Shown here piece by piece: positions 1-64,000 of a stretch of DNA of 64,000 bases (the stretch's first letter is position 1; the number at the start of each line of letters is the position of its first letter). Position numbers and translations under genes: made by a program. The stretch comes from Bacteroidales bacterium. Lineage in GTDB: Bacteria > Bacteroidota > Bacteroidia > Bacteroidales > VadinHA17. The notes below the pieces were generated by a model. The model was not told the origin of the DNA. It saw nothing but the letters and a program-made list of their open reading frames with translations, and did no database searches. The stretch lies in assembly GCA_038248855.1 (NCBI GenBank), contig JBBRXA010000002.1:45060-109059 (forward strand), written 5' to 3'.

Positions 1-1863
1 GAAGCTTTTCACCACTGGATGCCCAATATCAACACTGATCATCATGAAATGGGCGCTAATGCCACTTTCTTCTTCCAGCCCGGCATACAGACACGCAACA
101 ACCCGGTAGTACCCATTGAAAATCAGCAGGTAACAACGGTTATCAGCAAATATCACGCTAAGCATCTTGACAACATAGGCAGCCTTTACTATACTGAGGA
201 GAGCTTTGACGATTTCTATCTGGGCAAAGGCTCGGCATACCCCGATGTTCACGGATCGATTGGAATACTCTTCGAACAGGCCGGTGTGAAAGGCCATCTG
301 CGCGAAGTTCCTTCGGGGCTGCTCTCATTCCCCTTCGCCATCAGGAACCAGTTCACCGTTACCCTTTCCACAATCGAGGCAGGACTCGACATGAGGGTTC
401 AGCTGCTGGATATGCAGCGCGACTTCTACCGCACCGCCCTTCGTGAGGCGGAGGCATCGGCAGTAAAGGGATACCTCTTCACTACGAAGTATGACAGGGC
501 TGCAGGAGGCCAGTTCATCGAAAACCTGCTGAGACATAAGATTCAGGTGTACAGTTGCGGAAAGAATCTTTCCAAAAACGGTGAGAGTTACACAACAGTT
601 GACAGTTACTTCGTGCCGGCGAAACAGAAAGAATACAGGTTTGTAAGAAGCCTGTTCGAACCCATAACCCAGTTTAAGGATACCACCTTCTATGATATTT
701 CAACATGGGTTCTGCCCATGTCTTTCAATATCAGCTACACCACAGTAAATGCTGCAGAAAGTACAGGTCTTACCGGCGCTCTTCTTTCCGGTGCACCGGC
801 GCTTGACGGTCGCCTCACCGGAGCCGCAGAACCATATGCCTGGCTCTTCGAGTGGAATGAGTACTATACGCCCAAAGCTCTGTATATGTTGCAAAAGGCC
901 GGTCTTACGGCAAGGGTGGCAACGAAGAAATTCACACTCACCGAAGGAGAAAACCGGAAGAAATTCAATTACGGCACCATAATGGTGCAACCCTCCGGGA
1001 CCGATATGCCAGCGAAGGATGTTGGTGAACTGATGTCAAGGGTAGCTGAAGAGTGCGGGATAGAGATTTACGGTGCCTCCACAGGACTCACGCCTTCGGG
1101 CATCGACCTGGGAAGCAACGAATTCATTCCTCTCACAATGCCTTCGGTGCTGATGCTTATCGATGAAGGTATTCCGGCTGACGATGCCGGGGAGATATGG
1201 TACCTCACAGATGTACGATACAATATGCCTGTAACCATGACATCGGTCTCACGGCTTACGGCAGCCAATCTCTCAAGATACAACGTTATCATAATGGCAG
1301 GAAATCCCTCAATACCATCCTCAACGATTGAACGCATCAGGGACTGGAACCGTGCCGGAGGCACTTTAATTGCGTACAAGGGAGGAAACCGGTGGGTTGC
1401 CGACAATAAATTTGCAGATATTTCCTATATTGATCCTGCTGTCATGCCTGAGGGCATAGAAAGGAAATATACAGACAGGGCCAATGACAGGAATATCCAC
1501 ACCATTCCGGGGTCAATATTCGAAACCAGGCTTGATCTTACACATCCCCTGTGCTTCGGTTATATCAAACCGCTGTTACCGGTTTTCAAAAGCGAATCAA
1601 CGGCCGTTAAAAAGACAGAGAGTCCGTACAACAATCCGGTCATCTATACGGACAAGCCTTTGCTGAGCGGGTACAGTACGCCGGAGAACAATGAAAGGAT
1701 AAAAAACAGTGCGTTCGTCAGCGTTCACAGCGGCACGGGAAGGGTCATATCAATATATGACGACACAAACTTCAGGGTCATCTGGTACGGAACCAGCAAG
1801 ATATTTGCAAATGCAATCTTTTTCGGGCAGATACTCAGGCAGGAAAGCAGATACGGCCAATAG
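1..1863 (+). CDS. M14-family metallocarboxypeptidase-like protein, C-terminal part (5' end lies outside the window)
   Basis: The frame is open from base 1 (EAFHHW precedes the first Met at 19). HHEMG and GILFEQAG stretches resemble the late zinc-ligand and catalytic-Glu region of M14 peptidases. A long non-catalytic C-terminal domain follows. Stop at 1861-1863. Confidence 0.6.
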   Translation, partial: EAFHHWMPNINTDHHEMGANATFFFQPGIQTRNNPVVPIENQQVTTVISKYHAKHLDNIGSLYYTEESFDDFYLGKGSAYPDVHGSIGILFEQAGVKGHLREVPSGLLSFPFAIRNQFTVTLSTIEAGLDMRVQLLDMQRDFYRTALREAEASAVKGYLFTTKYDRAAGGQFIENLLRHKIQVYSCGKNLSKNGESYTTVDSYFVPAKQKEYRFVRSLFEPITQFKDTTFYDISTWVLPMSFNISYTTVNAAESTGLTGALLSGAPALDGRLTGAAEPYAWLFEWNEYYTPKALYMLQKAGLTARVATKKFTLTEGENRKKFNYGTIMVQPSGTDMPAKDVGELMSRVAEECGIEIYGASTGLTPSGIDLGSNEFIPLTMPSVLMLIDEGIPADDAGEIWYLTDVRYNMPVTMTSVSRLTAANLSRYNVIIMAGNPSIPSSTIERIRDWNRAGGTLIAYKGGNRWVADNKFADISYIDPAVMPEGIERKYTDRANDRNIHTIPGSIFETRLDLTHPLCFGYIKPLLPVFKSESTAVKKTESPYNNPVIYTDKPLLSGYSTPENNERIKNSAFVSVHSGTGRVISIYDDTNFRVIWYGTSKIFANAIFFGQILRQESRYGQ

Positions 1864-2359
1864 CGATATCTTCAATCTCGCGCAGCGACTTTTCAAGTGA
1901 AATAAACTGTAACGGATCACCTGAGAGTTCGAGGATTATCAGGCCTGCCGACTCCCCGAACCATACTTCATTTACGCCCAGCCTGGTGCGGATGACATTG
2001 CCGTAGAGGGTAAGGAGTTTCTGTACACCGATACCCAGGTCGTCACGGTGAGGTACTACCAGACCCAGAAGTGTGACACCACCGCATTCCTGTTGTGCGT
2101 CGGAGGGGCCGTGCGAAAATAACATCTCCCTCACCGAAACACCTTCTATGCTCTTTAACTTTTTGACAAGTGACTCGCAATCATCAGGTTCACCGGCCAT
2201 GTGTATTACCATGAATCCTTCCCGGCTGCAGACTTCATCACTCAGTTCGTGGAAGCCCAGACGGGTGCTGATGACTGACATGTGGGCTGAGAGTGCCTTC
2301 TGTATGAGGCCTGCCTCCCTGATCCTGTCCGTAATCTTTATTCCTGCTACTCTGACCAT
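1835..2359 (-). CDS. Tandem-duplicated TM1266-like (ACT/NikR-C-like) putative iron-only hydrogenase system regulator
   Basis: 174 aa made of two related halves (ISTRLGFHE...GFMVIHMAGEPDDCESLVKKLKSIEGVSV versus IRTRLGVNE...GLIILELSGDPLQFISLEKSLREIEDIAI). It starts 12 nt downstream of hydG on the same strand. Confidence 0.6.
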   Translation of the reverse strand: MVRVAGIKITDRIREAGLIQKALSAHMSVISTRLGFHELSDEVCSREGFMVIHMAGEPDDCESLVKKLKSIEGVSVREMLFSHGPSDAQQECGGVTLLGLVVPHRDDLGIGVQKLLTLYGNVIRTRLGVNEVWFGESAGLIILELSGDPLQFISLEKSLREIEDIAIGRICFPA

Positions 2360-2371
2360 AATTATGATAGT

Positions 2372-3793
2372 TTAATAATAGAGGTCTCTCTCTCCGTTCC
2401 TGATGAGTTCGATCTTCTCTCTCAATCCCTCCTTCATACCTTCATCCAGGTCCGCCATATTCTTTTCAATGGCCTTCCACCCTTTCTCCGCCAGTTCCGG
2501 TGTAGCATAATCAACCAGGTACTCGGAAAGGGTAAGAATGGCGTTCGGCGTGCAGTACCGCTTGATGAAGCCGGGCACTGAAAATTCCATGAAATGTTCC
2601 CCGGTACGCCCGAGACGGTAACAGGCAGTGCAGAATGACGGGAGGAAGTCGTCATTCATCAGCTCATCTATTACCTCAGCCAGCGACCTGTCATCACTGA
2701 TCCTGAACTGTTCGCGGTTCAGGTTCTGCTGCTCATTCTTCGATTCGGAGTAGCCTCCCAACTCAATTTTTGTCCCGCCGTCGATCTGTGACACCCCGAA
2801 AGACATCGCCTCCTTCCTGACATCTGCTGCCTCACGGGCAGTAAGTATCAGCCCGGTGTAGGGCACTGAAAGCCTCAGAATGGCTATAAGCTTTTTGAAA
2901 TCTTCATCACTGACAAGATACTTGTCGTTGAAATTAATCATTGAAGCATCCTTTATCCTGGGAAAAGAGATCGTATGAGGTCCAACATTGTAGCAAGCCT
3001 CAAGGTGGTTAGTATGACGAACCAGCCCCATGACCTCAAAACGCCAGTCGTATAAACCGAAGAGAGCCCCTATCCCCACATCGTCAATTCCTGCCTCCTG
3101 AGCCCGGTCGAGAGCGGTCAGTCTCCAGTCATAGTCTTTCTTTTTACCGCCGAGATGGTACCACGAATAGGCTTCCCGGTCATATGTCTCCTGAAATACC
3201 TGGTAAGTGCCGATGCCCGATTTACCAACTGTCCGGAAGCCGTCAATATCCAGGGGAGCGGCATTGACGTTAACCCTGCGGATCTCTCCCCTGCCCTTGC
3301 GCACCCCGTACACGGTTCTGACTGTATGGGCAATGTAATCAGGACTATACTCCGGATGCTCACCGTAGACCAGGATCAGCCTTTTCTGCCCGTTGTCCTC
3401 AAGAGCCTCTACTTCGGCAACTATCTGATTATCAGTAAGGGTCTTGCGGTGAGCGGCTTTGTTTGTAGCCCTGAATCCGCAATACATGCAGTTGTTACTG
3501 CATTTATTCCCGATGTACAACGGGGCGAAGAGAACTATCCTGTTGCCGTATACCTTTTTCTTGAGCTCCCTGGCGCCGTCCTTTATCTCCTCTGTAAGTC
3601 CGGCATCCGCACTTATAAGCGCAGCCGTCTCAGCCATTGTGAGCCTTTCCTTGGCAAGTGATTTGGCAATTATCTCCCTGATTCTTACCTTATCACAGGT
3701 TGTATTGTTAATGAGGGACCATATTTCAGACGGATCGATGAATGACTCCATCCTTCGGTCCGGTATGCTGCATTTTTCAGGGTTAAATTTCAT
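2372..3793 (-). CDS. hydG: [FeFe]-hydrogenase H-cluster radical SAM maturase HydG
   Basis: Radical-SAM motif CSNNCMYC (CX3CX2C). C-terminal CTAC-X22-C motif (CTACYRLGRTGEHFMEFSVPGFIKRYC), which is typical of HydG rather than ThiH. 473 aa. Confidence 0.9.
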   Translation of the reverse strand: MKFNPEKCSIPDRRMESFIDPSEIWSLINNTTCDKVRIREIIAKSLAKERLTMAETAALISADAGLTEEIKDGARELKKKVYGNRIVLFAPLYIGNKCSNNCMYCGFRATNKAAHRKTLTDNQIVAEVEALEDNGQKRLILVYGEHPEYSPDYIAHTVRTVYGVRKGRGEIRRVNVNAAPLDIDGFRTVGKSGIGTYQVFQETYDREAYSWYHLGGKKKDYDWRLTALDRAQEAGIDDVGIGALFGLYDWRFEVMGLVRHTNHLEACYNVGPHTISFPRIKDASMINFNDKYLVSDEDFKKLIAILRLSVPYTGLILTAREAADVRKEAMSFGVSQIDGGTKIELGGYSESKNEQQNLNREQFRISDDRSLAEVIDELMNDDFLPSFCTACYRLGRTGEHFMEFSVPGFIKRYCTPNAILTLSEYLVDYATPELAEKGWKAIEKNMADLDEGMKEGLREKIELIRNGERDLYY

Positions 3794-3870
3794 TTTTCCT
3801 TTTTAATTATCCTTCGCCTCTGTCAATCCGTAAAGATAGCTAAAATGAGACCCTTATTTCATGATTCAGG

Positions 3871-4785
3871 TCAGAAAATGAGTTCATTCATCTCATCTAT
3901 TCCACTTGCCAGAAAGCGTTCGGGCGGGATCCTCAGGTCATAGGCCCGGAGTTGTTTGTGAAAGAAAAGGGTCATCCTCTTGCCGGGGATATCCTTGTCA
4001 TATGTATCGAGATGTACGAAGATCTCCGGACTCTGACCGTCAGCGGGCGGAATGTAAACCATCCCCTTGGAAAAAAAGGCGTCGGCAGCGCACGAAACAG
4101 CGTAAAGTCCTTCCGCCGGCAACAGTTTCACTGTCTCTGTTACAGGTATTCGGATAAATGGTATGTCACTGGAGAATCCGGGATCCGCAGACTGAGCCTG
4201 GCCTATTACGATGTAGAAATGATCAAGATATGCATTTGCCCGCTGTATGTATCCTTCGGTAAGAGCCTGCCGGATTCGCGTCGAGCTCACTGTTTCATTC
4301 TGAACCTCCTGCATGGGGATCTCTTCCGCCTCGAACCCATACCTGCTCCTCCACTCCCATAGCTGATGATAGTCGCCGGTCTGGTTAAAGCCGAAATGGT
4401 GATTGTGACCCACAACTACTACCCTGGATTTCAGTATTCCGCAGAGGATATCACGGACAAAAGCTTCACTGGTGATCTGCGAAAAGTCCCTTGTAAATTC
4501 TATGATAATTACGTTTTCAAGACCTGCCTTCTGAAGCAGCTCAATCTTCTCCTCCTGTGAATTTATCAGTTTCAGGCCCTTGCCTGCGCTGTCAGGATAA
4601 AGCACCGCCCTCGGATGCGGATGAAAGGTGATAAGCACCGATTCGCCACCGTATTCAACTGCAAGTTTTTTCAGCCTTCGGAGAATCGTCTTATGACCGA
4701 TATGAACTCCGTCAAAAGTACCTGTTGTTACAATTGGTGAAGGGATTACCGCCGCATCTTCAAAACTCCTGAATATTCTCATCAA
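3871..4785 (-). CDS. ribF: Bifunctional riboflavin kinase / FMN adenylyltransferase
   Basis: N-terminal GTFDGVHIGH nucleotidyltransferase motif, C-terminal riboflavin-kinase-like half, 304 aa. Confidence 0.9.
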   Translation of the reverse strand: MMRIFRSFEDAAVIPSPIVTTGTFDGVHIGHKTILRRLKKLAVEYGGESVLITFHPHPRAVLYPDSAGKGLKLINSQEEKIELLQKAGLENVIIIEFTRDFSQITSEAFVRDILCGILKSRVVVVGHNHHFGFNQTGDYHQLWEWRSRYGFEAEEIPMQEVQNETVSSTRIRQALTEGYIQRANAYLDHFYIVIGQAQSADPGFSSDIPFIRIPVTETVKLLPAEGLYAVSCAADAFFSKGMVYIPPADGQSPEIFVHLDTYDKDIPGKRMTLFFHKQLRAYDLRIPPERFLASGIDEMNELIF

Positions 4786-4793
4786 CTGCGGAG

Positions 4794-5417
4794 TTATGCT
4801 TTCTCCTTGACAAAATAAGCAACCTTTTCAATTGAGGTGATCATGTCAAACTCTTCAAGATGAACATTGTCAGGCACATTGAGAGATACAGTTGTGAAAT
4901 TGAGAATACCCCTGATACCCTTGCTTACAATAGCTGAAGCAACTTTCCGTGCCTGGTCAGGGGGTACTGTAAGAATAGCGATGGAGATATTAAGGTCACT
5001 AATATGTTTACCAAGCTCATCGATATGATAACACCTGACACCGGAGATTACCTTGTCAACTTTCTGCGGGTCAACATCGAAAGCGGCGACCACGTTTAGT
5101 TTTGTTCTCTTCCCCTTGAAGTACCCGGTGACGGCCCGCCCGAGGTTTCCCTGGCCAATTACCGCCACATTCAGACCATTCTGATCATCTATTATATCAC
5201 CGATTGTCTTGATGAGTTCCCTTATATCATAGCCCTTGCGCATAACGCTTCCGTAACCGATAAGCATCAGGTCGCGCCTCACCTGGACAGCCGTGATATG
5301 CAGCAACGCTGCAAGTTCGTGGGAAAAGATGTAACTGCGGTTTTCCGTAAGAGTGCCCAGGAGGGCTCTTCTGTACTCACTAAGTCGTTCTACTGTTTTC
5401 CCTGGAAGTTTTTTCAT
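4794..5417 (-). CDS. rex: Redox-sensing (NADH/NAD+) transcriptional repressor Rex
   Basis: N-terminal winged-helix region (TVERLSEYRRALL) plus a Rossmann GxGxxG (VAVIGQGNLGRAV). 207 aa, typical Rex size. Confidence 0.9.
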   Translation of the reverse strand: MKKLPGKTVERLSEYRRALLGTLTENRSYIFSHELAALLHITAVQVRRDLMLIGYGSVMRKGYDIRELIKTIGDIIDDQNGLNVAVIGQGNLGRAVTGYFKGKRTKLNVVAAFDVDPQKVDKVISGVRCYHIDELGKHISDLNISIAILTVPPDQARKVASAIVSKGIRGILNFTTVSLNVPDNVHLEEFDMITSIEKVAYFVKEKA

Positions 5418-6562
5418 ATTTCAGCTTTTAAATTTTGCACCTGTACCCTGGGAATGATTACAGTGAAAGTGGTACCGCTGTCGGCGACGCTCTCCACATT
5501 GATAACCCCGTGATACAATTCAACAACTTTTTTCACTATTGACAGTCCCAGGCCGCTGCCGCTTATATTGCGCGTCTTGTCGTTCCTGATCCTTGAGAAC
5601 TCCTCGAAGAGCATCTTGCTCTCATCCATGCTCATTCCGATGCCGGTATCCTCCACCGCAATTGTAAACTCGTTCTCGCTGCAATCTACGCTTACGGTAA
5701 CCATGCCCCCGCTCTTGTTATATTTGACCGCGTTGGAGACAAGGTTGTTGAGAATTATCTCGAAATCATTGGGGTCTGCCCATATCTTCCCGCACCCGCT
5801 TATATTTGTCACGAACCGGATATCCTTGTGAATGGCATAGGGACTTACTGTAACGATAGCCATTGAGACCATTTCGCGAAGATCTATCTCGCGGCTCTTT
5901 TCAACCTGTCTTTCGAAGTTCACCTTGGTGAAATCAAGGAGGTCCATGATCAGGTTACGCATGCCGCCTATGCGCTGCAGTGATCTTTCAATGGCCGATT
6001 CATACTCGCTGACAGACTCTCCCATCTGTCTTTCCTGCATCATCCTCAGATAGCCCTCGATGGCATTCAGCGGAGCTTTCAGCTCATGTGAAAGTACCGA
6101 CAGAAACTGGAAGCGCACTTTTTTTCCTTCAACCTTAAGCTTGTGGGTAATGCGTTTCAGGTACTGCTGCTTGGTTATCTGCTCTATGGATGATTTAAGT
6201 TCCTGTGGCGTGAAAGGTTTGGGAATGAAATCAGTGGCTCCGTCGTTATGCGCCTTGACAGCAATATCAAGTGAGGCGTAAGATGTAATCATCGCCACAA
6301 CGATATCATAGTTTTTCTTCTTTACGTATTCTAATACCTCTACGCCCTGGATTCCCGGTAGCTTATTGTCAAGGAGCAATATGTCAGGCTTTTCCCTTTC
6401 AACAATCTCGATGCCCTCCTCCCCCGTTGCAGCCTCGATGACTTCATATGTATAGTCCTCATCCATAAATGGATAAGTGACATGAAAATTACGCAGGATC
6501 CTGGCTACACCGGATCTTATGCCCGGTTCATCGTCTACTACAAGTACTTTCAGCTGTGCCAT
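5414..6562 (-). CDS. Hybrid response-regulator / histidine kinase (REC-HisKA-HATPase)
   Basis: N-terminal REC (VLVVDDEPGIRSG...LLLDNKLPG...KPF), H-box SHELKAPLNAIEGY, and ATPase boxes (NLVSNAVKY, DTGIGM, GSGLGL). Overlaps the rex start by 4 nt. Confidence 0.9.
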   Translation of the reverse strand: MAQLKVLVVDDEPGIRSGVARILRNFHVTYPFMDEDYTYEVIEAATGEEGIEIVEREKPDILLLDNKLPGIQGVEVLEYVKKKNYDIVVAMITSYASLDIAVKAHNDGATDFIPKPFTPQELKSSIEQITKQQYLKRITHKLKVEGKKVRFQFLSVLSHELKAPLNAIEGYLRMMQERQMGESVSEYESAIERSLQRIGGMRNLIMDLLDFTKVNFERQVEKSREIDLREMVSMAIVTVSPYAIHKDIRFVTNISGCGKIWADPNDFEIILNNLVSNAVKYNKSGGMVTVSVDCSENEFTIAVEDTGIGMSMDESKMLFEEFSRIRNDKTRNISGSGLGLSIVKKVVELYHGVINVESVADSGTTFTVIIPRVQVQNLKAEI

Positions 6563-6563
6563 T

Positions 6564-6959
6564 TCAAACCTTTAACAGTTTCTTTATTTCCTGATCCAGC
6601 TGCTCAGGCCTGATTCCCTTTTCAAGATACAGGTCAGCCCTTATCCAGTCGCGTTCCTGCTCACTGTTCAGGCTGAAAGTGATCCCTGTTTCCTTGGCGA
6701 CAGCGGTGGCAAGAATGACCGGAACATCGGGGTATCTGCGTTTCAGTTTATAACACAGTATAAAACCGCTGTCATCACTCTCCATCATAAGGTCGAATAT
6801 TGCAATGTCAGGCCTTATTTTTGAGATTACCTGTTCTGCTTCCCCCTGGCTCTCCACCGGTATGACCTCGTAACCGGACTTCCGAAGGTGATATGCCACC
6901 TGAAAAAGATAATCAGGGTCATCATCCGCCACCAACACCGTAAACACCTTTTTATTCAT
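6564..6959 (-). CDS. Single-domain response regulator (REC only)
   Basis: 131 aa with VLVADDDPD, FDLMMES and LEKG receiver features and no output domain. Its stop is 1 nt from the next gene's start. Confidence 0.85.
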   Translation of the reverse strand: MNKKVFTVLVADDDPDYLFQVAYHLRKSGYEVIPVESQGEAEQVISKIRPDIAIFDLMMESDDSGFILCYKLKRRYPDVPVILATAVAKETGITFSLNSEQERDWIRADLYLEKGIRPEQLDQEIKKLLKV

Positions 6960-7000
6960 TCCTGATATTTATTATAAACTTTTTCAGTTTCTTGCCGTTG

Positions 7001-7008
7001 CAAATATA
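7001..7008 (-). promoter_or_regulatory. Candidate Bacteroidota -7 promoter box (TATATTTG on the minus strand) ahead of the REC gene
   Basis: Matches TAnnTTTG in the 54-nt gap between the HydS-HK stop and the REC start. Confidence 0.3.
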
Positions 7009-7013
7009 ATGCC

Positions 7014-8978
7014 TTATTCAGGTCTCTTCGGGAGAATAATCCTGAATTTAGTTCCTGTGGGGCCCTTGGCCGGATCGTTGTTTGTTTCAACCGTTATCTG
7101 GCCCTTATGCATTTTGACAATGCCGTAAGTAGTCGCCAGCCCGAGACCTGTTCCTTTACCGATACTCTTGGTGGTAAAGAAGGGTTCGAATATTTTTGGC
7201 CGGTCTTCATCCCTGATCCCTGATCCTGTATCTGAAACGTTAAAAATAACATCGCTGACAGTGTCCTCAAGGCATATCTCTATTGTTCCTCCTTCGGGCA
7301 TGGCGTCAACGGCGTTCTTAATGAGGTTTGTCAGCACCTGGGTCATCTGTTCTGCATCAATTGATGCATTCGGATCTGTTGTACGGTCATCCACGGTGAC
7401 CTTTATGGTTTCAGGTACAATCACACCTGAGACACTGGCCTCTGCCAGTTCCCTGACGTTAATATACTGACGGTTGACCTGGTTCTTGCGGGCGAAATTG
7501 AGCAGTCCGCCAACGATCTTCTTGCACCGTGCTGCCTGTTCGGCAATGAGTTCCAGATCCTGTCTTACGGGATTGTCAGGTGTGCATTCGTCAATCAGGA
7601 TGTTGCTGTACATTATCACAACACCGAGCGGATTGTTCAGTTCATGAGCAATGCCTGCGGAGAGCTGTCCCATATGCGCCAGTTTCTCCGACTGCTTCAG
7701 GGCATTCTGCATTGTGGTCAGCTTTGCGTTCGAAAGGGCAAGATCCTTCACGGACCTGTGCAGCTTCTCAATGGTGTAGGGCAGGCACATCTCCTCCTCG
7801 GCCAGCCCCTTGACAATGGCTACGGCATGGTCTATGCACGTGTCATACCCGCAGGCTCCGCAGTTTAGATGGTCCGTTGGGGCAACCTTACCCATCGAAG
7901 CCAGTACATTATTTATATCTTCATTTTCAGGGAGTTCCCGCCGGAGGTCCTCCGGCTTGAATTTTATACTCAGGTCGAGCCTGTCATAGGTCTGGAGGTT
8001 GTTCTGCCACTCTTCGGAATCTATTGTCTCCATCTTCTGGTGAGCGTAACCGCTAACCAGGGCCCTCCTGTTATACTGTTTGCCTCCCTTGCTCATACCG
8101 GGTCCCATAATGCATCCTTCGCAGCAAAGCAGCTCCAGGTGCTGGCCTCCGATCATTCCCTCTTCAAATTCCTTAATCGCTTCCTGGAAACCTATTCTTC
8201 CCTCAGCGGCTATGATATTGCCGGTGATGGCATCGTCATTGACCCCGGCAGCCTGCAGAAGTCCCCTGGTGACGGGGAAGATCGCACCGCGGCCGCCAAG
8301 GGGAGCATCAAATCCGGACGGTTTGAAAGTACCTTCAGCGATGCCAGCACTCCTGAACATCTCTCTCAGTTCGGTGAAGGTTATGGAAGCATCAACTTCA
8401 GGTGTCTCTGCCTTCTTCGCGACACAGGGGCCGATGAATACTATCTTCAGGTCGCTGCCGTACTTTTCCCTCATCACTCTCGTCATGGCCAGCATGGGTG
8501 AGACAACCGGGACAAGGTTATCAGTCAGGTCAGGGTGGTAGAACCTTATGAAACTTACAATTGCAGGGCAGTCTGATGAGATATAATTCTTATCTCCGGC
8601 TTCACTGATCAGCTGCCTGTAACGGTGTGCAACCAGGTCAGCACCGAATGAGACTTCTGAGACATAATCGAATCCCAGGGCCCTGATCATTCCCACCAGG
8701 TTCCTGTAATCGCCTGCATCAGGGAATTCCGCCGGGAAGCTGGGAGCCACAATTGCCGCTGTCTTTTCAGAATTTTCAAGGAGTTTCTGAACCTGGTCAG
8801 TGGTATTCAGAAAGACCTTTGCACCCTGGCTGCATACCTTGGTGCAGTTTCCGCAGGCAACACATCTTTCCGTTATCACCTCTGCCTGGCCTCCTACTAT
8901 ACGGATGGCGCGGGCAGGGCACTCCCTGACGCATGTATAACATGTACGGCATAATTCCTTTATGGTGTAGACCAGCAT
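7014..8978 (-). CDS. Sensory [FeFe]-hydrogenase-like protein fused to a histidine kinase (HydS-type domain + HisKA + HATPase)
   Basis: Two N-terminal 4Fe-4S motifs ([23 protein letters not shown]). H-domain-like motifs [17 protein letters not shown] and [13 protein letters not shown]. Accessory CGAC-X4-C-X16-C motif. Then H-box [12 protein letters not shown] and ATPase boxes ([22 protein letters not shown]). Confidence 0.85.
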
Positions 8979-8991
8979 AGTTCAGTCCTTT

Positions 8992-10707
8992 TTAAAGAAG
9001 CACATCCCTTTTCACAAAGTGAGTAAGAAAGAGCTTCATATCAGCCAGTTCGTCATTTTCCCTGAAGACCTTTTCGTAAAGCGTGCTTATGGAAGCTGAT
9101 TTTTCAGGGCTTCTGACAGCCTCCTGCTCATCGGAGAGATATACGTATTTCGACCTCTGGCGTACTGCCTCCTTCGACCCTGCGGGGATCATTCCGCCGC
9201 CGTTGACGCAACCACCGGGACAGGTCATTACCTCGACAAGGTCATACAGGGCGCCGCCTCCCGGCATCTGCCTCAGTTTTTCAATCCCGGGCAATCCGTC
9301 TATTACTGCCACGGAGTATTCAGTGCCCCCTATAATCACTGTCACCTCCCTGAAGGAACCTGACTGGCGAAGTTTTTTAAACATCTGCTTCTCGGCCTCC
9401 TTTTCGCCTGTCCTGGCCATAAGGGAGCGAAGCACTGATTCGGCAATCCCTCCCGAGGTCTCGGCAAGGAGTGCCGCTGAGCTTCTTGATGACATGGGAT
9501 CGTCAGCTGCCTCAGGGTCAATATTTGAAATATCGATGCCGTATAGCCCGATGAGCCTGGAAAGCTCTCTGACTGTAAGTACTGTATCAATATCACTTAT
9601 ACCCTTTCGCGTCATGCTGTCACGTCTGGCTTCGAACTTCATGGCTGTGCAGGGAGAAACAGATACGGTATAGACCCGTGATTTTTCCTTGCTGGTAACA
9701 ACAGCTGATTTTATGATGGCACCTGTAATTTGCTGTGGCGTTTTCAGGGGAGAGAGATACTGGAGCAGATCAGGATAGACCTGTTCGCAGTGTTTTACCC
9801 ATGCAGGGCAGGCAGACACTATTAGCGGTCTATTTCCGTTGCCGGCTTTGTTCGCAGCAACTGCGTCAGTCAGCTCCCTGATAAGGATGTCAGTTCCCGT
9901 TCCCGAAAGGAATATCTTATCGAAACCTATCTTGCGCAGAACAGCATTCAGCACGCGGTCAAAGTCGCGGACATACTTGATGCCCATCTCTTCTGCAAGT
10001 GCGTACGGCACGAGGGGGCTGTACTGGATGACCCTGATAACGTCACTCTTGCTGAGGTGCTCCTGGACCTCGGAGATATAATGTTTCTCATGCAGGGCAC
10101 CCGTGGGGCAGACCAGCACACACTGTCCGCAGTGGATGCAGCTTGAGAAGTTCAGGTCGCGGTCCATTGCCGGCCCTACGTGTGTAGAGCGGCCGCGGCC
10201 GATAAAGTCTATTGATCTGGCCGTTATCACCTCTTCGCAGACTCTGATGCATCTTCCGCAGAGAATGCATTTCGAGAGCTCTCGGACAATGGCAGGACTC
10301 GATTGGTCACGGCGCGGTTTGATCTTGCTGCTGCGTATGCGCCGCTCTCTTACCTGCAGCTGGTCTGACAGCTTCTGTAATTCACAGTCCAGATTACGGT
10401 CACAGTAAAGACAGTCGTCAGGATGGTTGGAGAGCAGCAGTTCTACTATCGTTTTGCGGGCCCTTATCACGCGCGGCGAGTGAGTCCTGATTTTCATCCA
10501 TTCCTCCACCGGAGCTGAACAGGCAGTTACAAGCCGGTCCTTTCCCTCCACCTCCACGACACACATCCTGCAGGCTCCGGTAGGTGTAAACTCGGCCATT
10601 CGGCAAAGTGTGGGTATCATTATCCCGTTACGGTTAAGCGCCGAGAGGATAGTTTCTCCCTTCTCTGCCTTGATGCTCCTGCTATTTACTTCTATTGTGA
10701 ACTGCAT
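8992..10707 (-). CDS. hydA: [FeFe]-hydrogenase large subunit (HydA-like, HydABC-type) with non-canonical H-cluster motifs
   Basis: N-terminal 2Fe-2S domain (CRMAEF..GACRMC), HPDDCLYCDRNLDC, two 4Fe-4S motifs (CILCGRCIRVC, CIHCGQCVLVCP), and an H-domain with VSACPAW, SPCTAMKFE and EVMTCPGGCVNGGG. C-terminal SSU-like ISTLYEKVF. Confidence 0.85.
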   Translation of the reverse strand: MQFTIEVNSRSIKAEKGETILSALNRNGIMIPTLCRMAEFTPTGACRMCVVEVEGKDRLVTACSAPVEEWMKIRTHSPRVIRARKTIVELLLSNHPDDCLYCDRNLDCELQKLSDQLQVRERRIRSSKIKPRRDQSSPAIVRELSKCILCGRCIRVCEEVITARSIDFIGRGRSTHVGPAMDRDLNFSSCIHCGQCVLVCPTGALHEKHYISEVQEHLSKSDVIRVIQYSPLVPYALAEEMGIKYVRDFDRVLNAVLRKIGFDKIFLSGTGTDILIRELTDAVAANKAGNGNRPLIVSACPAWVKHCEQVYPDLLQYLSPLKTPQQITGAIIKSAVVTSKEKSRVYTVSVSPCTAMKFEARRDSMTRKGISDIDTVLTVRELSRLIGLYGIDISNIDPEAADDPMSSRSSAALLAETSGGIAESVLRSLMARTGEKEAEKQMFKKLRQSGSFREVTVIIGGTEYSVAVIDGLPGIEKLRQMPGGGALYDLVEVMTCPGGCVNGGGMIPAGSKEAVRQRSKYVYLSDEQEAVRSPEKSASISTLYEKVFRENDELADMKLFLTHFVKRDVLL

Positions 10708-10711
10708 AGGC

Positions 10712-12661
10712 TTATTTTACTGAGATGGCGCTGAACTTGCAGATATCAAAACAGATCCCGCAGCCGATGCATTTGTCATCCACGATGAAGAAAGGCTGGA
10801 GACGGGTTCCGTAGATCGCATTTGTTGGGCATTTTGATGCGCAGGCTGTGCACCCGGTACATTTATCGACATCGATGGAGAAGGTCCGCAGACCCCTGCA
10901 GACGTTAGCCCTGCACCGGCGGTCGAATATATGCTCTTCAAACTCCTCACGGTAGTTGTTGAGGGCGCTTATGAAAGGATTGGGAGCTGTCTGCCCCAGG
11001 CCGCAAAGGGATGTATCCTTCATCACTGAGGCAATAGTCTCGAGCTGCATCACTCCCTTGAATCTCTCAAGGGTGGCATTGGAGTCTTCGGAATGGGGTT
11101 TGCGTATGACATTCTCGAGTATCTCGAGCATGCGCCCTGTGCCCTCGCGGCAGGGGATGCACTTTCCGCAGCTCTCATTATGTATGAAACCCATATAATA
11201 CCTGACCAGGTCTACCATACATGTGGTGTCATCGACAATCACCAATCCGCCTGATCCCATTGCGGTGCCTGCCTCCCGCAACGCTTCATAGTCGACGGGA
11301 ATGTCAAGGTTCTTTTCAGTAAGGAAGGTTCCTGACGGCCCGCCTATCTGAAGGGTCTTGAAGGCGCGTCCTTCCTTAATACCGTCAGCAATACCCTCGA
11401 TAATAGTTCTGAAGGTGGTGCCCATCTCCACCTCCACCAGGCCAATAAGCCTTCCGCGCCCTGCTATCGAAAAGAGTTTTGTGCCCTTGCTCCCTTCGGT
11501 TCCCATGCTGCGGAACCATTCAGGACCGTGTTCCATAATAAGCGGCACATTCATCAGGGTTTCCACATTATTGATGACTGTGGGCTTGCCGTAAAGACCG
11601 CTGGTAGTCGGATAAGGAGGCTTGAGTTCAGGCATCCCTCGTTTACCCTCCAGGCTCCCGATCAGGGCGGTTTCCTCTCCGCATACGAAAGCTCCTGCCT
11701 CATTGCGGATAATAATCTCCAGGTTAAAGCCGCTGGAAAAAATATTGTGGCCTGTAAGGCCGTAGTCGCGGGCCGCCTCCAGGGCTCTTTCAAGTTTTTC
11801 AAGTGAATGGACAGCCCCCGCTTTGAGGAAGATTATGGCTGTGGATGAGCCTACGGCATATGATGCGATACAGATGCCTTCGATCAGCCTGTGGGGGTCA
11901 CCCTCAAGAACGGTCCTGTCAGTATATGCCCCCGGATCACTCTCCTTGGCGTTGCAGATCAGATATCTGTTATCAGATGAAGCATTGAGGGCGTACTTCC
12001 ACTTCAGTCCTGTTTTGAAACCTCCGCCGCTGCGACCCCGCAATCCGCTCTTTTCAATGATGTCACAAACCTCTTCAAATGTGTAGTTCCGGACGGTTTT
12101 GAGAAACTGCAGGTAGCCGCCGCGCGCAATATACTCCTCGATGCTGCAGGGATCATAGCACCCGCAGTTGCTGAGGATAACCCTTTTCTGCAGCCTGAAC
12201 CACGGAATCTCATTTATGAAGGGGATTCCCTGCCACGCTTCGAAGCCAGTATTCCCGTCCTGCGCAACCAGATCCTCCTCAGGCATATCATTGTGGAAGA
12301 CGCCATTCAGGAGTGACTCGACCTTGTCTTCGGTTATGTTTCTGAATATGAGCTTATTCTTGCCGGGCAGATGGATACAGACAATAGGTTCGAAGGAGGC
12401 GGGACCGTGGCAGCCGACCCTGACAACCTCGGCTTTAATATCCAGGTCGGTGAGATACTCTTCTATGGCTCCTGCGCTTTTCAGTGCTCCCGAGATAACC
12501 GCTGCTGTGCCTGTATTGACGTATATTACGGGTTTAGAGGGTTTTTCACGCCGTATTTCCGACAACCTTTTCTTAGTCTCGGGCTTAAGGGTATCGGAAT
12601 GATGTTTAAGTACCTCCTCAATCAGGAACTTCCTGACACCGCTTACGGGGTTTTCTTTCAT
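10712..12661 (-). CDS. hydB: NuoF-like NAD(P)H/FMN-binding hydrogenase subunit (HydB-type)
   Basis: LRGRSGGGFKTGLKWK (FMN/NADH site), ESCGKCIPCREGT (N3-type 4Fe-4S), and C-terminal 2x4Fe-4S (CTGCTACASKCP, CIGCGICFDIC). 649 aa. Confidence 0.9.
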   Translation of the reverse strand: MKENPVSGVRKFLIEEVLKHHSDTLKPETKKRLSEIRREKPSKPVIYVNTGTAAVISGALKSAGAIEEYLTDLDIKAEVVRVGCHGPASFEPIVCIHLPGKNKLIFRNITEDKVESLLNGVFHNDMPEEDLVAQDGNTGFEAWQGIPFINEIPWFRLQKRVILSNCGCYDPCSIEEYIARGGYLQFLKTVRNYTFEEVCDIIEKSGLRGRSGGGFKTGLKWKYALNASSDNRYLICNAKESDPGAYTDRTVLEGDPHRLIEGICIASYAVGSSTAIIFLKAGAVHSLEKLERALEAARDYGLTGHNIFSSGFNLEIIIRNEAGAFVCGEETALIGSLEGKRGMPELKPPYPTTSGLYGKPTVINNVETLMNVPLIMEHGPEWFRSMGTEGSKGTKLFSIAGRGRLIGLVEVEMGTTFRTIIEGIADGIKEGRAFKTLQIGGPSGTFLTEKNLDIPVDYEALREAGTAMGSGGLVIVDDTTCMVDLVRYYMGFIHNESCGKCIPCREGTGRMLEILENVIRKPHSEDSNATLERFKGVMQLETIASVMKDTSLCGLGQTAPNPFISALNNYREEFEEHIFDRRCRANVCRGLRTFSIDVDKCTGCTACASKCPTNAIYGTRLQPFFIVDDKCIGCGICFDICKFSAISVK

Positions 12662-13134
12662 TGGAGATCCGCTAAGGTTTTGAGTTTCCTGACCATCTCA
12701 GGAATATCTTCAGATCTGAGATGAGAATAGTAGTCATCTCCCACTTTTATGACGGGGCCTTCATTGCATCCGCCCATGCAGGCGGTGAGCTCGAAGCTGA
12801 ACCGACCATCACGGGTTGTCTGACCCGGATCAGTGCCAAAAGCCTCCTTCACAGCGTTAATGATTGGTGTGGAACCGTTTATAAAACAGGTAGTTCCGTT
12901 ACATATCCGCAGGTGTACCTTTCCGAAGGGAACAAACCTGAACTGGTCATAAAAAGTGGCCAGCCCGTATATTTTGGTGGTTGACATACCCAGGAAACTT
13001 CCAATTTTTACTATTGCTTCCTCAGGTATAAAACCCTCTTCAGCCTGGACCTCCTGGAGGATCGGGATGAGATTGTCATGACTTCCTGACCGGTAACGCC
13101 TGAGTATATCTTCTATATTGCTCATTATGATCAA
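12658..13134 (-). CDS. hydC: NuoE-like thioredoxin-fold [2Fe-2S] hydrogenase subunit (HydC-type)
   Basis: CNGTTC ... CMGGCNEGPV cysteine pattern. 158 aa. 4-nt overlap with the hydB start. Confidence 0.9.
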   Translation of the reverse strand: MIIMSNIEDILRRYRSGSHDNLIPILQEVQAEEGFIPEEAIVKIGSFLGMSTTKIYGLATFYDQFRFVPFGKVHLRICNGTTCFINGSTPIINAVKEAFGTDPGQTTRDGRFSFELTACMGGCNEGPVIKVGDDYYSHLRSEDIPEMVRKLKTLADLQ

Positions 13135-13153
13135 TAATGATATGTGATAAGGA

Positions 13154-13161
13154 CAAAAATA
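13154..13161 (-). promoter_or_regulatory. Candidate -7 box (TATTTTTG on the minus strand) for the hydCBA... operon
   Basis: TAnnTTTG match about 20 nt upstream of the hydC ATG at 13134. Confidence 0.3.
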
Positions 13162-13188
13162 ATGAATCTTATTGTTAATTCAAAAACA

Positions 13189-13206
13189 TTGTTATTTAAT
13201 TAACAA
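13189..13206. promoter_or_regulatory. Candidate Rex operator (TTGTTATTTAATTAACAA)
   Basis: 18-bp near-perfect palindrome, TTGTTA-N6-TAACAA, in the divergent promoter region. It matches the TTGTTAA-N4-TTAACAA Rex consensus at 13 of 14 specified positions. A weaker half-site-like TTGTTAATTCAAAAACAT lies directly upstream (13172-13189). Confidence 0.5.
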
Positions 13207-13256
13207 CAAATGTATGATATGTAACCGTTCATTGACCGGGCAGATGAAAATTATTG

Positions 13257-13264
13257 TATTTTTG
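13257..13264 (+). promoter_or_regulatory. Candidate -7 box (TATTTTTG) for the fdx-hydS-PP2C operon
   Basis: TAnnTTTG match 28 nt upstream of the TTG start at 13292. Confidence 0.3.
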
Positions 13265-13291
13265 TTAAGACAAGACTAGCAAAACAGGTAA

Positions 13292-13549
13292 TTGAAACAG
13301 TCGTTTGAGATAGAAATATGCCTTGGCAGCTCCTGCTTCTCAAGGGGAAACAGGGAGGCAGTGCAGCTAATCAGGGAGTATCTGCGCAAGAACCACCTTG
13401 ATGACAAAGTTATGTTCAAGGGCGCCCGGTGCCTGAACCGGTGCGATGAGGGGCCTTTTATAATTATCAACGGCAAGACCTTCGAACAGTCAGGCATTCA
13501 GGATCTGGAAAAGCTTCTTGAGCAGGAGTTTTCAGAGCTGAACAGGTGA
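13292..13549 (+). CDS. Small thioredoxin-like [2Fe-2S] ferredoxin-domain protein
   Basis: 85 aa with a CLGSSC ... CLNRC cysteine pattern (Cx4C...Cx3C, as in the NuoE/HydC fold). The ORF can only start at TTG 13292 because an in-frame TAA lies immediately upstream. Confidence 0.65.
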   Translation: MKQSFEIEICLGSSCFSRGNREAVQLIREYLRKNHLDDKVMFKGARCLNRCDEGPFIIINGKTFEQSGIQDLEKLLEQEFSELNR

Positions 13550-13564
13550 TAAAAACGAGACTTT

Positions 13565-15451
13565 ATGAATGAGAAAGACCAGGTAATATATATCAACGAG
13601 GAGAAGTGCAGAAATTCCTACTCATGTGTGAGAGTCTGCCCGGTCAATGCCATTGAAGTCAAACCGGAACGCCAGCATCCCCTGGTAATTGCTGACCGTT
13701 GCATCGGTTGTGGACTCTGTTTTCTTTCCTGTTCTCCGCGGGCCATCGAGTTCAGGAATTCCATCGGAAATGTCACAAAAATCCTGAAGTCTCCGCGCAA
13801 GTCCGCCGCCCTCATCGCACCGAGTATCGCCTCGGAGTTTGATGACATAACCGATTACCGCAAGCTGGTTGGCATGATACGGCAGCTCGGGTTTACCTAT
13901 GTGCACGAGGTGTCATTCGGCGTAGATCTTGTAGCTCACGCTTACAAGCAGCTTTTTGAAGAGGCGCACGGCAAATATTATATCACTGCCAACTGCCCTT
14001 CAATAGTGGAAATGATTGAGAAATATCACCCGGGACTGGTTCCCAATCTTGCCCCCATCATTTCACCTATGGTGGCGACTGCCAGGCTTACGCGAGATCT
14101 CTACGGGGATGATGTTGCAAATGTGTTTATAGGGCCGTGCATTGACTCAAAGGAAGAGGCTGCTCTTTACAAGGACAGGCTGATAGAAGGAGTCCTGACC
14201 TTTATCGAGCTGCGCCAGCTGTTTGATGAATCCGAAATACAGGAGAAGGGCGTAAAAATGTCCGAATTCGACCCTCCTCTCGGAAACTGGGGTGCCCTTT
14301 ACCCCTATCCTGCCGGAATCCTGCAGGCCGCCGGCATAAAACGCGATCTCGTCTCGAGCCACGTGATTACAGCTTCAGGTGCGGAGGATGTCAGGGAAGC
14401 CATTAAGGACTTTGACCACCACATTGACACTATCAGGCACCATTTTAACCTCTTTTTCTGCCAGGGGTGTCTTCTGGGCCCGGGAATGCTGAGGCACGAC
14501 GAGCGTTTCCGGCGGCGTTCACTTGTAAAACAGTACGCCGAACGGAGAGTAGCAGCCCTGGACAAGGAACAGTGGAACAAGGACATGAAACGGTGGTCAG
14601 CGCTGGACCTCACCAGAACTTTCACCGTAAATGATCAGCGAATACCCGAACCACCGGAAGAGGCTGTAAATGAGGTCCTTAAAATAATCGGGAAAGACCG
14701 GAAATCCGAGGAACTCAACTGCAACGCCTGCGGTTACGGCTCATGCCGTGCTTTTGCTTCAACGGTGGCAATGGGGCTGGCGGTGCCGGAGATGTGCCAC
14801 ACCTACAATCTAAGGAACAAACAGGAATATATCGAGACTCTCAGGCAAACAAACCGGAAACTCTCGGAGACAAAAAAGGCTCTGAAGGAATCCGAAGAGC
14901 AGGCTATGCGTGAGAAGGATACGGCGCAGAATGCTTCGGAGACTATGAACAGCATGCTGAACAAGCTGCCCAACGGGGTGGTGATAGTTGACAATGATCT
15001 CAAGATACTTCATTCGAACGAAAGTTTCCTGAATATTATAGGCGAGGATGCCCGGGCGATTGCAGATATTATCCCCGGCCTTCGGGGGGCCGACCTGAAG
15101 ACCCTGCTCCCTTTCAATGTATACAATATCTTTTCTTTCGTCCTCAAGGAGAATGAGTCAGTCATAAGCCGTGATGTGCAGCTGGAAGACCGTATGTTCA
15201 ACATATCCATCTTTCCGATACGCCAGAACAAGATAGCCGGTGCGGTAATCCGCGACCTCTTCTCGCCCGAGGTGCAACGCGAGGAAGTCATAGTAAGGGT
15301 GTCTGACGTGATCGACAAAAACCTCGAGATGGTCCAGAAAATAGGCTTTCTCCTCGGCGAAGGAGCTGCCGAAACGGAACAGATGCTGAACTCAATTGTT
15401 GAATCGTTCCGTCAGAAGAAGGAAACTCAGAAGGGCAAGAATGAGCAGTGA
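13565..15451 (+). CDS. hydS: Sensory [FeFe]-hydrogenase-like protein with C-terminal PAS domain (HydS-type)
   Basis: 2x4Fe-4S (CRNSYSCVRVCP, CIGCGLCFLSC). H-domain-like TANCPSIV, GPCIDSKEE and LFFCQGCLLGPGM. CNAC-X4-C-X16-C motif. A coiled linker, then a PAS-like segment (LPNGVVIVDNDLKILHSNESFLNIIG). Confidence 0.85.
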   Translation: MNEKDQVIYINEEKCRNSYSCVRVCPVNAIEVKPERQHPLVIADRCIGCGLCFLSCSPRAIEFRNSIGNVTKILKSPRKSAALIAPSIASEFDDITDYRKLVGMIRQLGFTYVHEVSFGVDLVAHAYKQLFEEAHGKYYITANCPSIVEMIEKYHPGLVPNLAPIISPMVATARLTRDLYGDDVANVFIGPCIDSKEEAALYKDRLIEGVLTFIELRQLFDESEIQEKGVKMSEFDPPLGNWGALYPYPAGILQAAGIKRDLVSSHVITASGAEDVREAIKDFDHHIDTIRHHFNLFFCQGCLLGPGMLRHDERFRRRSLVKQYAERRVAALDKEQWNKDMKRWSALDLTRTFTVNDQRIPEPPEEAVNEVLKIIGKDRKSEELNCNACGYGSCRAFASTVAMGLAVPEMCHTYNLRNKQEYIETLRQTNRKLSETKKALKESEEQAMREKDTAQNASETMNSMLNKLPNGVVIVDNDLKILHSNESFLNIIGEDARAIADIIPGLRGADLKTLLPFNVYNIFSFVLKENESVISRDVQLEDRMFNISIFPIRQNKIAGAVIRDLFSPEVQREEVIVRVSDVIDKNLEMVQKIGFLLGEGAAETEQMLNSIVESFRQKKETQKGKNEQ

Positions 15452-16637
15452 AATGGATAGGGATTTCTTCATAGAGGTCAACAGTCAGCAGAGAAACCAT
15501 TACGGCGAACGCATATGCGGCGATGTCTTCATCTCAAGGAATGTGCGTGAGGAGAACCGTATAGTTGCAGTACTGTCTGACGGAATGGGCCACGGGGTGA
15601 AGGCAAATATCCTTGCCACCCTGACCTCAACAATGGCCCTCAATTTTACCCGTGAGCACAAGGAGCCTGACAGGATTGCGGAAATAATAATGAATACACT
15701 TCCCGTCTGCTCGGTGAGGAAGATCAGTTATGCAACCTTCACCATAGTCGACATTGAAAGTGACGGCAGGGCCAACATACTTGAATATGACAATCCGCAG
15801 TGCATAATTCTCAGGGGAAATCAGCCATTTGACCCTGACTGGAAGGATGTCATGCTGGATAAGGGTAAGAATGCAGGAAAGAAGCTTCGCAAATGCTCAT
15901 TTTATCCTGCAAAAGAGGACAGGATAATAATGCTTTCCGACGGTGTGGCCCAGAGCGGTATGGGCAGCAATGCCTGGCCCCTGGGATGGGAACGTGACAG
16001 TGTAATGCAGTACGCACTCTCACTTGTCACCGGAGAGTCTTCGATATCGGCGCACAACCTCGCGGGAAAGATCGTTACAATGGCTTATAAATATGATAGT
16101 TATGAGGCTAAAGACGATATTTCCTGTGCCATACTGTACTTCAGGGAACCCCGCAGGCTGCTGCTGTGCACAGGCCCGCCGTTTGACGAATTGAAAGACA
16201 AAGAGCTCTCTGCCAGGGTCGCAGGTTATGACGGCAAGGTAATACTCTGCGGAGGAACCACTGCCGATATAGTAGCACGCGAACTGAAACGGAAAATTGT
16301 CGACGAGCTGATTTTTGAGGACCCTGACCTGCCACCTGAAAGTTTCATGGAAGGCATTGACCTTGTCACCGAAGGAATACTCACACTGCAAAAAGTCAAC
16401 GAGATACTGAAGAGTTACAACAACAGCGTCAGGATTGGAAAAGGTCCTGCAGACAAGATCGTAAAACTGATAATGGAGAGCGATGAGATCAATTTCTTCG
16501 TCGGTACAAGAATAAATGTCGCTCACCAGGACCCGACCCTTCCCGTCGACCTCGAAATACGCCGGACGGTTGTAAAGCGTATAGCCAGGATCCTCGAGGA
16601 TAAATGGCTTAAACTTGTCAGTGTCGAGTATATCTGA
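15441..16637 (+). CDS. PP2C/SpoIIE-family serine phosphatase with an extra C-terminal domain
   Basis: CGDVF...VLSDGMGHGVKA...MLSDGV motifs. I chose ATG 15441 (11-nt overlap with the hydS stop) over the ORF-track start at 15396. Residues after about 250 form a separate conserved-looking domain. Confidence 0.8.
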   Translation: MSSEMDRDFFIEVNSQQRNHYGERICGDVFISRNVREENRIVAVLSDGMGHGVKANILATLTSTMALNFTREHKEPDRIAEIIMNTLPVCSVRKISYATFTIVDIESDGRANILEYDNPQCIILRGNQPFDPDWKDVMLDKGKNAGKKLRKCSFYPAKEDRIIMLSDGVAQSGMGSNAWPLGWERDSVMQYALSLVTGESSISAHNLAGKIVTMAYKYDSYEAKDDISCAILYFREPRRLLLCTGPPFDELKDKELSARVAGYDGKVILCGGTTADIVARELKRKIVDELIFEDPDLPPESFMEGIDLVTEGILTLQKVNEILKSYNNSVRIGKGPADKIVKLIMESDEINFFVGTRINVAHQDPTLPVDLEIRRTVVKRIARILEDKWLKLVSVEYI

Positions 16638-17818
16638 TGGGAATATTCATCATACTGATATTAACTGATCTCTTTATCTGGTGGCGGCTGCTTGCCGACA
16701 TCAGAAACCGCAGAAGCGTTGCCTTTGTAACCGTTGTTGCGGTAAAAACTCTGCTGACAGCACTGCTCCTGTGGCTGATTGCCGGAACGATCTTATACCG
16801 CGGTGAATTCGCCACTCCGGCCAATGCATTCAGGCACATCTTCTTCGGGGCTGTAGCGGCCCTCACTATAACCCTCGGAATATCCTGGGCGGTCATCAGC
16901 ATCATCGCGCGTCTGCTGGGATGCATACTTCACCGCAGACTCACGGGTGCTGTATGGGCTAACATACTGTTTGCCGGGATACTGACAGTTATTTTTACCG
17001 ACGGGTTTTTCAGGCAGCGGTTCGATGTCAGGATCATCAGCAGGGAAATAAAGGTTGACAAGCTCGATCCGAGGCTTGAGGGGATGAAACTGGTTCTTAT
17101 ATCTGACCTTCACCTTTCTTCATTTCACGGCCATTACAAAAGACTTGAGAAAGTAATGGAAACCGTCAACAGTCTGCAGCCTGATATGCTTTTCAATACC
17201 GGCGATTTCATAACCTACGGATGGCAGGAGTTCGGAGGCTGCGACACGATTCTTAATAAAGCCCGGGCCGCTGGCGGCTCATTTGCAATTGCCGGCAACC
17301 ACGACGACGGCACCTACTATCCTGACTATAATGACGCCTACGGGGCGGAGTGTGCCAGGATGATTGAAAGTAAAGTTGCGTCCTCGGGCTATACGATGCT
17401 GAATGACAGCTCCGTAACAGTCACCTTCAACGGTGCTCTTATAAGGGTCGCAGGCGTGGTTACACACGGTCATAAACTTGATATGAGGTACGGTGACTTT
17501 GCAAAAGCCCTCGCCGGTCCTGACTCCGTCACACTTAAAATACTGCTGGTCCATGATCCGGCTGCCTGGGACACGGTACAAACCTTTCCGGGCACGGTTG
17601 ACCTGGTTCTTTCCGGTCACACCCACGGAATGCAGATCGGCCTTCCCACCCCGTGGGGAAGGATCAGTCCTGCCTCATTCTTTCATGATTACTGGACTGG
17701 ACATTATGAATTCAGCGGAACGGATCTCTATGTAACAACCGGGCTTGGCACCATGGGCATTGCCGGGAGGATCTTCATGCCTCCGGAAATAGTTTTGATG
17801 ACATTGACGTCAGAATGA
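16637..17818 (+). CDS. Membrane-anchored metallophosphoesterase (calcineurin-like)
   Basis: About 5 N-terminal hydrophobic helices, then the LISDLHL, GDFITYG, AGNHD and GHTHG motifs. Its ATG overlaps the upstream TGA by 1 nt (TGATG). Confidence 0.85.
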   Translation: MGIFIILILTDLFIWWRLLADIRNRRSVAFVTVVAVKTLLTALLLWLIAGTILYRGEFATPANAFRHIFFGAVAALTITLGISWAVISIIARLLGCILHRRLTGAVWANILFAGILTVIFTDGFFRQRFDVRIISREIKVDKLDPRLEGMKLVLISDLHLSSFHGHYKRLEKVMETVNSLQPDMLFNTGDFITYGWQEFGGCDTILNKARAAGGSFAIAGNHDDGTYYPDYNDAYGAECARMIESKVASSGYTMLNDSSVTVTFNGALIRVAGVVTHGHKLDMRYGDFAKALAGPDSVTLKILLVHDPAAWDTVQTFPGTVDLVLSGHTHGMQIGLPTPWGRISPASFFHDYWTGHYEFSGTDLYVTTGLGTMGIAGRIFMPPEIVLMTLTSE

Positions 17819-17875
17819 AGCCTGACAGTCGCTTCATTTATATAAATTTGTGCTTTGTAATTTTATACCTGATCC

Positions 17876-19456
17876 ATGAAAATTAAAGTAGCGCTGCTGT
17901 TAGCCGCCGTTTGCATTGCTTCCGGAACATTTGCACAGAAGAAAGCAATCAGTTCAATCAAAAAAGAAGATGCCGTCGCTTACATGAAGTACCTCTCCTC
18001 GGATGCCCTTGAAGGACGCAGAACCGGCAGTCCTGGCAACGATACAGCTGCGGCATATATCAGTTCCGCTGCCCTTGAACTGGGAGTAAAGCCGCTGCCG
18101 GGACGAAGCGATCTTTTCCAGACCCTTGAATACCTTAAAATATCAGTCAAACCTGACAGTTCCACAATAACTGTCGCAGACAGCACGGGCAAAAGTTATT
18201 TCTCCGCCCCTGTAAGATCCATGATGTCTCCTGCCGATGCACTAAAGCTTTCGGGTGAAGTTGTCTTTGCAGGTTACGGGTTCCTGAATACTGCAGAAAA
18301 GTATAACGACTTCGAGGGGATATCCCTGACTGACAGGATCGTGATCATAATGACCAGAACCCCTGATCTCAAAGGTACAGGACTACCGGTGGAAGGTGCC
18401 GGAATTGACGAGATGACCGAAGCCCGCAAGCTGCCCATGATATTGATGCAGCGCGCCAAAGCCATCCTGTTTGTCTCAGACCCGGCACTGGCTGATGAAA
18501 CCGTTGCCGGGAACCTTGCAATGAACAGTTCGTATAACGTTGTGCCCCTCTTTAAAAAGCAATTTTCATTCACATTAAACGCTTATATTGTCACCAGGGA
18601 AGCTGCTGACATGCTCCTGAAGGCTTCCGGCCAAACCCTGAAATCACTTCAGGCAAGGATTGCAGAGACCAAAAAGCCGGCTTCGTTCCTCTTGCCGGAC
18701 ACCAGGGCTGAGGTGAGTATTAAGGTCAGCAAAGATACCGTGACAAGTTCCAATGTTGTCGGATACATTGAGGGATCTGATCCCGTGCTGAAGAATGAGT
18801 GTGTGATCTACAGCGCCCATTTTGATCATGTAGGGATTGACGGCTCAGGTAACGTCCTAAACGGGGCCAATGACAATGCCTCGGGCTCAATCGGTTTGCT
18901 CAACGTAGCGAAGGCTTTTTCATCACTTGACAGGAAGCCGTTGAGAAGCGTAGTATTTCTCTGGACTACCGGTGAGGAAGAAGGCCTGCACGGCTCTTCG
19001 TACTATGTCGATAATCCGCTCTTCCCGCTGGAAAAAACAGTGGCCAACATAAACTTTGACATGATCGGAAGGTCGAGGATGGCAAGTGACGTAGGGGCAT
19101 CCCTGACAGGTGAAATGGATATTACCGGCCCCGATACAATAAAGATCATCTCGGCACGCGAAAGCACCGGATTCCTGAATTATGCCAAAGAATCATGTTT
19201 TGAAAACGGACTTTATCCCATCGATGAAGGAAAGGGTACACATTTCTCCGGGTCAGATCATTATCAATTCTTCCGGAAGGGAATCCCGTCACTGTTCTTT
19301 TTCACAGGACTGCATCACGACTACCACCAGAAAACCGATGACTTTGAGTTCATCGATTTTGATAAGCTTATAAAGGTTTCGAAGGCCGGATTCCTTACCG
19401 GCTACAGAGTGGCAAACGAACAGGCGAGACCGGTGATTGACAATCCCTCAAAATAA
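17876..19456 (+). CDS. M28-family aminopeptidase with PA domain, secreted
   Basis: Signal peptide. HFDHVG, NDNASGS and EEEGLHGS zinc-site motifs. 526 aa. Confidence 0.85.
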   Translation: MKIKVALLLAAVCIASGTFAQKKAISSIKKEDAVAYMKYLSSDALEGRRTGSPGNDTAAAYISSAALELGVKPLPGRSDLFQTLEYLKISVKPDSSTITVADSTGKSYFSAPVRSMMSPADALKLSGEVVFAGYGFLNTAEKYNDFEGISLTDRIVIIMTRTPDLKGTGLPVEGAGIDEMTEARKLPMILMQRAKAILFVSDPALADETVAGNLAMNSSYNVVPLFKKQFSFTLNAYIVTREAADMLLKASGQTLKSLQARIAETKKPASFLLPDTRAEVSIKVSKDTVTSSNVVGYIEGSDPVLKNECVIYSAHFDHVGIDGSGNVLNGANDNASGSIGLLNVAKAFSSLDRKPLRSVVFLWTTGEEEGLHGSSYYVDNPLFPLEKTVANINFDMIGRSRMASDVGASLTGEMDITGPDTIKIISARESTGFLNYAKESCFENGLYPIDEGKGTHFSGSDHYQFFRKGIPSLFFFTGLHHDYHQKTDDFEFIDFDKLIKVSKAGFLTGYRVANEQARPVIDNPSK

Positions 19457-19475
19457 TAAAAGCGGCAGGCACCGG

Positions 19476-20180
19476 ATGAAGGCAAAAAAGGTGAAAATAG
19501 CCTCCGAAGAGGTAGAATATGACATTGTCAGGTCTTCACGCCGAACGGTGGCGCTTTACATTAAGCCCGGGGGCAGCCTCCTTATCCGGGCCCCGTGGTT
19601 TGTGCCCGCTTATATTCTCCTGAAATACGTTGAGTCGAAAGCACCGTGGATCACCAGGCACCGTGAAAAGCTGAAAGACATTAAGCCTGATCAGACAGAC
19701 CTGCTGCTTAATGACGGTGATACAGTACCGTTTATGGGAAGCGAGCTTACAGTCAGGACTTCTGAATCGCTGAGAAACAGCGTCTCGGTTTCCGGAAATG
19801 AACTCCTGGTTGCAGGGCCGGGTATCCCCGGCTCACCGCTTAAAATTACTGCTCTCACTGAAGCCTGGTATCTCAGGGAAGCGAAGGAATATTTTGAAAT
19901 ACGGACGCGTGAACTGGCCGGTCAGTACAGCGACAGGCTGCCTCAGCCATCTTCCGTAAGCGTCAGGAAGATGAAAAGGAGGTGGGGTACCTGCAGATCC
20001 AACGGAGCGATACTGTTTAACCGACAACTTATAAAAAAAGAAAGGGAACTGATCGATTCAGTAATTATCCACGAGTTGTGTCACCTGGCGCATCACAATC
20101 ACGGGAAAGAGTTTTATGCCCTGCTTGAAAGCATTATTCCTGATTACCGTGAGCGCCGCCGCGACCTGCGAAACCTGTAA
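19476..20180 (+). CDS. YgjP-like (DUF45/M48-type) zinc metallohydrolase
   Basis: HELCHLAHHNH zinc motif near the C-terminus. I chose ATG 19476 over the ORF-track start at 19437, which overlaps the upstream gene. Confidence 0.75.
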   Translation: MKAKKVKIASEEVEYDIVRSSRRTVALYIKPGGSLLIRAPWFVPAYILLKYVESKAPWITRHREKLKDIKPDQTDLLLNDGDTVPFMGSELTVRTSESLRNSVSVSGNELLVAGPGIPGSPLKITALTEAWYLREAKEYFEIRTRELAGQYSDRLPQPSSVSVRKMKRRWGTCRSNGAILFNRQLIKKERELIDSVIIHELCHLAHHNHGKEFYALLESIIPDYRERRRDLRNL

Positions 20181-20262
20181 CCCGTTACTTCGCTCACGGT
20201 AAACGGAATCGTAGAATCTCTGGATACTTACAAAAGCAATGGCAATGCCCGTCCTGTAAATA

Positions 20263-20973
20263 TCAGACAATGTTTGTAAAGACTGCCTGGATGTCATCGT
20301 CATCCTCAAGCCTGTCAAGCAGTTTTTCGACATCAGCCAACTGCTCCTCGGATAATTCGACGGTATTAAGTGGTATTCGCTTCAGTGAGGCCTTTTTCAC
20401 TTCAATGCCCTTGTCGTCAAGTGATTTGGAAAGAGACCCGAAATTGGTATAGTCACCGTAAATATAATAAGTACCCTCATACTCCTCCACTGATTCAAGT
20501 CCTGCTTCAATCAGCTCGAGCTCAAGGTCCTCCGCGCTCATGTTATCAGGCCTGTCGAGCTCGAAGACCGCCCTCCGTGCAAACATCGACCCCAGCGAGC
20601 CAGTAGGCACCACTGAACCGCCGTTTTTATTGAAATATGCTTTCACGTTGGCAACTGTACGTGTGTTATTGTCTGTTGCAGCTTCGGCAATTACAAGCAC
20701 ACCGTGAGGGCCCTTTCCCTCATAGATCACTTCGGTAAAACTGGCAGTGTCCTTACCTGCGGCTCTTTTGACAGCAGCGTCAATATTATCCTTGGGCATG
20801 TTCTGCGACTTGGCATTAAGGATCGCAGTCCTAAGCCTGGAATTCATCTCCGGATCCTGTCCTCCCTCCTTTGCTGCCATGGTTATTGCCTTGGCAAGCT
20901 TTGGAAAAAGTTTAGACATTTTGTCCCATCTGGCCTCCTTGGAGGCTCTGCGATATTCAAATGCGCGTCCCAT
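20263..20973 (-). CDS. YebC/PmpR-family DNA-binding regulator
   Basis: [24 protein letters not shown]-terminus and a 236-aa length are characteristic of this family. Confidence 0.9.
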
Positions 20974-20976
20974 ATT

Positions 20977-21005
20977 AGTCTGAAGTCTGAAGTCTGAGAG
21001 TCTGA
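20977..21005. repeat. Heptamer microrepeat (AGTCTGA x4, one copy offset by 2 nt) abutting the yebC-like start codon
   Basis: The sequence reads AGTCTGA AGTCTGA AGTCTGA GAGTCTGA. It begins 4 nt upstream of the minus-strand ATG. Confidence 0.7.
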
Positions 21006-21155
21006 TCCGTCGAAAGGCGGGCTGAAGGTCAGAAATCTGATAATGGTTTTCTTTTATTTAAGGAGGCAAAAATACAACCTGATTTTGAGATATTTCAGGC
21101 ACCTTTAAAAATTCTTTGCAGTGAGGGTCATAACACCCGCTGCATGCAGTGAGGG

Positions 21156-22388
21156 TCAGCCGAAGAAGAGATAAGCGATCAGGATACTGGCGATCACCCC
21201 GGCAATGTCGGCTATGAGCCCGCAAACCACTGCATACCTGGTGTTTTTAATACCCACTGATCCGAAATAGACTGCCAGGATGTAGAAAGTTGTGTCTGTC
21301 GAACCCTGGAAGGTACAGGCCAGACGGCCCACGAACGAATCGGCGCCGTAGGTGGTCATTGCATCCACCATCAGTCCGCGCGATCCGCTGCCGCTCAGGG
21401 GCTTCATGAAGGCCGTGGGCAGTGCCTCGGTAAAACGCGTGTCGAATCCCATCCACCCGAAAAATGACGAGATTCCGTGGACTATCATATCCATGGCTCC
21501 TGAAGCCCTGAATATCCCTATTGCAACCAGTATGGCAATGAGGAACGGTATTATTTTTATCGCAGTGCCGAAACCCTCCTTTGCTCCTTCGATGAATGCA
21601 TCGTAAACATTCACCTTTTTGATCATGGCAAGGAGTATAAAGGAGATGATAATCGAGAAAAGTATAAAGTTTGCCGCGAAGGTTGAGATAAGGGTTATCT
21701 GCTCCTGAGGGATGGTGCTGAAGTACCAGACCATTCCGCAGATGACTGCTGCCAGTCCTCCTACATAGGCCAGCACTACCCTGTTGAGAAGGTTAATCTT
21801 CTGTGCCACGGCCACGCTGATAAGCCCGGCCAATGTTGCCACGAACGTAGCGATGAGTATAGGAATGAAGATATCAGCCGGATTTGCGGCGCCTAGCTGT
21901 GCACGGTAGACCATTATGCTCACAGGTATTATTGTAAGTCCCGAGGCATTGAGAACCAGGAACATTATCTGCGCGTCAGAAGCTCTCTCCTTTTCAGGGT
22001 TCGACTCCTGCATCTCTTTCATAGCCTTTAATCCCAGCGGCGTGGCTGCATTGTCAAGCCCCAGCATGTTTGCGGCTACATTGAGCATTATTGATCCGTG
22101 GGCTGGACTGTCTTTGGGAAGCGAGGGGAATAAACGGTTGAAAAGCGGGCCTATCACTTTTGAAAGGTGGTTTACAACCCCGCCCTTCTCTCCTACCTTC
22201 ATCAGGCCCATCCAAAGTGTAAGCACTCCTGTCAGGCCAAGGGATATTTCAAAACCGGTTTTGGCACTGGAAAATGTTGATTCGATTATCCTGTTGAATA
22301 TGTCGGTATTGCCGTTGAAAATGAGTTGTGCAACGGCGAAAATAAAACCGATCAGGAAAAAGGCTATCCATATATAATTTAAAACCAT
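21156..22388 (-). CDS. Nucleoside-recognition-domain membrane protein (fused SpmA/SpmB-like)
   Basis: 410-aa polytopic membrane protein. Its N-terminal and C-terminal halves resemble the SpmA and SpmB Gate domains. Confidence 0.7.
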   Translation of the reverse strand: MVLNYIWIAFFLIGFIFAVAQLIFNGNTDIFNRIIESTFSSAKTGFEISLGLTGVLTLWMGLMKVGEKGGVVNHLSKVIGPLFNRLFPSLPKDSPAHGSIMLNVAANMLGLDNAATPLGLKAMKEMQESNPEKERASDAQIMFLVLNASGLTIIPVSIMVYRAQLGAANPADIFIPILIATFVATLAGLISVAVAQKINLLNRVVLAYVGGLAAVICGMVWYFSTIPQEQITLISTFAANFILFSIIISFILLAMIKKVNVYDAFIEGAKEGFGTAIKIIPFLIAILVAIGIFRASGAMDMIVHGISSFFGWMGFDTRFTEALPTAFMKPLSGSGSRGLMVDAMTTYGADSFVGRLACTFQGSTDTTFYILAVYFGSVGIKNTRYAVVCGLIADIAGVIASILIAYLFFG

Positions 22389-22453
22389 TGCGGCGTCATT
22401 CTGAGTACTTAAAAATAGGGAAAAAATTGATATGGTACCTGGATCGGATAAAA

Positions 22454-22837
22454 TCAGAGCTCCTCAACCTCTACAATTTCAAAAGGCACGTGCAGGATAG
22501 TCCGGAAATCTTCCCCTGCTTCAAGCATATTATCGTCGCCGTTCTCACAGAACCACCGGATAAGAACCTCGCTGTTGTCCTGGTACAGCTTCTCGAATTT
22601 TTTAAAAAGTGCATGGATCCTGTTCGAGGAGCTGGTGTTGAAAAACTCAAACTTCACATTCAAAACGGTCCTGTCAGCCGGACTGGAGGAATAAGCATCG
22701 AGGTAATCAAGCACCGGAGTGTAAAATCCGAACGAATTTTCCGGTATTGACTTCCCTTTGATCTCAAAAAGACCATGATCCGGGTCAAAACTGATTGACG
22801 GGGTCTTCGATGTTTCTCTTACAATGTACTTTTCCAT
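22454..22837 (-). CDS. DUF1987 / SiaC-like partner-switch protein
   Basis: 127 aa with TPSISFDPDHGLFEIKGKSIPENSFGFYTPVLDYL, characteristic of the DUF1987 family. Confidence 0.7.
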   Translation of the reverse strand: MEKYIVRETSKTPSISFDPDHGLFEIKGKSIPENSFGFYTPVLDYLDAYSSSPADRTVLNVKFEFFNTSSSNRIHALFKKFEKLYQDNSEVLIRWFCENGDDNMLEAGEDFRTILHVPFEIVEVEEL

Positions 22838-22985
22838 TTTTCTTTAGCCGAATGTATAAATTTAGATAATTATTAAGAAAATGACAAATCAAAATCTCAG
22901 GAGTGGTGTTCACCCCAAAAACAAGTTCTTTTTGTTACTTTTGAAGAGATAAAAACTGAACTATTATTTTCAGACACCTGTGCGG

Positions 22986-25706
22986 ATGAAAAAAGGAAGT
23001 AGCTGCCTCAGTCATGTCTTTATTTTGGCATTGTTACTGGGGGGATTTTCAACTGTGTCAGCGAAGGACATCAATCTGACGGGTATTGTCACAGACGGGA
23101 CAGGTGCCACGATAGCAAATGCGAAGGTATCGTTCTTTATCAACACTACTGAATTTGCCGGACTGACAGGAGTTGACGGGAAATATTCCGTCAGGGTATC
23201 CGGTACATACGGTGATGTTGCCGGTCAGTATGAAGCAGGCAAACCCTTTCCCAATCCCTTCTCCTACTCCGTCAATATCCCCTTCGTCATAAATGTGGCG
23301 GGTGACATTCAGTTCTCCGTCTACAATATGTCAGGACAGAAGATCAGGGAGATCGCATTTCCGTCGGTATATGCCGGAAGCTACCGCCTTGTCTGGGACG
23401 GACGGAGCCAGGACGGGTCACCGCAGCGTCCCGGACTCTACTTTTATTCGGTAACCTTCAGGGGCAGGACCTACGGTGGCAGGCTTGTCAGGGCGGCAGG
23501 TATCTCGTCTTATGCAGCGCATACGGGCCTCGAGCCGGTAATGATGCCCATGGAGTCGGCACCGGCAGAGTTCAGACTCCGTTTCCAGATCATCACACAG
23601 GTTACAAAGACGGGCTATTATCCTGTAAGGCTGACAGACATTACCGTTGCCAGGGACACTGTCATTGACTTCGTCATGGCATCAGAGCAATCCCTCCCGT
23701 TCAAGACCTCAGGTGATTATATAGCTATGCACGCCCTGACCGGATACAGGTCTTTAATGCTGAAAGGGATGAACCTCGGTTCATCACCTCCGGGATATTT
23801 CCCGGGTGAGATCGCTTACGCCATTTCCCCTGAATTGTATGAACAGTGGATAGAGCGCATAGGCAGAGCAGGATTCAACAGCATAAGGGTTTACACCCTC
23901 CATCCTCCGGTGTTCTATGAGAAGCTGGCAGACTACAACCAGAGGCATCCTGACGACCCGCTCCTTCTGTTTCAGGGCGTCTGGCTTGAAGAGCAGGAAG
24001 ACCCGTGGGATCCGGCAGCATATGACCTCACCCGGCGTGTCACCGCATTTGGCAGGGAAATAGAGGAAGTAATAGACTGTCTCCACGGCAGGGGAGATAT
24101 TGCCTACAGGGCAGGAAAAGCCTACGGTATTTACAGGTCCGACATGTCACGCTGGACCGCCGGGATCATCATAGGCAGGGAGGTAAGCTCGCAGGAAGTG
24201 GACTCAACTGATCACTTTCATCCTGCTAACAATACATTTTCGGGCACCCAGTTCAGCATCACGGGAGCAACGGCCACAGAAGTCTTTGTCACGCAGATGC
24301 TTGACAAAACCGTCACATATGAAGCTTCAAAATACGGTGTCCGCAGGCCTGTAAGCTTTTCCAGCTGGCCGACGCTTGACCCCCTGGTTCATCCTACGGA
24401 GATTTATACTGAGGAGGATAAAGCTTCGTTTGACATAACCAAGATCAGTGGGGCAGATGAGTATGCAGGCCTTTTTGCCAGCTACCATGCTTATCCGTAT
24501 TACCCGAACTTTATCAGCCAGCAGCCTTCATACCAGGCTTACAGCGACAGCTTCGGTCCTGACAGCTACCTCGGTTACCTGACAGATCTCAGGAACCATT
24601 ACGGCAATATCCCGCTCATCATAGCAGAATACGGTGTGCCCTCGAGCTGGGGCAGCGCGCACCAGTCGTTCAGCAATATGCATCACGGAGGCTGGTCAGA
24701 GATTCAGCAGGGAGAAAAGAATATCAGGATGCTGAACAATATGATAGAAGCAGGATGCGGCGGCGGATTCATGTTCGCCTGGATGGATGAATGGTTTAAA
24801 AGAACCTGGATTGTTCTTTATCTCGAAGCTTACGGAACCGGGTCAGGCGCAGACATTATTGCCACAAGGCAGCTGTGGCACAATGAGACGTCGGCGGAGC
24901 AGAACTTCGGGCTCCTTGCCTTTGAGCAGACAGAAATCCCCCCGTTTGAAACGTACGCCACTGATTCTCCCTCCGGACCCGTCATCGCTGTCAGGGCGAC
25001 CCACGATGAGAGCTTCTTCTACCTCGATATTGAATCAGCAACAAATCTGACAGCATCCGATGAGCTGATTATTGCCTTCGACACTTACCTGGAAGGCACC
25101 GGGGAATCCAGGCTGTCCAACGGAGCGACTGTTGCCAACAGGGCTGAATTCATGTTGCAGGTGAAGCTGTCAGAAGATACGGCACTGTACCACGTGACTG
25201 AGGCTTATGATATGAACGGACTGACGATCAGATTCAATCATTCCAACCCGGCGGTGCAGAAGTACAGGAGCACAGTCAGTGACGGCGCTCTCTGGAAGGT
25301 AATGCAATGGATAAACGACGGATTTGAACTGACCGTGGATAACATAGGCCTCCTGCCTGTAGAGCACGCCGCAATCTTCAGCGCCGGTAACAGGGCAGCT
25401 GTTGCGTGGAGCGGCAACAAACTGAATATCAGGATACCGTGGACAATGCTATACTTCAATGATCCCACACAGATGAAGGTAAATGACGGTGCAGTCTCAT
25501 ATGACGGCGGGTATAACTTTGATATAATCACCTCCACTTCAGACGGAATTGCGGTATCAGTTCATCACAAGGGGACTGTGACCAATACTACCAACCGTTA
25601 CAGGTGGCCGCTCTGGCTCATTGTACCTCCGACAAAGATAAGGGAGAAAGGCTCGTTACAGGTTGTCGAACAGGGCCTCTCACTTATTCCGGGTTTCATC
25701 AATTAA
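22986..25706 (+). CDS. Secreted multidomain glycoside-hydrolase-like protein (CarboxypepD_reg-like + T9SS-tail/FlgD-Ig-like + clan-A-like TIM barrel)
   Basis: Signal peptide. INLTGIVTDGTGATIANAKV (carboxypeptidase-regulatory fold). IQFSVYNMSGQKIREI...GLYFYSV (Por-tail-like sandwich). Then a GMNLG...GFNSIRVYTLHPP core with candidate Glu sites IIGREV and IIAEYGVPSSWG. I preferred ATG 22986 to GTG 22980. Confidence 0.6.
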   Translation: MKKGSSCLSHVFILALLLGGFSTVSAKDINLTGIVTDGTGATIANAKVSFFINTTEFAGLTGVDGKYSVRVSGTYGDVAGQYEAGKPFPNPFSYSVNIPFVINVAGDIQFSVYNMSGQKIREIAFPSVYAGSYRLVWDGRSQDGSPQRPGLYFYSVTFRGRTYGGRLVRAAGISSYAAHTGLEPVMMPMESAPAEFRLRFQIITQVTKTGYYPVRLTDITVARDTVIDFVMASEQSLPFKTSGDYIAMHALTGYRSLMLKGMNLGSSPPGYFPGEIAYAISPELYEQWIERIGRAGFNSIRVYTLHPPVFYEKLADYNQRHPDDPLLLFQGVWLEEQEDPWDPAAYDLTRRVTAFGREIEEVIDCLHGRGDIAYRAGKAYGIYRSDMSRWTAGIIIGREVSSQEVDSTDHFHPANNTFSGTQFSITGATATEVFVTQMLDKTVTYEASKYGVRRPVSFSSWPTLDPLVHPTEIYTEEDKASFDITKISGADEYAGLFASYHAYPYYPNFISQQPSYQAYSDSFGPDSYLGYLTDLRNHYGNIPLIIAEYGVPSSWGSAHQSFSNMHHGGWSEIQQGEKNIRMLNNMIEAGCGGGFMFAWMDEWFKRTWIVLYLEAYGTGSGADIIATRQLWHNETSAEQNFGLLAFEQTEIPPFETYATDSPSGPVIAVRATHDESFFYLDIESATNLTASDELIIAFDTYLEGTGESRLSNGATVANRAEFMLQVKLSEDTALYHVTEAYDMNGLTIRFNHSNPAVQKYRSTVSDGALWKVMQWINDGFELTVDNIGLLPVEHAAIFSAGNRAAVAWSGNKLNIRIPWTMLYFNDPTQMKVNDGAVSYDGGYNFDIITSTSDGIAVSVHHKGTVTNTTNRYRWPLWLIVPPTKIREKGSLQVVEQGLSLIPGFIN

Positions 25707-27136
25707 TAAGGATTTCTAGCTGAGGCTGCAGGTTTCTTTTTCTTTTCCTGGAATCCGCTCCGTTCAGCTTTACCCCAGCCTTTCTTCCCGCGCATAGCTT
25801 CAAGATTGCCCCTCACGGCGAAATAGGTATGCACCGGATAGAAGAATGGTTCAAGCATTGCTGTTCCGATGAGCCTGAGAACATCACGTTTCCTGCGGTA
25901 TTTGTGGAAGGTGATCTCCTCGAATAATATGGCCCAGGTGGTCAGGCTTATAGCGAAAGTATAAACAAAGAGGAAAAGAAGCAGGAAGAATGGCAGGTTA
26001 AGCGATCTGGTTATTGCAAGATAAATAGTGTAAACCATACCTGAAAACGCTATCAGCGGCGATGCCCATTCAAAGAGCAGCCAGTAAGGGTAGCCCAGCA
26101 ATCCGAGTCTGCCGTAATGTCTGTTAAAGAGCATTTTCCGGTGTGTCCACAGCGATTCCACAAGTCCGCGTGTCCATCTTGTTCTCTGCTTGCGCATTGA
26201 TTTCAGGTCGGAGGGGACTTCTGTCCAGCATAAAGGGTCAGGAATGTATGTGACCTCGTATTTTGAATCATGTTCAGCCATGTAGCGCCTCATGCGAAGG
26301 ACGAGTTCCATATCCTCGCCCACTGTTTTTGTACTGTAACCGCCCGCCCTGATGACGGTCTCGCGGTCAAACATTCCCATGGCACCGGAAATCAGCATCA
26401 GCCCGTCGAGATGACTCCAGGCCATCCTGCCAAGCAGAAATGCCCTTGTATAATCAAGGACCTGGAGCCTCGGAAGGAACTGTTCAGGGAGATTAATTGC
26501 CTGTATGTGTCCGCGCTCGACCTCGCAGGAGTTGACAATTCTGATGACACCCCCTGTTCCGATGACCTTTTTATCCTTCTCTTCAAGGAAAGGTTTCACA
26601 AGCTTCAGGATAGAGTCGGCCTCAATAATCGAGTCAGCATCAATTGTTACTACAAGGGTGCTGCGACTGATGTTAATGCCTGCATTGAGAGCATCGGCCT
26701 TACCCCCGTTGTTCTTGTCAAGCACTGTAAGCCGGTTGTATGAGGGGTCTTTGGATTTGTAGACTCCCCTGATCCTTTCGCAGGGGATGCGGTAGTCAAA
26801 ATAGTAGTTGACCCTTACAAGGTCATAGGCTTCCCTTATCTTTTCAAAAGTGTTGTCGGTGGAGCCGTCATTGACTATGATCACCTCGAAGTTGTTGTAG
26901 TACAGCGAGAGAAGAGTACGGACATTGTCAATAATTGTTTTGCTCTCGTTGAATGCAGGCGCAATGATCGTAACCTTCGGACTCAGCGGCGAAAGCACCA
27001 GGGAATTATAATTGACATAACTGTTCTTGCGCAGGTATTTGCGAAGCGCGAGCGCGGAAGCAATCCCCAGAAGGAGATAAGACCCGAAGATGAAGAGGGT
27101 CAGGTAGAATATCAGATGTGCAAATACGAAGCCCAT
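25703..27136 (-). CDS. Processive family-2 glycosyltransferase (PgaC/BcsA/YaiP-like polysaccharide synthase)
   Basis: N- and C-terminal TM helices. The full D, DxD, ED, QxxRW set is present: VNDGSTD, DADS, VGEDMEL, KQRTRWTRG. 477 aa. Confidence 0.85.
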   Translation of the reverse strand: MGFVFAHLIFYLTLFIFGSYLLLGIASALALRKYLRKNSYVNYNSLVLSPLSPKVTIIAPAFNESKTIIDNVRTLLSLYYNNFEVIIVNDGSTDNTFEKIREAYDLVRVNYYFDYRIPCERIRGVYKSKDPSYNRLTVLDKNNGGKADALNAGINISRSTLVVTIDADSIIEADSILKLVKPFLEEKDKKVIGTGGVIRIVNSCEVERGHIQAINLPEQFLPRLQVLDYTRAFLLGRMAWSHLDGLMLISGAMGMFDRETVIRAGGYSTKTVGEDMELVLRMRRYMAEHDSKYEVTYIPDPLCWTEVPSDLKSMRKQRTRWTRGLVESLWTHRKMLFNRHYGRLGLLGYPYWLLFEWASPLIAFSGMVYTIYLAITRSLNLPFFLLLFLFVYTFAISLTTWAILFEEITFHKYRRKRDVLRLIGTAMLEPFFYPVHTYFAVRGNLEAMRGKKGWGKAERSGFQEKKKKPAASARNPY

Positions 27137-27141
27137 TGTCT

Positions 27142-28836
27142 TTAGTATATCCTACGGTCAAGCACATGCCTGACGATAATATTATAGTTTTTATATTCTG
27201 ATTTCATGACTTTTACAAGTGCTGCCACACCTTCTTCTCCCATATTCTCAATGGCTTTGGTAGCTTCAATCTGTAGCTGAACGTCATCCTCCTTGTCAAG
27301 TACCAGTTTCAGGAAACCCATCATTGTAAGATCCGGCATCTTACCCATCGACTTCACTATTTCAAGGCAGTTATTGTACTCCTGGTATTTGTACATCCTC
27401 TTCATCGTTTCGAGTGTCGACCTCATATCGAGGTCACCCGCTACCTGTACGGCAAGCAGGCTGACTTTCGGATCGCGGTGAAGAAGCGCCTTTCTTACTT
27501 CAGGCTCAGAACACTTCTGTTTGAACTCCTTTATCATCCGCAGGGCGAACATCACCACTGTCGTATTAGCTGAAACAAGCCATTTCTGGAAATCGGGTAC
27601 CGGCAGTTCGTGCTGAATCATAAGATCATGCAGGGTAATCTGTTCCCAGAGTGAAAAAGGTCTCTTCATATGAGAGAGGAAAGTAAAGTGATCGTCATCG
27701 CTCAGTCTGACCAGGGCTATCTGAGCTTCCATCCTCAGGATCTCGTTTTTAGAGTTCAGAGCTTTGTAAATGACGGGATTGGCATCCTTGATATTCATGA
27801 AAGCCAGCTCCCTGAAACCCTTTACCTTCAGGTGCCATCTCCTGCTGTGCGCCCTGCGGACTGAGTCATTGTCCAGATTCAGCTCACGGTACAGATGGTT
27901 CAGTTTAGCTCCTGCCTCGCCTTTCAGGTTCACGCTGACGTCAATAATCTGGTCTATCAGAACTCCTCTCCGGTAAATGTCAGAGGCGATAGGTCTGAAC
28001 TGTTCAGCAGTTGTATCACCGAAAAGGTAATTTACTATAAGACCCTGGTATTTTTCCAGCAGGTACTGCCTGAGGGTGGCCTCTTTCTCCATTCTCCTCC
28101 TGTTCAGCAGAATCGTAATAAGTAATAATATCATTGTAATAATAGATAAAACAATGGTTATTATCAGTGCATTGACAAGTGCTATCGATTTGCCTTCATA
28201 AACAAACTTGTTTTGCCACAGGCTGTTACCGTTAAATGTAAAAAAGCTACGTAATGTTAAAGGTTTGACTTCTTCCGCAGGTGCAGAGGCAATAATATCA
28301 GCTACCATGGGTATTGTGTCTGCTGCCTCTGATACAGCCGGAACCGTGTCAGTTACAACCGGAACCACAACCGTTAGTTCAGCCGGTAAAGTGTCTGCCA
28401 GGGCCGGAACAGGAACCGGCGCAGGTAATATCCCGGTAATTTCAGTTATCCGGACCACTTCCGGTTCTTCGAAATCCACAGGTATGAAGTAACAAACTGC
28501 AGAACTTTCGGAAGAATGGTTGATCATAACCTTGAACAGGCCGTTTGCAGCCACCACTGCTACGGGAATAGAAAGCATCGATTCAAGTTTCAGGGCGAGG
28601 GTTTCAGCATTTTTTCTCCGTGAGAATGCTCCGAGCTGCAGCGGTATGTTGCTTTTTGACAGCGATATAAGCCCGTCAACCGTAAGTTCTGTAGGGAAGG
28701 TACTGACGGTTATGAATGGCAGTTCTGTATTCTCAGTCCAGGAAGAGTCTCTGTCAGCAAATATTTGCCAGACAGGGCCCGCCTGAACAACCTGAGCCAG
28801 GATAAGCGAAAGCAATATTATCCGCACCCGTTTCAT
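27142..28836 (-). CDS. Bitopic protein: periplasmic SPOR-like domain, Pro/Val/Ala linker, TM helix, cytoplasmic HEAT/ARM-like repeats
   Basis: Signal peptide. LQLGAFSRRKNAETLALKLES...GLFKVMI (SPOR-like). PAPVPVPALADTLPAELTVVVP linker. TM helix IALVNALIITIVLSIITMILLLITILL. Then about 320 aa of helical repeats. Confidence 0.6.
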   Translation of the reverse strand: MKRVRIILLSLILAQVVQAGPVWQIFADRDSSWTENTELPFITVSTFPTELTVDGLISLSKSNIPLQLGAFSRRKNAETLALKLESMLSIPVAVVAANGLFKVMINHSSESSAVCYFIPVDFEEPEVVRITEITGILPAPVPVPALADTLPAELTVVVPVVTDTVPAVSEAADTIPMVADIIASAPAEEVKPLTLRSFFTFNGNSLWQNKFVYEGKSIALVNALIITIVLSIITMILLLITILLNRRRMEKEATLRQYLLEKYQGLIVNYLFGDTTAEQFRPIASDIYRRGVLIDQIIDVSVNLKGEAGAKLNHLYRELNLDNDSVRRAHSRRWHLKVKGFRELAFMNIKDANPVIYKALNSKNEILRMEAQIALVRLSDDDHFTFLSHMKRPFSLWEQITLHDLMIQHELPVPDFQKWLVSANTTVVMFALRMIKEFKQKCSEPEVRKALLHRDPKVSLLAVQVAGDLDMRSTLETMKRMYKYQEYNNCLEIVKSMGKMPDLTMMGFLKLVLDKEDDVQLQIEATKAIENMGEEGVAALVKVMKSEYKNYNIIVRHVLDRRIY

Positions 28837-29924
28837 CTCTTCATTCTGATAGAGTAAATGAAACCTATCCCGCCTTCGTACCTCCTGCGGTGAAAACCTG
28901 CGGTATATTCCTCATAAGAGAATCCCGCACCGATCCTGACTGCCCACAGGGGAGTTATCCTGTCGAAATAGGAGAGCCTGATGCTGTTGGCACTCTGCCG
29001 TTCCAGGTCGGTCATTATGTCAAAGGGTTCGTCGGGGGCTGTTCCGGTACCCAGGGTAAGTTGCAGATAGTCAGTTTTGTTGAAATATCTCCGGGCATTC
29101 AGATAAAATGATGTTGTAACACCTATATCCTTTAAGTAGAAGTAACCTCTGCCTGAAAGCCACCAGTTGCCGAGATATTTTTCCAGGGAGAGGGTTCCTA
29201 TAAATATATCACTTGTAAAATGGTAATAGTTCACACCTGCCGACACGGCCCATCCTGCCGGCAAAGTCTGCCATAGTTCGAGGGCAGCCCTGTGCCTGGG
29301 GAAATAAGTACCGGGACTGTAGGCATAAGCCATATAGGCATAATTGCTTTTGGTGAGCGTAGGCCAGGCCTCAACGCTGTACTGGAGATCCGTAGCATTT
29401 ACATTTGCAGGCTCTCCGATAATTATATTACCTGCATTCACGCCTGCCACCACTGTGCCCCATGAGAAACGGTGACCTGCACCGGCGTTGAAAACCTGCC
29501 AGAACCTGTCGTACGGTGTTTTATAGGTGTCAAAAGTGTAACCTGCCCTGATGTCGGTGGGAGGTGTATCCTCCTCAGCGGCCTTGCGCGACCATCTTTT
29601 TATGTCATGTACAGCTGCCAGGGCATCCCTGTTGTCAGGTTCTGTTAAAAGCAGTGTGTCAATTACAGCCTCTGCCTCCTCAAAATCATTCTGCCATGCC
29701 AGAATGCGGCCAAGCAGTATTCTTGCGTCACCGTATCCGGGGTACTGCCTGACAAGATTTCGTGCTGAGATTTCAGCGCCGGCATAATTTTCCGATGAAG
29801 CCATTGACCTTATGCGGGCATACTCAGCCTCCGGGTCGGTTATTGACTGTGAAAGTGCTGCCTGAGGCGAAAAAAACCCGAGGGTGAGTATTAGAAAAAT
29901 TGACAGATAAAAGAATCTGTACAT
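28833..29924 (-). CDS. TPR + outer-membrane beta-barrel protein (YaiO-like)
   Basis: Signal peptide, about 110 aa of TPR-like helices (ARILLGRILAWQNDFEEAEAVIDTLL), then alternating aromatic/Gly beta-strand pattern to the C-terminus. 4-nt overlap with the downstream gene's start. Confidence 0.55.
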   Translation of the reverse strand: MYRFFYLSIFLILTLGFFSPQAALSQSITDPEAEYARIRSMASSENYAGAEISARNLVRQYPGYGDARILLGRILAWQNDFEEAEAVIDTLLLTEPDNRDALAAVHDIKRWSRKAAEEDTPPTDIRAGYTFDTYKTPYDRFWQVFNAGAGHRFSWGTVVAGVNAGNIIIGEPANVNATDLQYSVEAWPTLTKSNYAYMAYAYSPGTYFPRHRAALELWQTLPAGWAVSAGVNYYHFTSDIFIGTLSLEKYLGNWWLSGRGYFYLKDIGVTTSFYLNARRYFNKTDYLQLTLGTGTAPDEPFDIMTDLERQSANSIRLSYFDRITPLWAVRIGAGFSYEEYTAGFHRRRYEGGIGFIYSIRMKR

Positions 29925-29927
29925 CGG

Positions 29928-30299
29928 TTACTGTTTTATTACAGAGCTGATCATTCTGACCAGTTCATCAGGATTAAAAGGCTTTATTATATACCCGTTT
30001 ACGCCAAGTTCACCTGCCTGTTTCTGGACCTGAGCGTCACTGAAAGCTGATACAATAAGAACCGGAGTCTTCTTCTGCAGGTCGCTGCGGAGATACTTAA
30101 CCAGCTCCAGACCGCTGTGATACGGAAGATGGATGTCAACAATCACCAGGTCAAAGTTGTTATTATTAAGCATCCCGATAGCCAGGTTACCGTCTTCTGC
30201 TGTCATTGTCTGGTAACCTTCACGTTCCAGTACTACTGAAATGGTTCTGGATGCCATCTTATTGTCTTCGCAGATTAATATCTTCATCTGTTCTGCCAT
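29928..30299 (-). CDS. Single-domain response regulator (REC only)
   Basis: KILICEDNKM...VIVDIHLP...IIKPF. I chose ATG 30299 over the ORF-track start at 30362 because a terminator-like hairpin lies at 30365-30390. Confidence 0.8.
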   Translation of the reverse strand: MAEQMKILICEDNKMASRTISVVLEREGYQTMTAEDGNLAIGMLNNNNFDLVIVDIHLPYHSGLELVKYLRSDLQKKTPVLIVSAFSDAQVQKQAGELGVNGYIIKPFNPDELVRMISSVIKQ

Positions 30300-30360
30300 A
30301 GTATTCCTGTCAGAAATAACAGTTAATTTTTTAAGGTTGCTGCAGGATAATCCGGCATTC

Positions 30361-30390
30361 AAAATTGGCCATAAAAATCGGGATGGCCAA
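30361..30390 (-). terminator. Putative intrinsic terminator after the HEAT/DUF1080 gene
   Basis: Perfect 8-bp stem, TTGGCCAT/ATGGCCAA, with a 10-nt loop, followed on the minus strand by TTTT. Confidence 0.45.
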
Positions 30391-30460
30391 GCAATGTAAG
30401 GTCATTTTGACCGGTGTTGATAATTCATTGATTAACTGCTATCATCATTAGGACAAAGAC

Positions 30461-33400
30461 TTAATCAAGCTCTTTGATTCTGATGTTCCTGAACCGGACA
30501 ACCGACCCGTGCCCCAGAAAGCCGATATGGCCTGATTTGTTTTTAAGTCCCGGATGATCTGATTTGTCAGCCGTTCCGTTTACAATGGCTTCAGCAATAT
30601 CACCGTCAACTATTACATTACCGTTCAGGATTACTTTTATTTTCGTTCCGTTAACAATAACCTCTTCGTTGTTCCATTCGCCCAGAGGCTTGAGGAAACC
30701 CTTTTTTGCCGGTATGACACCGTACACCGATCCATGGTACTGGTATTCATGAAGGTTTGCATAGATCGGTGCAGTATTGTCAAGTATCTGAAGTTCCATC
30801 CCCACGTATGCCGCATCACCGGTGAGGGGAGCTCTGATACCGAGGCCGTTATTTGCCCCGGGCGTCAGCTGAAAGTCAAACCTGTAAACAAAATCAGAAT
30901 ACTCTTTTTCGGTAAAGAGATTCCCTCCTGAACCCTTCCCTGGTTGTATTACTATTTCCCCGTCCACTGCAATGTACGATACCTTATCGCCCACCCAGCC
31001 ATCGAGATTACGGCCGTTAAACAGTGAGAGGAAGCCATCAGCTTTTTCTTCAGGCGTCAGTTTATATTCGGAACTGCTTATTTCCCTGATCCATATATCC
31101 TTGAATGCCAGATCAGTACCGTGAGCCTGCAGTTCAACGGGACCTTTTCCGAAAATTGGGAGAGCCCTGTTCCAGTAGTTCTCAAGTGTGACATTGTCAG
31201 TCACCAGCTCTCCGTTCAGCCATACCGAGACCTTTTCACCGGTCATAAGTATGCAGAAGGTATTCCATTCACCCACCGGATTATCGGCTACCTTCAGCGG
31301 TAGTGACTGATTCACCTGGTTGTTATACAGGCCGCCGGAGCCAACCTGTGCTCCCACTTCCGTTCTTGAGGTGTCCCATATCTGTACCTGCGGTGAACCG
31401 CGCAGGTAAATGCCGCTGTCACCCTTCTTCGTGATGCGCCAGTCGACATAAAGCTCAAAGTCGCCGTAATCATTCACCGAGCACAGGTTGGCTCCGGCGC
31501 CTGTGAACCAGATCATGCCGTCTCTGACACTCCAGTTTTCGGTCATCCGCTTATCAGCCTCCTTCTGCTGTTTTGTCAGTTCTGCAGGCTTCATCGCCGC
31601 CCTTGAAACCGGATCCCCGACGAGCCCCTTCCATCCCGACAGGTCTCTGCCGTTAAAGAGGGAAACAAATTTTTCTGCCGGCGGAAGACCCAGGTTTTCA
31701 ATAGCCTCTCCGGCTACTGCCCTGACCTCCTCAGAGTTGTCAGAAAGATAAGCTGTGACAAAGAATAGAGCAGGTTGTATTTTCTGGGTGCCTGCAACGG
31801 CAATCATTTCAGTACGGGCATCAGGTGCAAGAGCCCAGGGAGCTATCTTTTTCAGGAGCAGGATCCTGCGCTCCGGAGTCATATCTGCAGCAGACACCAT
31901 CCTCAGATAGGCGTCAAAGGCAGGTCTCTCGTAGGTCTTGTTGCCTGACGCGCATATGTCAAACAGTGCTGAAGCGGCTGATGGGTCCGGCCAGTGAGCC
32001 AGTGCATCGAAACATACATCACGGATTTCAGCGCTGCCGTTTTCAAATTCTCTGACAACCCTTTTCAGAGCTTCTTCACCTGCCGTAACGGTCAGGAGAG
32101 GAATAAGTTTAATCCTGTCGGCACCCTTGTCGAGTGCTGTTAGAATCACGTCCGACCTGCCTCCGGTTCCGTTGCCCCTCAAAGAGGCAGCGGTAATGGC
32201 ATTGCTTATTTCAGTTATCTCAGCTCTTTCCGATGTTGTGACAAGCATCCTGATCAGCGTCTCCTGATCACTGTACCCTGCAACGTTTTTCAGAGCTGTG
32301 AGAGCGGCAGCCCTTACTCCCTGATCGTCACTCTCAACGTACGGTAGAACGGTTTTGAAATAATCATGGTTGCCTGACCAGCCGAGAAGCCAGATCAAGG
32401 TTACCGTTGCATGGCCCTTTGAAGCGGGGAGGCTGGCAGCAACCTTTCCTATATTGTTCCTGTCAAGAATTGTCATCAGCGAGTTTGCAGCAGCCCAGTG
32501 ACCTTCTTCAGAGTCATACTTCAGTATCCAGGCCAGGAGCGGGTCAACAGCTTTGTTTCCCTCGATCTTCGCGAGAGCCGAAACGGCTTCCGAAGAAATG
32601 TCATGGGCGCGTTCATTCAGTGCCTTATGTAACAGAGGAACAGCAAGCGCATCGCCCCTTTCCCCAAGCATAAAGAGTATTTCCGGTTTGGCCTCGGGGC
32701 GTACCTTTTGGTACCTGTTTATCCATTTTTTCGTGACGTCTTCTCCCGGAATCTGGCTTGCGAGTCTTATTACTCCGCCGCGGACTGCGATATCAGGATC
32801 ATTGATGGCATCAAGCAGCATCGGAAGCGCATCTTCGCCTTTAACAGCAACTGCCACACTCATTGCAGCGAGTCTCTGATTGGCGGTCTCAGGGGTAGCA
32901 CTCTCTGATATTACCAGGGAGGTAATTTTCTCCATCGTCCTGACCTCACCGGCCAGCCCTGCCTGCCGTGCATAGAGAAGCAGTGCCGACACTGAGCCTG
33001 TAGGTTCCCATTTGTAACCTGCATCTTCTGCAGCCTTCATGAGCACCGGGAGGGCTTCTTCACTGCCGCTGCCGGCCAATGCCAGCAGTGCGGCTGATTT
33101 CTCTGACTGGGAGCCTTTTTCATACCATCTGATGTAACCCGGCAATGCCTGCCCGTACCCCTTCACGGCAAGGGCGTCCATGATCTGCCCGGCACACGGA
33201 CATAAGTCAGCATCCAGAGTTGAGGCCAGCATTTCCTGAGCCTTCGTTGTTCCGATTGCTTCAAGCGCCATCACTGCATCGCTGCACATAACTTCATGGG
33301 TGACATACGGTTGCAGAACCTCCAGGGCAGCGTCCGAACCGATAAGATTCATCTGCCTGATAAAAAATGTCCTGACTTCATAGCTTACAGCAGACCTGAT

Positions 33401-33730
33401 AAAGACAAGGCACTGCTCCTCCCATACTTTTCTCTTCGCTATATCAGATCCTTTGGAGAGGTATCCTGTGAGTGACGACACCGCATATCTTGCCCGGGAA
33501 TCATCTCCTGTTCCCGCCTGTACCACCTGTTCACAGATAAGCGAGGTGCCCCTGACTCCAAGGGAGTACATCTCTTCCATCAGTAAGCTCAGATGCTCCT
33601 GATCCTTTGCCGGCATTTTAGCAAGGAGATCGGCAACTTTGGTCTCTAAAGTCCTTACGTCCTGTGCAATGACTGAGCCTGACACTGCAAAGAGAACTGC
33701 TGATAATAATAACGTGCTTATAATCTTCAT
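30461..33730 (-). CDS. Secreted HEAT-repeat protein with two C-terminal DUF1080 (3-keto-disaccharide-hydrolase-like, concanavalin fold) domains
   Basis: Signal peptide and about 680 aa of HEAT-like repeats. Two modules begin LFNGRDLSGWKG and LFNGRNLDGWVG. The second ends GHIGFLGHGSVVRFRNIRIKEL. Confidence 0.75.
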   Translation of the reverse strand: MKIISTLLLSAVLFAVSGSVIAQDVRTLETKVADLLAKMPAKDQEHLSLLMEEMYSLGVRGTSLICEQVVQAGTGDDSRARYAVSSLTGYLSKGSDIAKRKVWEEQCLVFIRSAVSYEVRTFFIRQMNLIGSDAALEVLQPYVTHEVMCSDAVMALEAIGTTKAQEMLASTLDADLCPCAGQIMDALAVKGYGQALPGYIRWYEKGSQSEKSAALLALAGSGSEEALPVLMKAAEDAGYKWEPTGSVSALLLYARQAGLAGEVRTMEKITSLVISESATPETANQRLAAMSVAVAVKGEDALPMLLDAINDPDIAVRGGVIRLASQIPGEDVTKKWINRYQKVRPEAKPEILFMLGERGDALAVPLLHKALNERAHDISSEAVSALAKIEGNKAVDPLLAWILKYDSEEGHWAAANSLMTILDRNNIGKVAASLPASKGHATVTLIWLLGWSGNHDYFKTVLPYVESDDQGVRAAALTALKNVAGYSDQETLIRMLVTTSERAEITEISNAITAASLRGNGTGGRSDVILTALDKGADRIKLIPLLTVTAGEEALKRVVREFENGSAEIRDVCFDALAHWPDPSAASALFDICASGNKTYERPAFDAYLRMVSAADMTPERRILLLKKIAPWALAPDARTEMIAVAGTQKIQPALFFVTAYLSDNSEEVRAVAGEAIENLGLPPAEKFVSLFNGRDLSGWKGLVGDPVSRAAMKPAELTKQQKEADKRMTENWSVRDGMIWFTGAGANLCSVNDYGDFELYVDWRITKKGDSGIYLRGSPQVQIWDTSRTEVGAQVGSGGLYNNQVNQSLPLKVADNPVGEWNTFCILMTGEKVSVWLNGELVTDNVTLENYWNRALPIFGKGPVELQAHGTDLAFKDIWIREISSSEYKLTPEEKADGFLSLFNGRNLDGWVGDKVSYIAVDGEIVIQPGKGSGGNLFTEKEYSDFVYRFDFQLTPGANNGLGIRAPLTGDAAYVGMELQILDNTAPIYANLHEYQYHGSVYGVIPAKKGFLKPLGEWNNEEVIVNGTKIKVILNGNVIVDGDIAEAIVNGTADKSDHPGLKNKSGHIGFLGHGSVVRFRNIRIKELD

Positions 33731-33744
33731 GATACTTTATTTAT

Positions 33745-35013
33745 TCAGATATGCCACTCTCCTCTCATGGGCTGGTTGATCAGGGCATTGGCCCCGTCGT
33801 CATCAATGAACCTCTGTTTTACCGGATCGAATTTAAGACTCCGGCCGAGACGAAGTGCTACAACACCCATATTGACCATTGTGCAAGACCTGTGACCGTT
33901 AGCCTCATTAAGGGCAAACGGTTTGCGGGTTCTCACCGATTCGGAAAATACCGTCACCTGAGGTTCAGGGTCAGGAAGGGCATCGATGAGCTTCTGCAGG
34001 TTTGGAACATCGGAAATGAATCCCTTGAATATTTTGCCGTAGGGGCCCTCGATAAAAGCGGCACCCGTATCCCTGTTCTCGCCGTCAAGTATTATGCTGC
34101 AGCCGTCTTCATATGTATACGTGATCCTTCTCCATGACCCCACAGCGTCATAATGCTGCTGAGGGGCGTCAATCTCGACAGAAACAGGTGAAGTATCATC
34201 CTTGCCGAGCAGGTACTGGATGGGGTCAAGATAATGCTGCCCCATGTCTCCCAGTCCGCCGCCGTCATAATCCCAGTAACCCCGGAATTTGGCGTGGACC
34301 CTTTCAGGATTATACGTCTTGTATGGTGCAGGGCCGAGCCAGAAATCATAATCGAGCTCCTGCGGAGCGATCATAGGCTCCAGGTTGGTAAGTCCGCTCC
34401 AGTAAAATTTCCAGTCATAACCCGTGATACCGCTTACTGTTACCTTCAGCGGCCATCCGAGCACATTGCTGCCAATGATCTTTTTAAGGGGCTTGACTGC
34501 AGTTCCCAGACCGTAGAACTGGCTTTTGAACCTGAACCAGGTATTCAGCCTGAACATTCGTCCGTTGGCCCTCACAGCCTCAATCACCTTCTGACCCTCA
34601 CCGATGGTTCGGGTCATCGGTTTCTCGCACCATATGTCCTTCCCTGCCTCAGCAGCCATTTTTGACATAATCCCGTGCCAGTGCGGCGGTGTGGCTATAT
34701 GCACGATGTCAATGTCAGGCCTGGCGAGCAGCTCCCTGAAGTCATGGTAACCGGTGACTCCCTTGCCCCCGGTTTCGACTGCATTTTTAAGATGCAGGGC
34801 ATCAACATCACAAACGGCAAGAAGCCTGGTCCCTTCGTAGGGAATATGCCCCATGCCCATCCCGCCGACACCGATGATACCTTTTGTCAGCAGATCGCTG
34901 GGAGCGAGGAATCCATGCCCTCCCATTACATGACGCGGAATAATTGTCAGGGCCAGTCCTGTAATCGCTCCCCTCCTGAGGAAGTCCCGTCTTCTTATTG
35001 AATCTTTCTTCAT
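33745..35013 (-). CDS. Tat-exported Gfo/Idh/MocA-family oxidoreductase
   Basis: Twin-arginine signal (RRRDFLRRGAITGLALT), Rossmann GIIGVGGMGMGH, 422 aa. Confidence 0.85.
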   Translation of the reverse strand: MKKDSIRRRDFLRRGAITGLALTIIPRHVMGGHGFLAPSDLLTKGIIGVGGMGMGHIPYEGTRLLAVCDVDALHLKNAVETGGKGVTGYHDFRELLARPDIDIVHIATPPHWHGIMSKMAAEAGKDIWCEKPMTRTIGEGQKVIEAVRANGRMFRLNTWFRFKSQFYGLGTAVKPLKKIIGSNVLGWPLKVTVSGITGYDWKFYWSGLTNLEPMIAPQELDYDFWLGPAPYKTYNPERVHAKFRGYWDYDGGGLGDMGQHYLDPIQYLLGKDDTSPVSVEIDAPQQHYDAVGSWRRITYTYEDGCSIILDGENRDTGAAFIEGPYGKIFKGFISDVPNLQKLIDALPDPEPQVTVFSESVRTRKPFALNEANGHRSCTMVNMGVVALRLGRSLKFDPVKQRFIDDDGANALINQPMRGEWHI

Positions 35014-35158
35014 TTATTGTTATAATGAACAGAATAAAACTTTTACCGGTAAATATAAAAATTTATACCGGAGACTTTTAATGTCTTTTAACAGATTAAA
35101 CCTTAAACAGAGATAATTTTTTACCTATTTTAGTAATTCACAAAATAATCACAGATAT

Positions 35159-35344
35159 ATGAAAAGACTTCTCGGTATAACAGGTCTCTTTCTGCTCATT
35201 CTGTCACGGGTGGCTGCTCAGGCAGATTTCCCCGTACTGGGTCTCAGTATTGCCGCCCCGGTACATGAAAACACAAAGGATTTTGAAAAATTTATCAGGG
35301 AAGACCTGGCGCCACTCGGCGTCAACACCCTGGTTCTCTGCTGA
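35159..35344 (+). pseudogene. N-terminal remnant (signal peptide + about 40 aa) of a secreted, probably glycoside-hydrolase-like protein
   Basis: 61-aa ORF MKRLLGITGLFLLILSRVAAQA... It ends abruptly at ...GVNTLVLC, 40 nt before the next gene's start. No continuation is visible in any frame. Confidence 0.35.
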
Positions 35345-35384
35345 CGAAAAAAATCGCCGGAGAATAACGGAAGTGAAGAAAATT

Positions 35385-36797
35385 ATGATCAGAAGACACA
35401 CAATTTTAACTGCACTGATGCTTTTGTCATCAGCTTTTGTTCTCAATGCGCAGTACAGCCTGCCGGAATTATGTGCACAACGTCGCGAGGCTTTGATGAA
35501 GAAGACAGGCGGAGGTGTGGTTGTCATTCCCGGGTCACTGAGAAATCCCTACGGACAAAATGATATCTCCACCTCAAAATATTTTTACTATCTGACAGGA
35601 TGGGAGGCTCCGGGAGCATGGGTAATTATTGAACCTGGCGCCAGACCACGGACCACCCTTTTCATCACCCCCACAGATCCGTCGCGTATATCTTGGAATA
35701 ACCGCGAGGCAGGACTTGGTGAAGCTGTGACAGTTTACGGGGCTGATACATCCTATCCTGTTTCAGCGTTAAGGGAAACAGCTCAGGGGATACTGGGCAG
35801 ATATGATACAATCTGGACCCTCAGGTCATCGAAGTTCATGTATGAAGCCCTTTCACAGGTCATCCCTGAAGGGAAAAGCCCGGTAATAGCCGAGGCCAGG
35901 ACCCTGCTCAACGACCTGAGGCTGGTGAAGGACGAATACGAGATCAGTATGCTGAGGAAGGCCATCACGGTCACCGCTGAAGCACAGCGGCAGGCAATGA
36001 TGCTGGCAGCCCCGGGAAGGTTTGAATATGAACTTGAGGCAGCCATTGACCACACCTTCAGGTCCAAGGGATGTGACGGTCCCGGCTTTTCAACAATAGT
36101 AGGTTCAGGAGCAAATTCTACTATCCTTCATTATGATGAGAACAGCATGCAGCTTAAATCCGGAGATGTCATTGTTATGGATATCGGAGCTGAATTCAAC
36201 GGATACAAGGCAGACATAACCAGGACCATTCCCGTTTCAGGAAAATTCACAAAGGAACAGCTTGACATTTATAATATCGTTCTCAGGGCACAGAAGGAAG
36301 CCATTAAAGAGATGATTCCGGGCCGGAGAACACTTGGGGCCCATGACAGGGCCACTGCGGTTATAATGAGCGGACTCTTCGATCTGGGATTGGTAACTGA
36401 TACAACCAGCCAATGGCAGAAAAGGCTCTATATTCTTTATATCGCCACGCACTTTATCGGCCTCGATATCCATGACCTCTCACCCTACCAGTTTACCCAG
36501 ACTGATGAATCCGTCTTCAGGCCTGGAATGGTCATTACAATAGAACCCGGTATCTATTTTCACGCGGAGATGCTTAATACCCTGGCGGCCAGAGATGCAT
36601 CACCGGCTGAGAAGAAGGAGATTGAAGCTTTTATCAGGCAGGTGGGCCCGCTATTCGAAAAGTACAAAAACACAGGTGTGAGGATAGAGGATGATATACT
36701 CATTACCTCCTCAGGAAATGAGGTCCTTTCGGCGGCGGCGCCAAAAGAGCCCCGTGATGTGGAGAAGCTTATGAAGGGAAAGAGCAGGTACGAATAA
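35385..36797 (+). CDS. Secreted Xaa-Pro aminopeptidase (M24B)
   Basis: Signal peptide from ATG 35385 (MIRRHTILTALMLLSSAFVLNAQ). M24 motifs DIGAEFNGYKADITRT, HFIGLDIHD, TIEPGIY and GVRIEDD. The ORF-track start at 35250 is an out-of-context extension. Confidence 0.85.
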   Translation: MIRRHTILTALMLLSSAFVLNAQYSLPELCAQRREALMKKTGGGVVVIPGSLRNPYGQNDISTSKYFYYLTGWEAPGAWVIIEPGARPRTTLFITPTDPSRISWNNREAGLGEAVTVYGADTSYPVSALRETAQGILGRYDTIWTLRSSKFMYEALSQVIPEGKSPVIAEARTLLNDLRLVKDEYEISMLRKAITVTAEAQRQAMMLAAPGRFEYELEAAIDHTFRSKGCDGPGFSTIVGSGANSTILHYDENSMQLKSGDVIVMDIGAEFNGYKADITRTIPVSGKFTKEQLDIYNIVLRAQKEAIKEMIPGRRTLGAHDRATAVIMSGLFDLGLVTDTTSQWQKRLYILYIATHFIGLDIHDLSPYQFTQTDESVFRPGMVITIEPGIYFHAEMLNTLAARDASPAEKKEIEAFIRQVGPLFEKYKNTGVRIEDDILITSSGNEVLSAAAPKEPRDVEKLMKGKSRYE

Positions 36798-36802
36798 TCT
36801 GT

Positions 36803-36941
36803 TTATTCCGGTATGCTATTATTAATGGTCCGGTTATTCCGGTATGCTATTATTAATGATCCGGCTATTCCGGTATGCTATTATTAATGGTCCGGTTATT
36901 CCGGTATGCTATTATTAATGGTCCGGTTATTCCGGTATGCT
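36803..36941. repeat. 31-bp tandem repeat, 4.5 copies (TTATTCCGGTATGCTATTATTAATGGTCCGG)
   Basis: Copies at 36803, 36834 (G>A at 36859), 36865 (T>C at 36865) and 36896. A partial copy at 36927-36941 is the last four codons plus the stop codon of the minus-strand MFS gene. Confidence 0.95.
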
Positions 36942-38093
36942 TTTTCCCCGGATTATAATCCAGGAGACAACCAGCAGGTAGGCGGCACAAATCAGCAGTA
37001 CGCCCATCCCGGGCGTCACACCCATCGAATCGCTTACAAGGCCCATCACCGGTGGTATCAGTGCACCGCCTGAAATTGCCATCATCATCAGTCCTGATAT
37101 CTCATTTCCCCTCTCAGGATACTTCTGTATGGTGAGTGAGAAGACCAGAGGAAAGATATTCGCCACGCCGATGCCGATGATGAACACCAGGACCCACGCG
37201 GCAGCTTTCGAGGGAACAATCATTATCAGTGCGATGGATATTATCGAAAGCACGGCGCTGTAAAGAAAACCTTTTGAAGAGGCCAGCTTTGTAAGAATCA
37301 GCGCACCGGCGAAGGTGCCCAGCATACGGCCGAAGAAATAGATGCTCCTTCCTGACTGAGCTGTAACTTCGTCAATTCCGAATTTCGTTGTCAGGAATTT
37401 TCCCGAGAAGTAGTTAAACCCGACATCTATTCCAACAACCAGGAATATCGAGATAACCATCATCAGTATATATGAATTCTTCAGTAAGGCAAAGGCAGAT
37501 CCGAGGGAGGCCTTTTTTTCGGTCACTGCGCTCTCTTCAATCTTTACCGTGCTGAGCCACAGTACACTCAGTATGGAGACGATGCCAAATATGAGGAAAA
37601 GCAGCTTCCAGTCGCCGAAACGGCTTGCCAGCAGTGCCGCCAGCGGAGCTGCAATCATCGACCCAATGGCCTTAATGAATTGTGAGAAACTGAGGAAGCT
37701 CGGAGCCCTCTTACCGGGCACCACATCAACCAGCAGCGGATTCGCGGAAACCTGGACAATTGTGTTACCTATTCCCAGCAGGGCGAACCCTACTATCACC
37801 ATTACGAAGTTGTAAAAGAAAAATGGCACCAGCAGGCCCAGCCCCGTGATACCCATCCCGATATTCAGCATCAGCTTCTTCCCGACCCTCGCCTGGATGA
37901 TGCCAACGGGCACAGAGAGAATAAAGAACCAGATAAAAGCGGCAAATGGAATCAGTCCGAGGACAAACTCGCTGAGGTGAAGGTCGCCTGCAACCCGGTC
38001 TTTGCCTATGCCCACAAGGTCTACAAAACTCATCACGAAGAAGGAGAGCAGTACCGGCACCACCAGCCTCATCTCAATTTTCTTCTCATTCAT
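36927..38093 (-). CDS. MFS sugar transporter
   Basis: 388 aa, about 12 hydrophobic helices. Sits directly downstream of a ROK kinase on the same strand. Confidence 0.8.
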   Translation of the reverse strand: MNEKKIEMRLVVPVLLSFFVMSFVDLVGIGKDRVAGDLHLSEFVLGLIPFAAFIWFFILSVPVGIIQARVGKKLMLNIGMGITGLGLLVPFFFYNFVMVIVGFALLGIGNTIVQVSANPLLVDVVPGKRAPSFLSFSQFIKAIGSMIAAPLAALLASRFGDWKLLFLIFGIVSILSVLWLSTVKIEESAVTEKKASLGSAFALLKNSYILMMVISIFLVVGIDVGFNYFSGKFLTTKFGIDEVTAQSGRSIYFFGRMLGTFAGALILTKLASSKGFLYSAVLSIISIALIMIVPSKAAAWVLVFIIGIGVANIFPLVFSLTIQKYPERGNEISGLMMMAISGGALIPPVMGLVSDSMGVTPGMGVLLICAAYLLVVSWIIIRGKSIPE

Positions 38094-38115
38094 TTGGTAT
38101 CTTTTAGATTATGTT

Positions 38116-39060
38116 TTACATCAAAGCCAGGGCGGGCTGCACCGCTTTCCAGAATGTCTCGTCGTGAAGATATGCACTTCCCAGCAGGGCGGCATCTTCC
38201 TTCAGTTCCGAGATGGCTGTAACAACACCGCAACCGGCAGCTTTGAGCTCTTCCTCATATGCCGGCCCGAAAAGTTCGTACGCGTGGGAAATATTGCCCC
38301 CCATCACAAGGATCTCCGCTCCGAATTTTGTCAGCCACGGAGCCAGAAGCCTGCCCAGGTTCCTGCCGAACTCATTGAAAATGGCCATTACCTCCGGGAG
38401 TCTCCCTGCAGCCTCAGCCACCTCCCTTACGCCTTCCGCAACCTTGCCGGTAACGTCTTTGTATCTTGATGTATACCAGCGCGTTGAAAAATAGTCGTCG
38501 GCTATACCGGTACCAAACGGAAGATGGTAGACACATCCCATCCGGGGTACCAGGTCTCCCTCAACCACAGGAATACGGTCATCCAGAAATGCTGATCCGA
38601 AGCCTGTGCCAAGAGTTATTGCCATCATTTTTTTATAATCCCTGGCTTTCCCCGCCCATGCCTCTCCCACCGCGAAAGAGCTGGCGTCATTCATAAACCT
38701 TACCTTGCAGTCACAGGGGAGTCCGAGGCGGCTGCTTATAGCCTTGCCGACATTCACTCCGTAGAGTTTTTCATATTTCTGGACACCCCTGATGAGGCAT
38801 ATTCCCTTTACATAATCAAATGGCCCGGGCATGGCAAAGCCAATGCCACGAAGTTTGAAAAGCGGTACCTTCTGAAGGACTTTTCGCAACACATCGGTCC
38901 AGACCCTCAGAATCTCGTCAGCCTCAGCCTTGTTGTCAACAGGACTTTCAGCACGTGATCCGCCGATAATTGTATGAGTATCCATATCTATCGCCACGGC
39001 AGTAATGTGACTGCCGCCGATGTCAACCCCTATTGCAATATTCTGAAATGCGTTGCTCAT
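38116..39060 (-). CDS. ROK-family sugar kinase
   Basis: IAIGVDIGGSHIT ATPase motif and LGTGFGSA. I chose ATG 39060 (MSNAFQNIAIGVDIGG) over the ORF-track start at 39114. Confidence 0.8.
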   Translation of the reverse strand: MSNAFQNIAIGVDIGGSHITAVAIDMDTHTIIGGSRAESPVDNKAEADEILRVWTDVLRKVLQKVPLFKLRGIGFAMPGPFDYVKGICLIRGVQKYEKLYGVNVGKAISSRLGLPCDCKVRFMNDASSFAVGEAWAGKARDYKKMMAITLGTGFGSAFLDDRIPVVEGDLVPRMGCVYHLPFGTGIADDYFSTRWYTSRYKDVTGKVAEGVREVAEAAGRLPEVMAIFNEFGRNLGRLLAPWLTKFGAEILVMGGNISHAYELFGPAYEEELKAAGCGVVTAISELKEDAALLGSAYLHDETFWKAVQPALALM

Positions 39061-39236
39061 ATTTCTTACACTTGTTTCACAAATAATAACGGCATTGAAT
39101 GTATTGATTTTCACAAAGAGTGCAAAACAAAATATATTATATGTTTTATAATAGGTGTGAGCAGTCGCATAAAAGAGTTAAATTCGTAATAACAATTTCA
39201 CGTGACACAAATATTCAAATCCTAAAAATACTTACA

Positions 39237-40544
39237 ATGGCACATGTAACAAAAGAACAAGCCCTACTTTATCACAGCAGCGGGCGAAAGGGAAAGGTTG
39301 AGGTAATTCCCACCAAGTCATATTGTACCCAGGATGATCTTAGCATGGCTTACACCCCGGGTGTGGCCTTTCCATGTCTTGAGATCGAAAAGAATCCTGA
39401 AGATGCTTATGAATATACTGCCAAGGCAAACCTTGTGGCTGTAATTTCGAACGGAACTGCTGTTCTGGGTCTCGGTGACATTGGAGCCCTTGCCGGAAAA
39501 CCGGTGATGGAGGGCAAAGGACTCCTCTTCAAGGTGTTTGCTGATGTTGACGTGTTTGACATAGAAGTTGATGAAAAAGACCCGGAGAAACTTATAGAGA
39601 TATGCGCAAAGATTTCCCCCACGTTCGGCGGGATCAATCTGGAGGACATCAAGGCTCCTGAGTGTTTCGAAGTAGAGACCAGGCTGAAGGAGATGCTGGA
39701 TATACCCGTCTTTCACGATGACCAGCACGGCACAGCGATAATCTCCGCTGCAGGGATGCTCAATGCAATGGACATTATCGGCAAAAAACTTCCGGACATA
39801 AAAGTGGTTGTCTGCGGTGCCGGAGCAGCAGCTAATTCATGCACACGTCTGTACACCGCACTGGGGGTAAAAAAAGAAAACGTGGTGATGGTTGACAGCA
39901 AGGGAGTCATCAACCGTAAAAGAAAGGATCTGAATAAGTACAAACAGGAGTGGATAACCGACAGAGACATAGACACCCTGGCTGATGCAGTTAAGGGTGC
40001 TGACCTCTTTCTGGGTCTTTCTGTTGCCAATATGCTGACCAAAGAGATGCTGAAGACAATGGCGCCAAATCCGATCGTCTTCGCGATGGCTAATCCCAAT
40101 CCGGAAATAAGCTATGAAGACGCCATGTCAACACGTGATGACCTTGTATTTGCCACAGGCAGGTCAGATTATCCCAACCAGATAAACAATGTGCTCGGAT
40201 TCCCCTTTATTTTCAGGGGAGCGCTTGATGTCAGGGCATCTACAATTAATGAAGAGATGAAGCTTGCCGCCACCAAGGCGCTGGCACAGCTTGCCAGGGA
40301 ACCTGTTTCAGAAGAGGTTTGCAAGGCTTATAACGTAAGCAAGCTTGAGTTTGGCAGGGAATACATAATTCCCAAGCCACTTGATCCGAGGCTCATTTCA
40401 AGGGTTGCCTCAGCGGTTGCTATGGCTGCCATTGAGTCAGGTGTGGCGAGGTTGAAGATTGATGACTGGGATGCATACCGTGCATCGCTTGACAAAAGGA
40501 CTTCAGAGCACATCGCCAGGATAGCGAAGATAACCTGTCTCTGA
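39237..40544 (+). CDS. NAD(P)-dependent malic enzyme (short form, no PTA domain)
   Basis: MAHVTKEQALLYHSSGRKGKVEV..., VISNGTAVLGLGDIG, FGGINLEDI, and Rossmann VVCGAGAAA. I chose ATG 39237. Confidence 0.9.
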   Translation: MAHVTKEQALLYHSSGRKGKVEVIPTKSYCTQDDLSMAYTPGVAFPCLEIEKNPEDAYEYTAKANLVAVISNGTAVLGLGDIGALAGKPVMEGKGLLFKVFADVDVFDIEVDEKDPEKLIEICAKISPTFGGINLEDIKAPECFEVETRLKEMLDIPVFHDDQHGTAIISAAGMLNAMDIIGKKLPDIKVVVCGAGAAANSCTRLYTALGVKKENVVMVDSKGVINRKRKDLNKYKQEWITDRDIDTLADAVKGADLFLGLSVANMLTKEMLKTMAPNPIVFAMANPNPEISYEDAMSTRDDLVFATGRSDYPNQINNVLGFPFIFRGALDVRASTINEEMKLAATKALAQLAREPVSEEVCKAYNVSKLEFGREYIIPKPLDPRLISRVASAVAMAAIESGVARLKIDDWDAYRASLDKRTSEHIARIAKITCL

Positions 40545-40562
40545 TCCTCCGGCTGAATAACC

Positions 40563-40598
40563 AAGGGCCGCCTGTCGCCAATCGGCGAGGCGGCCCTT
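40563..40598. terminator. GC-rich hairpin between convergent genes (possible bidirectional terminator)
   Basis: AAGGGCCGCC ... GGCGGCCCTT is a perfect 10-bp outer stem with an inner TCGCC/GGCGA stem. It starts 19 nt after the malic enzyme stop. Confidence 0.6.
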
Positions 40599-40664
40599 CC
40601 ATTTACCCTCTTAACAAAAACTATCAACCAACCGTGCCAAACTCTGAAAAACACGGTATACCTT

Positions 40665-41363
40665 TTATCCCGGCGATTTAATCTTCGCCTCATAAATTTC
40701 AAGAAGCAGCTCTGAGAGCTGATCCACCGAAAAACTGCGCCTGTTGAGAGTGACATCGAAAAGGGTGTCGAGGTTCACCGGCTTCCTGTCAAGAAACTCA
40801 GTAATCAGCTTGCTGCGCTTTTCATCGGTCTCGGCAACATACTTTTCAGCCTTTTCAGCCAGCATTCCCTTTTTCTTTTTAACATTATCCACCCTCCAGT
40901 ACAGCGGTGCCACAAGCCTGACATGCAATGCCCTGGGAATATCCTGTGTAATAGATACACCGCCCCTGCCGATTATCACCGCATGACCTTCCCGCGCCAT
41001 TGTCAGAACAACTTCCCTGATGGCTTTCTTTACCGAGCTGTCTGTCACAAACGAACCGGAAAACGCCATTATCATCTCCGACATGTCATTCATTGAGAGG
41101 CCCTGGTAGTAGGTCTCCACCCTCTGTGTATCGGTCCTGAGCTCGTGGGCAGCGTGATAAATTATATCCTTGTCAATCCACCTCCACTTTGAAGTGTTGT
41201 ATTTTATATTGAGCCGGCTGACAAGTGAGGCTGCAACCTCCCTGCCGTCACAGCCTGTCATTCGGGATATTGTAATTACCGGCCCTGCCTGATCAAAGGG
41301 TCTGCCAAGCATCTCTGCCCTGTAACGCGAATCGAAATAATCAAATATCTTCTTCATTGCCAA
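40665..41363 (-). CDS. Cytidylate-kinase-like family protein
   Basis: ITISRMTGCDGREVA degenerate P-loop region. 232 aa, typical of the AAA_28/CMK-like family. Confidence 0.65.
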   Translation of the reverse strand: MAMKKIFDYFDSRYRAEMLGRPFDQAGPVITISRMTGCDGREVAASLVSRLNIKYNTSKWRWIDKDIIYHAAHELRTDTQRVETYYQGLSMNDMSEMIMAFSGSFVTDSSVKKAIREVVLTMAREGHAVIIGRGGVSITQDIPRALHVRLVAPLYWRVDNVKKKKGMLAEKAEKYVAETDEKRSKLITEFLDRKPVNLDTLFDVTLNRRSFSVDQLSELLLEIYEAKIKSPG

Positions 41364-41441
41364 GGCACGATTGGGAGCAGCTATAAATTTTACAAAATAT
41401 AAGCAAATATTTTCATATTGTCAACCTTTTGGGGCAAAATG

Positions 41442-41477
41442 TCAAAGAAAATGCCGCTTAAAGCGGCATTTTCTTTG
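41442..41477. terminator. Perfect 16-bp hairpin (TCAAAGAAAATGCCGC-TTAA-GCGGCATTTTCTTTGA)
   Basis: Read directly from the sequence. Its 3' arm encodes the last residues (KKMPL) of the aminopeptidase reading frame and the loop holds that frame's stop codon. Confidence 0.6.
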
Positions 41478-42855
41478 AACGTTCTTCTTCAACTTCACTG
41501 ATGCTCTTGGGCTTCGGCTTTCCAAGAAGACGGTAGCCGTCGGCGGTGATGAGGAAATTCTCTTCGTTCCTTATTCCGCCGAAGTTCCGGTATTCTTTAA
41601 CTTTGTCATAATTGATGAAGGCGGTGTTATGATCCTTCTTTCGTCACTGGTCTATAAGCTCCGGAATAAAGTATATGCCGGGTTCTATTGTCAGGACAAA
41701 TCCCGGCTCCAGGGGACGCCCGAGACGAAGTGACTTTATTCCGAACTGCGTCGGCTTCGGATTGCCGTCCCAGCCCACGTAAACCTCCCCGATATCCTCC
41801 ATATCATGTACATCGAGTCCCATCATATGTCCCAGTCCGCACGGAAAGAATAAGGCATGCGCACCGGCTTCAACTGCAGCGTCAACATCCCCCTTCATTA
41901 ATTTCAGGTCTTTCATCCCTCTGACTATCACGCGTGCTGATTCGAGATAAACCTCTCTGAAGGGTATTCCGGGTCTGAGCATCTCAATTGCCCTGTTATG
42001 GCTTTCAAGAGAGATATTATAAATGTCACGCTGCCGTTCTGTAAAATGAGGGTCTATCGGTACTGTGCTCGACAGGTCGCCGGCATAACCTGATTCCGTT
42101 TCTGCCCCTATGTCAAGCAGGAACATTCTTCCGGACCCGAGGGTATTGCCGTGGTAATGATTGTGCAGCGTCTGCCCGTTTATTGTAGCAATTATCGGGA
42201 AGGCTATCTGCCCCCCGGAGGCTACTGCCACCGCCTGAACTGCCGCGGCAATCTCGCTCTCTCTTACTCCCGGTCTGACCATGCGCATAGCGGTAACGTG
42301 CATGTCAACAGAAACGGCCACAGCTCTGTCTATTTCGGCTATCTCTTCAGGGCTTTTGTGGTTTCTCTGGTTAACTGCCCCCATAATCAGCTCAAGTGAT
42401 GCTTCGCTTTTGGCCTCAGCAGGTAAAATACCCAGCATTTCAAAGAGCTTTATCTTATTCTCAGGCCTGTAAGGAGGGAGAAAATGGATCCTCCGGCCCT
42501 GGCTGCGTGCTTTCTCAAGAAGAAGCGGAAGCTTAGCCTGAGGGGCGGAGTTTTTCACTCCCACGGAGGCAGATCGAACAGTGACGGTCGGCTGTGGTCC
42601 CATCCAGACAAAATCCTCCACGGTAAGATCATTGCCGAAGATTGTCTCCTCACCCGAATCGCAGTCAATTACTCCTGCGAGCCCCGGGAAACTGAGTCCG
42701 AAAAAATAGAGAAAACTGCTGTCCTGCCTGAAATGGTAGGTATTGTCAGCATAATTCATGGGGCTCTCATCATTGCCGAGAAGAAGGATTATTCCTGAAC
42801 CGACGCTTTTCTTCAGAAGTGCACGTCTCTGGATGTAAATTTCCGGTTTAAACAT
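41458..42855 (-). pseudogene. Aminopeptidase P-family (M24B) gene interrupted by a single in-frame TGA at 41644-41646
   Basis: The 403-aa ORF ends ...IEPGIYFIPELIDQ*. The same frame continues RKKDHNTAFINYDKVKEYRNFGGIRNEENFLITADGYRLLGK... for 61 more codons to TAA at 41458-41460, which restores the conserved GGIR-E-(D/E) metal-site region. Confidence 0.7.
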
Positions 42856-43123
42856 AGTCTTTAATTTAACGTCCGGAACCCTGACGGCTCATCATAAACC
42901 CGGATTCCAGCACCTGTTTCATATTTTAAATAGGGACGAAAGATACCAAAATTCACACCAGGTCATCATCTCAGAAAATCTTTTTTTTGATTAACAAAAG
43001 TTTAACGCAAAACCGATGCAGCAGACCGGGGGTGTCCCGGTCTTTATACTGAAAAAAGGATGGAAATGGACAGTTCCGCCTTTTTCATTGACAGTTTTAA
43101 GTATTCACAAAATCGGGTTTGTC

Positions 43124-43585
43124 ATGAAAAGAATCGTTATGGCATTTATGTTTCTTGCTTGCGTCGCCACGCTTACTTATGGCAGGAAAGTTGCCGAGGG
43201 ATTATCTAACTCCTCTCTCGGAAAGTACACGATTAAGGCTCTGGATGAGCCTTTTATGCTGGCAGGTGAAGCGATGAAATGTTTCGAAATCACCTATGAA
43301 AACTCACCTATGACGGTAAGGGTTATTGTGGACAAGAACAAGAAATGCAGGAACTTTCTTGTGGTTTCTGATAAGTTGTCCGTGATGTACACCTGCAACG
43401 GTCAGTATTTCGGCGTCAACAAGGTTGACAAAAAGTACGCCAAAGCCGGATTTGTAACCGACGATGCGTCTCTTGACAGGGCTGACTATTTTCATCAGAA
43501 GCTTATTGTCAGGGGTTTAACCGGCGAAATTTACGCTGCAAGACTTATTGCTTCCTATTATCCGGATCTCATAAAGGGGTTGTAA
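43124..43585 (+). CDS. Hypothetical secreted protein
   Basis: Signal peptide MKRIVMAFMFLACVATLTYG from ATG 43124. 153 aa, no recognisable motifs. Confidence 0.55.
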   Translation: MKRIVMAFMFLACVATLTYGRKVAEGLSNSSLGKYTIKALDEPFMLAGEAMKCFEITYENSPMTVRVIVDKNKKCRNFLVVSDKLSVMYTCNGQYFGVNKVDKKYAKAGFVTDDASLDRADYFHQKLIVRGLTGEIYAARLIASYYPDLIKGL

Positions 43586-43671
43586 GGATAAACCGGAATT
43601 AGCCGGGCAAAGAATTTTTTCCCTCCTCAGAATGCCGTCCGGCCTTCTTACGATCAGGTTTTAGTTGCACT

Positions 43672-43705
43672 GAAGATACCCACACAAAGGGTATCTTCTT
43701 CTTTT
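43672..43705 (+). terminator. Intrinsic terminator
   Basis: GAAGATACCC-ACACAAA-GGGTATCTTC is a perfect 10-bp stem followed by TTCTTTT. Confidence 0.7.
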
Positions 43706-43786
43706 AGTGACGAGTAAGGGCATAAATGCTGATTACTGACAATTGTCACATATATCTTTTCACGTTTGACCTATCTTTGATACGCT

Positions 43787-45529
43787 ATGAAAAAGAAGAT
43801 AAAGTTCAGCCTGGTTTACCGTGACATGTGGCAGTCGACGGGTAAGTATCAGCCGCGTGCAGACCAGCTTAAGGCTGTGGCACCCCATATTATCGAGATG
43901 GGTTGTTTTGACCGCATCGAGACTAACGGGGGAGCTTTCGAACAGGTACAGCTGATGTACGGGGAGAATCCCAATGACGCGGTCCGGGAATGGACCGCTC
44001 CCTTTAACAGGGCAGGTATTCAGACCCATATGCTCGAGCGCGCCCTTAACGGGATCAGGATGTACCCCGTGCCCTCCGATGTCAGACGGCTGATGTACAT
44101 AGTAAAAAAAGCACAGGGTGTCGATATATCACGGTCGTTCTGCGGTCTGAACGACCACCGGAACCTGGAACTCTCCGTAAAGTATGCCCGTGAGGCAGGA
44201 ATGATCTCACAGGCGGCACTTTCAATCACATATTCACCCGTACACACCGTGGAATACTACATGGAGGTGGTCGACAAAGTCATCGGATACGGGGCTGACG
44301 AAATATGTCTCAAGGATATGGCAGGGGTAGGAAGACCTGCAATGCTCGGTGAACTTGTAAAGAGAATAAAGAAAAAGTATCCGGAAATAAAGGTCCAGTA
44401 TCACGGACACAGCGGTCCCGGAATGTCTGTGGCTTCTATGCTCGAAGTCGCCCGTGCCGGCGCTGATTACCTCGACGTGGCAATGGAACCGCTGAGCTGG
44501 GGAATGGTCCACCCTGATGTCATCGCCATACAGGCTATAATGAAGGATGCCGGGTTCGATGTTCCGGAGATAAATATGAACGCCTATATGAAGGTTCGTT
44601 CACTGACGCAGGAGTTTATTGACGACTTTCTCGGCTTATTCATTGACAGCCGCAACAAACAGATGACCTCCCTGCTCATCGGATCAGGCCTGCCCGGAGG
44701 GATGATGGGAAGCATGATGGCTGACCTCAAGGGAGTCCATCAGGGTATCAATGCAGCCCTGAAAAGCAAGGACAAGCCTGAGCTGTCAGAAGATGATCTT
44801 GTTGTCGGACTCTTCAGGGAGGTGGAACATATATGGCCTTTGATGGGCTATCCTCCTCTCGTCACTCCTTTCAGCCAGTATGTCAAGAATGTGGCGCTGA
44901 TGAACATAGTCTCAACAGTGAACGGAAAAGAGCGATTCTCGATGATCGATCCGAATACCTGGGATATGATTCTCGGCAGGGCCGGCAAGCTTCCGGGCCC
45001 TCTGGCACCGGTGCTAATCGAACTTGCGAAGAAGGAAGGAAAAGAGTTTTATGAAGGTACTCCCCAGGACAACTATCCCGACGCACTGGATGCATACCGG
45101 AAGGAGATGGAGGAGAACAAATGGAGTACGGGTAAGGATGATGAGGAACTGTTTGAACTTGCAATGCACGACCGCCAGTACCGCGATTATAAGTCGGGCG
45201 TAGCAAAGACAAGGTTCCTGAAAGAGGTGGAGGACAGGAAGGCCGAGATCGCAAAATCATCTTCCGGGAGAGTCTCCAAAGAAAAACTGCTTCTATCCCC
45301 GGAAACAGGCGTGGTGTTTCTCTATTCCGGAACAACATACACATATACCGGTGAAGATGAGATAATCTCCGAAGGTGAAACGGTCACAAAAGGTGAAACC
45401 CTCTTTTACCTGATGATCAACAGAACCTACTGCGAAGTAGTGTCTGACCGTGACGGAAAGGTCAGGAAGATGCTGGTCAAGCGGGGTGACAAGGTCAGAA
45501 AGGGAGATCCCCTGATAGAGTTTGAATAA
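43787..45529 (+). CDS. Oxaloacetate decarboxylase alpha / pyruvate carboxylase subunit B-like carboxyltransferase with a lysine-less biotinyl-like domain
   Basis: HMGL-like TIM barrel (CLKDMAGVG, QYHGHSGPG) plus the conserved carboxylase domain. The C-terminal hybrid-barrel domain reads LFYLMINRTYCEV where EAMKM is expected. Confidence 0.7.
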   Translation: MKKKIKFSLVYRDMWQSTGKYQPRADQLKAVAPHIIEMGCFDRIETNGGAFEQVQLMYGENPNDAVREWTAPFNRAGIQTHMLERALNGIRMYPVPSDVRRLMYIVKKAQGVDISRSFCGLNDHRNLELSVKYAREAGMISQAALSITYSPVHTVEYYMEVVDKVIGYGADEICLKDMAGVGRPAMLGELVKRIKKKYPEIKVQYHGHSGPGMSVASMLEVARAGADYLDVAMEPLSWGMVHPDVIAIQAIMKDAGFDVPEINMNAYMKVRSLTQEFIDDFLGLFIDSRNKQMTSLLIGSGLPGGMMGSMMADLKGVHQGINAALKSKDKPELSEDDLVVGLFREVEHIWPLMGYPPLVTPFSQYVKNVALMNIVSTVNGKERFSMIDPNTWDMILGRAGKLPGPLAPVLIELAKKEGKEFYEGTPQDNYPDALDAYRKEMEENKWSTGKDDEELFELAMHDRQYRDYKSGVAKTRFLKEVEDRKAEIAKSSSGRVSKEKLLLSPETGVVFLYSGTTYTYTGEDEIISEGETVTKGETLFYLMINRTYCEVVSDRDGKVRKMLVKRGDKVRKGDPLIEFE

Positions 45530-45722
45530 AAGAGTTAAGAAATGTGAAATATGCGGGCAACCTGCCTGCGGGTTTTGCATTAATGCAATAAAGTGATATT
45601 TTTAGTGCGTTTAAATCAACTGATTAACCCTATGAAACCCACATGCTGTACAATCACACACTTAATAATATTAATTCATTAACATGTGGGTTCCATCATA
45701 CCATTAAAACCAAAATTATATA

Positions 45723-47822
45723 ATGATGAAAAAACTGCTGTTCATGATGCTGTTAGTTGCCCTTGCGGCTGCCTCCTGCAAAAAGGAAGTATGTGAGAAC
45801 CCCTTCTTCTGCGAATGGGATACCCCTTTTGGCGTTCCCCCGTTTGATCAGATCAAACTTGACCATTTCAAGCCTGCTTTCATTAAAGGCATGGAAGAGG
45901 AACTGGCTGCAGTTGATGCCATAATCAATAATACCGACGAACCGACCTTTGAAAACACAATCAAGGCGCTACAGTTTACCGGTGAACTGCTTGACAAGAC
46001 CCAGCGTGCTTTCGGACCTCTGAGCTCCGCCAACACCAATGACTCGGTGCAGGCCCTGTCAAGGGAGATGTCACCACTCTTCTCAAAGCACAGGGATGCT
46101 ATTTCACTCAATGAGAAGTTGTTTGAAAAGGTGAAATCCGTATATGAAAACAGAGAAAAAAACAGTCTTTCTCCTGAAGAAAGCAAGCTGCTGGAAGACA
46201 GCTACCTCGGGTTTATCCGGAATGGAATCGGCCTCAATGCTGAAGACAAGGACAAACTGCGCAAGCTGAACGAGGAGCTTTCGCTTCTCTCATTAAATTT
46301 CGGTGAGAACCTGCTGGCAGAGACAAACGGTTTCACCCTTGCAATCGATAATGAAGCCGATCTGTCCGGGCTTCCTGAAGGAGTCAAAGCTCAGGCTGCC
46401 GCAGCAGCAAAAGCAAAGGGCATGGAAGGCAAATGGCTCTTCACAATGCAGGCTCCAAGCTACTTCCCCTTCATGACTTATGCTGACAACAGGGCCCTGA
46501 GGGAAAAAATATTCATGGGCTATATGATGCGCGGAAATAACCGCAATGAAAAGGATAATAATGAGACTGCCTCCAAAATTGCAGAACTGAGAGTTGAAAA
46601 GGCAATTCTTCTGGGTTATAAGAGTCACGCTGACTATGTGCTTGAGCGCAATATGTCCAAGGAACCTGAAAGAGTGCTCAGCTTCCTCGGTGAGATCTGG
46701 GCGGCAGCCCTTCCGGTTGCAAAAGAGGAAGCAAAGGCGCAGCAGGAGATGATCGACAGGGAGGGTGGCAACTTCAAGCTGGAGCCCTGGGACTGGTTCT
46801 ACTATACCGAAAAGATCCGTAAGGAGAAGTACAATATCAGCGAGGAAGAGCTCCGGCCTTATTTTGCGGTTAACAACGTCACAGAAGGGATGTTTTATGT
46901 TGCCAACAGGCTCTACGGCCTCGAATTTGCAGAGCGTACAGATATTCCCAAATATCATCCTGACGTAAAGACTTTTGAGGTAAGCCGTGACGGAAAACAT
47001 GTAGGCATATTGATGATCGACTACTATCCGCGTGCCTCAAAGCGCGGAGGTGCATGGTGCAGCGCAATGAGAGGACAGAGGATCGACAAGGACGGGCAGT
47101 TCGTGACACCGCTTGTAAGCATGGTTACCAACTTCACCCCTCCACAGGGTGATGCTCCGGCACTGATTACTCCGGATGAAGCCAGTACGCTGTTCCATGA
47201 ATTCGGCCATGCCCTGCACAGCCTGCTGTCAAACACAGTATATTCCAGCGGCGTTTCGAGAGACTTCGTGGAATTACCCTCACAGATAATGGAACACTGG
47301 GTTCTTGAGCCCGAGGTCCTCAAAGTCTATGCGAAACATTATCAGACAGGCGAAGTCATTTCCGATGAGATCATAACCAAACTGGAGAAGGCCGGCAAAT
47401 TCAACACCGGATTTACCACGGTTGAATACCTCGCCGCCGCCTCGCTGGATATGGAGTACCACTCACTGAAAGAACCGGTTAAAGTAAACGTGGCTGAATT
47501 CGAGAAGAGCGCTATGGACAAATACGGGCTCATCAGCGAGATTATTCCCCGCTACCGGTCAACCTATTTCAGTCATATCTTTTCGGGAGGTTACTCGGCC
47601 GGATATTACAGCTACATATGGTGCGAGGTGCTTGATGCCGATGCCTTCAGCTCATTCAAGGAGACAGGTGACATATTCAACAGGGATGTCGCATCACGAT
47701 TCGAAAAGGAGATACTGTCACGCAAGGGTTCAAAGGACGAACTTGAAATGTATATCGCCTTCAGGGGCAAGGAACCGGGAATTGATGCGTTGCTGAAAAA
47801 CCGCGGACTGATTACCGAATAG
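45723..47822 (+). CDS. M3-family peptidyl-dipeptidase (Dcp-like), lipoprotein
   Basis: Lipobox-like LAAASC, HEFGH zinc motif, 699 aa. Confidence 0.9.
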   Translation: MMKKLLFMMLLVALAAASCKKEVCENPFFCEWDTPFGVPPFDQIKLDHFKPAFIKGMEEELAAVDAIINNTDEPTFENTIKALQFTGELLDKTQRAFGPLSSANTNDSVQALSREMSPLFSKHRDAISLNEKLFEKVKSVYENREKNSLSPEESKLLEDSYLGFIRNGIGLNAEDKDKLRKLNEELSLLSLNFGENLLAETNGFTLAIDNEADLSGLPEGVKAQAAAAAKAKGMEGKWLFTMQAPSYFPFMTYADNRALREKIFMGYMMRGNNRNEKDNNETASKIAELRVEKAILLGYKSHADYVLERNMSKEPERVLSFLGEIWAAALPVAKEEAKAQQEMIDREGGNFKLEPWDWFYYTEKIRKEKYNISEEELRPYFAVNNVTEGMFYVANRLYGLEFAERTDIPKYHPDVKTFEVSRDGKHVGILMIDYYPRASKRGGAWCSAMRGQRIDKDGQFVTPLVSMVTNFTPPQGDAPALITPDEASTLFHEFGHALHSLLSNTVYSSGVSRDFVELPSQIMEHWVLEPEVLKVYAKHYQTGEVISDEIITKLEKAGKFNTGFTTVEYLAAASLDMEYHSLKEPVKVNVAEFEKSAMDKYGLISEIIPRYRSTYFSHIFSGGYSAGYYSYIWCEVLDADAFSSFKETGDIFNRDVASRFEKEILSRKGSKDELEMYIAFRGKEPGIDALLKNRGLITE

Positions 47823-47886
47823 TTGCCTGAGGGCAGCAGCCCTTCGAAGCGGCAGTGACCATTCATAACGCTGGCACAGAAAAATT

Positions 47887-47920
47887 AAAAATGATCAGAA
47901 ATATTTCTGGTCATTTTTTT
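47887..47920 (+). terminator. Intrinsic terminator after the M3 peptidase gene
   Basis: AAAAATGATCAGAAA-TA-TTTCTGGTCATTTTT stem (one G-U pair) followed by a T-run. Confidence 0.65.
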
Positions 47921-47979
47921 TGCCTGAACAATTATCGGTAATTATTGTTGGATTTTTGTATACGCTTAAAGTATTTATA

Positions 47980-48693
47980 GTGAAGAGAGATATTATTAAG
48001 ATCGACGAGGAGAAGTGCAACGGTTGCGGGCAGTGTATTCCAAACTGTCATGAGGGCGCCCTGCAGATCATTGACGGCAAGGCGAGGCTTGTATCTGATG
48101 TATTATGTGACGGGCTCGGCGCCTGCCTGGGACACTGTCCTGAAGGAGCAATTACCGTTGAGCAGAGGGATGCCGAACCATTTGATGAAAAGGCAGTAAT
48201 GCAGGCACAGGTTCCAAAATATGTACACAGTGAGAGCAGTTGCCCGGGGAGCATGGAAAGGGTCATCGCTGCCCCTGTCAGCTTGCATAGAGCACCTGCG
48301 GAGGAAAGTCCTTCCGAGTTAAGACAGTGGCCTGTGCAGATGCATCTTATCAATCCTGGTGCTTCATATTTCCGCAATGCTGATATGCTCCTTGCAGCCG
48401 ACTGCGTGGCTTTCTCAGTCGGTGATTTTCACAGCAGGTATCTCAAGGGCCACTCTCTTGCAATTGCATGTCCGAAACTGGATCATAATACCGAAATTTA
48501 TGTTGACAAACTCACGGCACTGATTGACATAGCCAGGGTCAACACAATTACAGTTATGATCATGGAGGTTCCGTGCTGCGGAGGATTAATGCAACTGGTA
48601 AGGGCTGCCATCGCCAGGGCTTCACGAAAAGTACCGGTAAAGCAGGTTATGATCAGCGCCTCAGGTGCAGTGCTGAAAGCAGAATGGGTTTAA
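47980..48693 (+). CDS. 4Fe-4S dicluster-domain protein of unknown function
   Basis: CNGCGQCIPNC and CDGLGACLGHCP motifs. The conserved C-terminal part carries CPKLD and VPCCGG. The start is uncertain: I chose GTG 47980 because the ORF-track start at 47920 sits on the upstream terminator's T-run. Confidence 0.6.
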   Translation: MKRDIIKIDEEKCNGCGQCIPNCHEGALQIIDGKARLVSDVLCDGLGACLGHCPEGAITVEQRDAEPFDEKAVMQAQVPKYVHSESSCPGSMERVIAAPVSLHRAPAEESPSELRQWPVQMHLINPGASYFRNADMLLAADCVAFSVGDFHSRYLKGHSLAIACPKLDHNTEIYVDKLTALIDIARVNTITVMIMEVPCCGGLMQLVRAAIARASRKVPVKQVMISASGAVLKAEWV

Positions 48694-48824
48694 TTGAGGA
48701 AATAAGCCATTACTGATATTTATCATCTTTCCCATATAAATAGCCCGTCAGCATCAAATAAAATTTATCTTTAAATTCGTAACAGGTTAAGCCGGGTAGT
48801 TTTTCCCTTTTAACCTGGCGGGTT

Positions 48825-51800
48825 ATGGATAAAAAAATATCAGAGTCAGGTTCTGACTGTCGTCACTTTTTCCTCGGTCTGGATATCGGATCTGTGTCAC
48901 TGAATACGGTAGTGATGGACGAAGATCTGAATATCATTGAGGATTATTATGATTACGTGCAGGGAAGACCGTTTAACGTCCTGGAAACCAGGCTCAAATC
49001 TCTTCTCCGAAATCACCCGGCCGAGTTCCTGAAGGGCCTTGCGGTTACAGGATCCGGCGGAAACCTCGCCTCTGAACTGATCGGCGGAACATTCGTCAAT
49101 GAAATCATTGCCCAGGCAACCTCCTCAGGGAGGCTATTTCCCGGGGTCAGGAGTGTAATAGAGATGGGCGGTGAGGATTCCAAGCTTATTTTGCTTGAAA
49201 AAGATCCTTCCAACGGACATTACAGGCTGGTTGATTTTGAAATGAACAGTATCTGTGCGGCAGGGACCGGTTCATTCCTTGACCAGCAGGCAAAGCGCAT
49301 ATGTGTACCGATAGAGAAGGAATTCGGCGAGATGGCTCTGAAGTCTGTTGATCCGCCGCGCATAGCCGGCAGATGCAGTGTTTTTGCCAAGAGTGATATG
49401 ATCCATCACCAGCAGATAGCCACACCGCTGCATGATATTGTGGCAGGCTTATGTTATGCTCTGGCCCGTAACTTCCGCAGTAATGTGGCCAGAAGCAAGG
49501 TGATAAATCCTCCGGTTATCTTCTCCGGAGGGGTGGCAGCCAACAGCGGAATGGTGAAAGCTTTCAGAGATATCCTTGGTCTTGATGAAACTGAGCTGAT
49601 AATACCTGAACATCATGCTTCCATGGGCGCCATAGGAGCAGTAATGTATGCCTGTTCCGCCAATCTGGAAATGGATCATTTTACAGGGCTTGACAAGCTT
49701 GAAAAGTACCTCGCAAAGGATGCAACAGAATTTGTCAGTTTGCCAAAACTTCAAGTATCTGAAGCTGAATACAATAAAACAGTCCATTATGTAAGAGAAG
49801 GCAAAGGCAAAATCCCTGTTTACCTGGGCCTTGATATAGGATCACTCAGCACTAATGTGGTCCTGATTGATGAGCAGCACAGGGTAATTTCCCGCAGATA
49901 TCTTCCCACGGCCGGGAAACCCCTGGAAGCGATACAGAAAGGACTTACAGAAATTTATGATGAGGTGGGTGACGATGTTGAGGTTATTGGTGCCGGCACA
50001 ACCGGATCAGGACGTTACCTCACAGGAGATTTCATTGGGGCTGATACAATACAGAATGAGATAACAGCCCAGGCTACCGCTGCAATTGACTATGATCCCA
50101 CAGTGGATACCATCTTCGAGATCGGAGGACAGGATTCTAAGTATATCAGTATAGAGAATGGTGTTGTAGTCGACTTTGAAATGAACAAAGTCTGTGCGGC
50201 AGGAACAGGGTCATTCCTTGAGGAGCAGTCAGAAAAGCTGAATATCAATATAATAGAAGAATTTGGGGAGATGGCCCTCAACTCTGACACCCCTGTAAAG
50301 CTTGGTGACCGATGTACGGTTTTTATGGAATCTGACCTGAACTCCTTCTCGCAGAAAGGCGCGAGGAATGAAAACCTGGTTGGTGGTCTCGCCTATTCTA
50401 TTGTCTACAACTACCTTCAGAAGGTTGTAGCTGACCGGAAAGTAGGTGATAAAATATTTTTCCAGGGAGGGGTGACAAATAATAAGGCTGTAGTTGCAGC
50501 CTTTGAACAGGTTCTGGGGAAAAAGATTATTATTCCGCCTCACTTTGATGTTACAGGAGCAATAGGAGTGGCAATACTTGCTCAACGATCAATGGCTGCG
50601 AACCAGAAAACCACTTTCAAGGGCTTTGGAGTCCGGAATGTGACATATGATATCAGCCGGTTCGTCTGCCAGGCATGCACCAACCACTGTGAAATAAGGC
50701 GGGTCAATATAACCGGAGAAAAGAAATCACTGTTCTACGGAGGGAGATGCGAAAAGTACGAGACTGACGGACGAAAGAAAGCTGTAAATGAGATCCCAAA
50801 CCTCTTTGCCATAAGAACTGAAATGCTACTGCAGGGATTTGTGGAAAAGGAAAAAGAAAGAAGCATTACAATTGGCATCCCACGTGCACTTATGGTCTTT
50901 TACCAGCAGTTCCAGTTCTGGAGAACTTTCTTTGAAGAGTTGGGTTTTACAGTTGTTATTTCAAGAGAATCTGACAAATCTCTTGTTAACAAGTCTATTG
51001 AGACTATTACTGCCGAGACCTGCCTTCCGGTGGAACTTATGCACGGACATGTAATAGACCTGATAGAAAAAGATGTTGATTACATTTTCCTGCCCTTCAT
51101 TGTGAATGGCAAGGAACGTGAAGGAAACAAGACCATGAACTGTAACTGTCCCTGGATACAGACATACCCCTTTATGGTCAGGGCAGCTCTCAAAGGGAAA
51201 GTTGATGAGTCGAAGCTGCTGATGCCCACTCTCCATTTCAGGTTCTTTGAACGTGCCCTTGTTAAAGAACTGTCATCCTATTTCAATGAGAAGTTCGGGA
51301 TTGATAAAGATGATATCAGAAAGGCAATATACAATGCTGACAGAATTCAGGTCTCATTTGAAAAACGTCTGATTGACTACGGAAAGGATGTCCTGAAGAA
51401 TTTACCCGGAAACTGCCGCCCCGCAGTGCTTCTCGGGAGGCCCTATAACAGTGCTGATTCACACCTTAATCTCGGGCTGGTTGAGAAGCTCATTGCACAG
51501 AATGTCATGCCTGTTCCCATTGACATGCTTGACCTGACACCTTATAAAATCTTCGAAAACTACAGGAATATGTACTGGCCCAATGGTCAGAAGATGATTG
51601 CTGCAGCACAGCTTGTAGCAAAGACCGAAGGGTTATATGCGGTGTACCTTAGTAACTTCCGGTGCGGCCCTGACTCATTCATATGGCATTATGTCACCGA
51701 GGAGCTGAAAGGAAAGCCTTTCCTGCATCTTGAAGTGGATGAGCACTCAGCAGATGCCGGGATGGTAACACGTATCGAAGCCTTCCTTGACAGTCTCAGG

Positions 51801-53123
51801 GGGGCTGAGAAAAATGAGAAAAAAGATGTGACAATATTCAGACCGCGGCCCAGTCCATCTTCCCCGCCCAGGGATAGAATCTTATATTTTCCCTATATGT
51901 ATGACGGAGCCTTCATGGTCGCAGCAGCAGCCCGAAGTGTAGGTGTCCCGTCAGAAGTTCTTCCCGGAATGGATGATGAAGCTCTGGCCATCGGCAGAAA
52001 ATACACATCGTCAAAAGAGTGCTTCCCTATGATCTGCACTACTGGCAGCTTCCTGAAAAAACTGATGGAGAAGGGAGCAGACCCGTCAAAGATGAGCTTT
52101 TTCATGCCTGACCATAACGGACCCTGCCGGTTTGGACAGTATAACCAGTTCCACAGGATCCTTTTTGACCGTCTGGGATTCAGTGAGGCAGAACTGATTA
52201 CTCCGTCAAATGATACTTCCTATGAAGATATTGCCGGTAAACACGGACAGAAATTCAGGATAAACGCCTGGAAAGGTTTTGTGTCAGCTGATTATACAAG
52301 GAAGATTTACAGGGAAACACGTCCGTATGAGGTTAACAAGGGAGAATCAGATATGCTTTACAGTGATTCCCTGCGGAGACTGGAGAAATGTATTGAACAG
52401 GGATCCGCAGGTCTCCATAAAGTGCTGGTCGGAATTGCAAATGATTTTATGGCTGTCAGGGTTGATAGGAGCCACAGGAGGCCTGTAGTAGCTATCAACG
52501 GAGAGATCTTCATGCGCGATAATGCATTCTGCAACGGTAACATCGCAAACAGGCTCGAAGACCTGGGAGTCGAGGTGATAATAGGACCTTTCTCTGAATG
52601 GATATACTACTCCACCTACCGTTTTACCCGTGACAGCAGATGGAAGAATGATACGAAAGGAGTTATTAAATCAAAGATACAGAGTGTAGGACAGAACATC
52701 ATCGCTGAGTCTTTGCTGAGGGGGATAAAAAAACTTAGTGATCATTCGAAAGATGTGTCTCTGCATGATATGCTAACGCTCTGCAACCCCTATATCAATG
52801 AGTTTTATGACGGTGATCCGCCTATTGCCATGGGGACCTCGGTGGCGCTGGCACAAAGGGGAGTCTCAGGAATAGCTGCCATCCTTCCTTTTACATGCAT
52901 GCCGGGTACCGTTGTTGCCTCGGTGAGTGACGCTTTCCGGAAGGATCATAATAATATCCCCTTCCTGAATATTGCCTACGACGGCCAGGATTCAGTCTCG
53001 CTTGAGACACGGCTCCAGGCGTTTGTGTTCCAGGTGAAGGAATATCACAGAACATCAAAACTGATGACCGTAAATTTTAATGCCCGTCATGCAGTAGTGG
53101 AACCTGTCACTTTGACCCGATAA
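48825..53123 (+). CDS. Double BcrAD/BadFG-type activase ATPase fused to 2-hydroxyacyl-CoA-dehydratase-like (DUF2229-type) domains
   Basis: Two ATPase modules (LGLDIGSVSLN...ICAAGTGSFLD and LGLDIGSLSTN...VCAAGTGSFLE) are followed by about 800 aa of Cys-containing domains. 1432 aa. Confidence 0.8.
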   Translation: MDKKISESGSDCRHFFLGLDIGSVSLNTVVMDEDLNIIEDYYDYVQGRPFNVLETRLKSLLRNHPAEFLKGLAVTGSGGNLASELIGGTFVNEIIAQATSSGRLFPGVRSVIEMGGEDSKLILLEKDPSNGHYRLVDFEMNSICAAGTGSFLDQQAKRICVPIEKEFGEMALKSVDPPRIAGRCSVFAKSDMIHHQQIATPLHDIVAGLCYALARNFRSNVARSKVINPPVIFSGGVAANSGMVKAFRDILGLDETELIIPEHHASMGAIGAVMYACSANLEMDHFTGLDKLEKYLAKDATEFVSLPKLQVSEAEYNKTVHYVREGKGKIPVYLGLDIGSLSTNVVLIDEQHRVISRRYLPTAGKPLEAIQKGLTEIYDEVGDDVEVIGAGTTGSGRYLTGDFIGADTIQNEITAQATAAIDYDPTVDTIFEIGGQDSKYISIENGVVVDFEMNKVCAAGTGSFLEEQSEKLNINIIEEFGEMALNSDTPVKLGDRCTVFMESDLNSFSQKGARNENLVGGLAYSIVYNYLQKVVADRKVGDKIFFQGGVTNNKAVVAAFEQVLGKKIIIPPHFDVTGAIGVAILAQRSMAANQKTTFKGFGVRNVTYDISRFVCQACTNHCEIRRVNITGEKKSLFYGGRCEKYETDGRKKAVNEIPNLFAIRTEMLLQGFVEKEKERSITIGIPRALMVFYQQFQFWRTFFEELGFTVVISRESDKSLVNKSIETITAETCLPVELMHGHVIDLIEKDVDYIFLPFIVNGKEREGNKTMNCNCPWIQTYPFMVRAALKGKVDESKLLMPTLHFRFFERALVKELSSYFNEKFGIDKDDIRKAIYNADRIQVSFEKRLIDYGKDVLKNLPGNCRPAVLLGRPYNSADSHLNLGLVEKLIAQNVMPVPIDMLDLTPYKIFENYRNMYWPNGQKMIAAAQLVAKTEGLYAVYLSNFRCGPDSFIWHYVTEELKGKPFLHLEVDEHSADAGMVTRIEAFLDSLRGAEKNEKKDVTIFRPRPSPSSPPRDRILYFPYMYDGAFMVAAAARSVGVPSEVLPGMDDEALAIGRKYTSSKECFPMICTTGSFLKKLMEKGADPSKMSFFMPDHNGPCRFGQYNQFHRILFDRLGFSEAELITPSNDTSYEDIAGKHGQKFRINAWKGFVSADYTRKIYRETRPYEVNKGESDMLYSDSLRRLEKCIEQGSAGLHKVLVGIANDFMAVRVDRSHRRPVVAINGEIFMRDNAFCNGNIANRLEDLGVEVIIGPFSEWIYYSTYRFTRDSRWKNDTKGVIKSKIQSVGQNIIAESLLRGIKKLSDHSKDVSLHDMLTLCNPYINEFYDGDPPIAMGTSVALAQRGVSGIAAILPFTCMPGTVVASVSDAFRKDHNNIPFLNIAYDGQDSVSLETRLQAFVFQVKEYHRTSKLMTVNFNARHAVVEPVTLTR

Positions 53124-53138
53124 ACCTCACGACTTTCT

Positions 53139-55292
53139 TTACTCCACCACCTTCATCTCATCAATCAGGTAACCGGCCCCGGCAAATTTGTCAATTATAA
53201 AAAGGACATACCTGATGTCAAGACTGATATTGCGGCTCTGCTTTGGGTTATACATGATGTCACTCGCAACCCCCTCCCAGGCACGGTCAAAATTGACACC
53301 GATAAGGTGTCCGTCGGCATTCAGTACCGGGCTGCCTGAATTGCCTCCCGTTGTGTGGTTATTGGCAATAAAACAGATCGGGATGTCACCGTTAAAGGCG
53401 TACCTGCCGAAATCCTTCTTCGCATAGAGCTCCCTGAGCCTGCCGGGAACATCATAATCATAGATGGCAGGGTTATCCTTTTCCATCACACCGGTCAGAG
53501 TAGTGTAGTACTTATGCCAGACGGCATCCCTGGAATCATAGCCCATCACTTTTCCGTATGATAGCCTTAGTGTGGAGTTTGCATCGGGGTAGAAGACCTT
53601 TCCCTTGCCGTATTCAAGCTGGCCTTCCATATACAGTTTATTGAGATCAGCCAGTCTCCCGTCGAGCACAGACAGCTGCGGCCTTACCCTTTTATCGAGC
53701 AGATCCGAGGCTGCCGCGGCGAGCAGATAAAAAGGATCCTTGCTAACTGCCGCCGGATTGAAATTCTTCAGGAGTGTGGTTACCTTCTTCTCATCCGTGA
53801 AGAGAGATTTTGCAAAAAGCTTATCAGTGACGGAGGCAAAATCACCCCGGCACTTTGCGTAGAGATCCCTGTAAGCCTGAGTCTGCCATTCGGGAGCTAC
53901 ATTCTCGCCGTAAAGCTTCATCACTGCCGCAAACAGCCTCTTGTCAACAGCGGAATTGTAGTTCCTGAAGAAACCCGCTGATACGTTCTCCAGCCTGGCC
54001 AGCTCCTCTTTCAGTTTCGGGTCATTCTTTGAGGCAAGGTCAACAGCCGTCCTGAAGCTGTTTGCCAGGCCCACAGCCTCTGCACCGTTCGAGAAAAAAA
54101 CCTCTGAAGTATAAACACTGACAAGATAATATGTCTGGTAGTCACGATAGATCTCATCATACTGCTCAAATATCTTTCCGTACTTAGAGGTCCGCGAAGG
54201 ATCACCTGAGACCCATCCTGAAAATTCATCTTCGAAAGCCTCCTTTTTAGCCACACCGTTCACCTGGTTCAGGCTCTGTATCTCCCCTATCCATTTCTTC
54301 CATCCGTTTGAAAGTCCGAATGACTTGCCAGAGTACTGAATGCGCACCATCGGATCCTTTGCCATTTCCTGTTCCATAATGGATATCTTCGTGCCCCGAA
54401 TTTCAACCTGTTTCGGGTAAATGACATCCTTAAGCATTTTAATATGGTTCGAGGGAGCATATTCCTGCGTCCTGCCCGGATATCCGAATACCATTGTAAA
54501 ATCTCCCTCTCTTACCCCTTTCAGTGAGACCGGGAAATAATATGCCGGCCTGTAGGGCAGGTTATCTTTCGACCAGGCTGCCGGCTGGTTGTCCTTATCA
54601 GCATAGACCCTGAATAGGGAGAAGTCACCGGTATGGCGCGGCCATACCCAGTTGTCTGTGTCACCGCCGAATTTGCCTATTGAAGATGGTGGCGCACCGA
54701 CAAGCCTGACATCCCTGAAAACCTCGTTAACCATGAGAAAATACTGGTTCCCCAGGAAGAAGGGCCTGACCATTGACAGATAATGCGTTCCCTGTACGGC
54801 TTCGGTATTTATGGATATTATATTGGCATTGATGAGTGCTTCGCGGTCATCCTTCGGCATATTTTCAGTAACACCCTTCATTACTTTTTCTGTGACATCT
54901 TCCATGTACTTCAGAATGGTTACTGTAAGTCCCGGGTTCGACAGCTCCTCATCCTTCGACATAGCCCAGAAACCGTCTGTAAGATAATCGTGATCAAGCG
55001 CGGAGTGATTCTGTATCGAACCGTACCCGCAATGGTGGTTCGTAATTATGAGACCCTGGTCAGAGATGAACTCGCCGGTACAGCCTCCGCCGAAAATCAC
55101 AACGGCATCCTTCATAGAGGCCTTGTTGATGCTGTAAATATCTTCAGCAGTGAGTTTGAAGCCGTTCTCCTGCATCAGCCTGATGTTGTATTTTTCTATC
55201 AGAAGCGGTATCCACATACCCTCATCAGCCTTAAGCCGGGGTGCTGACAGAACAGTTAACAGAGACAGAATAACCAATGTTTTTCTTAACAT
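53139..55292 (-). CDS. S46-family dipeptidyl-peptidase (DPP7/DPP11-like)
   Basis: Signal peptide followed by ADEGMW. Catalytic His in ITNHHCG. Catalytic Ser region TTGGNSGSPVLN. 717 aa. Confidence 0.9.
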   Translation of the reverse strand: MLRKTLVILSLLTVLSAPRLKADEGMWIPLLIEKYNIRLMQENGFKLTAEDIYSINKASMKDAVVIFGGGCTGEFISDQGLIITNHHCGYGSIQNHSALDHDYLTDGFWAMSKDEELSNPGLTVTILKYMEDVTEKVMKGVTENMPKDDREALINANIISINTEAVQGTHYLSMVRPFFLGNQYFLMVNEVFRDVRLVGAPPSSIGKFGGDTDNWVWPRHTGDFSLFRVYADKDNQPAAWSKDNLPYRPAYYFPVSLKGVREGDFTMVFGYPGRTQEYAPSNHIKMLKDVIYPKQVEIRGTKISIMEQEMAKDPMVRIQYSGKSFGLSNGWKKWIGEIQSLNQVNGVAKKEAFEDEFSGWVSGDPSRTSKYGKIFEQYDEIYRDYQTYYLVSVYTSEVFFSNGAEAVGLANSFRTAVDLASKNDPKLKEELARLENVSAGFFRNYNSAVDKRLFAAVMKLYGENVAPEWQTQAYRDLYAKCRGDFASVTDKLFAKSLFTDEKKVTTLLKNFNPAAVSKDPFYLLAAAASDLLDKRVRPQLSVLDGRLADLNKLYMEGQLEYGKGKVFYPDANSTLRLSYGKVMGYDSRDAVWHKYYTTLTGVMEKDNPAIYDYDVPGRLRELYAKKDFGRYAFNGDIPICFIANNHTTGGNSGSPVLNADGHLIGVNFDRAWEGVASDIMYNPKQSRNISLDIRYVLFIIDKFAGAGYLIDEMKVVE

Positions 55293-55302
55293 AACAGTAA
55301 GT

Positions 55303-55899
55303 TTAATATTTACATTCTTTGAATTTCAGAAGTTCGGAATAAAGTTCGCTCACAGGCATTCCGACAACATTATAGTAAGATCCTGCTATTCTTGTAATGG
55401 CTCTCAGTCCGATCCATTCCTGGATGCCGTAAGCCCCCGCCTTGTCATAGGGTCTGTACTCCCTTACATAAAAACCAATCTCCTCTTCACTCAGCTCCCT
55501 GAAGGTAACCATAGTAGTAACTGAGAAGATATGTTTTCTGTTGATGTCTGTAAGGCACAGGCCGGTAATCACTTCATGGTCGCAGTCTGAAAGCAGCCTG
55601 AGAAACTTCGCAGCTTCCTCCGCGTCTGCCGGTTTTCCAAGCACCAGTCCGTGACACCAGACAATCGTGTCTGCAGTTATAAGTATTTCTTTTTCAGTAA
55701 GTTTACCCGTATAAGCATCGGCCTTTACAGAGGCCAGGTATTCCGCTATTTCCTTTCCTTTAAGGCCGGGCGGCCATACCTCTTCACAGTCTACGGTAGC
55801 AGCGGTAAAGGCGATTCCGGCATCACTCAGCAGTTGTCGTCGCCGCGGCGAGGATGAAGCAAGTATTATGCGGCAGTTGCCGTTCGTGTCAGAAATCAT
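55303..55899 (-). CDS. maf: Maf-family nucleoside triphosphate pyrophosphatase
   Basis: ILASSSPRRRQLL and AGAYGIQE motifs, 198 aa. Confidence 0.9.
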   Translation of the reverse strand: MISDTNGNCRIILASSSPRRRQLLSDAGIAFTAATVDCEEVWPPGLKGKEIAEYLASVKADAYTGKLTEKEILITADTIVWCHGLVLGKPADAEEAAKFLRLLSDCDHEVITGLCLTDINRKHIFSVTTMVTFRELSEEEIGFYVREYRPYDKAGAYGIQEWIGLRAITRIAGSYYNVVGMPVSELYSELLKFKECKY

Positions 55900-55900
55900 T

Positions 55901-56911
55901 CTACAGAATCTTTCCTGATGTGATGATTGCCCCGGCTACAGCGGAATACAGGATTCCGGAAAGCATTATGATCTTCATCATTCGGCTTGCCTTATGGAAT
56001 TCATCCCTGGTTTTGCTTAAAAGCACCCTGACAATCACCCATACGAACGGCGCAGCTACCAACAGGGTAACATATGCAAGGGTCAATCTGCCAGGAAGGT
56101 ACCTGAAGCATACAATATAAAGCAGAATAATTGTGACAACCGACAGTGAAATGACAATCATTTTCGTGGCAAACACGCCTGAAACGACCGGCAGGGTTTT
56201 GCGGCCGAAAGTAAGGTCACCCTCATAGTCTTCAATGTCCTTGATAATCTCCCGGATAAGGGTAGTCATAAATGCGAACAGGGCAAACCCTCCCACCCAG
56301 TAATAGAGCAGCCTGACGCCTGGAAACGACATGGTGGCAGCAGAGTATATCTTATAAATCGGAGGGGCTTCGAAAAGCACCACTATAAACGGCACCATTG
56401 CGGTCAGAAAGGCAACAATAAGATTACCGATCAGAAACTGCCTTTTATATGTGACAGAGTAGAAATAAAGCAACCCTGATACGAGCAAAAACAGGGTACC
56501 CAGCCAGAAATAACCTATACGTGCAGATACATAAAACCCTCCGGCCACGCCCAAAAAGCTGAAGACATTGTGATACAGCATGGCCATTCGTCTCGATACG
56601 GTGTTCCCCACTATGATGCTTCCCCTGTTGATAAGGTCAGTGCGGATGTCGAAGTAATCATTGATCACATATCCTCCGGCGGTTATCAGGACTGTCGAAA
56701 GCACCAGCATCAGAAAGTCGAACCATCCCATCTGAAAAGCCATCCTGGTTACAATAAGCGGGTTCTCAGCCATTTCCACAGGCAGGGCGTTCAGCAGAGG
56801 TTTCAGAACTGCATAACGCATAAGCATCATTGTCAGAGCCACTATGATGAGGTTAGGCAGCCTTATGAGCCGGAAAAAGTCGTTCGGGTGCTTACCAGGA
56901 AAAAGCTTCAT
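55901..56911 (-). CDS. UbiA-family prenyltransferase
   Basis: Polytopic membrane protein with the Asp-rich motif INDYFDIRTD. I chose ATG 56911 (MKLFPGKHPNDFFRLIRLPN) over the ORF-track start at 57028, which runs through kdsC. Confidence 0.75.
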   Translation of the reverse strand: MKLFPGKHPNDFFRLIRLPNLIIVALTMMLMRYAVLKPLLNALPVEMAENPLIVTRMAFQMGWFDFLMLVLSTVLITAGGYVINDYFDIRTDLINRGSIIVGNTVSRRMAMLYHNVFSFLGVAGGFYVSARIGYFWLGTLFLLVSGLLYFYSVTYKRQFLIGNLIVAFLTAMVPFIVVLFEAPPIYKIYSAATMSFPGVRLLYYWVGGFALFAFMTTLIREIIKDIEDYEGDLTFGRKTLPVVSGVFATKMIVISLSVVTIILLYIVCFRYLPGRLTLAYVTLLVAAPFVWVIVRVLLSKTRDEFHKASRMMKIIMLSGILYSAVAGAIITSGKIL

Positions 56912-57413
56912 AATCCATCCAGTTTTTATGCAATCGAAGTGTCTGTTCAATAACGTCACGTACGCATCCTTCGCCACCGCATTTATCAGAAATATAAAGA
57001 GCCACCTGTTTGATCTCGCTGTCGGCATCCGCCGGGCATACCGGAAGTCCTACCATTTTCATCACCTCGAAATCAGGGATGTCATCCCCCATGTAAAGAA
57101 CATGACGCAGGTCGGTATTCCACTTCAGGGCCAGTTCCTTCAGGCTCTCTTTCTTTGTTCTGGAATTGAGATAGATATCTGTAACCCCCAGGGTTTTCAG
57201 GCGCGTGACATATTCTTTTGATTTTGAGCCGGATATCACTCCGACTTTATACCCTTTTTTAACAGCGAGCTGGATTGCATAACCGTCTCTCAGGTTCACC
57301 GTGCGCAACGGCTGGCCCCATACAGAGAGGGCAATTGTCTGATTTGACAGCACCCCGTCAATATCAAAGACAAATGCTTTTACATTCTGAAGCTCTTCCT
57401 TAAAGTTGGTCAT
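56892..57413 (-). CDS. kdsC: KDO 8-phosphate phosphatase (HAD-IIIA)
   Basis: FVFDIDGVLS and YMGDDIPD HAD motifs, 173 aa. Confidence 0.85.
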   Translation of the reverse strand: MTNFKEELQNVKAFVFDIDGVLSNQTIALSVWGQPLRTVNLRDGYAIQLAVKKGYKVGVISGSKSKEYVTRLKTLGVTDIYLNSRTKKESLKELALKWNTDLRHVLYMGDDIPDFEVMKMVGLPVCPADADSEIKQVALYISDKCGGEGCVRDVIEQTLRLHKNWMDYEAFSW

Positions 57414-58192
57414 ACTGTCCTTTTCTTGTAGTAATCCGTTATCAGCCCGCTGATCCGGATGTAAAGCTCACTATATTCAGGAGAGAAAGATAACAATTCG
57501 ATATGATTTTTCATCGTTCCGGCATCATTCCTTACAGCAGGACCTGTCTGCGCTGCCGGGGGGCCGGCGCGAAGGGCTTTCCTGGCTGTTTCTTCAATCA
57601 GGGGACGCAACACCTCCGGGTCAAAACCGGCCTGCTCTGCGATGGTCCCTCCGGCCGTCATCATGAAGTTTGCGAAGTTATTTGTAAACACTGCTGCCAG
57701 ATGAAGGTATTTGCGGCGGTCCGAATCGCATTCCGTGGCTTCCGCTCCCATCGATTCCACAAGCTCATGCAGTAACTTAAGAGTGGATTTCTCAGCTCCT
57801 TCAATAAAGAACGGTACTTTCCTGAGGTCCGGCGAAAATCCTCTTGTAAAGGTCTGCAGCGGATAGAGTACTCCGCAACGCGTTTTTCGCCGGAGAACCG
57901 ACATCTCAACGCTGCCTGCCGTATGGACTAATACAGTTTTTTCAGGAAGCCTTATTTTTTCAGCCACCTCCGCAACTGCCGTATCCGTAACGGAGACAAT
58001 TACTATGTCACAGTTATCAGGGATGCTGCAGTCACTGACCCACAAGGCCCCTGAGCGCTTTGCAAGTTCTGCCGCGCTCACTCCCCCTTTGGAGGATACA
58101 GACAAAATTTTGTGGCCACCGGCAGTGAGTCCGCGACACAATGCTTCAGCCACGCTGCCTGCACCTATGAATGATATGTTGTACGGAGCCAC
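57410..58192 (-). CDS. Rossmann-fold / DUF2520 (ProC-like) protein
   Basis: ISFIGAGSVAEAL dinucleotide-binding motif and a DUF2520-like C-terminal half. 260 aa. Confidence 0.7.
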   Translation of the reverse strand: MAPYNISFIGAGSVAEALCRGLTAGGHKILSVSSKGGVSAAELAKRSGALWVSDCSIPDNCDIVIVSVTDTAVAEVAEKIRLPEKTVLVHTAGSVEMSVLRRKTRCGVLYPLQTFTRGFSPDLRKVPFFIEGAEKSTLKLLHELVESMGAEATECDSDRRKYLHLAAVFTNNFANFMMTAGGTIAEQAGFDPEVLRPLIEETARKALRAGPPAAQTGPAVRNDAGTMKNHIELLSFSPEYSELYIRISGLITDYYKKRTV

Positions 58193-58228
58193 TGGCTGAA
58201 AGGATTGATAAGACTCTGCGGGCAGGAG

Positions 58229-58630
58229 TTACTTCCCGTAAAGGTCAGGCTCCACAGAAGTAACCTGTACCTGATAAATACGGTAAAGCGACGGATAATA
58301 GCTGCTGCTGCTGTTCATCAGGTAGTTGCACTCATAAAAGTATGCGCCGGTAATAAGTATTTCTGCACCCTGTTCGTATTTGGTCAGTTCTCCCATTACT
58401 GCTGAAGGGTTGCAGAAATAGAATATCGAATAGGGGTCATTGACACCCGTGCACTGTGCTGATTTTTTCTCTGCATCATAATAAACCAGAACATGAGCTC
58501 CGATTAGAGTATCAAGCGCATCACCGTCACATCCGCATTTGGGTTGCTTCTTGCAGCCCGCATTGAACGCAAAGGGAACAACCACCACCAGTATCAGCAA
58601 AAAATTGTACATTATCCTTTTAGCTCTCAT
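58229..58630 (-). CDS. Hypothetical Cys-rich lipoprotein
   Basis: I chose ATG 58630 (MRAKRIMYNFLLILVVVVPFAFNAGC, a lipobox). The ORF-track extension to 58705 overlaps a terminator. Confidence 0.55.
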   Translation of the reverse strand: MRAKRIMYNFLLILVVVVPFAFNAGCKKQPKCGCDGDALDTLIGAHVLVYYDAEKKSAQCTGVNDPYSIFYFCNPSAVMGELTKYEQGAEILITGAYFYECNYLMNSSSSYYPSLYRIYQVQVTSVEPDLYGK

Positions 58631-58684
58631 AGTCCTTGCCCGGTTAAATAACAGTGCAAAGTAACATTTATTTTTCTTCACTGC

Positions 58685-58721
58685 AAAAAAGAGAGGCTGC
58701 AACATCTCTGTTACAGCCTCT
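58685..58721 (-). terminator. Intrinsic terminator after the rpoC-DUF3467 unit
   Basis: On the minus strand, AGAGGCTG-N14-CAGCCTCT is followed by CTTTTTTG. It starts about 20 nt after the DUF3467 stop. Confidence 0.7.
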
Positions 58722-58740
58722 TCAATTCATTATGAATGAT

Positions 58741-59058
58741 TTACGCCTGCGCGGTAGGCCCGCCGAAAGCTACTGGCAACACCGGTCCCGATCCTTTTAC
58801 TTCACGTATGGTTCCGTGAACCGCTTCATATTTCGAGATGTTGTCATTCAGAGCCGCAACAAGCCTCTTGGCATGCTCAGGAGTAAGTATTATCCTTGAC
58901 TTTACCTGTGCCTTCGGTATGCCCGGCATGATACGGATAAAATCAATGACGAACTCGGCAGGTGAATGTGTGATGACGGCCAGGTTCGAATATATCCCCT
59001 GTGCCATCTCCTCACTGAGCTCGATGTTAAGCTGTCCCTGGTTCTTTACCTCTGCCAT
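58741..59058 (-). CDS. DUF3467-domain protein
   Basis: QLNIELSEEMAQGIYSNLAVITHSPAEFVIDF is characteristic of DUF3467. The position immediately downstream of rpoC is the usual one in Bacteroidota. Confidence 0.8.
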   Translation of the reverse strand: MAEVKNQGQLNIELSEEMAQGIYSNLAVITHSPAEFVIDFIRIMPGIPKAQVKSRIILTPEHAKRLVAALNDNISKYEAVHGTIREVKGSGPVLPVAFGGPTAQA

Positions 59059-59069
59059 GATCTCCGGTT

Positions 59070-62000
59070 TTAGTCCTGTTCAACTTCCTTGACCTTCTGT
59101 CCCGCGTGTACCATACTCTCGAAGTCGTCAGCCGAGCCCACAATAACATTATTGTATTCTCTCAGACCGGTACCTGCCGGAATAAGGTGACCGACGATGA
59201 CATTCTCCTTAAGACCTTCAAGGAAGTCGATCTTGCCAAGTATTGCTGCTTCGTTCAGCACCTTGGTGGTCTCCTGGAAGGAGGCCGCGGAGAAGAAGCT
59301 GTTCGTCTGCAGTGCGGCGCGCGTAATACCCTGAAGCACCTGCTGTGACGTTGCCGGAACGGCATCTCTGGAATCGATGACCTTGAGATCACGACGCTTC
59401 AGAAGCGAGTTCTCGTCCCTGAGCTTGCGTGCGGTTATCACCTGTCCCGGACGTACTGTCTGGCTGTCACCGGCTTCAAGCACAATCTTCTTGCCGTAAA
59501 CCCAGTCATTCTCATCCATGAATTCAAGCTTGTCAACAACCTGACGCTCAAGGAATTTAGTGTCACCCGGATCAATTATCTCCACCTTGCGCATCATCTG
59601 TCTGACGATGATCTCAAAATGTTTGTCGTTGATCTTCACACCCTGCAGACGGTATACCTCCTGTATCTCATTGACGATATACTCCTGTACCTTTGTGGGG
59701 CCTTTTATTGCCAGGATGTCAGACGGAGTGATAGCCCCGTCAGAAAGAGCCGTACCGGCCCTTACATAGTCATTCTCCTGGACAAGTATCTGTTTCGAAA
59801 GCGGAACGAGATATCTCTTTGTCTCACCTGATTTAGAGGTGATGGTTATCTCCCTGTTTCCTCTCTTGATCTTGCCGTAGGTAACTTCGCCGTCTATCTC
59901 GGTGACAATGGCCGGGTTTGACGGGTTACGGGCCTCAAACAGCTCGGTGACACGCGGCAGACCTCCGGTGATGTCACCTGATTTGCCTATTGCTCTCGGG
60001 ATTTTCACGAGAGTATCACCTGCAATGACGTGCTTGTTAAGGTCAGTTACAAGGTGAGCCCCTACAGGAAGGTTATAGGTTTTGAGCTCTGCACCTTCCG
60101 GTGACATAATTTTGATAGTCGGGTTTTTGGTCTTGTCCCTACTTTCAATGATCACCTTTTCCTTGAACCCTGTCTGCTCGTCAGACTCTTCACGGAAGGT
60201 AATTCCCTCCAGGAGATGATCGAAGGCAACCTTACCGGCAACCTCTGAAATGATAACGGCATTGAACGGATCCCACTCGCATATCAGATCTCCCTTGCCG
60301 ACTTCGTCATTCGGTTTTACATAGAGGCGGCTGCCGTAGGGTATTGTATGGGTTGTAAGAGCGATGCCGGTCTTTTTGTCTATTATACGGAGCTCTCCGA
60401 GTCGACCGATAACAATATCTACCTTACCCTTTTCAGGCTCTTTTTTGCTCACAGTTCTCACCTCCTCAATTACAGCAATACCGCCGTATTTGGCAATGAG
60501 CTTCGATTCAGTGGTAATGTTGGAAGCGGTACCTCCTACGTGGAACGTACGGAGCGTCAGCTGCGTACCGGGTTCACCGATACTCTGTGCAGCAATGACA
60601 CCTGTTGCCTCGCCCTTCTGTACCATCCTGCCGGTTGCCAGGTTGCGTCCGTAGCACTTGCCGCATACGCCTTTTTTGGATTCGCAGGTAAGCACTGAAC
60701 GGATCTCAACCTGCTCGATTGGAGACTCGTCAATAAGATTTGCTATCTCTTCGGTGATCTCTTCACCTGAAGCTACGATAAGTTCGCCGGTAAGCGGGTT
60801 GTAGATGTTATGAACGGTCGTACGGCCTAGTATCCTGTCATAGAGTGACTCCACGATCTCTTCGTTGTTCTTTATGGCTGTAGCCACCAGACCGCGAAGG
60901 GTTCCGCAGTCTTCCTCATTGATGATCACATCCTGGGAGACGTCTACAAGACGGCGTGTCAGGTAACCTGCGTCTGCCGTCTTGAGGGCGGTGTCAGCAA
61001 GACCCTTGCGGGCACCGTGGGTAGATATAAAGTACTCGAGTACCGACAGCCCTTCCTTGAAGTTGGAAAGAATCGGGTTCTCGATGATCTCAGATCCTGT
61101 TGATCCGGATTTCTGCGGTTTCGCCATAAGGCCCCTCATCCCTGAGAGCTGGCGGATCTGTTCCTTCGAACCCCTAGCACCGGAGTCAAGCATCATGTAG
61201 ACCGAGTTGAAGCCCTGCTTGTCAGTTGATAGCTGCTTCATCAGTATCTGTGTAAGACGTGCGTTAACATGGGTCCAGATGTCGATGATCTGGTTGTAGC
61301 GCTCATTATTTGTGATGAAGCCCATGCTGTAGTTTGAAAGCACCTCTTCAACCTGCTCATAACCTTCTGCAACGAACATCTCCTTTTCCTTGGGAATGAT
61401 TACATCGTCAAGGTTGAAGGAAAGGCCACCGGTAAATGCCATCCTGAAACCGAGGTCCTTGATTGCATCGAGGAAGTCAGCCGTTTTGGCTGTACCTGCC
61501 TTCTTGAGCACATTACCGATAATATCCCTCAGTGATTTCTTCGTGAGGATCTCATTCAGAAATCCCACTTCTTCAGGTACAAATTCATTGAAGAGAACGC
61601 GACCGACGGTGGTCTCGATGATATGATTCACCTTTTTCCCGTCAACAATATCGTTTGTCTTGACTTTGATTATGGCATGCAGGTCAATCTTGCCTTCATT
61701 GTATGCAATATGAACCTCCTCAGGTGAATAGAAAACAGATCCTTCGCCCTTGACCTTAATTGACTCGGTGCTCTTGCGAGCCTTGGTGATGTAATACAGA
61801 CCGAGGACCATGTCTTGTGAGGGTACAGTAATAGGTGCCCCGTTGGCAGGGTTCAGGATGTTGTGCGATGCAAGCATCAGCATCTGAGCTTCTATGACTG
61901 CGGCGTTGCCCAGCGGCAGGTGAACAGCCATCTGGTCACCGTCGAAGTCAGCGTTGAAAGCAGTACATACAAGCGGGTGAAGCTGGATGGCCTTGCCCTC

Positions 62001-63362
62001 AATAAGCTTGGGCTGGAAAGCCTGGATACCAAGTCTGTGAAGTGTGGGAGCGCGGTTAAGGAGAACCGGGTGGCCCTTAAGCACGTTCTCCAGGATATCC
62101 CATACGACAGGGTCTTTGCGGTCGACTATCTTCTTGGCGCTCTTCACTGTCTTCACGATGCCGCGCTCAATGAGCTTGCGTATCACGAAGGGTTTGTAAA
62201 GCTCGGCTGCCATGTCTTTGGGTATGCCGCACTCGTGAAGGTGCAGTTCGGGACCGACCACAATTACAGAACGGGCAGAATAGTCAACCCTTTTACCGAG
62301 AAGATTCTGGCGGAAGCGCCCCTGCTTTCCTTTGAGGCTGTCAGAGAGCGACTTCAACGGCCTGTTGGCGTCGGTCTTGACGGCGTTGGCCTTGCGTGAG
62401 TTGTCGAAGAGAGAGTCGACGGCCTCCTGGAGCATCCTCTTTTCATTACGGAGGATCACCTCGGGAGCCTTGATCTCTATGAGTCTCTTGAGACGGTTGT
62501 TGCGTATTATCACCCTGCGGTAGAGGTCGTTAAGGTCGCTGGTTGCAAACCTTCCGCCGTCCAGCGGAACAAGCGGCCTGAGTTCAGGGGGTATGACCGG
62601 CACGATCTTCACTATCATCCACTCCGGCCTGTTGATGTTTTTCGATTCCCTGAATGCCTCTACAACCTGCAGTCTTTTAAGAGCTTCACTCTTGCGCTGC
62701 TGAGAAGTCTCGGTGTTGGCACGGTAACGAAGTGAATATGAAAGCTCATCGAGGTCCAGCTTGGCGAGAAGCTTGTAAAGAGCTTCGGCTCCCATCTCTG
62801 CCACAAACTTGTCAGGATGTTCGTCGTCAAGATACTGGTTCTCCTTCGGAAGCGCCTCAATTATTTCCATATACTCCTCTTCGGAGAGGAAATCGAGATA
62901 TTTAACTCCGTCGACTGCTTTCACGCCGGGATTAATAACAACATACTTTTCATAATAAATAATGCTGTCCAGTTTCTTTGTGGGCAGACCGAGAAGATAT
63001 CCAATCTTGTTGGGAAGTGATCTGAAGTACCAGATGTGAGCCACAGGCACCACGAGCGATATGTGGCCCATTCTCTCACGTCTGACTTTCTTCTCTGTCA
63101 CCTCAACGCCGCAGCGGTCACAGACGATACCTTTGTAACGTATCCTCTTGTATTTTCCGCAATGGCATTCATAGTCCTTTACCGGTCCGAAGATCCTTTC
63201 GCAGAAAAGTCCGTCGCGTTCAGGCTTGTAGGTACGGTAGTTTATTGTCTCAGGTTTCAGGACTTCGCCACTCGATTTGTCAAGTATCTCCTCCGGAGAC
63301 GCCAGACCTATTGAAATCTTCGTGTAGCTGGTCTTCTGTTTGTTATCCCTTCTGAATGACAT
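59070..63362 (-). CDS. rpoC: DNA-directed RNA polymerase subunit beta'
   Basis: [12 protein letters not shown] catalytic motif, zinc-binding CHCGKY...CDRCG, 1430 aa. Confidence 0.98.
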
Positions 63363-63401
63363 ATATTGTATTTTTTTTTACTGTTTAAGAACTCAGCTGT
63401 A

Positions 63402-64000
63402 TTACTCAAGGTTGATGCTCAGGCCCAGGCCGCGGAGCTCATGCAGAAGCACGTTCAGCGATTCAGGTATGCCCGGCATCGGCATTGGCTCTCCCTTGAC
63501 AATTGCTTCGTAGGCTTTTGCCCTTCCTATCACGTCATCAGACTTGATAGTGAGTATTTCCTGGAGTATGTGTGCGGCACCGAATGCTTCGAGTGCCCAT
63601 ACCTCCATCTCACCGAATCTCTGACCTCCGAACTGAGCTTTACCTCCGAGAGGCTGCTGTGTGATGAGAGAATAAGGTCCGATTGAACGGGCGTGCATCT
63701 TGTCATCAACCATATGGCCCAGTTTGAGCATGTAGATCATCCCCACCGTTGCAGGCTGGTCGAAACGGTCTCCCGTTCCTCCGTCATAGAGATATGTGGT
63801 ACCGTTGCGCGGAATACCGGCCCTGTCTGTAAGTTCGGTTATCTGATCCTGTCTTGCACCGTCAAAAATAGGTGTCGAGAACTTAAGCCCGAGCTCCTGA
63901 CCTGCCCATCCCAGAACAGTCTCATATATCTGCCCGAGGTTCATCCTGGAGGGCACACCAAGCGGGTTGAGAACTATGTCGACAGGGGTACCGTCAGCAA
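63402..64000 (-). CDS. rpoB: DNA-directed RNA polymerase subunit beta, C-terminal end (5' part outside the window)
   Basis: [30 protein letters not shown] is a universal RpoB C-terminal signature. The frame is open to the window edge. Confidence 0.97.

Follow-up and report, generated by a model that had tools for sequence, protein, structure and literature searches.

Introduction

Histidine kinase-linked [FeFe]-hydrogenases were listed in 2016 as a putative class, group C1, in HydDB (PMC5037454), from which, together with later papers, the definition of group C used here was taken. In 2024, sub-type V bfu clusters of Hydrogenedentota and Caldithrix abyssi were described, in which a kinase-bearing protein, BfuT, is encoded downstream of the bifurcating hydrogenase genes; three genomes of Bacteroidota have a second bfuT, upstream of bfuC (PMC11406978). 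Cultured hosts named in that paper include Caldithrix abyssi, Tenuifilum thalassicum, Perlabentimonas gracilis and Williamwhitmania taraxaci. The published class labels disagree, the Petrimonas protein being placed in C1 and the Caldithrix-type proteins in C3. No experimental work on any kinase-fused HydS was found in the searchable literature, and a sensory role is putative even for PAS-type HydS, as for groups C and D generally (PMC8924675, PMC13104023).

Two relatives, TmHydS of T. maritima (group C, subclass M2f) and TamHydS of Thermoanaerobacter mathranii (group D, subclass M2e), carry Cx2Cx4Cx16C, which has been reported as a motif of subclasses M2e and M2f (PMC8163306). Both bind a functional H-cluster and turn over slowly, despite pocket changes similar to those described below (PMC8163306, PMC10055695). 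H2 does not reduce the C-terminal cluster of TamHydS, and catalysis hardly changes when this cluster is altered (PMC13104023). The [NiFe] regulatory hydrogenase HoxBC with the kinase HoxJ (HydDB group 2b) follows the same logic, in which a slow, inhibitor-tolerant hydrogenase signals H2 to a histidine kinase in control of hydrogenase genes (PMC5037454, PMC8163306), but its metal site and fold are unrelated, its sensor and kinase are separate and HoxJ has a PAS-like domain; the likeness is an analogy and not a membership.

Here, a hydrogenase-kinase gene of an uncultured Bacteroidales bacterium, called hydS-HK, was analysed within a stretch of 64,000 nucleotides (the window). Its kind has been catalogued before and is frequent in many phyla, with full-length relatives in at least 12 of them. 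The idea of a kinase-fused H2 sensor is not new, because genomic surveys had already flagged the class, and the novelty implied by the original prediction is contradicted both by the HydDB entry (PMC5037454) and by the published gene arrangement (PMC11406978). New here are the spacing of the linker, a conserved receiver cassette lacking an output domain, a clade-limited Asp in the pocket and the loss of a Lys in the PAS-type paralog.

Results

Domain organization of HydS-HK

The open reading frame starts with ATG, includes its stop codon and encodes 654 amino acids. The gene and its domains were located as follows.

7014..8978, minus strand: hydS-HK, putative sensory [FeFe]-hydrogenase fused to a histidine kinase (654-aa ORF; Pfam and NCBIfam; AF2; Foldseek)
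8820..8969, minus strand: 2x[4Fe-4S] ferredoxin-like domain (aa 4-53; Fer4 family matches)
8100..8765, minus strand: H-domain (aa 72-293; ligands C137, C185, C286 and C289; pocket residues D136, G183, K188, E191 and L284)
7779..7868, minus strand: accessory cluster motif C373x2C376x4C381x16C398 (PF04060; Pfam and Cys conservation)
7488..7784, minus strand: signalling helix and DHp (aa 399-497; DSSP of the AF2 model; HisKA)
7023..7358, minus strand: HATPase_c catalytic domain (aa 541-652; N, G1, F and G2 boxes)

The domain order of the original prediction (2x[4Fe-4S], H-domain, Cx2Cx4Cx16C and a complete kinase transmitter in one 654-aa polypeptide) agreed with the open reading frame and with Pfam. 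The Cys residues of the N-terminal dicluster were read from the sequence as C10x2C13x2C16x3C20 and C39x2C42x2C45x3C49; seven of the eight are at least 90% conserved in 150 family representatives, and all eight in 43 kinase-type representatives. Pfam matches were obtained for Fe_hyd_lg_C at aa 72-293 (E 5e-42, 144.6 bits against a cut-off of 22.1), for PF04060 FeS at aa 371-400 (E 1.3e-8 with the whole protein and 2.8e-10 with the segment alone), for HisKA at aa 436-499 (E 4.7e-13, 49.4 bits) and for HATPase_c at aa 541-652 (E 2.1e-25, 89.8 bits). All four accessory Cys are invariant in the 43 kinase-type representatives and at least 90% conserved in the 150 family representatives, and their spacing is the one reported for TmHydS (PMC8163306), in agreement with the original prediction. 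The kinase boxes were read as H-box H445ELNNPL, N-box N551/N555, G1 D583xGxG, F-box F597/F600 and G2 G609xGxGL, and N551, N555, D583, G585, G587, F597, F600, G609, G611 and G613 are invariant or at least 90% conserved in the 43 divergent kinase-type representatives.

No PAS domain was matched by Pfam anywhere in the 654 residues, in keeping with the claim that none intervenes, and HydS-HK thus departs from the classical group C (M2f) HydS; any single PAS family was matched by at most 5 of the 43 kinase-type representatives. The AF2 model (monomer, pLDDT 91.2) was searched by Foldseek, and the N-terminal ~430 residues corresponded to [FeFe] hydrogenases (E 3e-20 for the H-domain against CbA5H, DdH, HydA and CpI) and the C-terminal 234 residues to the kinase core of ZraS (9jfj; 30-31% identity, TMt 0.78), with the DHp and CA fold. 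Given the E-values and the family-wide conservation, a chance origin of this architecture is ruled out. The transmitter core and all catalytic boxes are shared with cytoplasmic HisKA kinases of the ZraS/AtoS/FixL type, whereas the input in HydS-HK is a metallo-enzyme domain joined by a single helix and not a periplasmic, PAS or HAMP domain.

Residues of the H-cluster pocket

Pocket residues were assigned by aligning HydS-HK, with HMMER, to CpI and further hydrogenases of solved structure, including HydA and HDCR. The three loops read ISSD136-C137-PAIV (L1), IG183-P-C185-VAK188-KAE191 (L2) and E282-L-L284-C285-C286-E-G-C289 (L3). No Cys ligand of the H-cluster was missing in the alignments to CpI and HydA, C137, C185, C286 and C289 corresponding to C300, C355, C499 and C503 of CpI, respectively. 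The original claim of four retained ligands therefore stands, with the correction that the L3 pair is C286/C289 and does not include the first Cys of the "CC". An L3 pair C285/C289 with the group A spacing was rejected: C285 is variable in the family (F/A/C/Y) and the PAS-type paralog reads FFCQGC, so the ligands were assigned to C286/C289 and C285 was taken as an extra residue. Relative to CpI, one residue is deleted between C286 and C289, and the last pair is Cx2C where group A has Cx3C. All four ligands are at least 90% conserved in the 150 family representatives.

The residues that anchor the [2Fe] subcluster are present as K188 (K358 of CpI), E191 (E361), P79/S80 (P231/S232) and P161 (P324), and the K358-equivalent Lys is kept in 80 of 80 kinase-type proteins from genomes. 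The active-site changes named in the original prediction fell on the expected positions, with D136 on C299, G183 on M353 and L284 on M497. Replacement of M353 by Gly is found in most sensory hydrogenases (PMC10055695). The canonical proton path is absent (E279 is deleted, and E282, R286 and S319 are replaced by R119, L123 and V156, respectively). HydS-HK lacks the group A motifs TSCCPxW, MPCxxKxxE and ExMxCxxGCxxG together with the C299-E279-S319-E282-R286 path, and TIGR02512 gave 86 bits against a cut-off of 406. It has the 2x[4Fe-4S], H-domain and Cx2Cx4Cx16C of sensory groups C and D (M2f/M2e), with C299, M353 and M497 all replaced.

Asp at the proton-relay position is invariant only in Bacteroidales- or Bacteroidota-labelled relatives (120 of 120 close relatives, and 36 genome proteins); Thr or Ser is found in other lineages, and Ala, Pro, Thr, Ser or Cys in the wider family. 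D136 was accordingly rejected as a family-wide hallmark. Taken together, the features that can be checked in the sequence are all consistent with an H-cluster-binding sensor joined to a working histidine-kinase core. Of the original claim of a one-protein H2-to-phosphoryl converter, the ligands, the K358/E361 equivalents and the kinase boxes were found, and from them we infer the binding of [2Fe] and the responsiveness to H2.

Comparison with described sensory hydrogenases

HydS-HK shares with TmHydS the 2x[4Fe-4S] domain, the H-domain ligands, the Cx2Cx4Cx16C motif, the loss of C299, the change of M353 to Gly, the loss of M497 and the link to HydABC. The two differ in output (HisKA/HATPase against PAS) and in the residues at the C299 position (Asp against Ala) and the M497 position (Leu against Ser). 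With TamHydS it shares the lack of a PAS domain, the accessory motif and the change of M497 to Leu; the TamHydS gene likewise adjoins a bifurcating hydrogenase and has a gene for a histidine-kinase-like ATPase beside it. TamHydS differs in that it ends after the accessory domain, any kinase-like protein is a separate polypeptide and M353 is replaced by Ser (Gly in HydS-HK).

The same domain string at the same site, directly downstream of a bifurcating hydA, is found in BfuT of sub-type V, and in both, as in the kinase-linked class of HydDB, hydrogenase and histidine kinase lie in one protein. No essential difference was seen, apart from the clade-specific Asp at the C299 position and the extra C285. 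A homolog in a Calditrichota MAG has 53% identity over residues 2-651 and the same neighbours, and the second sensor upstream of hydC, described for BfuT in Bacteroidota, is likewise present in this window. A single origin of the kinase fusion is unsupported, as about 11 changes between kinase and non-kinase forms were counted in a (crude) neighbour-joining tree of the sensor module. The same sensor module also occurs fused to sigma-54 activators.

Operon and neighbouring genes

The following genes and sites were identified around hydS-HK.

12658..13134, minus strand: hydC, NuoE-like [2Fe-2S] subunit, first gene of the operon (2Fe-2S_thioredx E 5e-45; NF005722 above cut-off)
10712..12661, minus strand: hydB, NuoF-like flavoprotein subunit (Complex1_51K, NADH_4Fe-4S, Fer4)
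8992..10707, minus strand: hydA, catalytic subunit of a HydABC-type (group A3/A6-like) [FeFe] hydrogenase (NF040763; TIGR02512; Fe_hyd_lg_C)
6564..6959, minus strand: stand-alone receiver REC, 131 aa, with D12/D13, D56, T85 and K114 (Response_reg E 2.5e-14)
5414..6562, minus strand: REC-HisKA-HATPase protein (REC-kinase), 382 aa, with D65 and H159 (Pfam)
4794..5417, minus strand: Rex, a repressor that senses NADH/NAD+, encoded within the operon (NF003995, 192 bits; cut-off 126)
2372..3793, minus strand: hydG, coding for an H-cluster maturase and part of this gene string (TIGR03955, 480 bits; cut-off 312)
13189..13206, no strand: palindrome TTGTTATTTAATTAACAA resembling a Rex operator, located upstream of hydC in the divergent promoter region

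The hydA product gave 545 bits with NF040763 (E 1.4e-163, below the cut-off of 765) and 206.8 bits with Fe_hyd_lg_C. The hydA stop is separated from hydS-HK by a gap of 13 nt, and hydS-HK is probably co-transcribed with hydCBA. Scanning the operon for sigma-70 promoters and intrinsic terminators gave little information, since shuffled sequences contained more terminator-like sites than the operon and the promoter search does not cover Bacteroidota promoters. On the same contig, just beyond the window, hydE was found (L001 19774-20862; TIGR03956, 321 bits). HydF and a DNA-binding response regulator were looked for in the window and neither was found.

The cassette hydCBA, sensor-kinase, REC and REC-kinase is conserved. 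In related loci, from at least 12 phyla, hydA lies directly upstream of the sensor-kinase in 67 of 76, a REC homolog directly downstream in 57 of 76 and a REC-kinase homolog within 1.2 kb downstream in 69 of 72; Rex is present in 30 of 49. Among the 80 loci inspected, no DNA-binding output was found with the REC and REC-kinase pair, and the cassette has no recognisable output domain. The palindrome was assigned from what we take to be the Rex operator consensus and is the single match in the 64-kb window; a similar Rex-like box was found within 350 bp upstream of hydC in 22 of 57 related loci, which account for 27 of the 45 matches in the loci.

The PAS-type paralog

A second sensor gene, divergently transcribed and 4.6 kb from hydS-HK, was found with its own neighbours. 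Neither this gene nor the two receiver genes downstream of hydS-HK figured in the original prediction.

13292-13549: 85-aa [2Fe-2S] ORF preceding the PAS-type HydS
13565..15451, plus strand: PAS-type HydS, second sensor paralog, 628 aa (Pfam)
15396-16637: SpoIIE/PP2C phosphatase gene after the PAS-type HydS

The paralog has 40% identity to HydS-HK over ~500 aligned residues (aa 2-492 of HydS-HK, covering the sensor, the accessory motif and the first part of the helix). Its K358 equivalent is Ser, and the Lys is replaced in 17 of 17 orthologs. The downstream partners of the two types differ, being two-component receivers for HydS-HK and Ser/Thr phosphatase or kinase proteins for PAS-type HydS. 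Though it lacks K358, the paralog could be the true H2 sensor of the locus.

Spacing of the linker helix

In the AF2 model, one continuous helix (399-464) carries the phospho-acceptor H445, and the second DHp helix spans 470-497 (DSSP). The 47 residues from C398 to H445 are all helical. The spacing from the last accessory Cys to the phospho-His is 47 in 78 of 80 genomes and 40 in the other two, and among 26 divergent direct fusions it takes the values 47, 40, 54, 33 and 68, which equal 47 ± 7n. A spacing in heptad units argues for a rigid, register-sensitive coiled coil, through which the state of the sensor is proposed to shift the balance of autokinase and phosphatase. This coiled coil would form in a dimer, the AF2 model being monomeric.

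Discussion

We consider it fairly probable that HydS-HK is a putative group C-type sensor, in which HisKA/HATPase replaces the usual C-terminal PAS domain, and that it most likely helps to control the probably co-transcribed hydCBA. From the architecture, the ligand conservation, the quantised linker and the synteny, which are observed, we infer the H2 dependence, the direction of the response and the phosphotransfer partners, and the following mechanism is proposed. The H-cluster would be made by HydE, HydG and HydF, in a pocket that keeps the ligands and the cyanide-anchoring Lys without a fast proton path; the reaction with H2 would therefore be slow, and the redox or protonation state of the cluster may reflect how much H2 is present. 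Through the two N-terminal [4Fe-4S] clusters, the active site would exchange electrons and reset. A conformational change would then travel through the accessory [4Fe-4S] domain, whose last ligand, C398, leads straight into the ~66-residue helix and on to the DHp bundle with H445. Since the C-terminal cluster of TamHydS is unresponsive to H2, the role proposed for this domain can only be structural. In the homodimer, the helix would behave like those of other kinases that have signalling helices and form a rigid coiled coil that is sensitive to register. The phosphoryl group may pass to either or both of the neighbouring receivers, the stand-alone REC (at D56) and the REC-kinase (at D65). Further control, by NADH/NAD+, would come from Rex, for which a Rex-like box is conserved upstream of hydC.

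Alternatively, HydS-HK may be a sensor of redox state or electron flux, an accessory 'T' subunit whose Fe-S clusters, with or without [2Fe], report the reduction of ferredoxin or HydABC and whose kinase relays it. The gene adjoins hydA and is probably co-transcribed with it, BfuT has been treated as a subunit of the complex (PMC11406978), the N-terminal dicluster is a typical ferredoxin-type module for electron entry, Rex in the operon ties the locus to redox sensing, and the unresponsive C-terminal cluster of TamHydS points the same way (PMC13104023). Such a sensor, however, would have no need of the bridging Cys or of the equivalents of K358/E361, P231/S232 and P324, of which the Lys is universal in the kinase type and lost in the PAS-type paralog, and relatives of the HydS type carry a functional H-cluster (PMC8163306, PMC10055695). 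We therefore regard this reading as unlikely, noting that sensing of H2 and of redox state are compatible, because the state of the H-cluster depends on both.

Somewhat more doubtful is a joint reading in which the accessory [4Fe-4S] domain would be a mechanical pivot, setting the register or rotation of the DHp through the heptad helix and not relaying electrons, while REC and REC-kinase would act post-translationally on HydABC or Rex, in place of a classical response regulator that serves as a transcription factor. In the Bacteroidota, the kinase-type sensor (Lys358, Asp299) and the PAS-type sensor (Lys358 lost) would on this reading make up the two channels of one system, for H2 and something else.

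It is most improbable that HydS-HK is mainly a slow catalytic hydrogenase, with a kinase module that answers another cue or is a degenerate remnant. Low catalytic activity is retained by TmHydS and TamHydS (PMC8163306, PMC10055695), and Asp in place of the relay Cys leaves 30-80% of H2-release activity in CpI C299D and HydA1 C169D (PMC6226526). Against this, the remainder of the proton path is missing, the kinase boxes are invariant or nearly so in the 43 divergent representatives, the receiver genes are conserved beside hydS-HK, and the heptad-quantised linker argues for selection on the coupling of sensor and kinase.

[FeFe] H-clusters and [4Fe-4S] clusters are O2-sensitive. A sensor of inhibitors or damage, in which clusters labile to O2, CO or NO would switch the kinase and protect the hydrogenase system, would fit the frequent use of Fe-S proteins as gas sensors (PMC13104023, introduction) and the unusual CO and O2 reactivity of sensory-type enzymes (PMC8163306), but is hardly credible given that TmHydS and TamHydS are more and not less CO-tolerant (PMC8163306), that the locus shows no sign of an oxidative-stress function and that linkage to hydCBA and the H-cluster maturases is strict.

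The TamHydS study of 2026 concluded that interaction partners must be identified first (PMC13104023); for HydS-HK, candidate receivers are encoded next door. The output is built into the kinase-fused form, and autophosphorylation of one His would therefore be a simple read-out of the state of the H-cluster, while the helical linker, fixed at 47 residues, gives a concrete hypothesis of signal transmission that mutation can probe. A modular converter of H2 into phosphorylation could also find use as a component of biosensors. Members of the family are found widely among anaerobes that make H2 by bifurcating hydrogenases, and the family therefore probably shapes the response of fermenters to the build-up of H2.

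Domain order of hydS-HK

The sensor-kinase gene hydS-HK (7014-8978, minus strand) was translated as a single ORF of 654 aa and scanned with Pfam, with the following matches.

aa 4-53, two ferredoxin-type [4Fe-4S] motifs (Fer4_10, top among the Fer4 families, E 3.5e-7)
aa 72-293, Fe_hyd_lg_C (E 5e-42)
aa 371-400, PF04060 'FeS' motif (E 1.3e-8)
aa 436-499, HisKA (E 4.7e-13)
aa 541-652, HATPase_c (E 2.1e-25)

The order 2x[4Fe-4S], H-domain, Cx2Cx4Cx16C and kinase transmitter in one polypeptide, as given in the original prediction, was reproduced, all of its quoted motifs were present in the translation, and no PAS domain was found by Pfam, as it had stated. The accessory motif was located at C373x2C376x4C381x16C398; its spacing, matched in the prediction to Thermotoga maritima HydS (TmHydS), is indeed that reported for the M2e/M2f putative sensory hydrogenases, TmHydS included (PMC8163306).

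H-cluster pocket

Residue equivalences were taken from HMMER alignments of hydS-HK to solved hydrogenases, among which the top-scoring CpI entry was 6glz, identified in the Foldseek listing as the engineered C299D variant.

Residues of hydS-HK and their CpI equivalents
D136, C299
C137, C300
G183, M353
C185, C355
K188, K358
E191, E361
L284, M497
C286, C499
C289, C503

All four H-cluster Cys equivalents were found and none was missing, and the proposed changes of the L1 Cys to Asp, the L2 Met to Gly and the L3 Met to Leu fell on D136, G183 and L284, respectively. The retention of the four cluster-ligating Cys was confirmed with one correction, because C137, C185, C286 and C289, together with the four accessory Cys, were at least 90% conserved among 150 family representatives (one per 50%-identity cluster) while C285 was variable. 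The first Cys of 'CC' (C285) was thus rejected as an L3 ligand, and the pair was assigned as C286-x-G-C289, with a Cx2C spacing common to the whole sensory family. C285 (codon 8124-8126), directly preceding the ligand C286, occurs in 60 of the 80 kinase-type homologs, and the wider family has F, A or Y at this position.

In group A enzymes, K358 anchors a cyanide of the [2Fe] subsite; its Lys equivalent was retained in all 80 kinase-type proteins. The canonical proton path is absent apart from position 299, where Asp is invariant in Bacteroidales/Bacteroidota-labelled relatives and Thr or Ser occurs in other lineages. The residue is Ala in TmHydS. In CpI, 30-80% of the H2-release activity is left in the C299D variant, whose carboxylate forms a hydrogen bond with the bridgehead amine (PMC6226526).

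Linker helix

A confident AlphaFold2 model (pLDDT 91.2, pTM 0.73) was built on 43 divergent kinase-type sequences. A single helix (399-464) was predicted to start directly after C398, the last accessory-cluster ligand, and to run through the phospho-acceptor H445, followed by the second DHp helix (470-497) and the CA domain. By Foldseek, [FeFe] hydrogenases were the matches for the first ~430 residues and the ZraS kinase core for the last 234; no sensory HydS was named in the descriptions of the 50 matches listed.

In 78/80 homologs encoded in genomes, the phospho-acceptor His lies 47 residues after the last accessory Cys; the remaining two have 40. Among divergent representatives the spacing was 47 (14), 40 (4), 54 (4), 33 (3) or 68 (1), all of them 47 ± 7n; a few were off-register, at least three of these with a visibly different H-box. 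Such heptad-quantised spacing is expected for a register-sensitive coiled-coil signalling helix and was taken as the strongest support, at the sequence level, for mechanical coupling of sensor and kinase.

Operon and second sensor

hydS-HK is the fourth gene in a tightly packed minus-strand string starting with hydC.

12658-13134, minus, hydC (NuoE-like)
10712-12661, minus, hydB (NuoF-like)
8992-10707, minus, hydA (HydABC-type catalytic subunit)
7014-8978, minus, hydS-HK
6564-6959, minus, stand-alone receiver (REC)
5414-6562, minus, REC-HisKA-HATPase protein
4794-5417, minus, Rex, inside the operon
3871-4785, minus, RibF-like FAD synthetase/riboflavin kinase
2372-3793, minus, HydG
1835-2359, minus, TM1266/CPF_0552-family putative hydrogenase-system regulator

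HydE is encoded on the same contig just outside the window. The RibF-like and TM1266/CPF_0552-family genes share the string with hydG downstream of rex, and RibF was also found in many Bacteroidota loci. Elsewhere, a fused activase/dehydratase-like protein of 1432 aa (48825-53123, plus) carries two BcrAD/BadFG ATPase domains, DUF2229 and a 2-hydroxyglutaryl-CoA dehydratase D-like region, with a small Fer4 protein encoded just upstream (47920-48693).

A second sensor module is transcribed divergently from the intergenic region shared with hydCBA.

13292-13549, plus, [2Fe-2S] ORF, 85 aa
13565-15451, plus, PAS-type HydS (the PAS paralog), 628 aa, C-terminal PAS
15396-16637, plus, SpoIIE/PP2C phosphatase

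We take this order to be the classical HydS/hfs-type arrangement. An alignment of about 500 residues (hydS-HK aa 2-492) gave 40% identity between the two sensors. Similarity is strong across the N-terminal clusters, H-domain, accessory motif and start of the following helix, and the sensors differ essentially in the output module. In the PAS paralog, Asn occupies the C299 position and the K358-equivalent Lys is gone (GPCIDSKEE). This Lys is likewise replaced in 17/17 Bacteroidota orthologs from related loci, so the PAS paralog may be without a standard [2Fe] subcluster.

Rex boxes were scanned with an operator consensus from clostridial Rex work. The sole match in the 64 kb window is the Rex-operator-like palindrome TTGTTATTTAATTAACAA (13189-13206), located at the hydC promoter in the stretch that separates hydC from the divergent PAS-HydS operon. 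Of 57 related loci, 22 have a similar box no more than 350 bp upstream of hydC, and these 22 account for 27 of the 45 matches from all loci.

Conserved cassette

Gene content of the related loci (homologous regions L002-L081)
HydA immediately upstream of the sensor-kinase, 67/76
HydC and HydB upstream, 57/65
Stand-alone REC immediately downstream, 57/76; elsewhere sometimes encoded between the hydA and sensor genes
REC-kinase no more than 1.2 kb downstream, 69/72
Rex encoded at the locus, 30/49
HydG encoded at the locus, 30/49
PAS paralog upstream, 15/55, every one Bacteroidota-type

In most genomes, spanning at least 12 phyla, the sensor-kinase is followed by the receiver and REC-HisKA-HATPase pair (5414-6959, minus, in the window), and neither a DNA-binding response regulator nor another DNA-binding or enzymatic output protein was found in the cassette in these loci.

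Distribution and fusion partners

By a word-indexed search, more than 120 cluster representatives with at least 78% identity and an identical domain string were obtained, most of the named ones labelled Bacteroidales. With the sensor half alone as query, 944 representatives were returned by an exhaustive HMMER search (E <= 1e-30); among the best 150 of these, about 45 carried a kinase and about 67 a PAS-length tail. Fe_hyd_lg_C, the FeS motif and HATPase_c were detected in 43/43 kinase-bearing representatives and HisKA in 41/43; any single PAS family matched at most five of the 43.

Of the long-tailed representatives among these 150, 19 were scanned; in 16 the sensor was joined to sigma-54 activator AAA+ domains, and HTH_8 was present as well in 12 of the 16. 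These fusions, from other lineages (P0156, P0166, P0169, P0177 and others, alignment A3), contain 2x[4Fe-4S], the H-domain and Cx2Cx4Cx16C, some with an intervening PAS; they would be one-component H2-responsive enhancer-binding proteins.

When one genome per species was scanned, homologs spanning the full length (residues about 2-651, at 46-96% identity) were found in MAGs labelled Bacteroidota, Calditrichota, Desulfobacterota, Myxococcota, Planctomycetota, Hydrogenedentota, Acidobacteriota, Fibrobacterota, Verrucomicrobiota, Melainabacteria, Actinomycetota, Elusimicrobiota and Spirochaetota.

Interpretation

hydS-HK is best read as a putative group C-type H2 sensor in which a histidine-kinase transmitter has replaced the PAS output. 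The H-cluster state would set kinase activity, and the protein would pass its signal to a local phosphorelay linked with the operon of the bifurcating hydrogenase. A structural-pivot role is favoured for its accessory-cluster domain, since the accessory cluster of TamHydS (Thermoanaerobacter mathranii) was argued in 2026 not to change redox state under H2 (PMC13104023). A sensor of redox state or electron flux, a sensor of oxidants or inhibitors, or a mainly catalytic enzyme are less probable alternatives, each accounting less well than the H2 sensor for conservation of the [2Fe]-site residues, an intact kinase and a heptad-quantised linker.

The finding is real, the original prediction described it well, and it belongs to a class already catalogued and widespread. 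Group C was divided in HydDB (2016) into C1 'histidine kinase-linked (putative)', C2 and C3 (PMC5037454), and a C1 enzyme was reported near hnd genes in the Bacteroidales isolate Petrimonas mucosa (PMC7768429). In sub-type V bfu clusters (Hydrogenedentota, Caldithrix abyssi), bfuA is followed by 'BfuT', a hydrogen-sensing hydrogenase of group C that carries a histidine-kinase domain, and an extra bfuT lies upstream of bfuC in three Bacteroidota genomes, with implications termed 'unclear' (PMC11406978, 2024). The layout in the window is the same, with the kinase-bearing sensor after hydA/bfuA and a second sensor upstream of hydC/bfuC. The PAS domain still defines group C in mainstream reviews and the biochemical literature (PMC11216029, PMC13104023), and no experimental work on a kinase-fused member was found in literature searches.

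The heptad-quantised linker, the conserved REC/REC-kinase cassette without a recognisable output domain, the conserved Rex box, the clade-specific Asp at 299 and the PAS paralog's missing K358-equivalent Lys were not found in the accessible literature; they are incremental refinements and no new kind of system. The value of hydS-HK is practical, as it probably offers the most direct experimental access to the question of whether sensory [FeFe] hydrogenases signal, and by what means.
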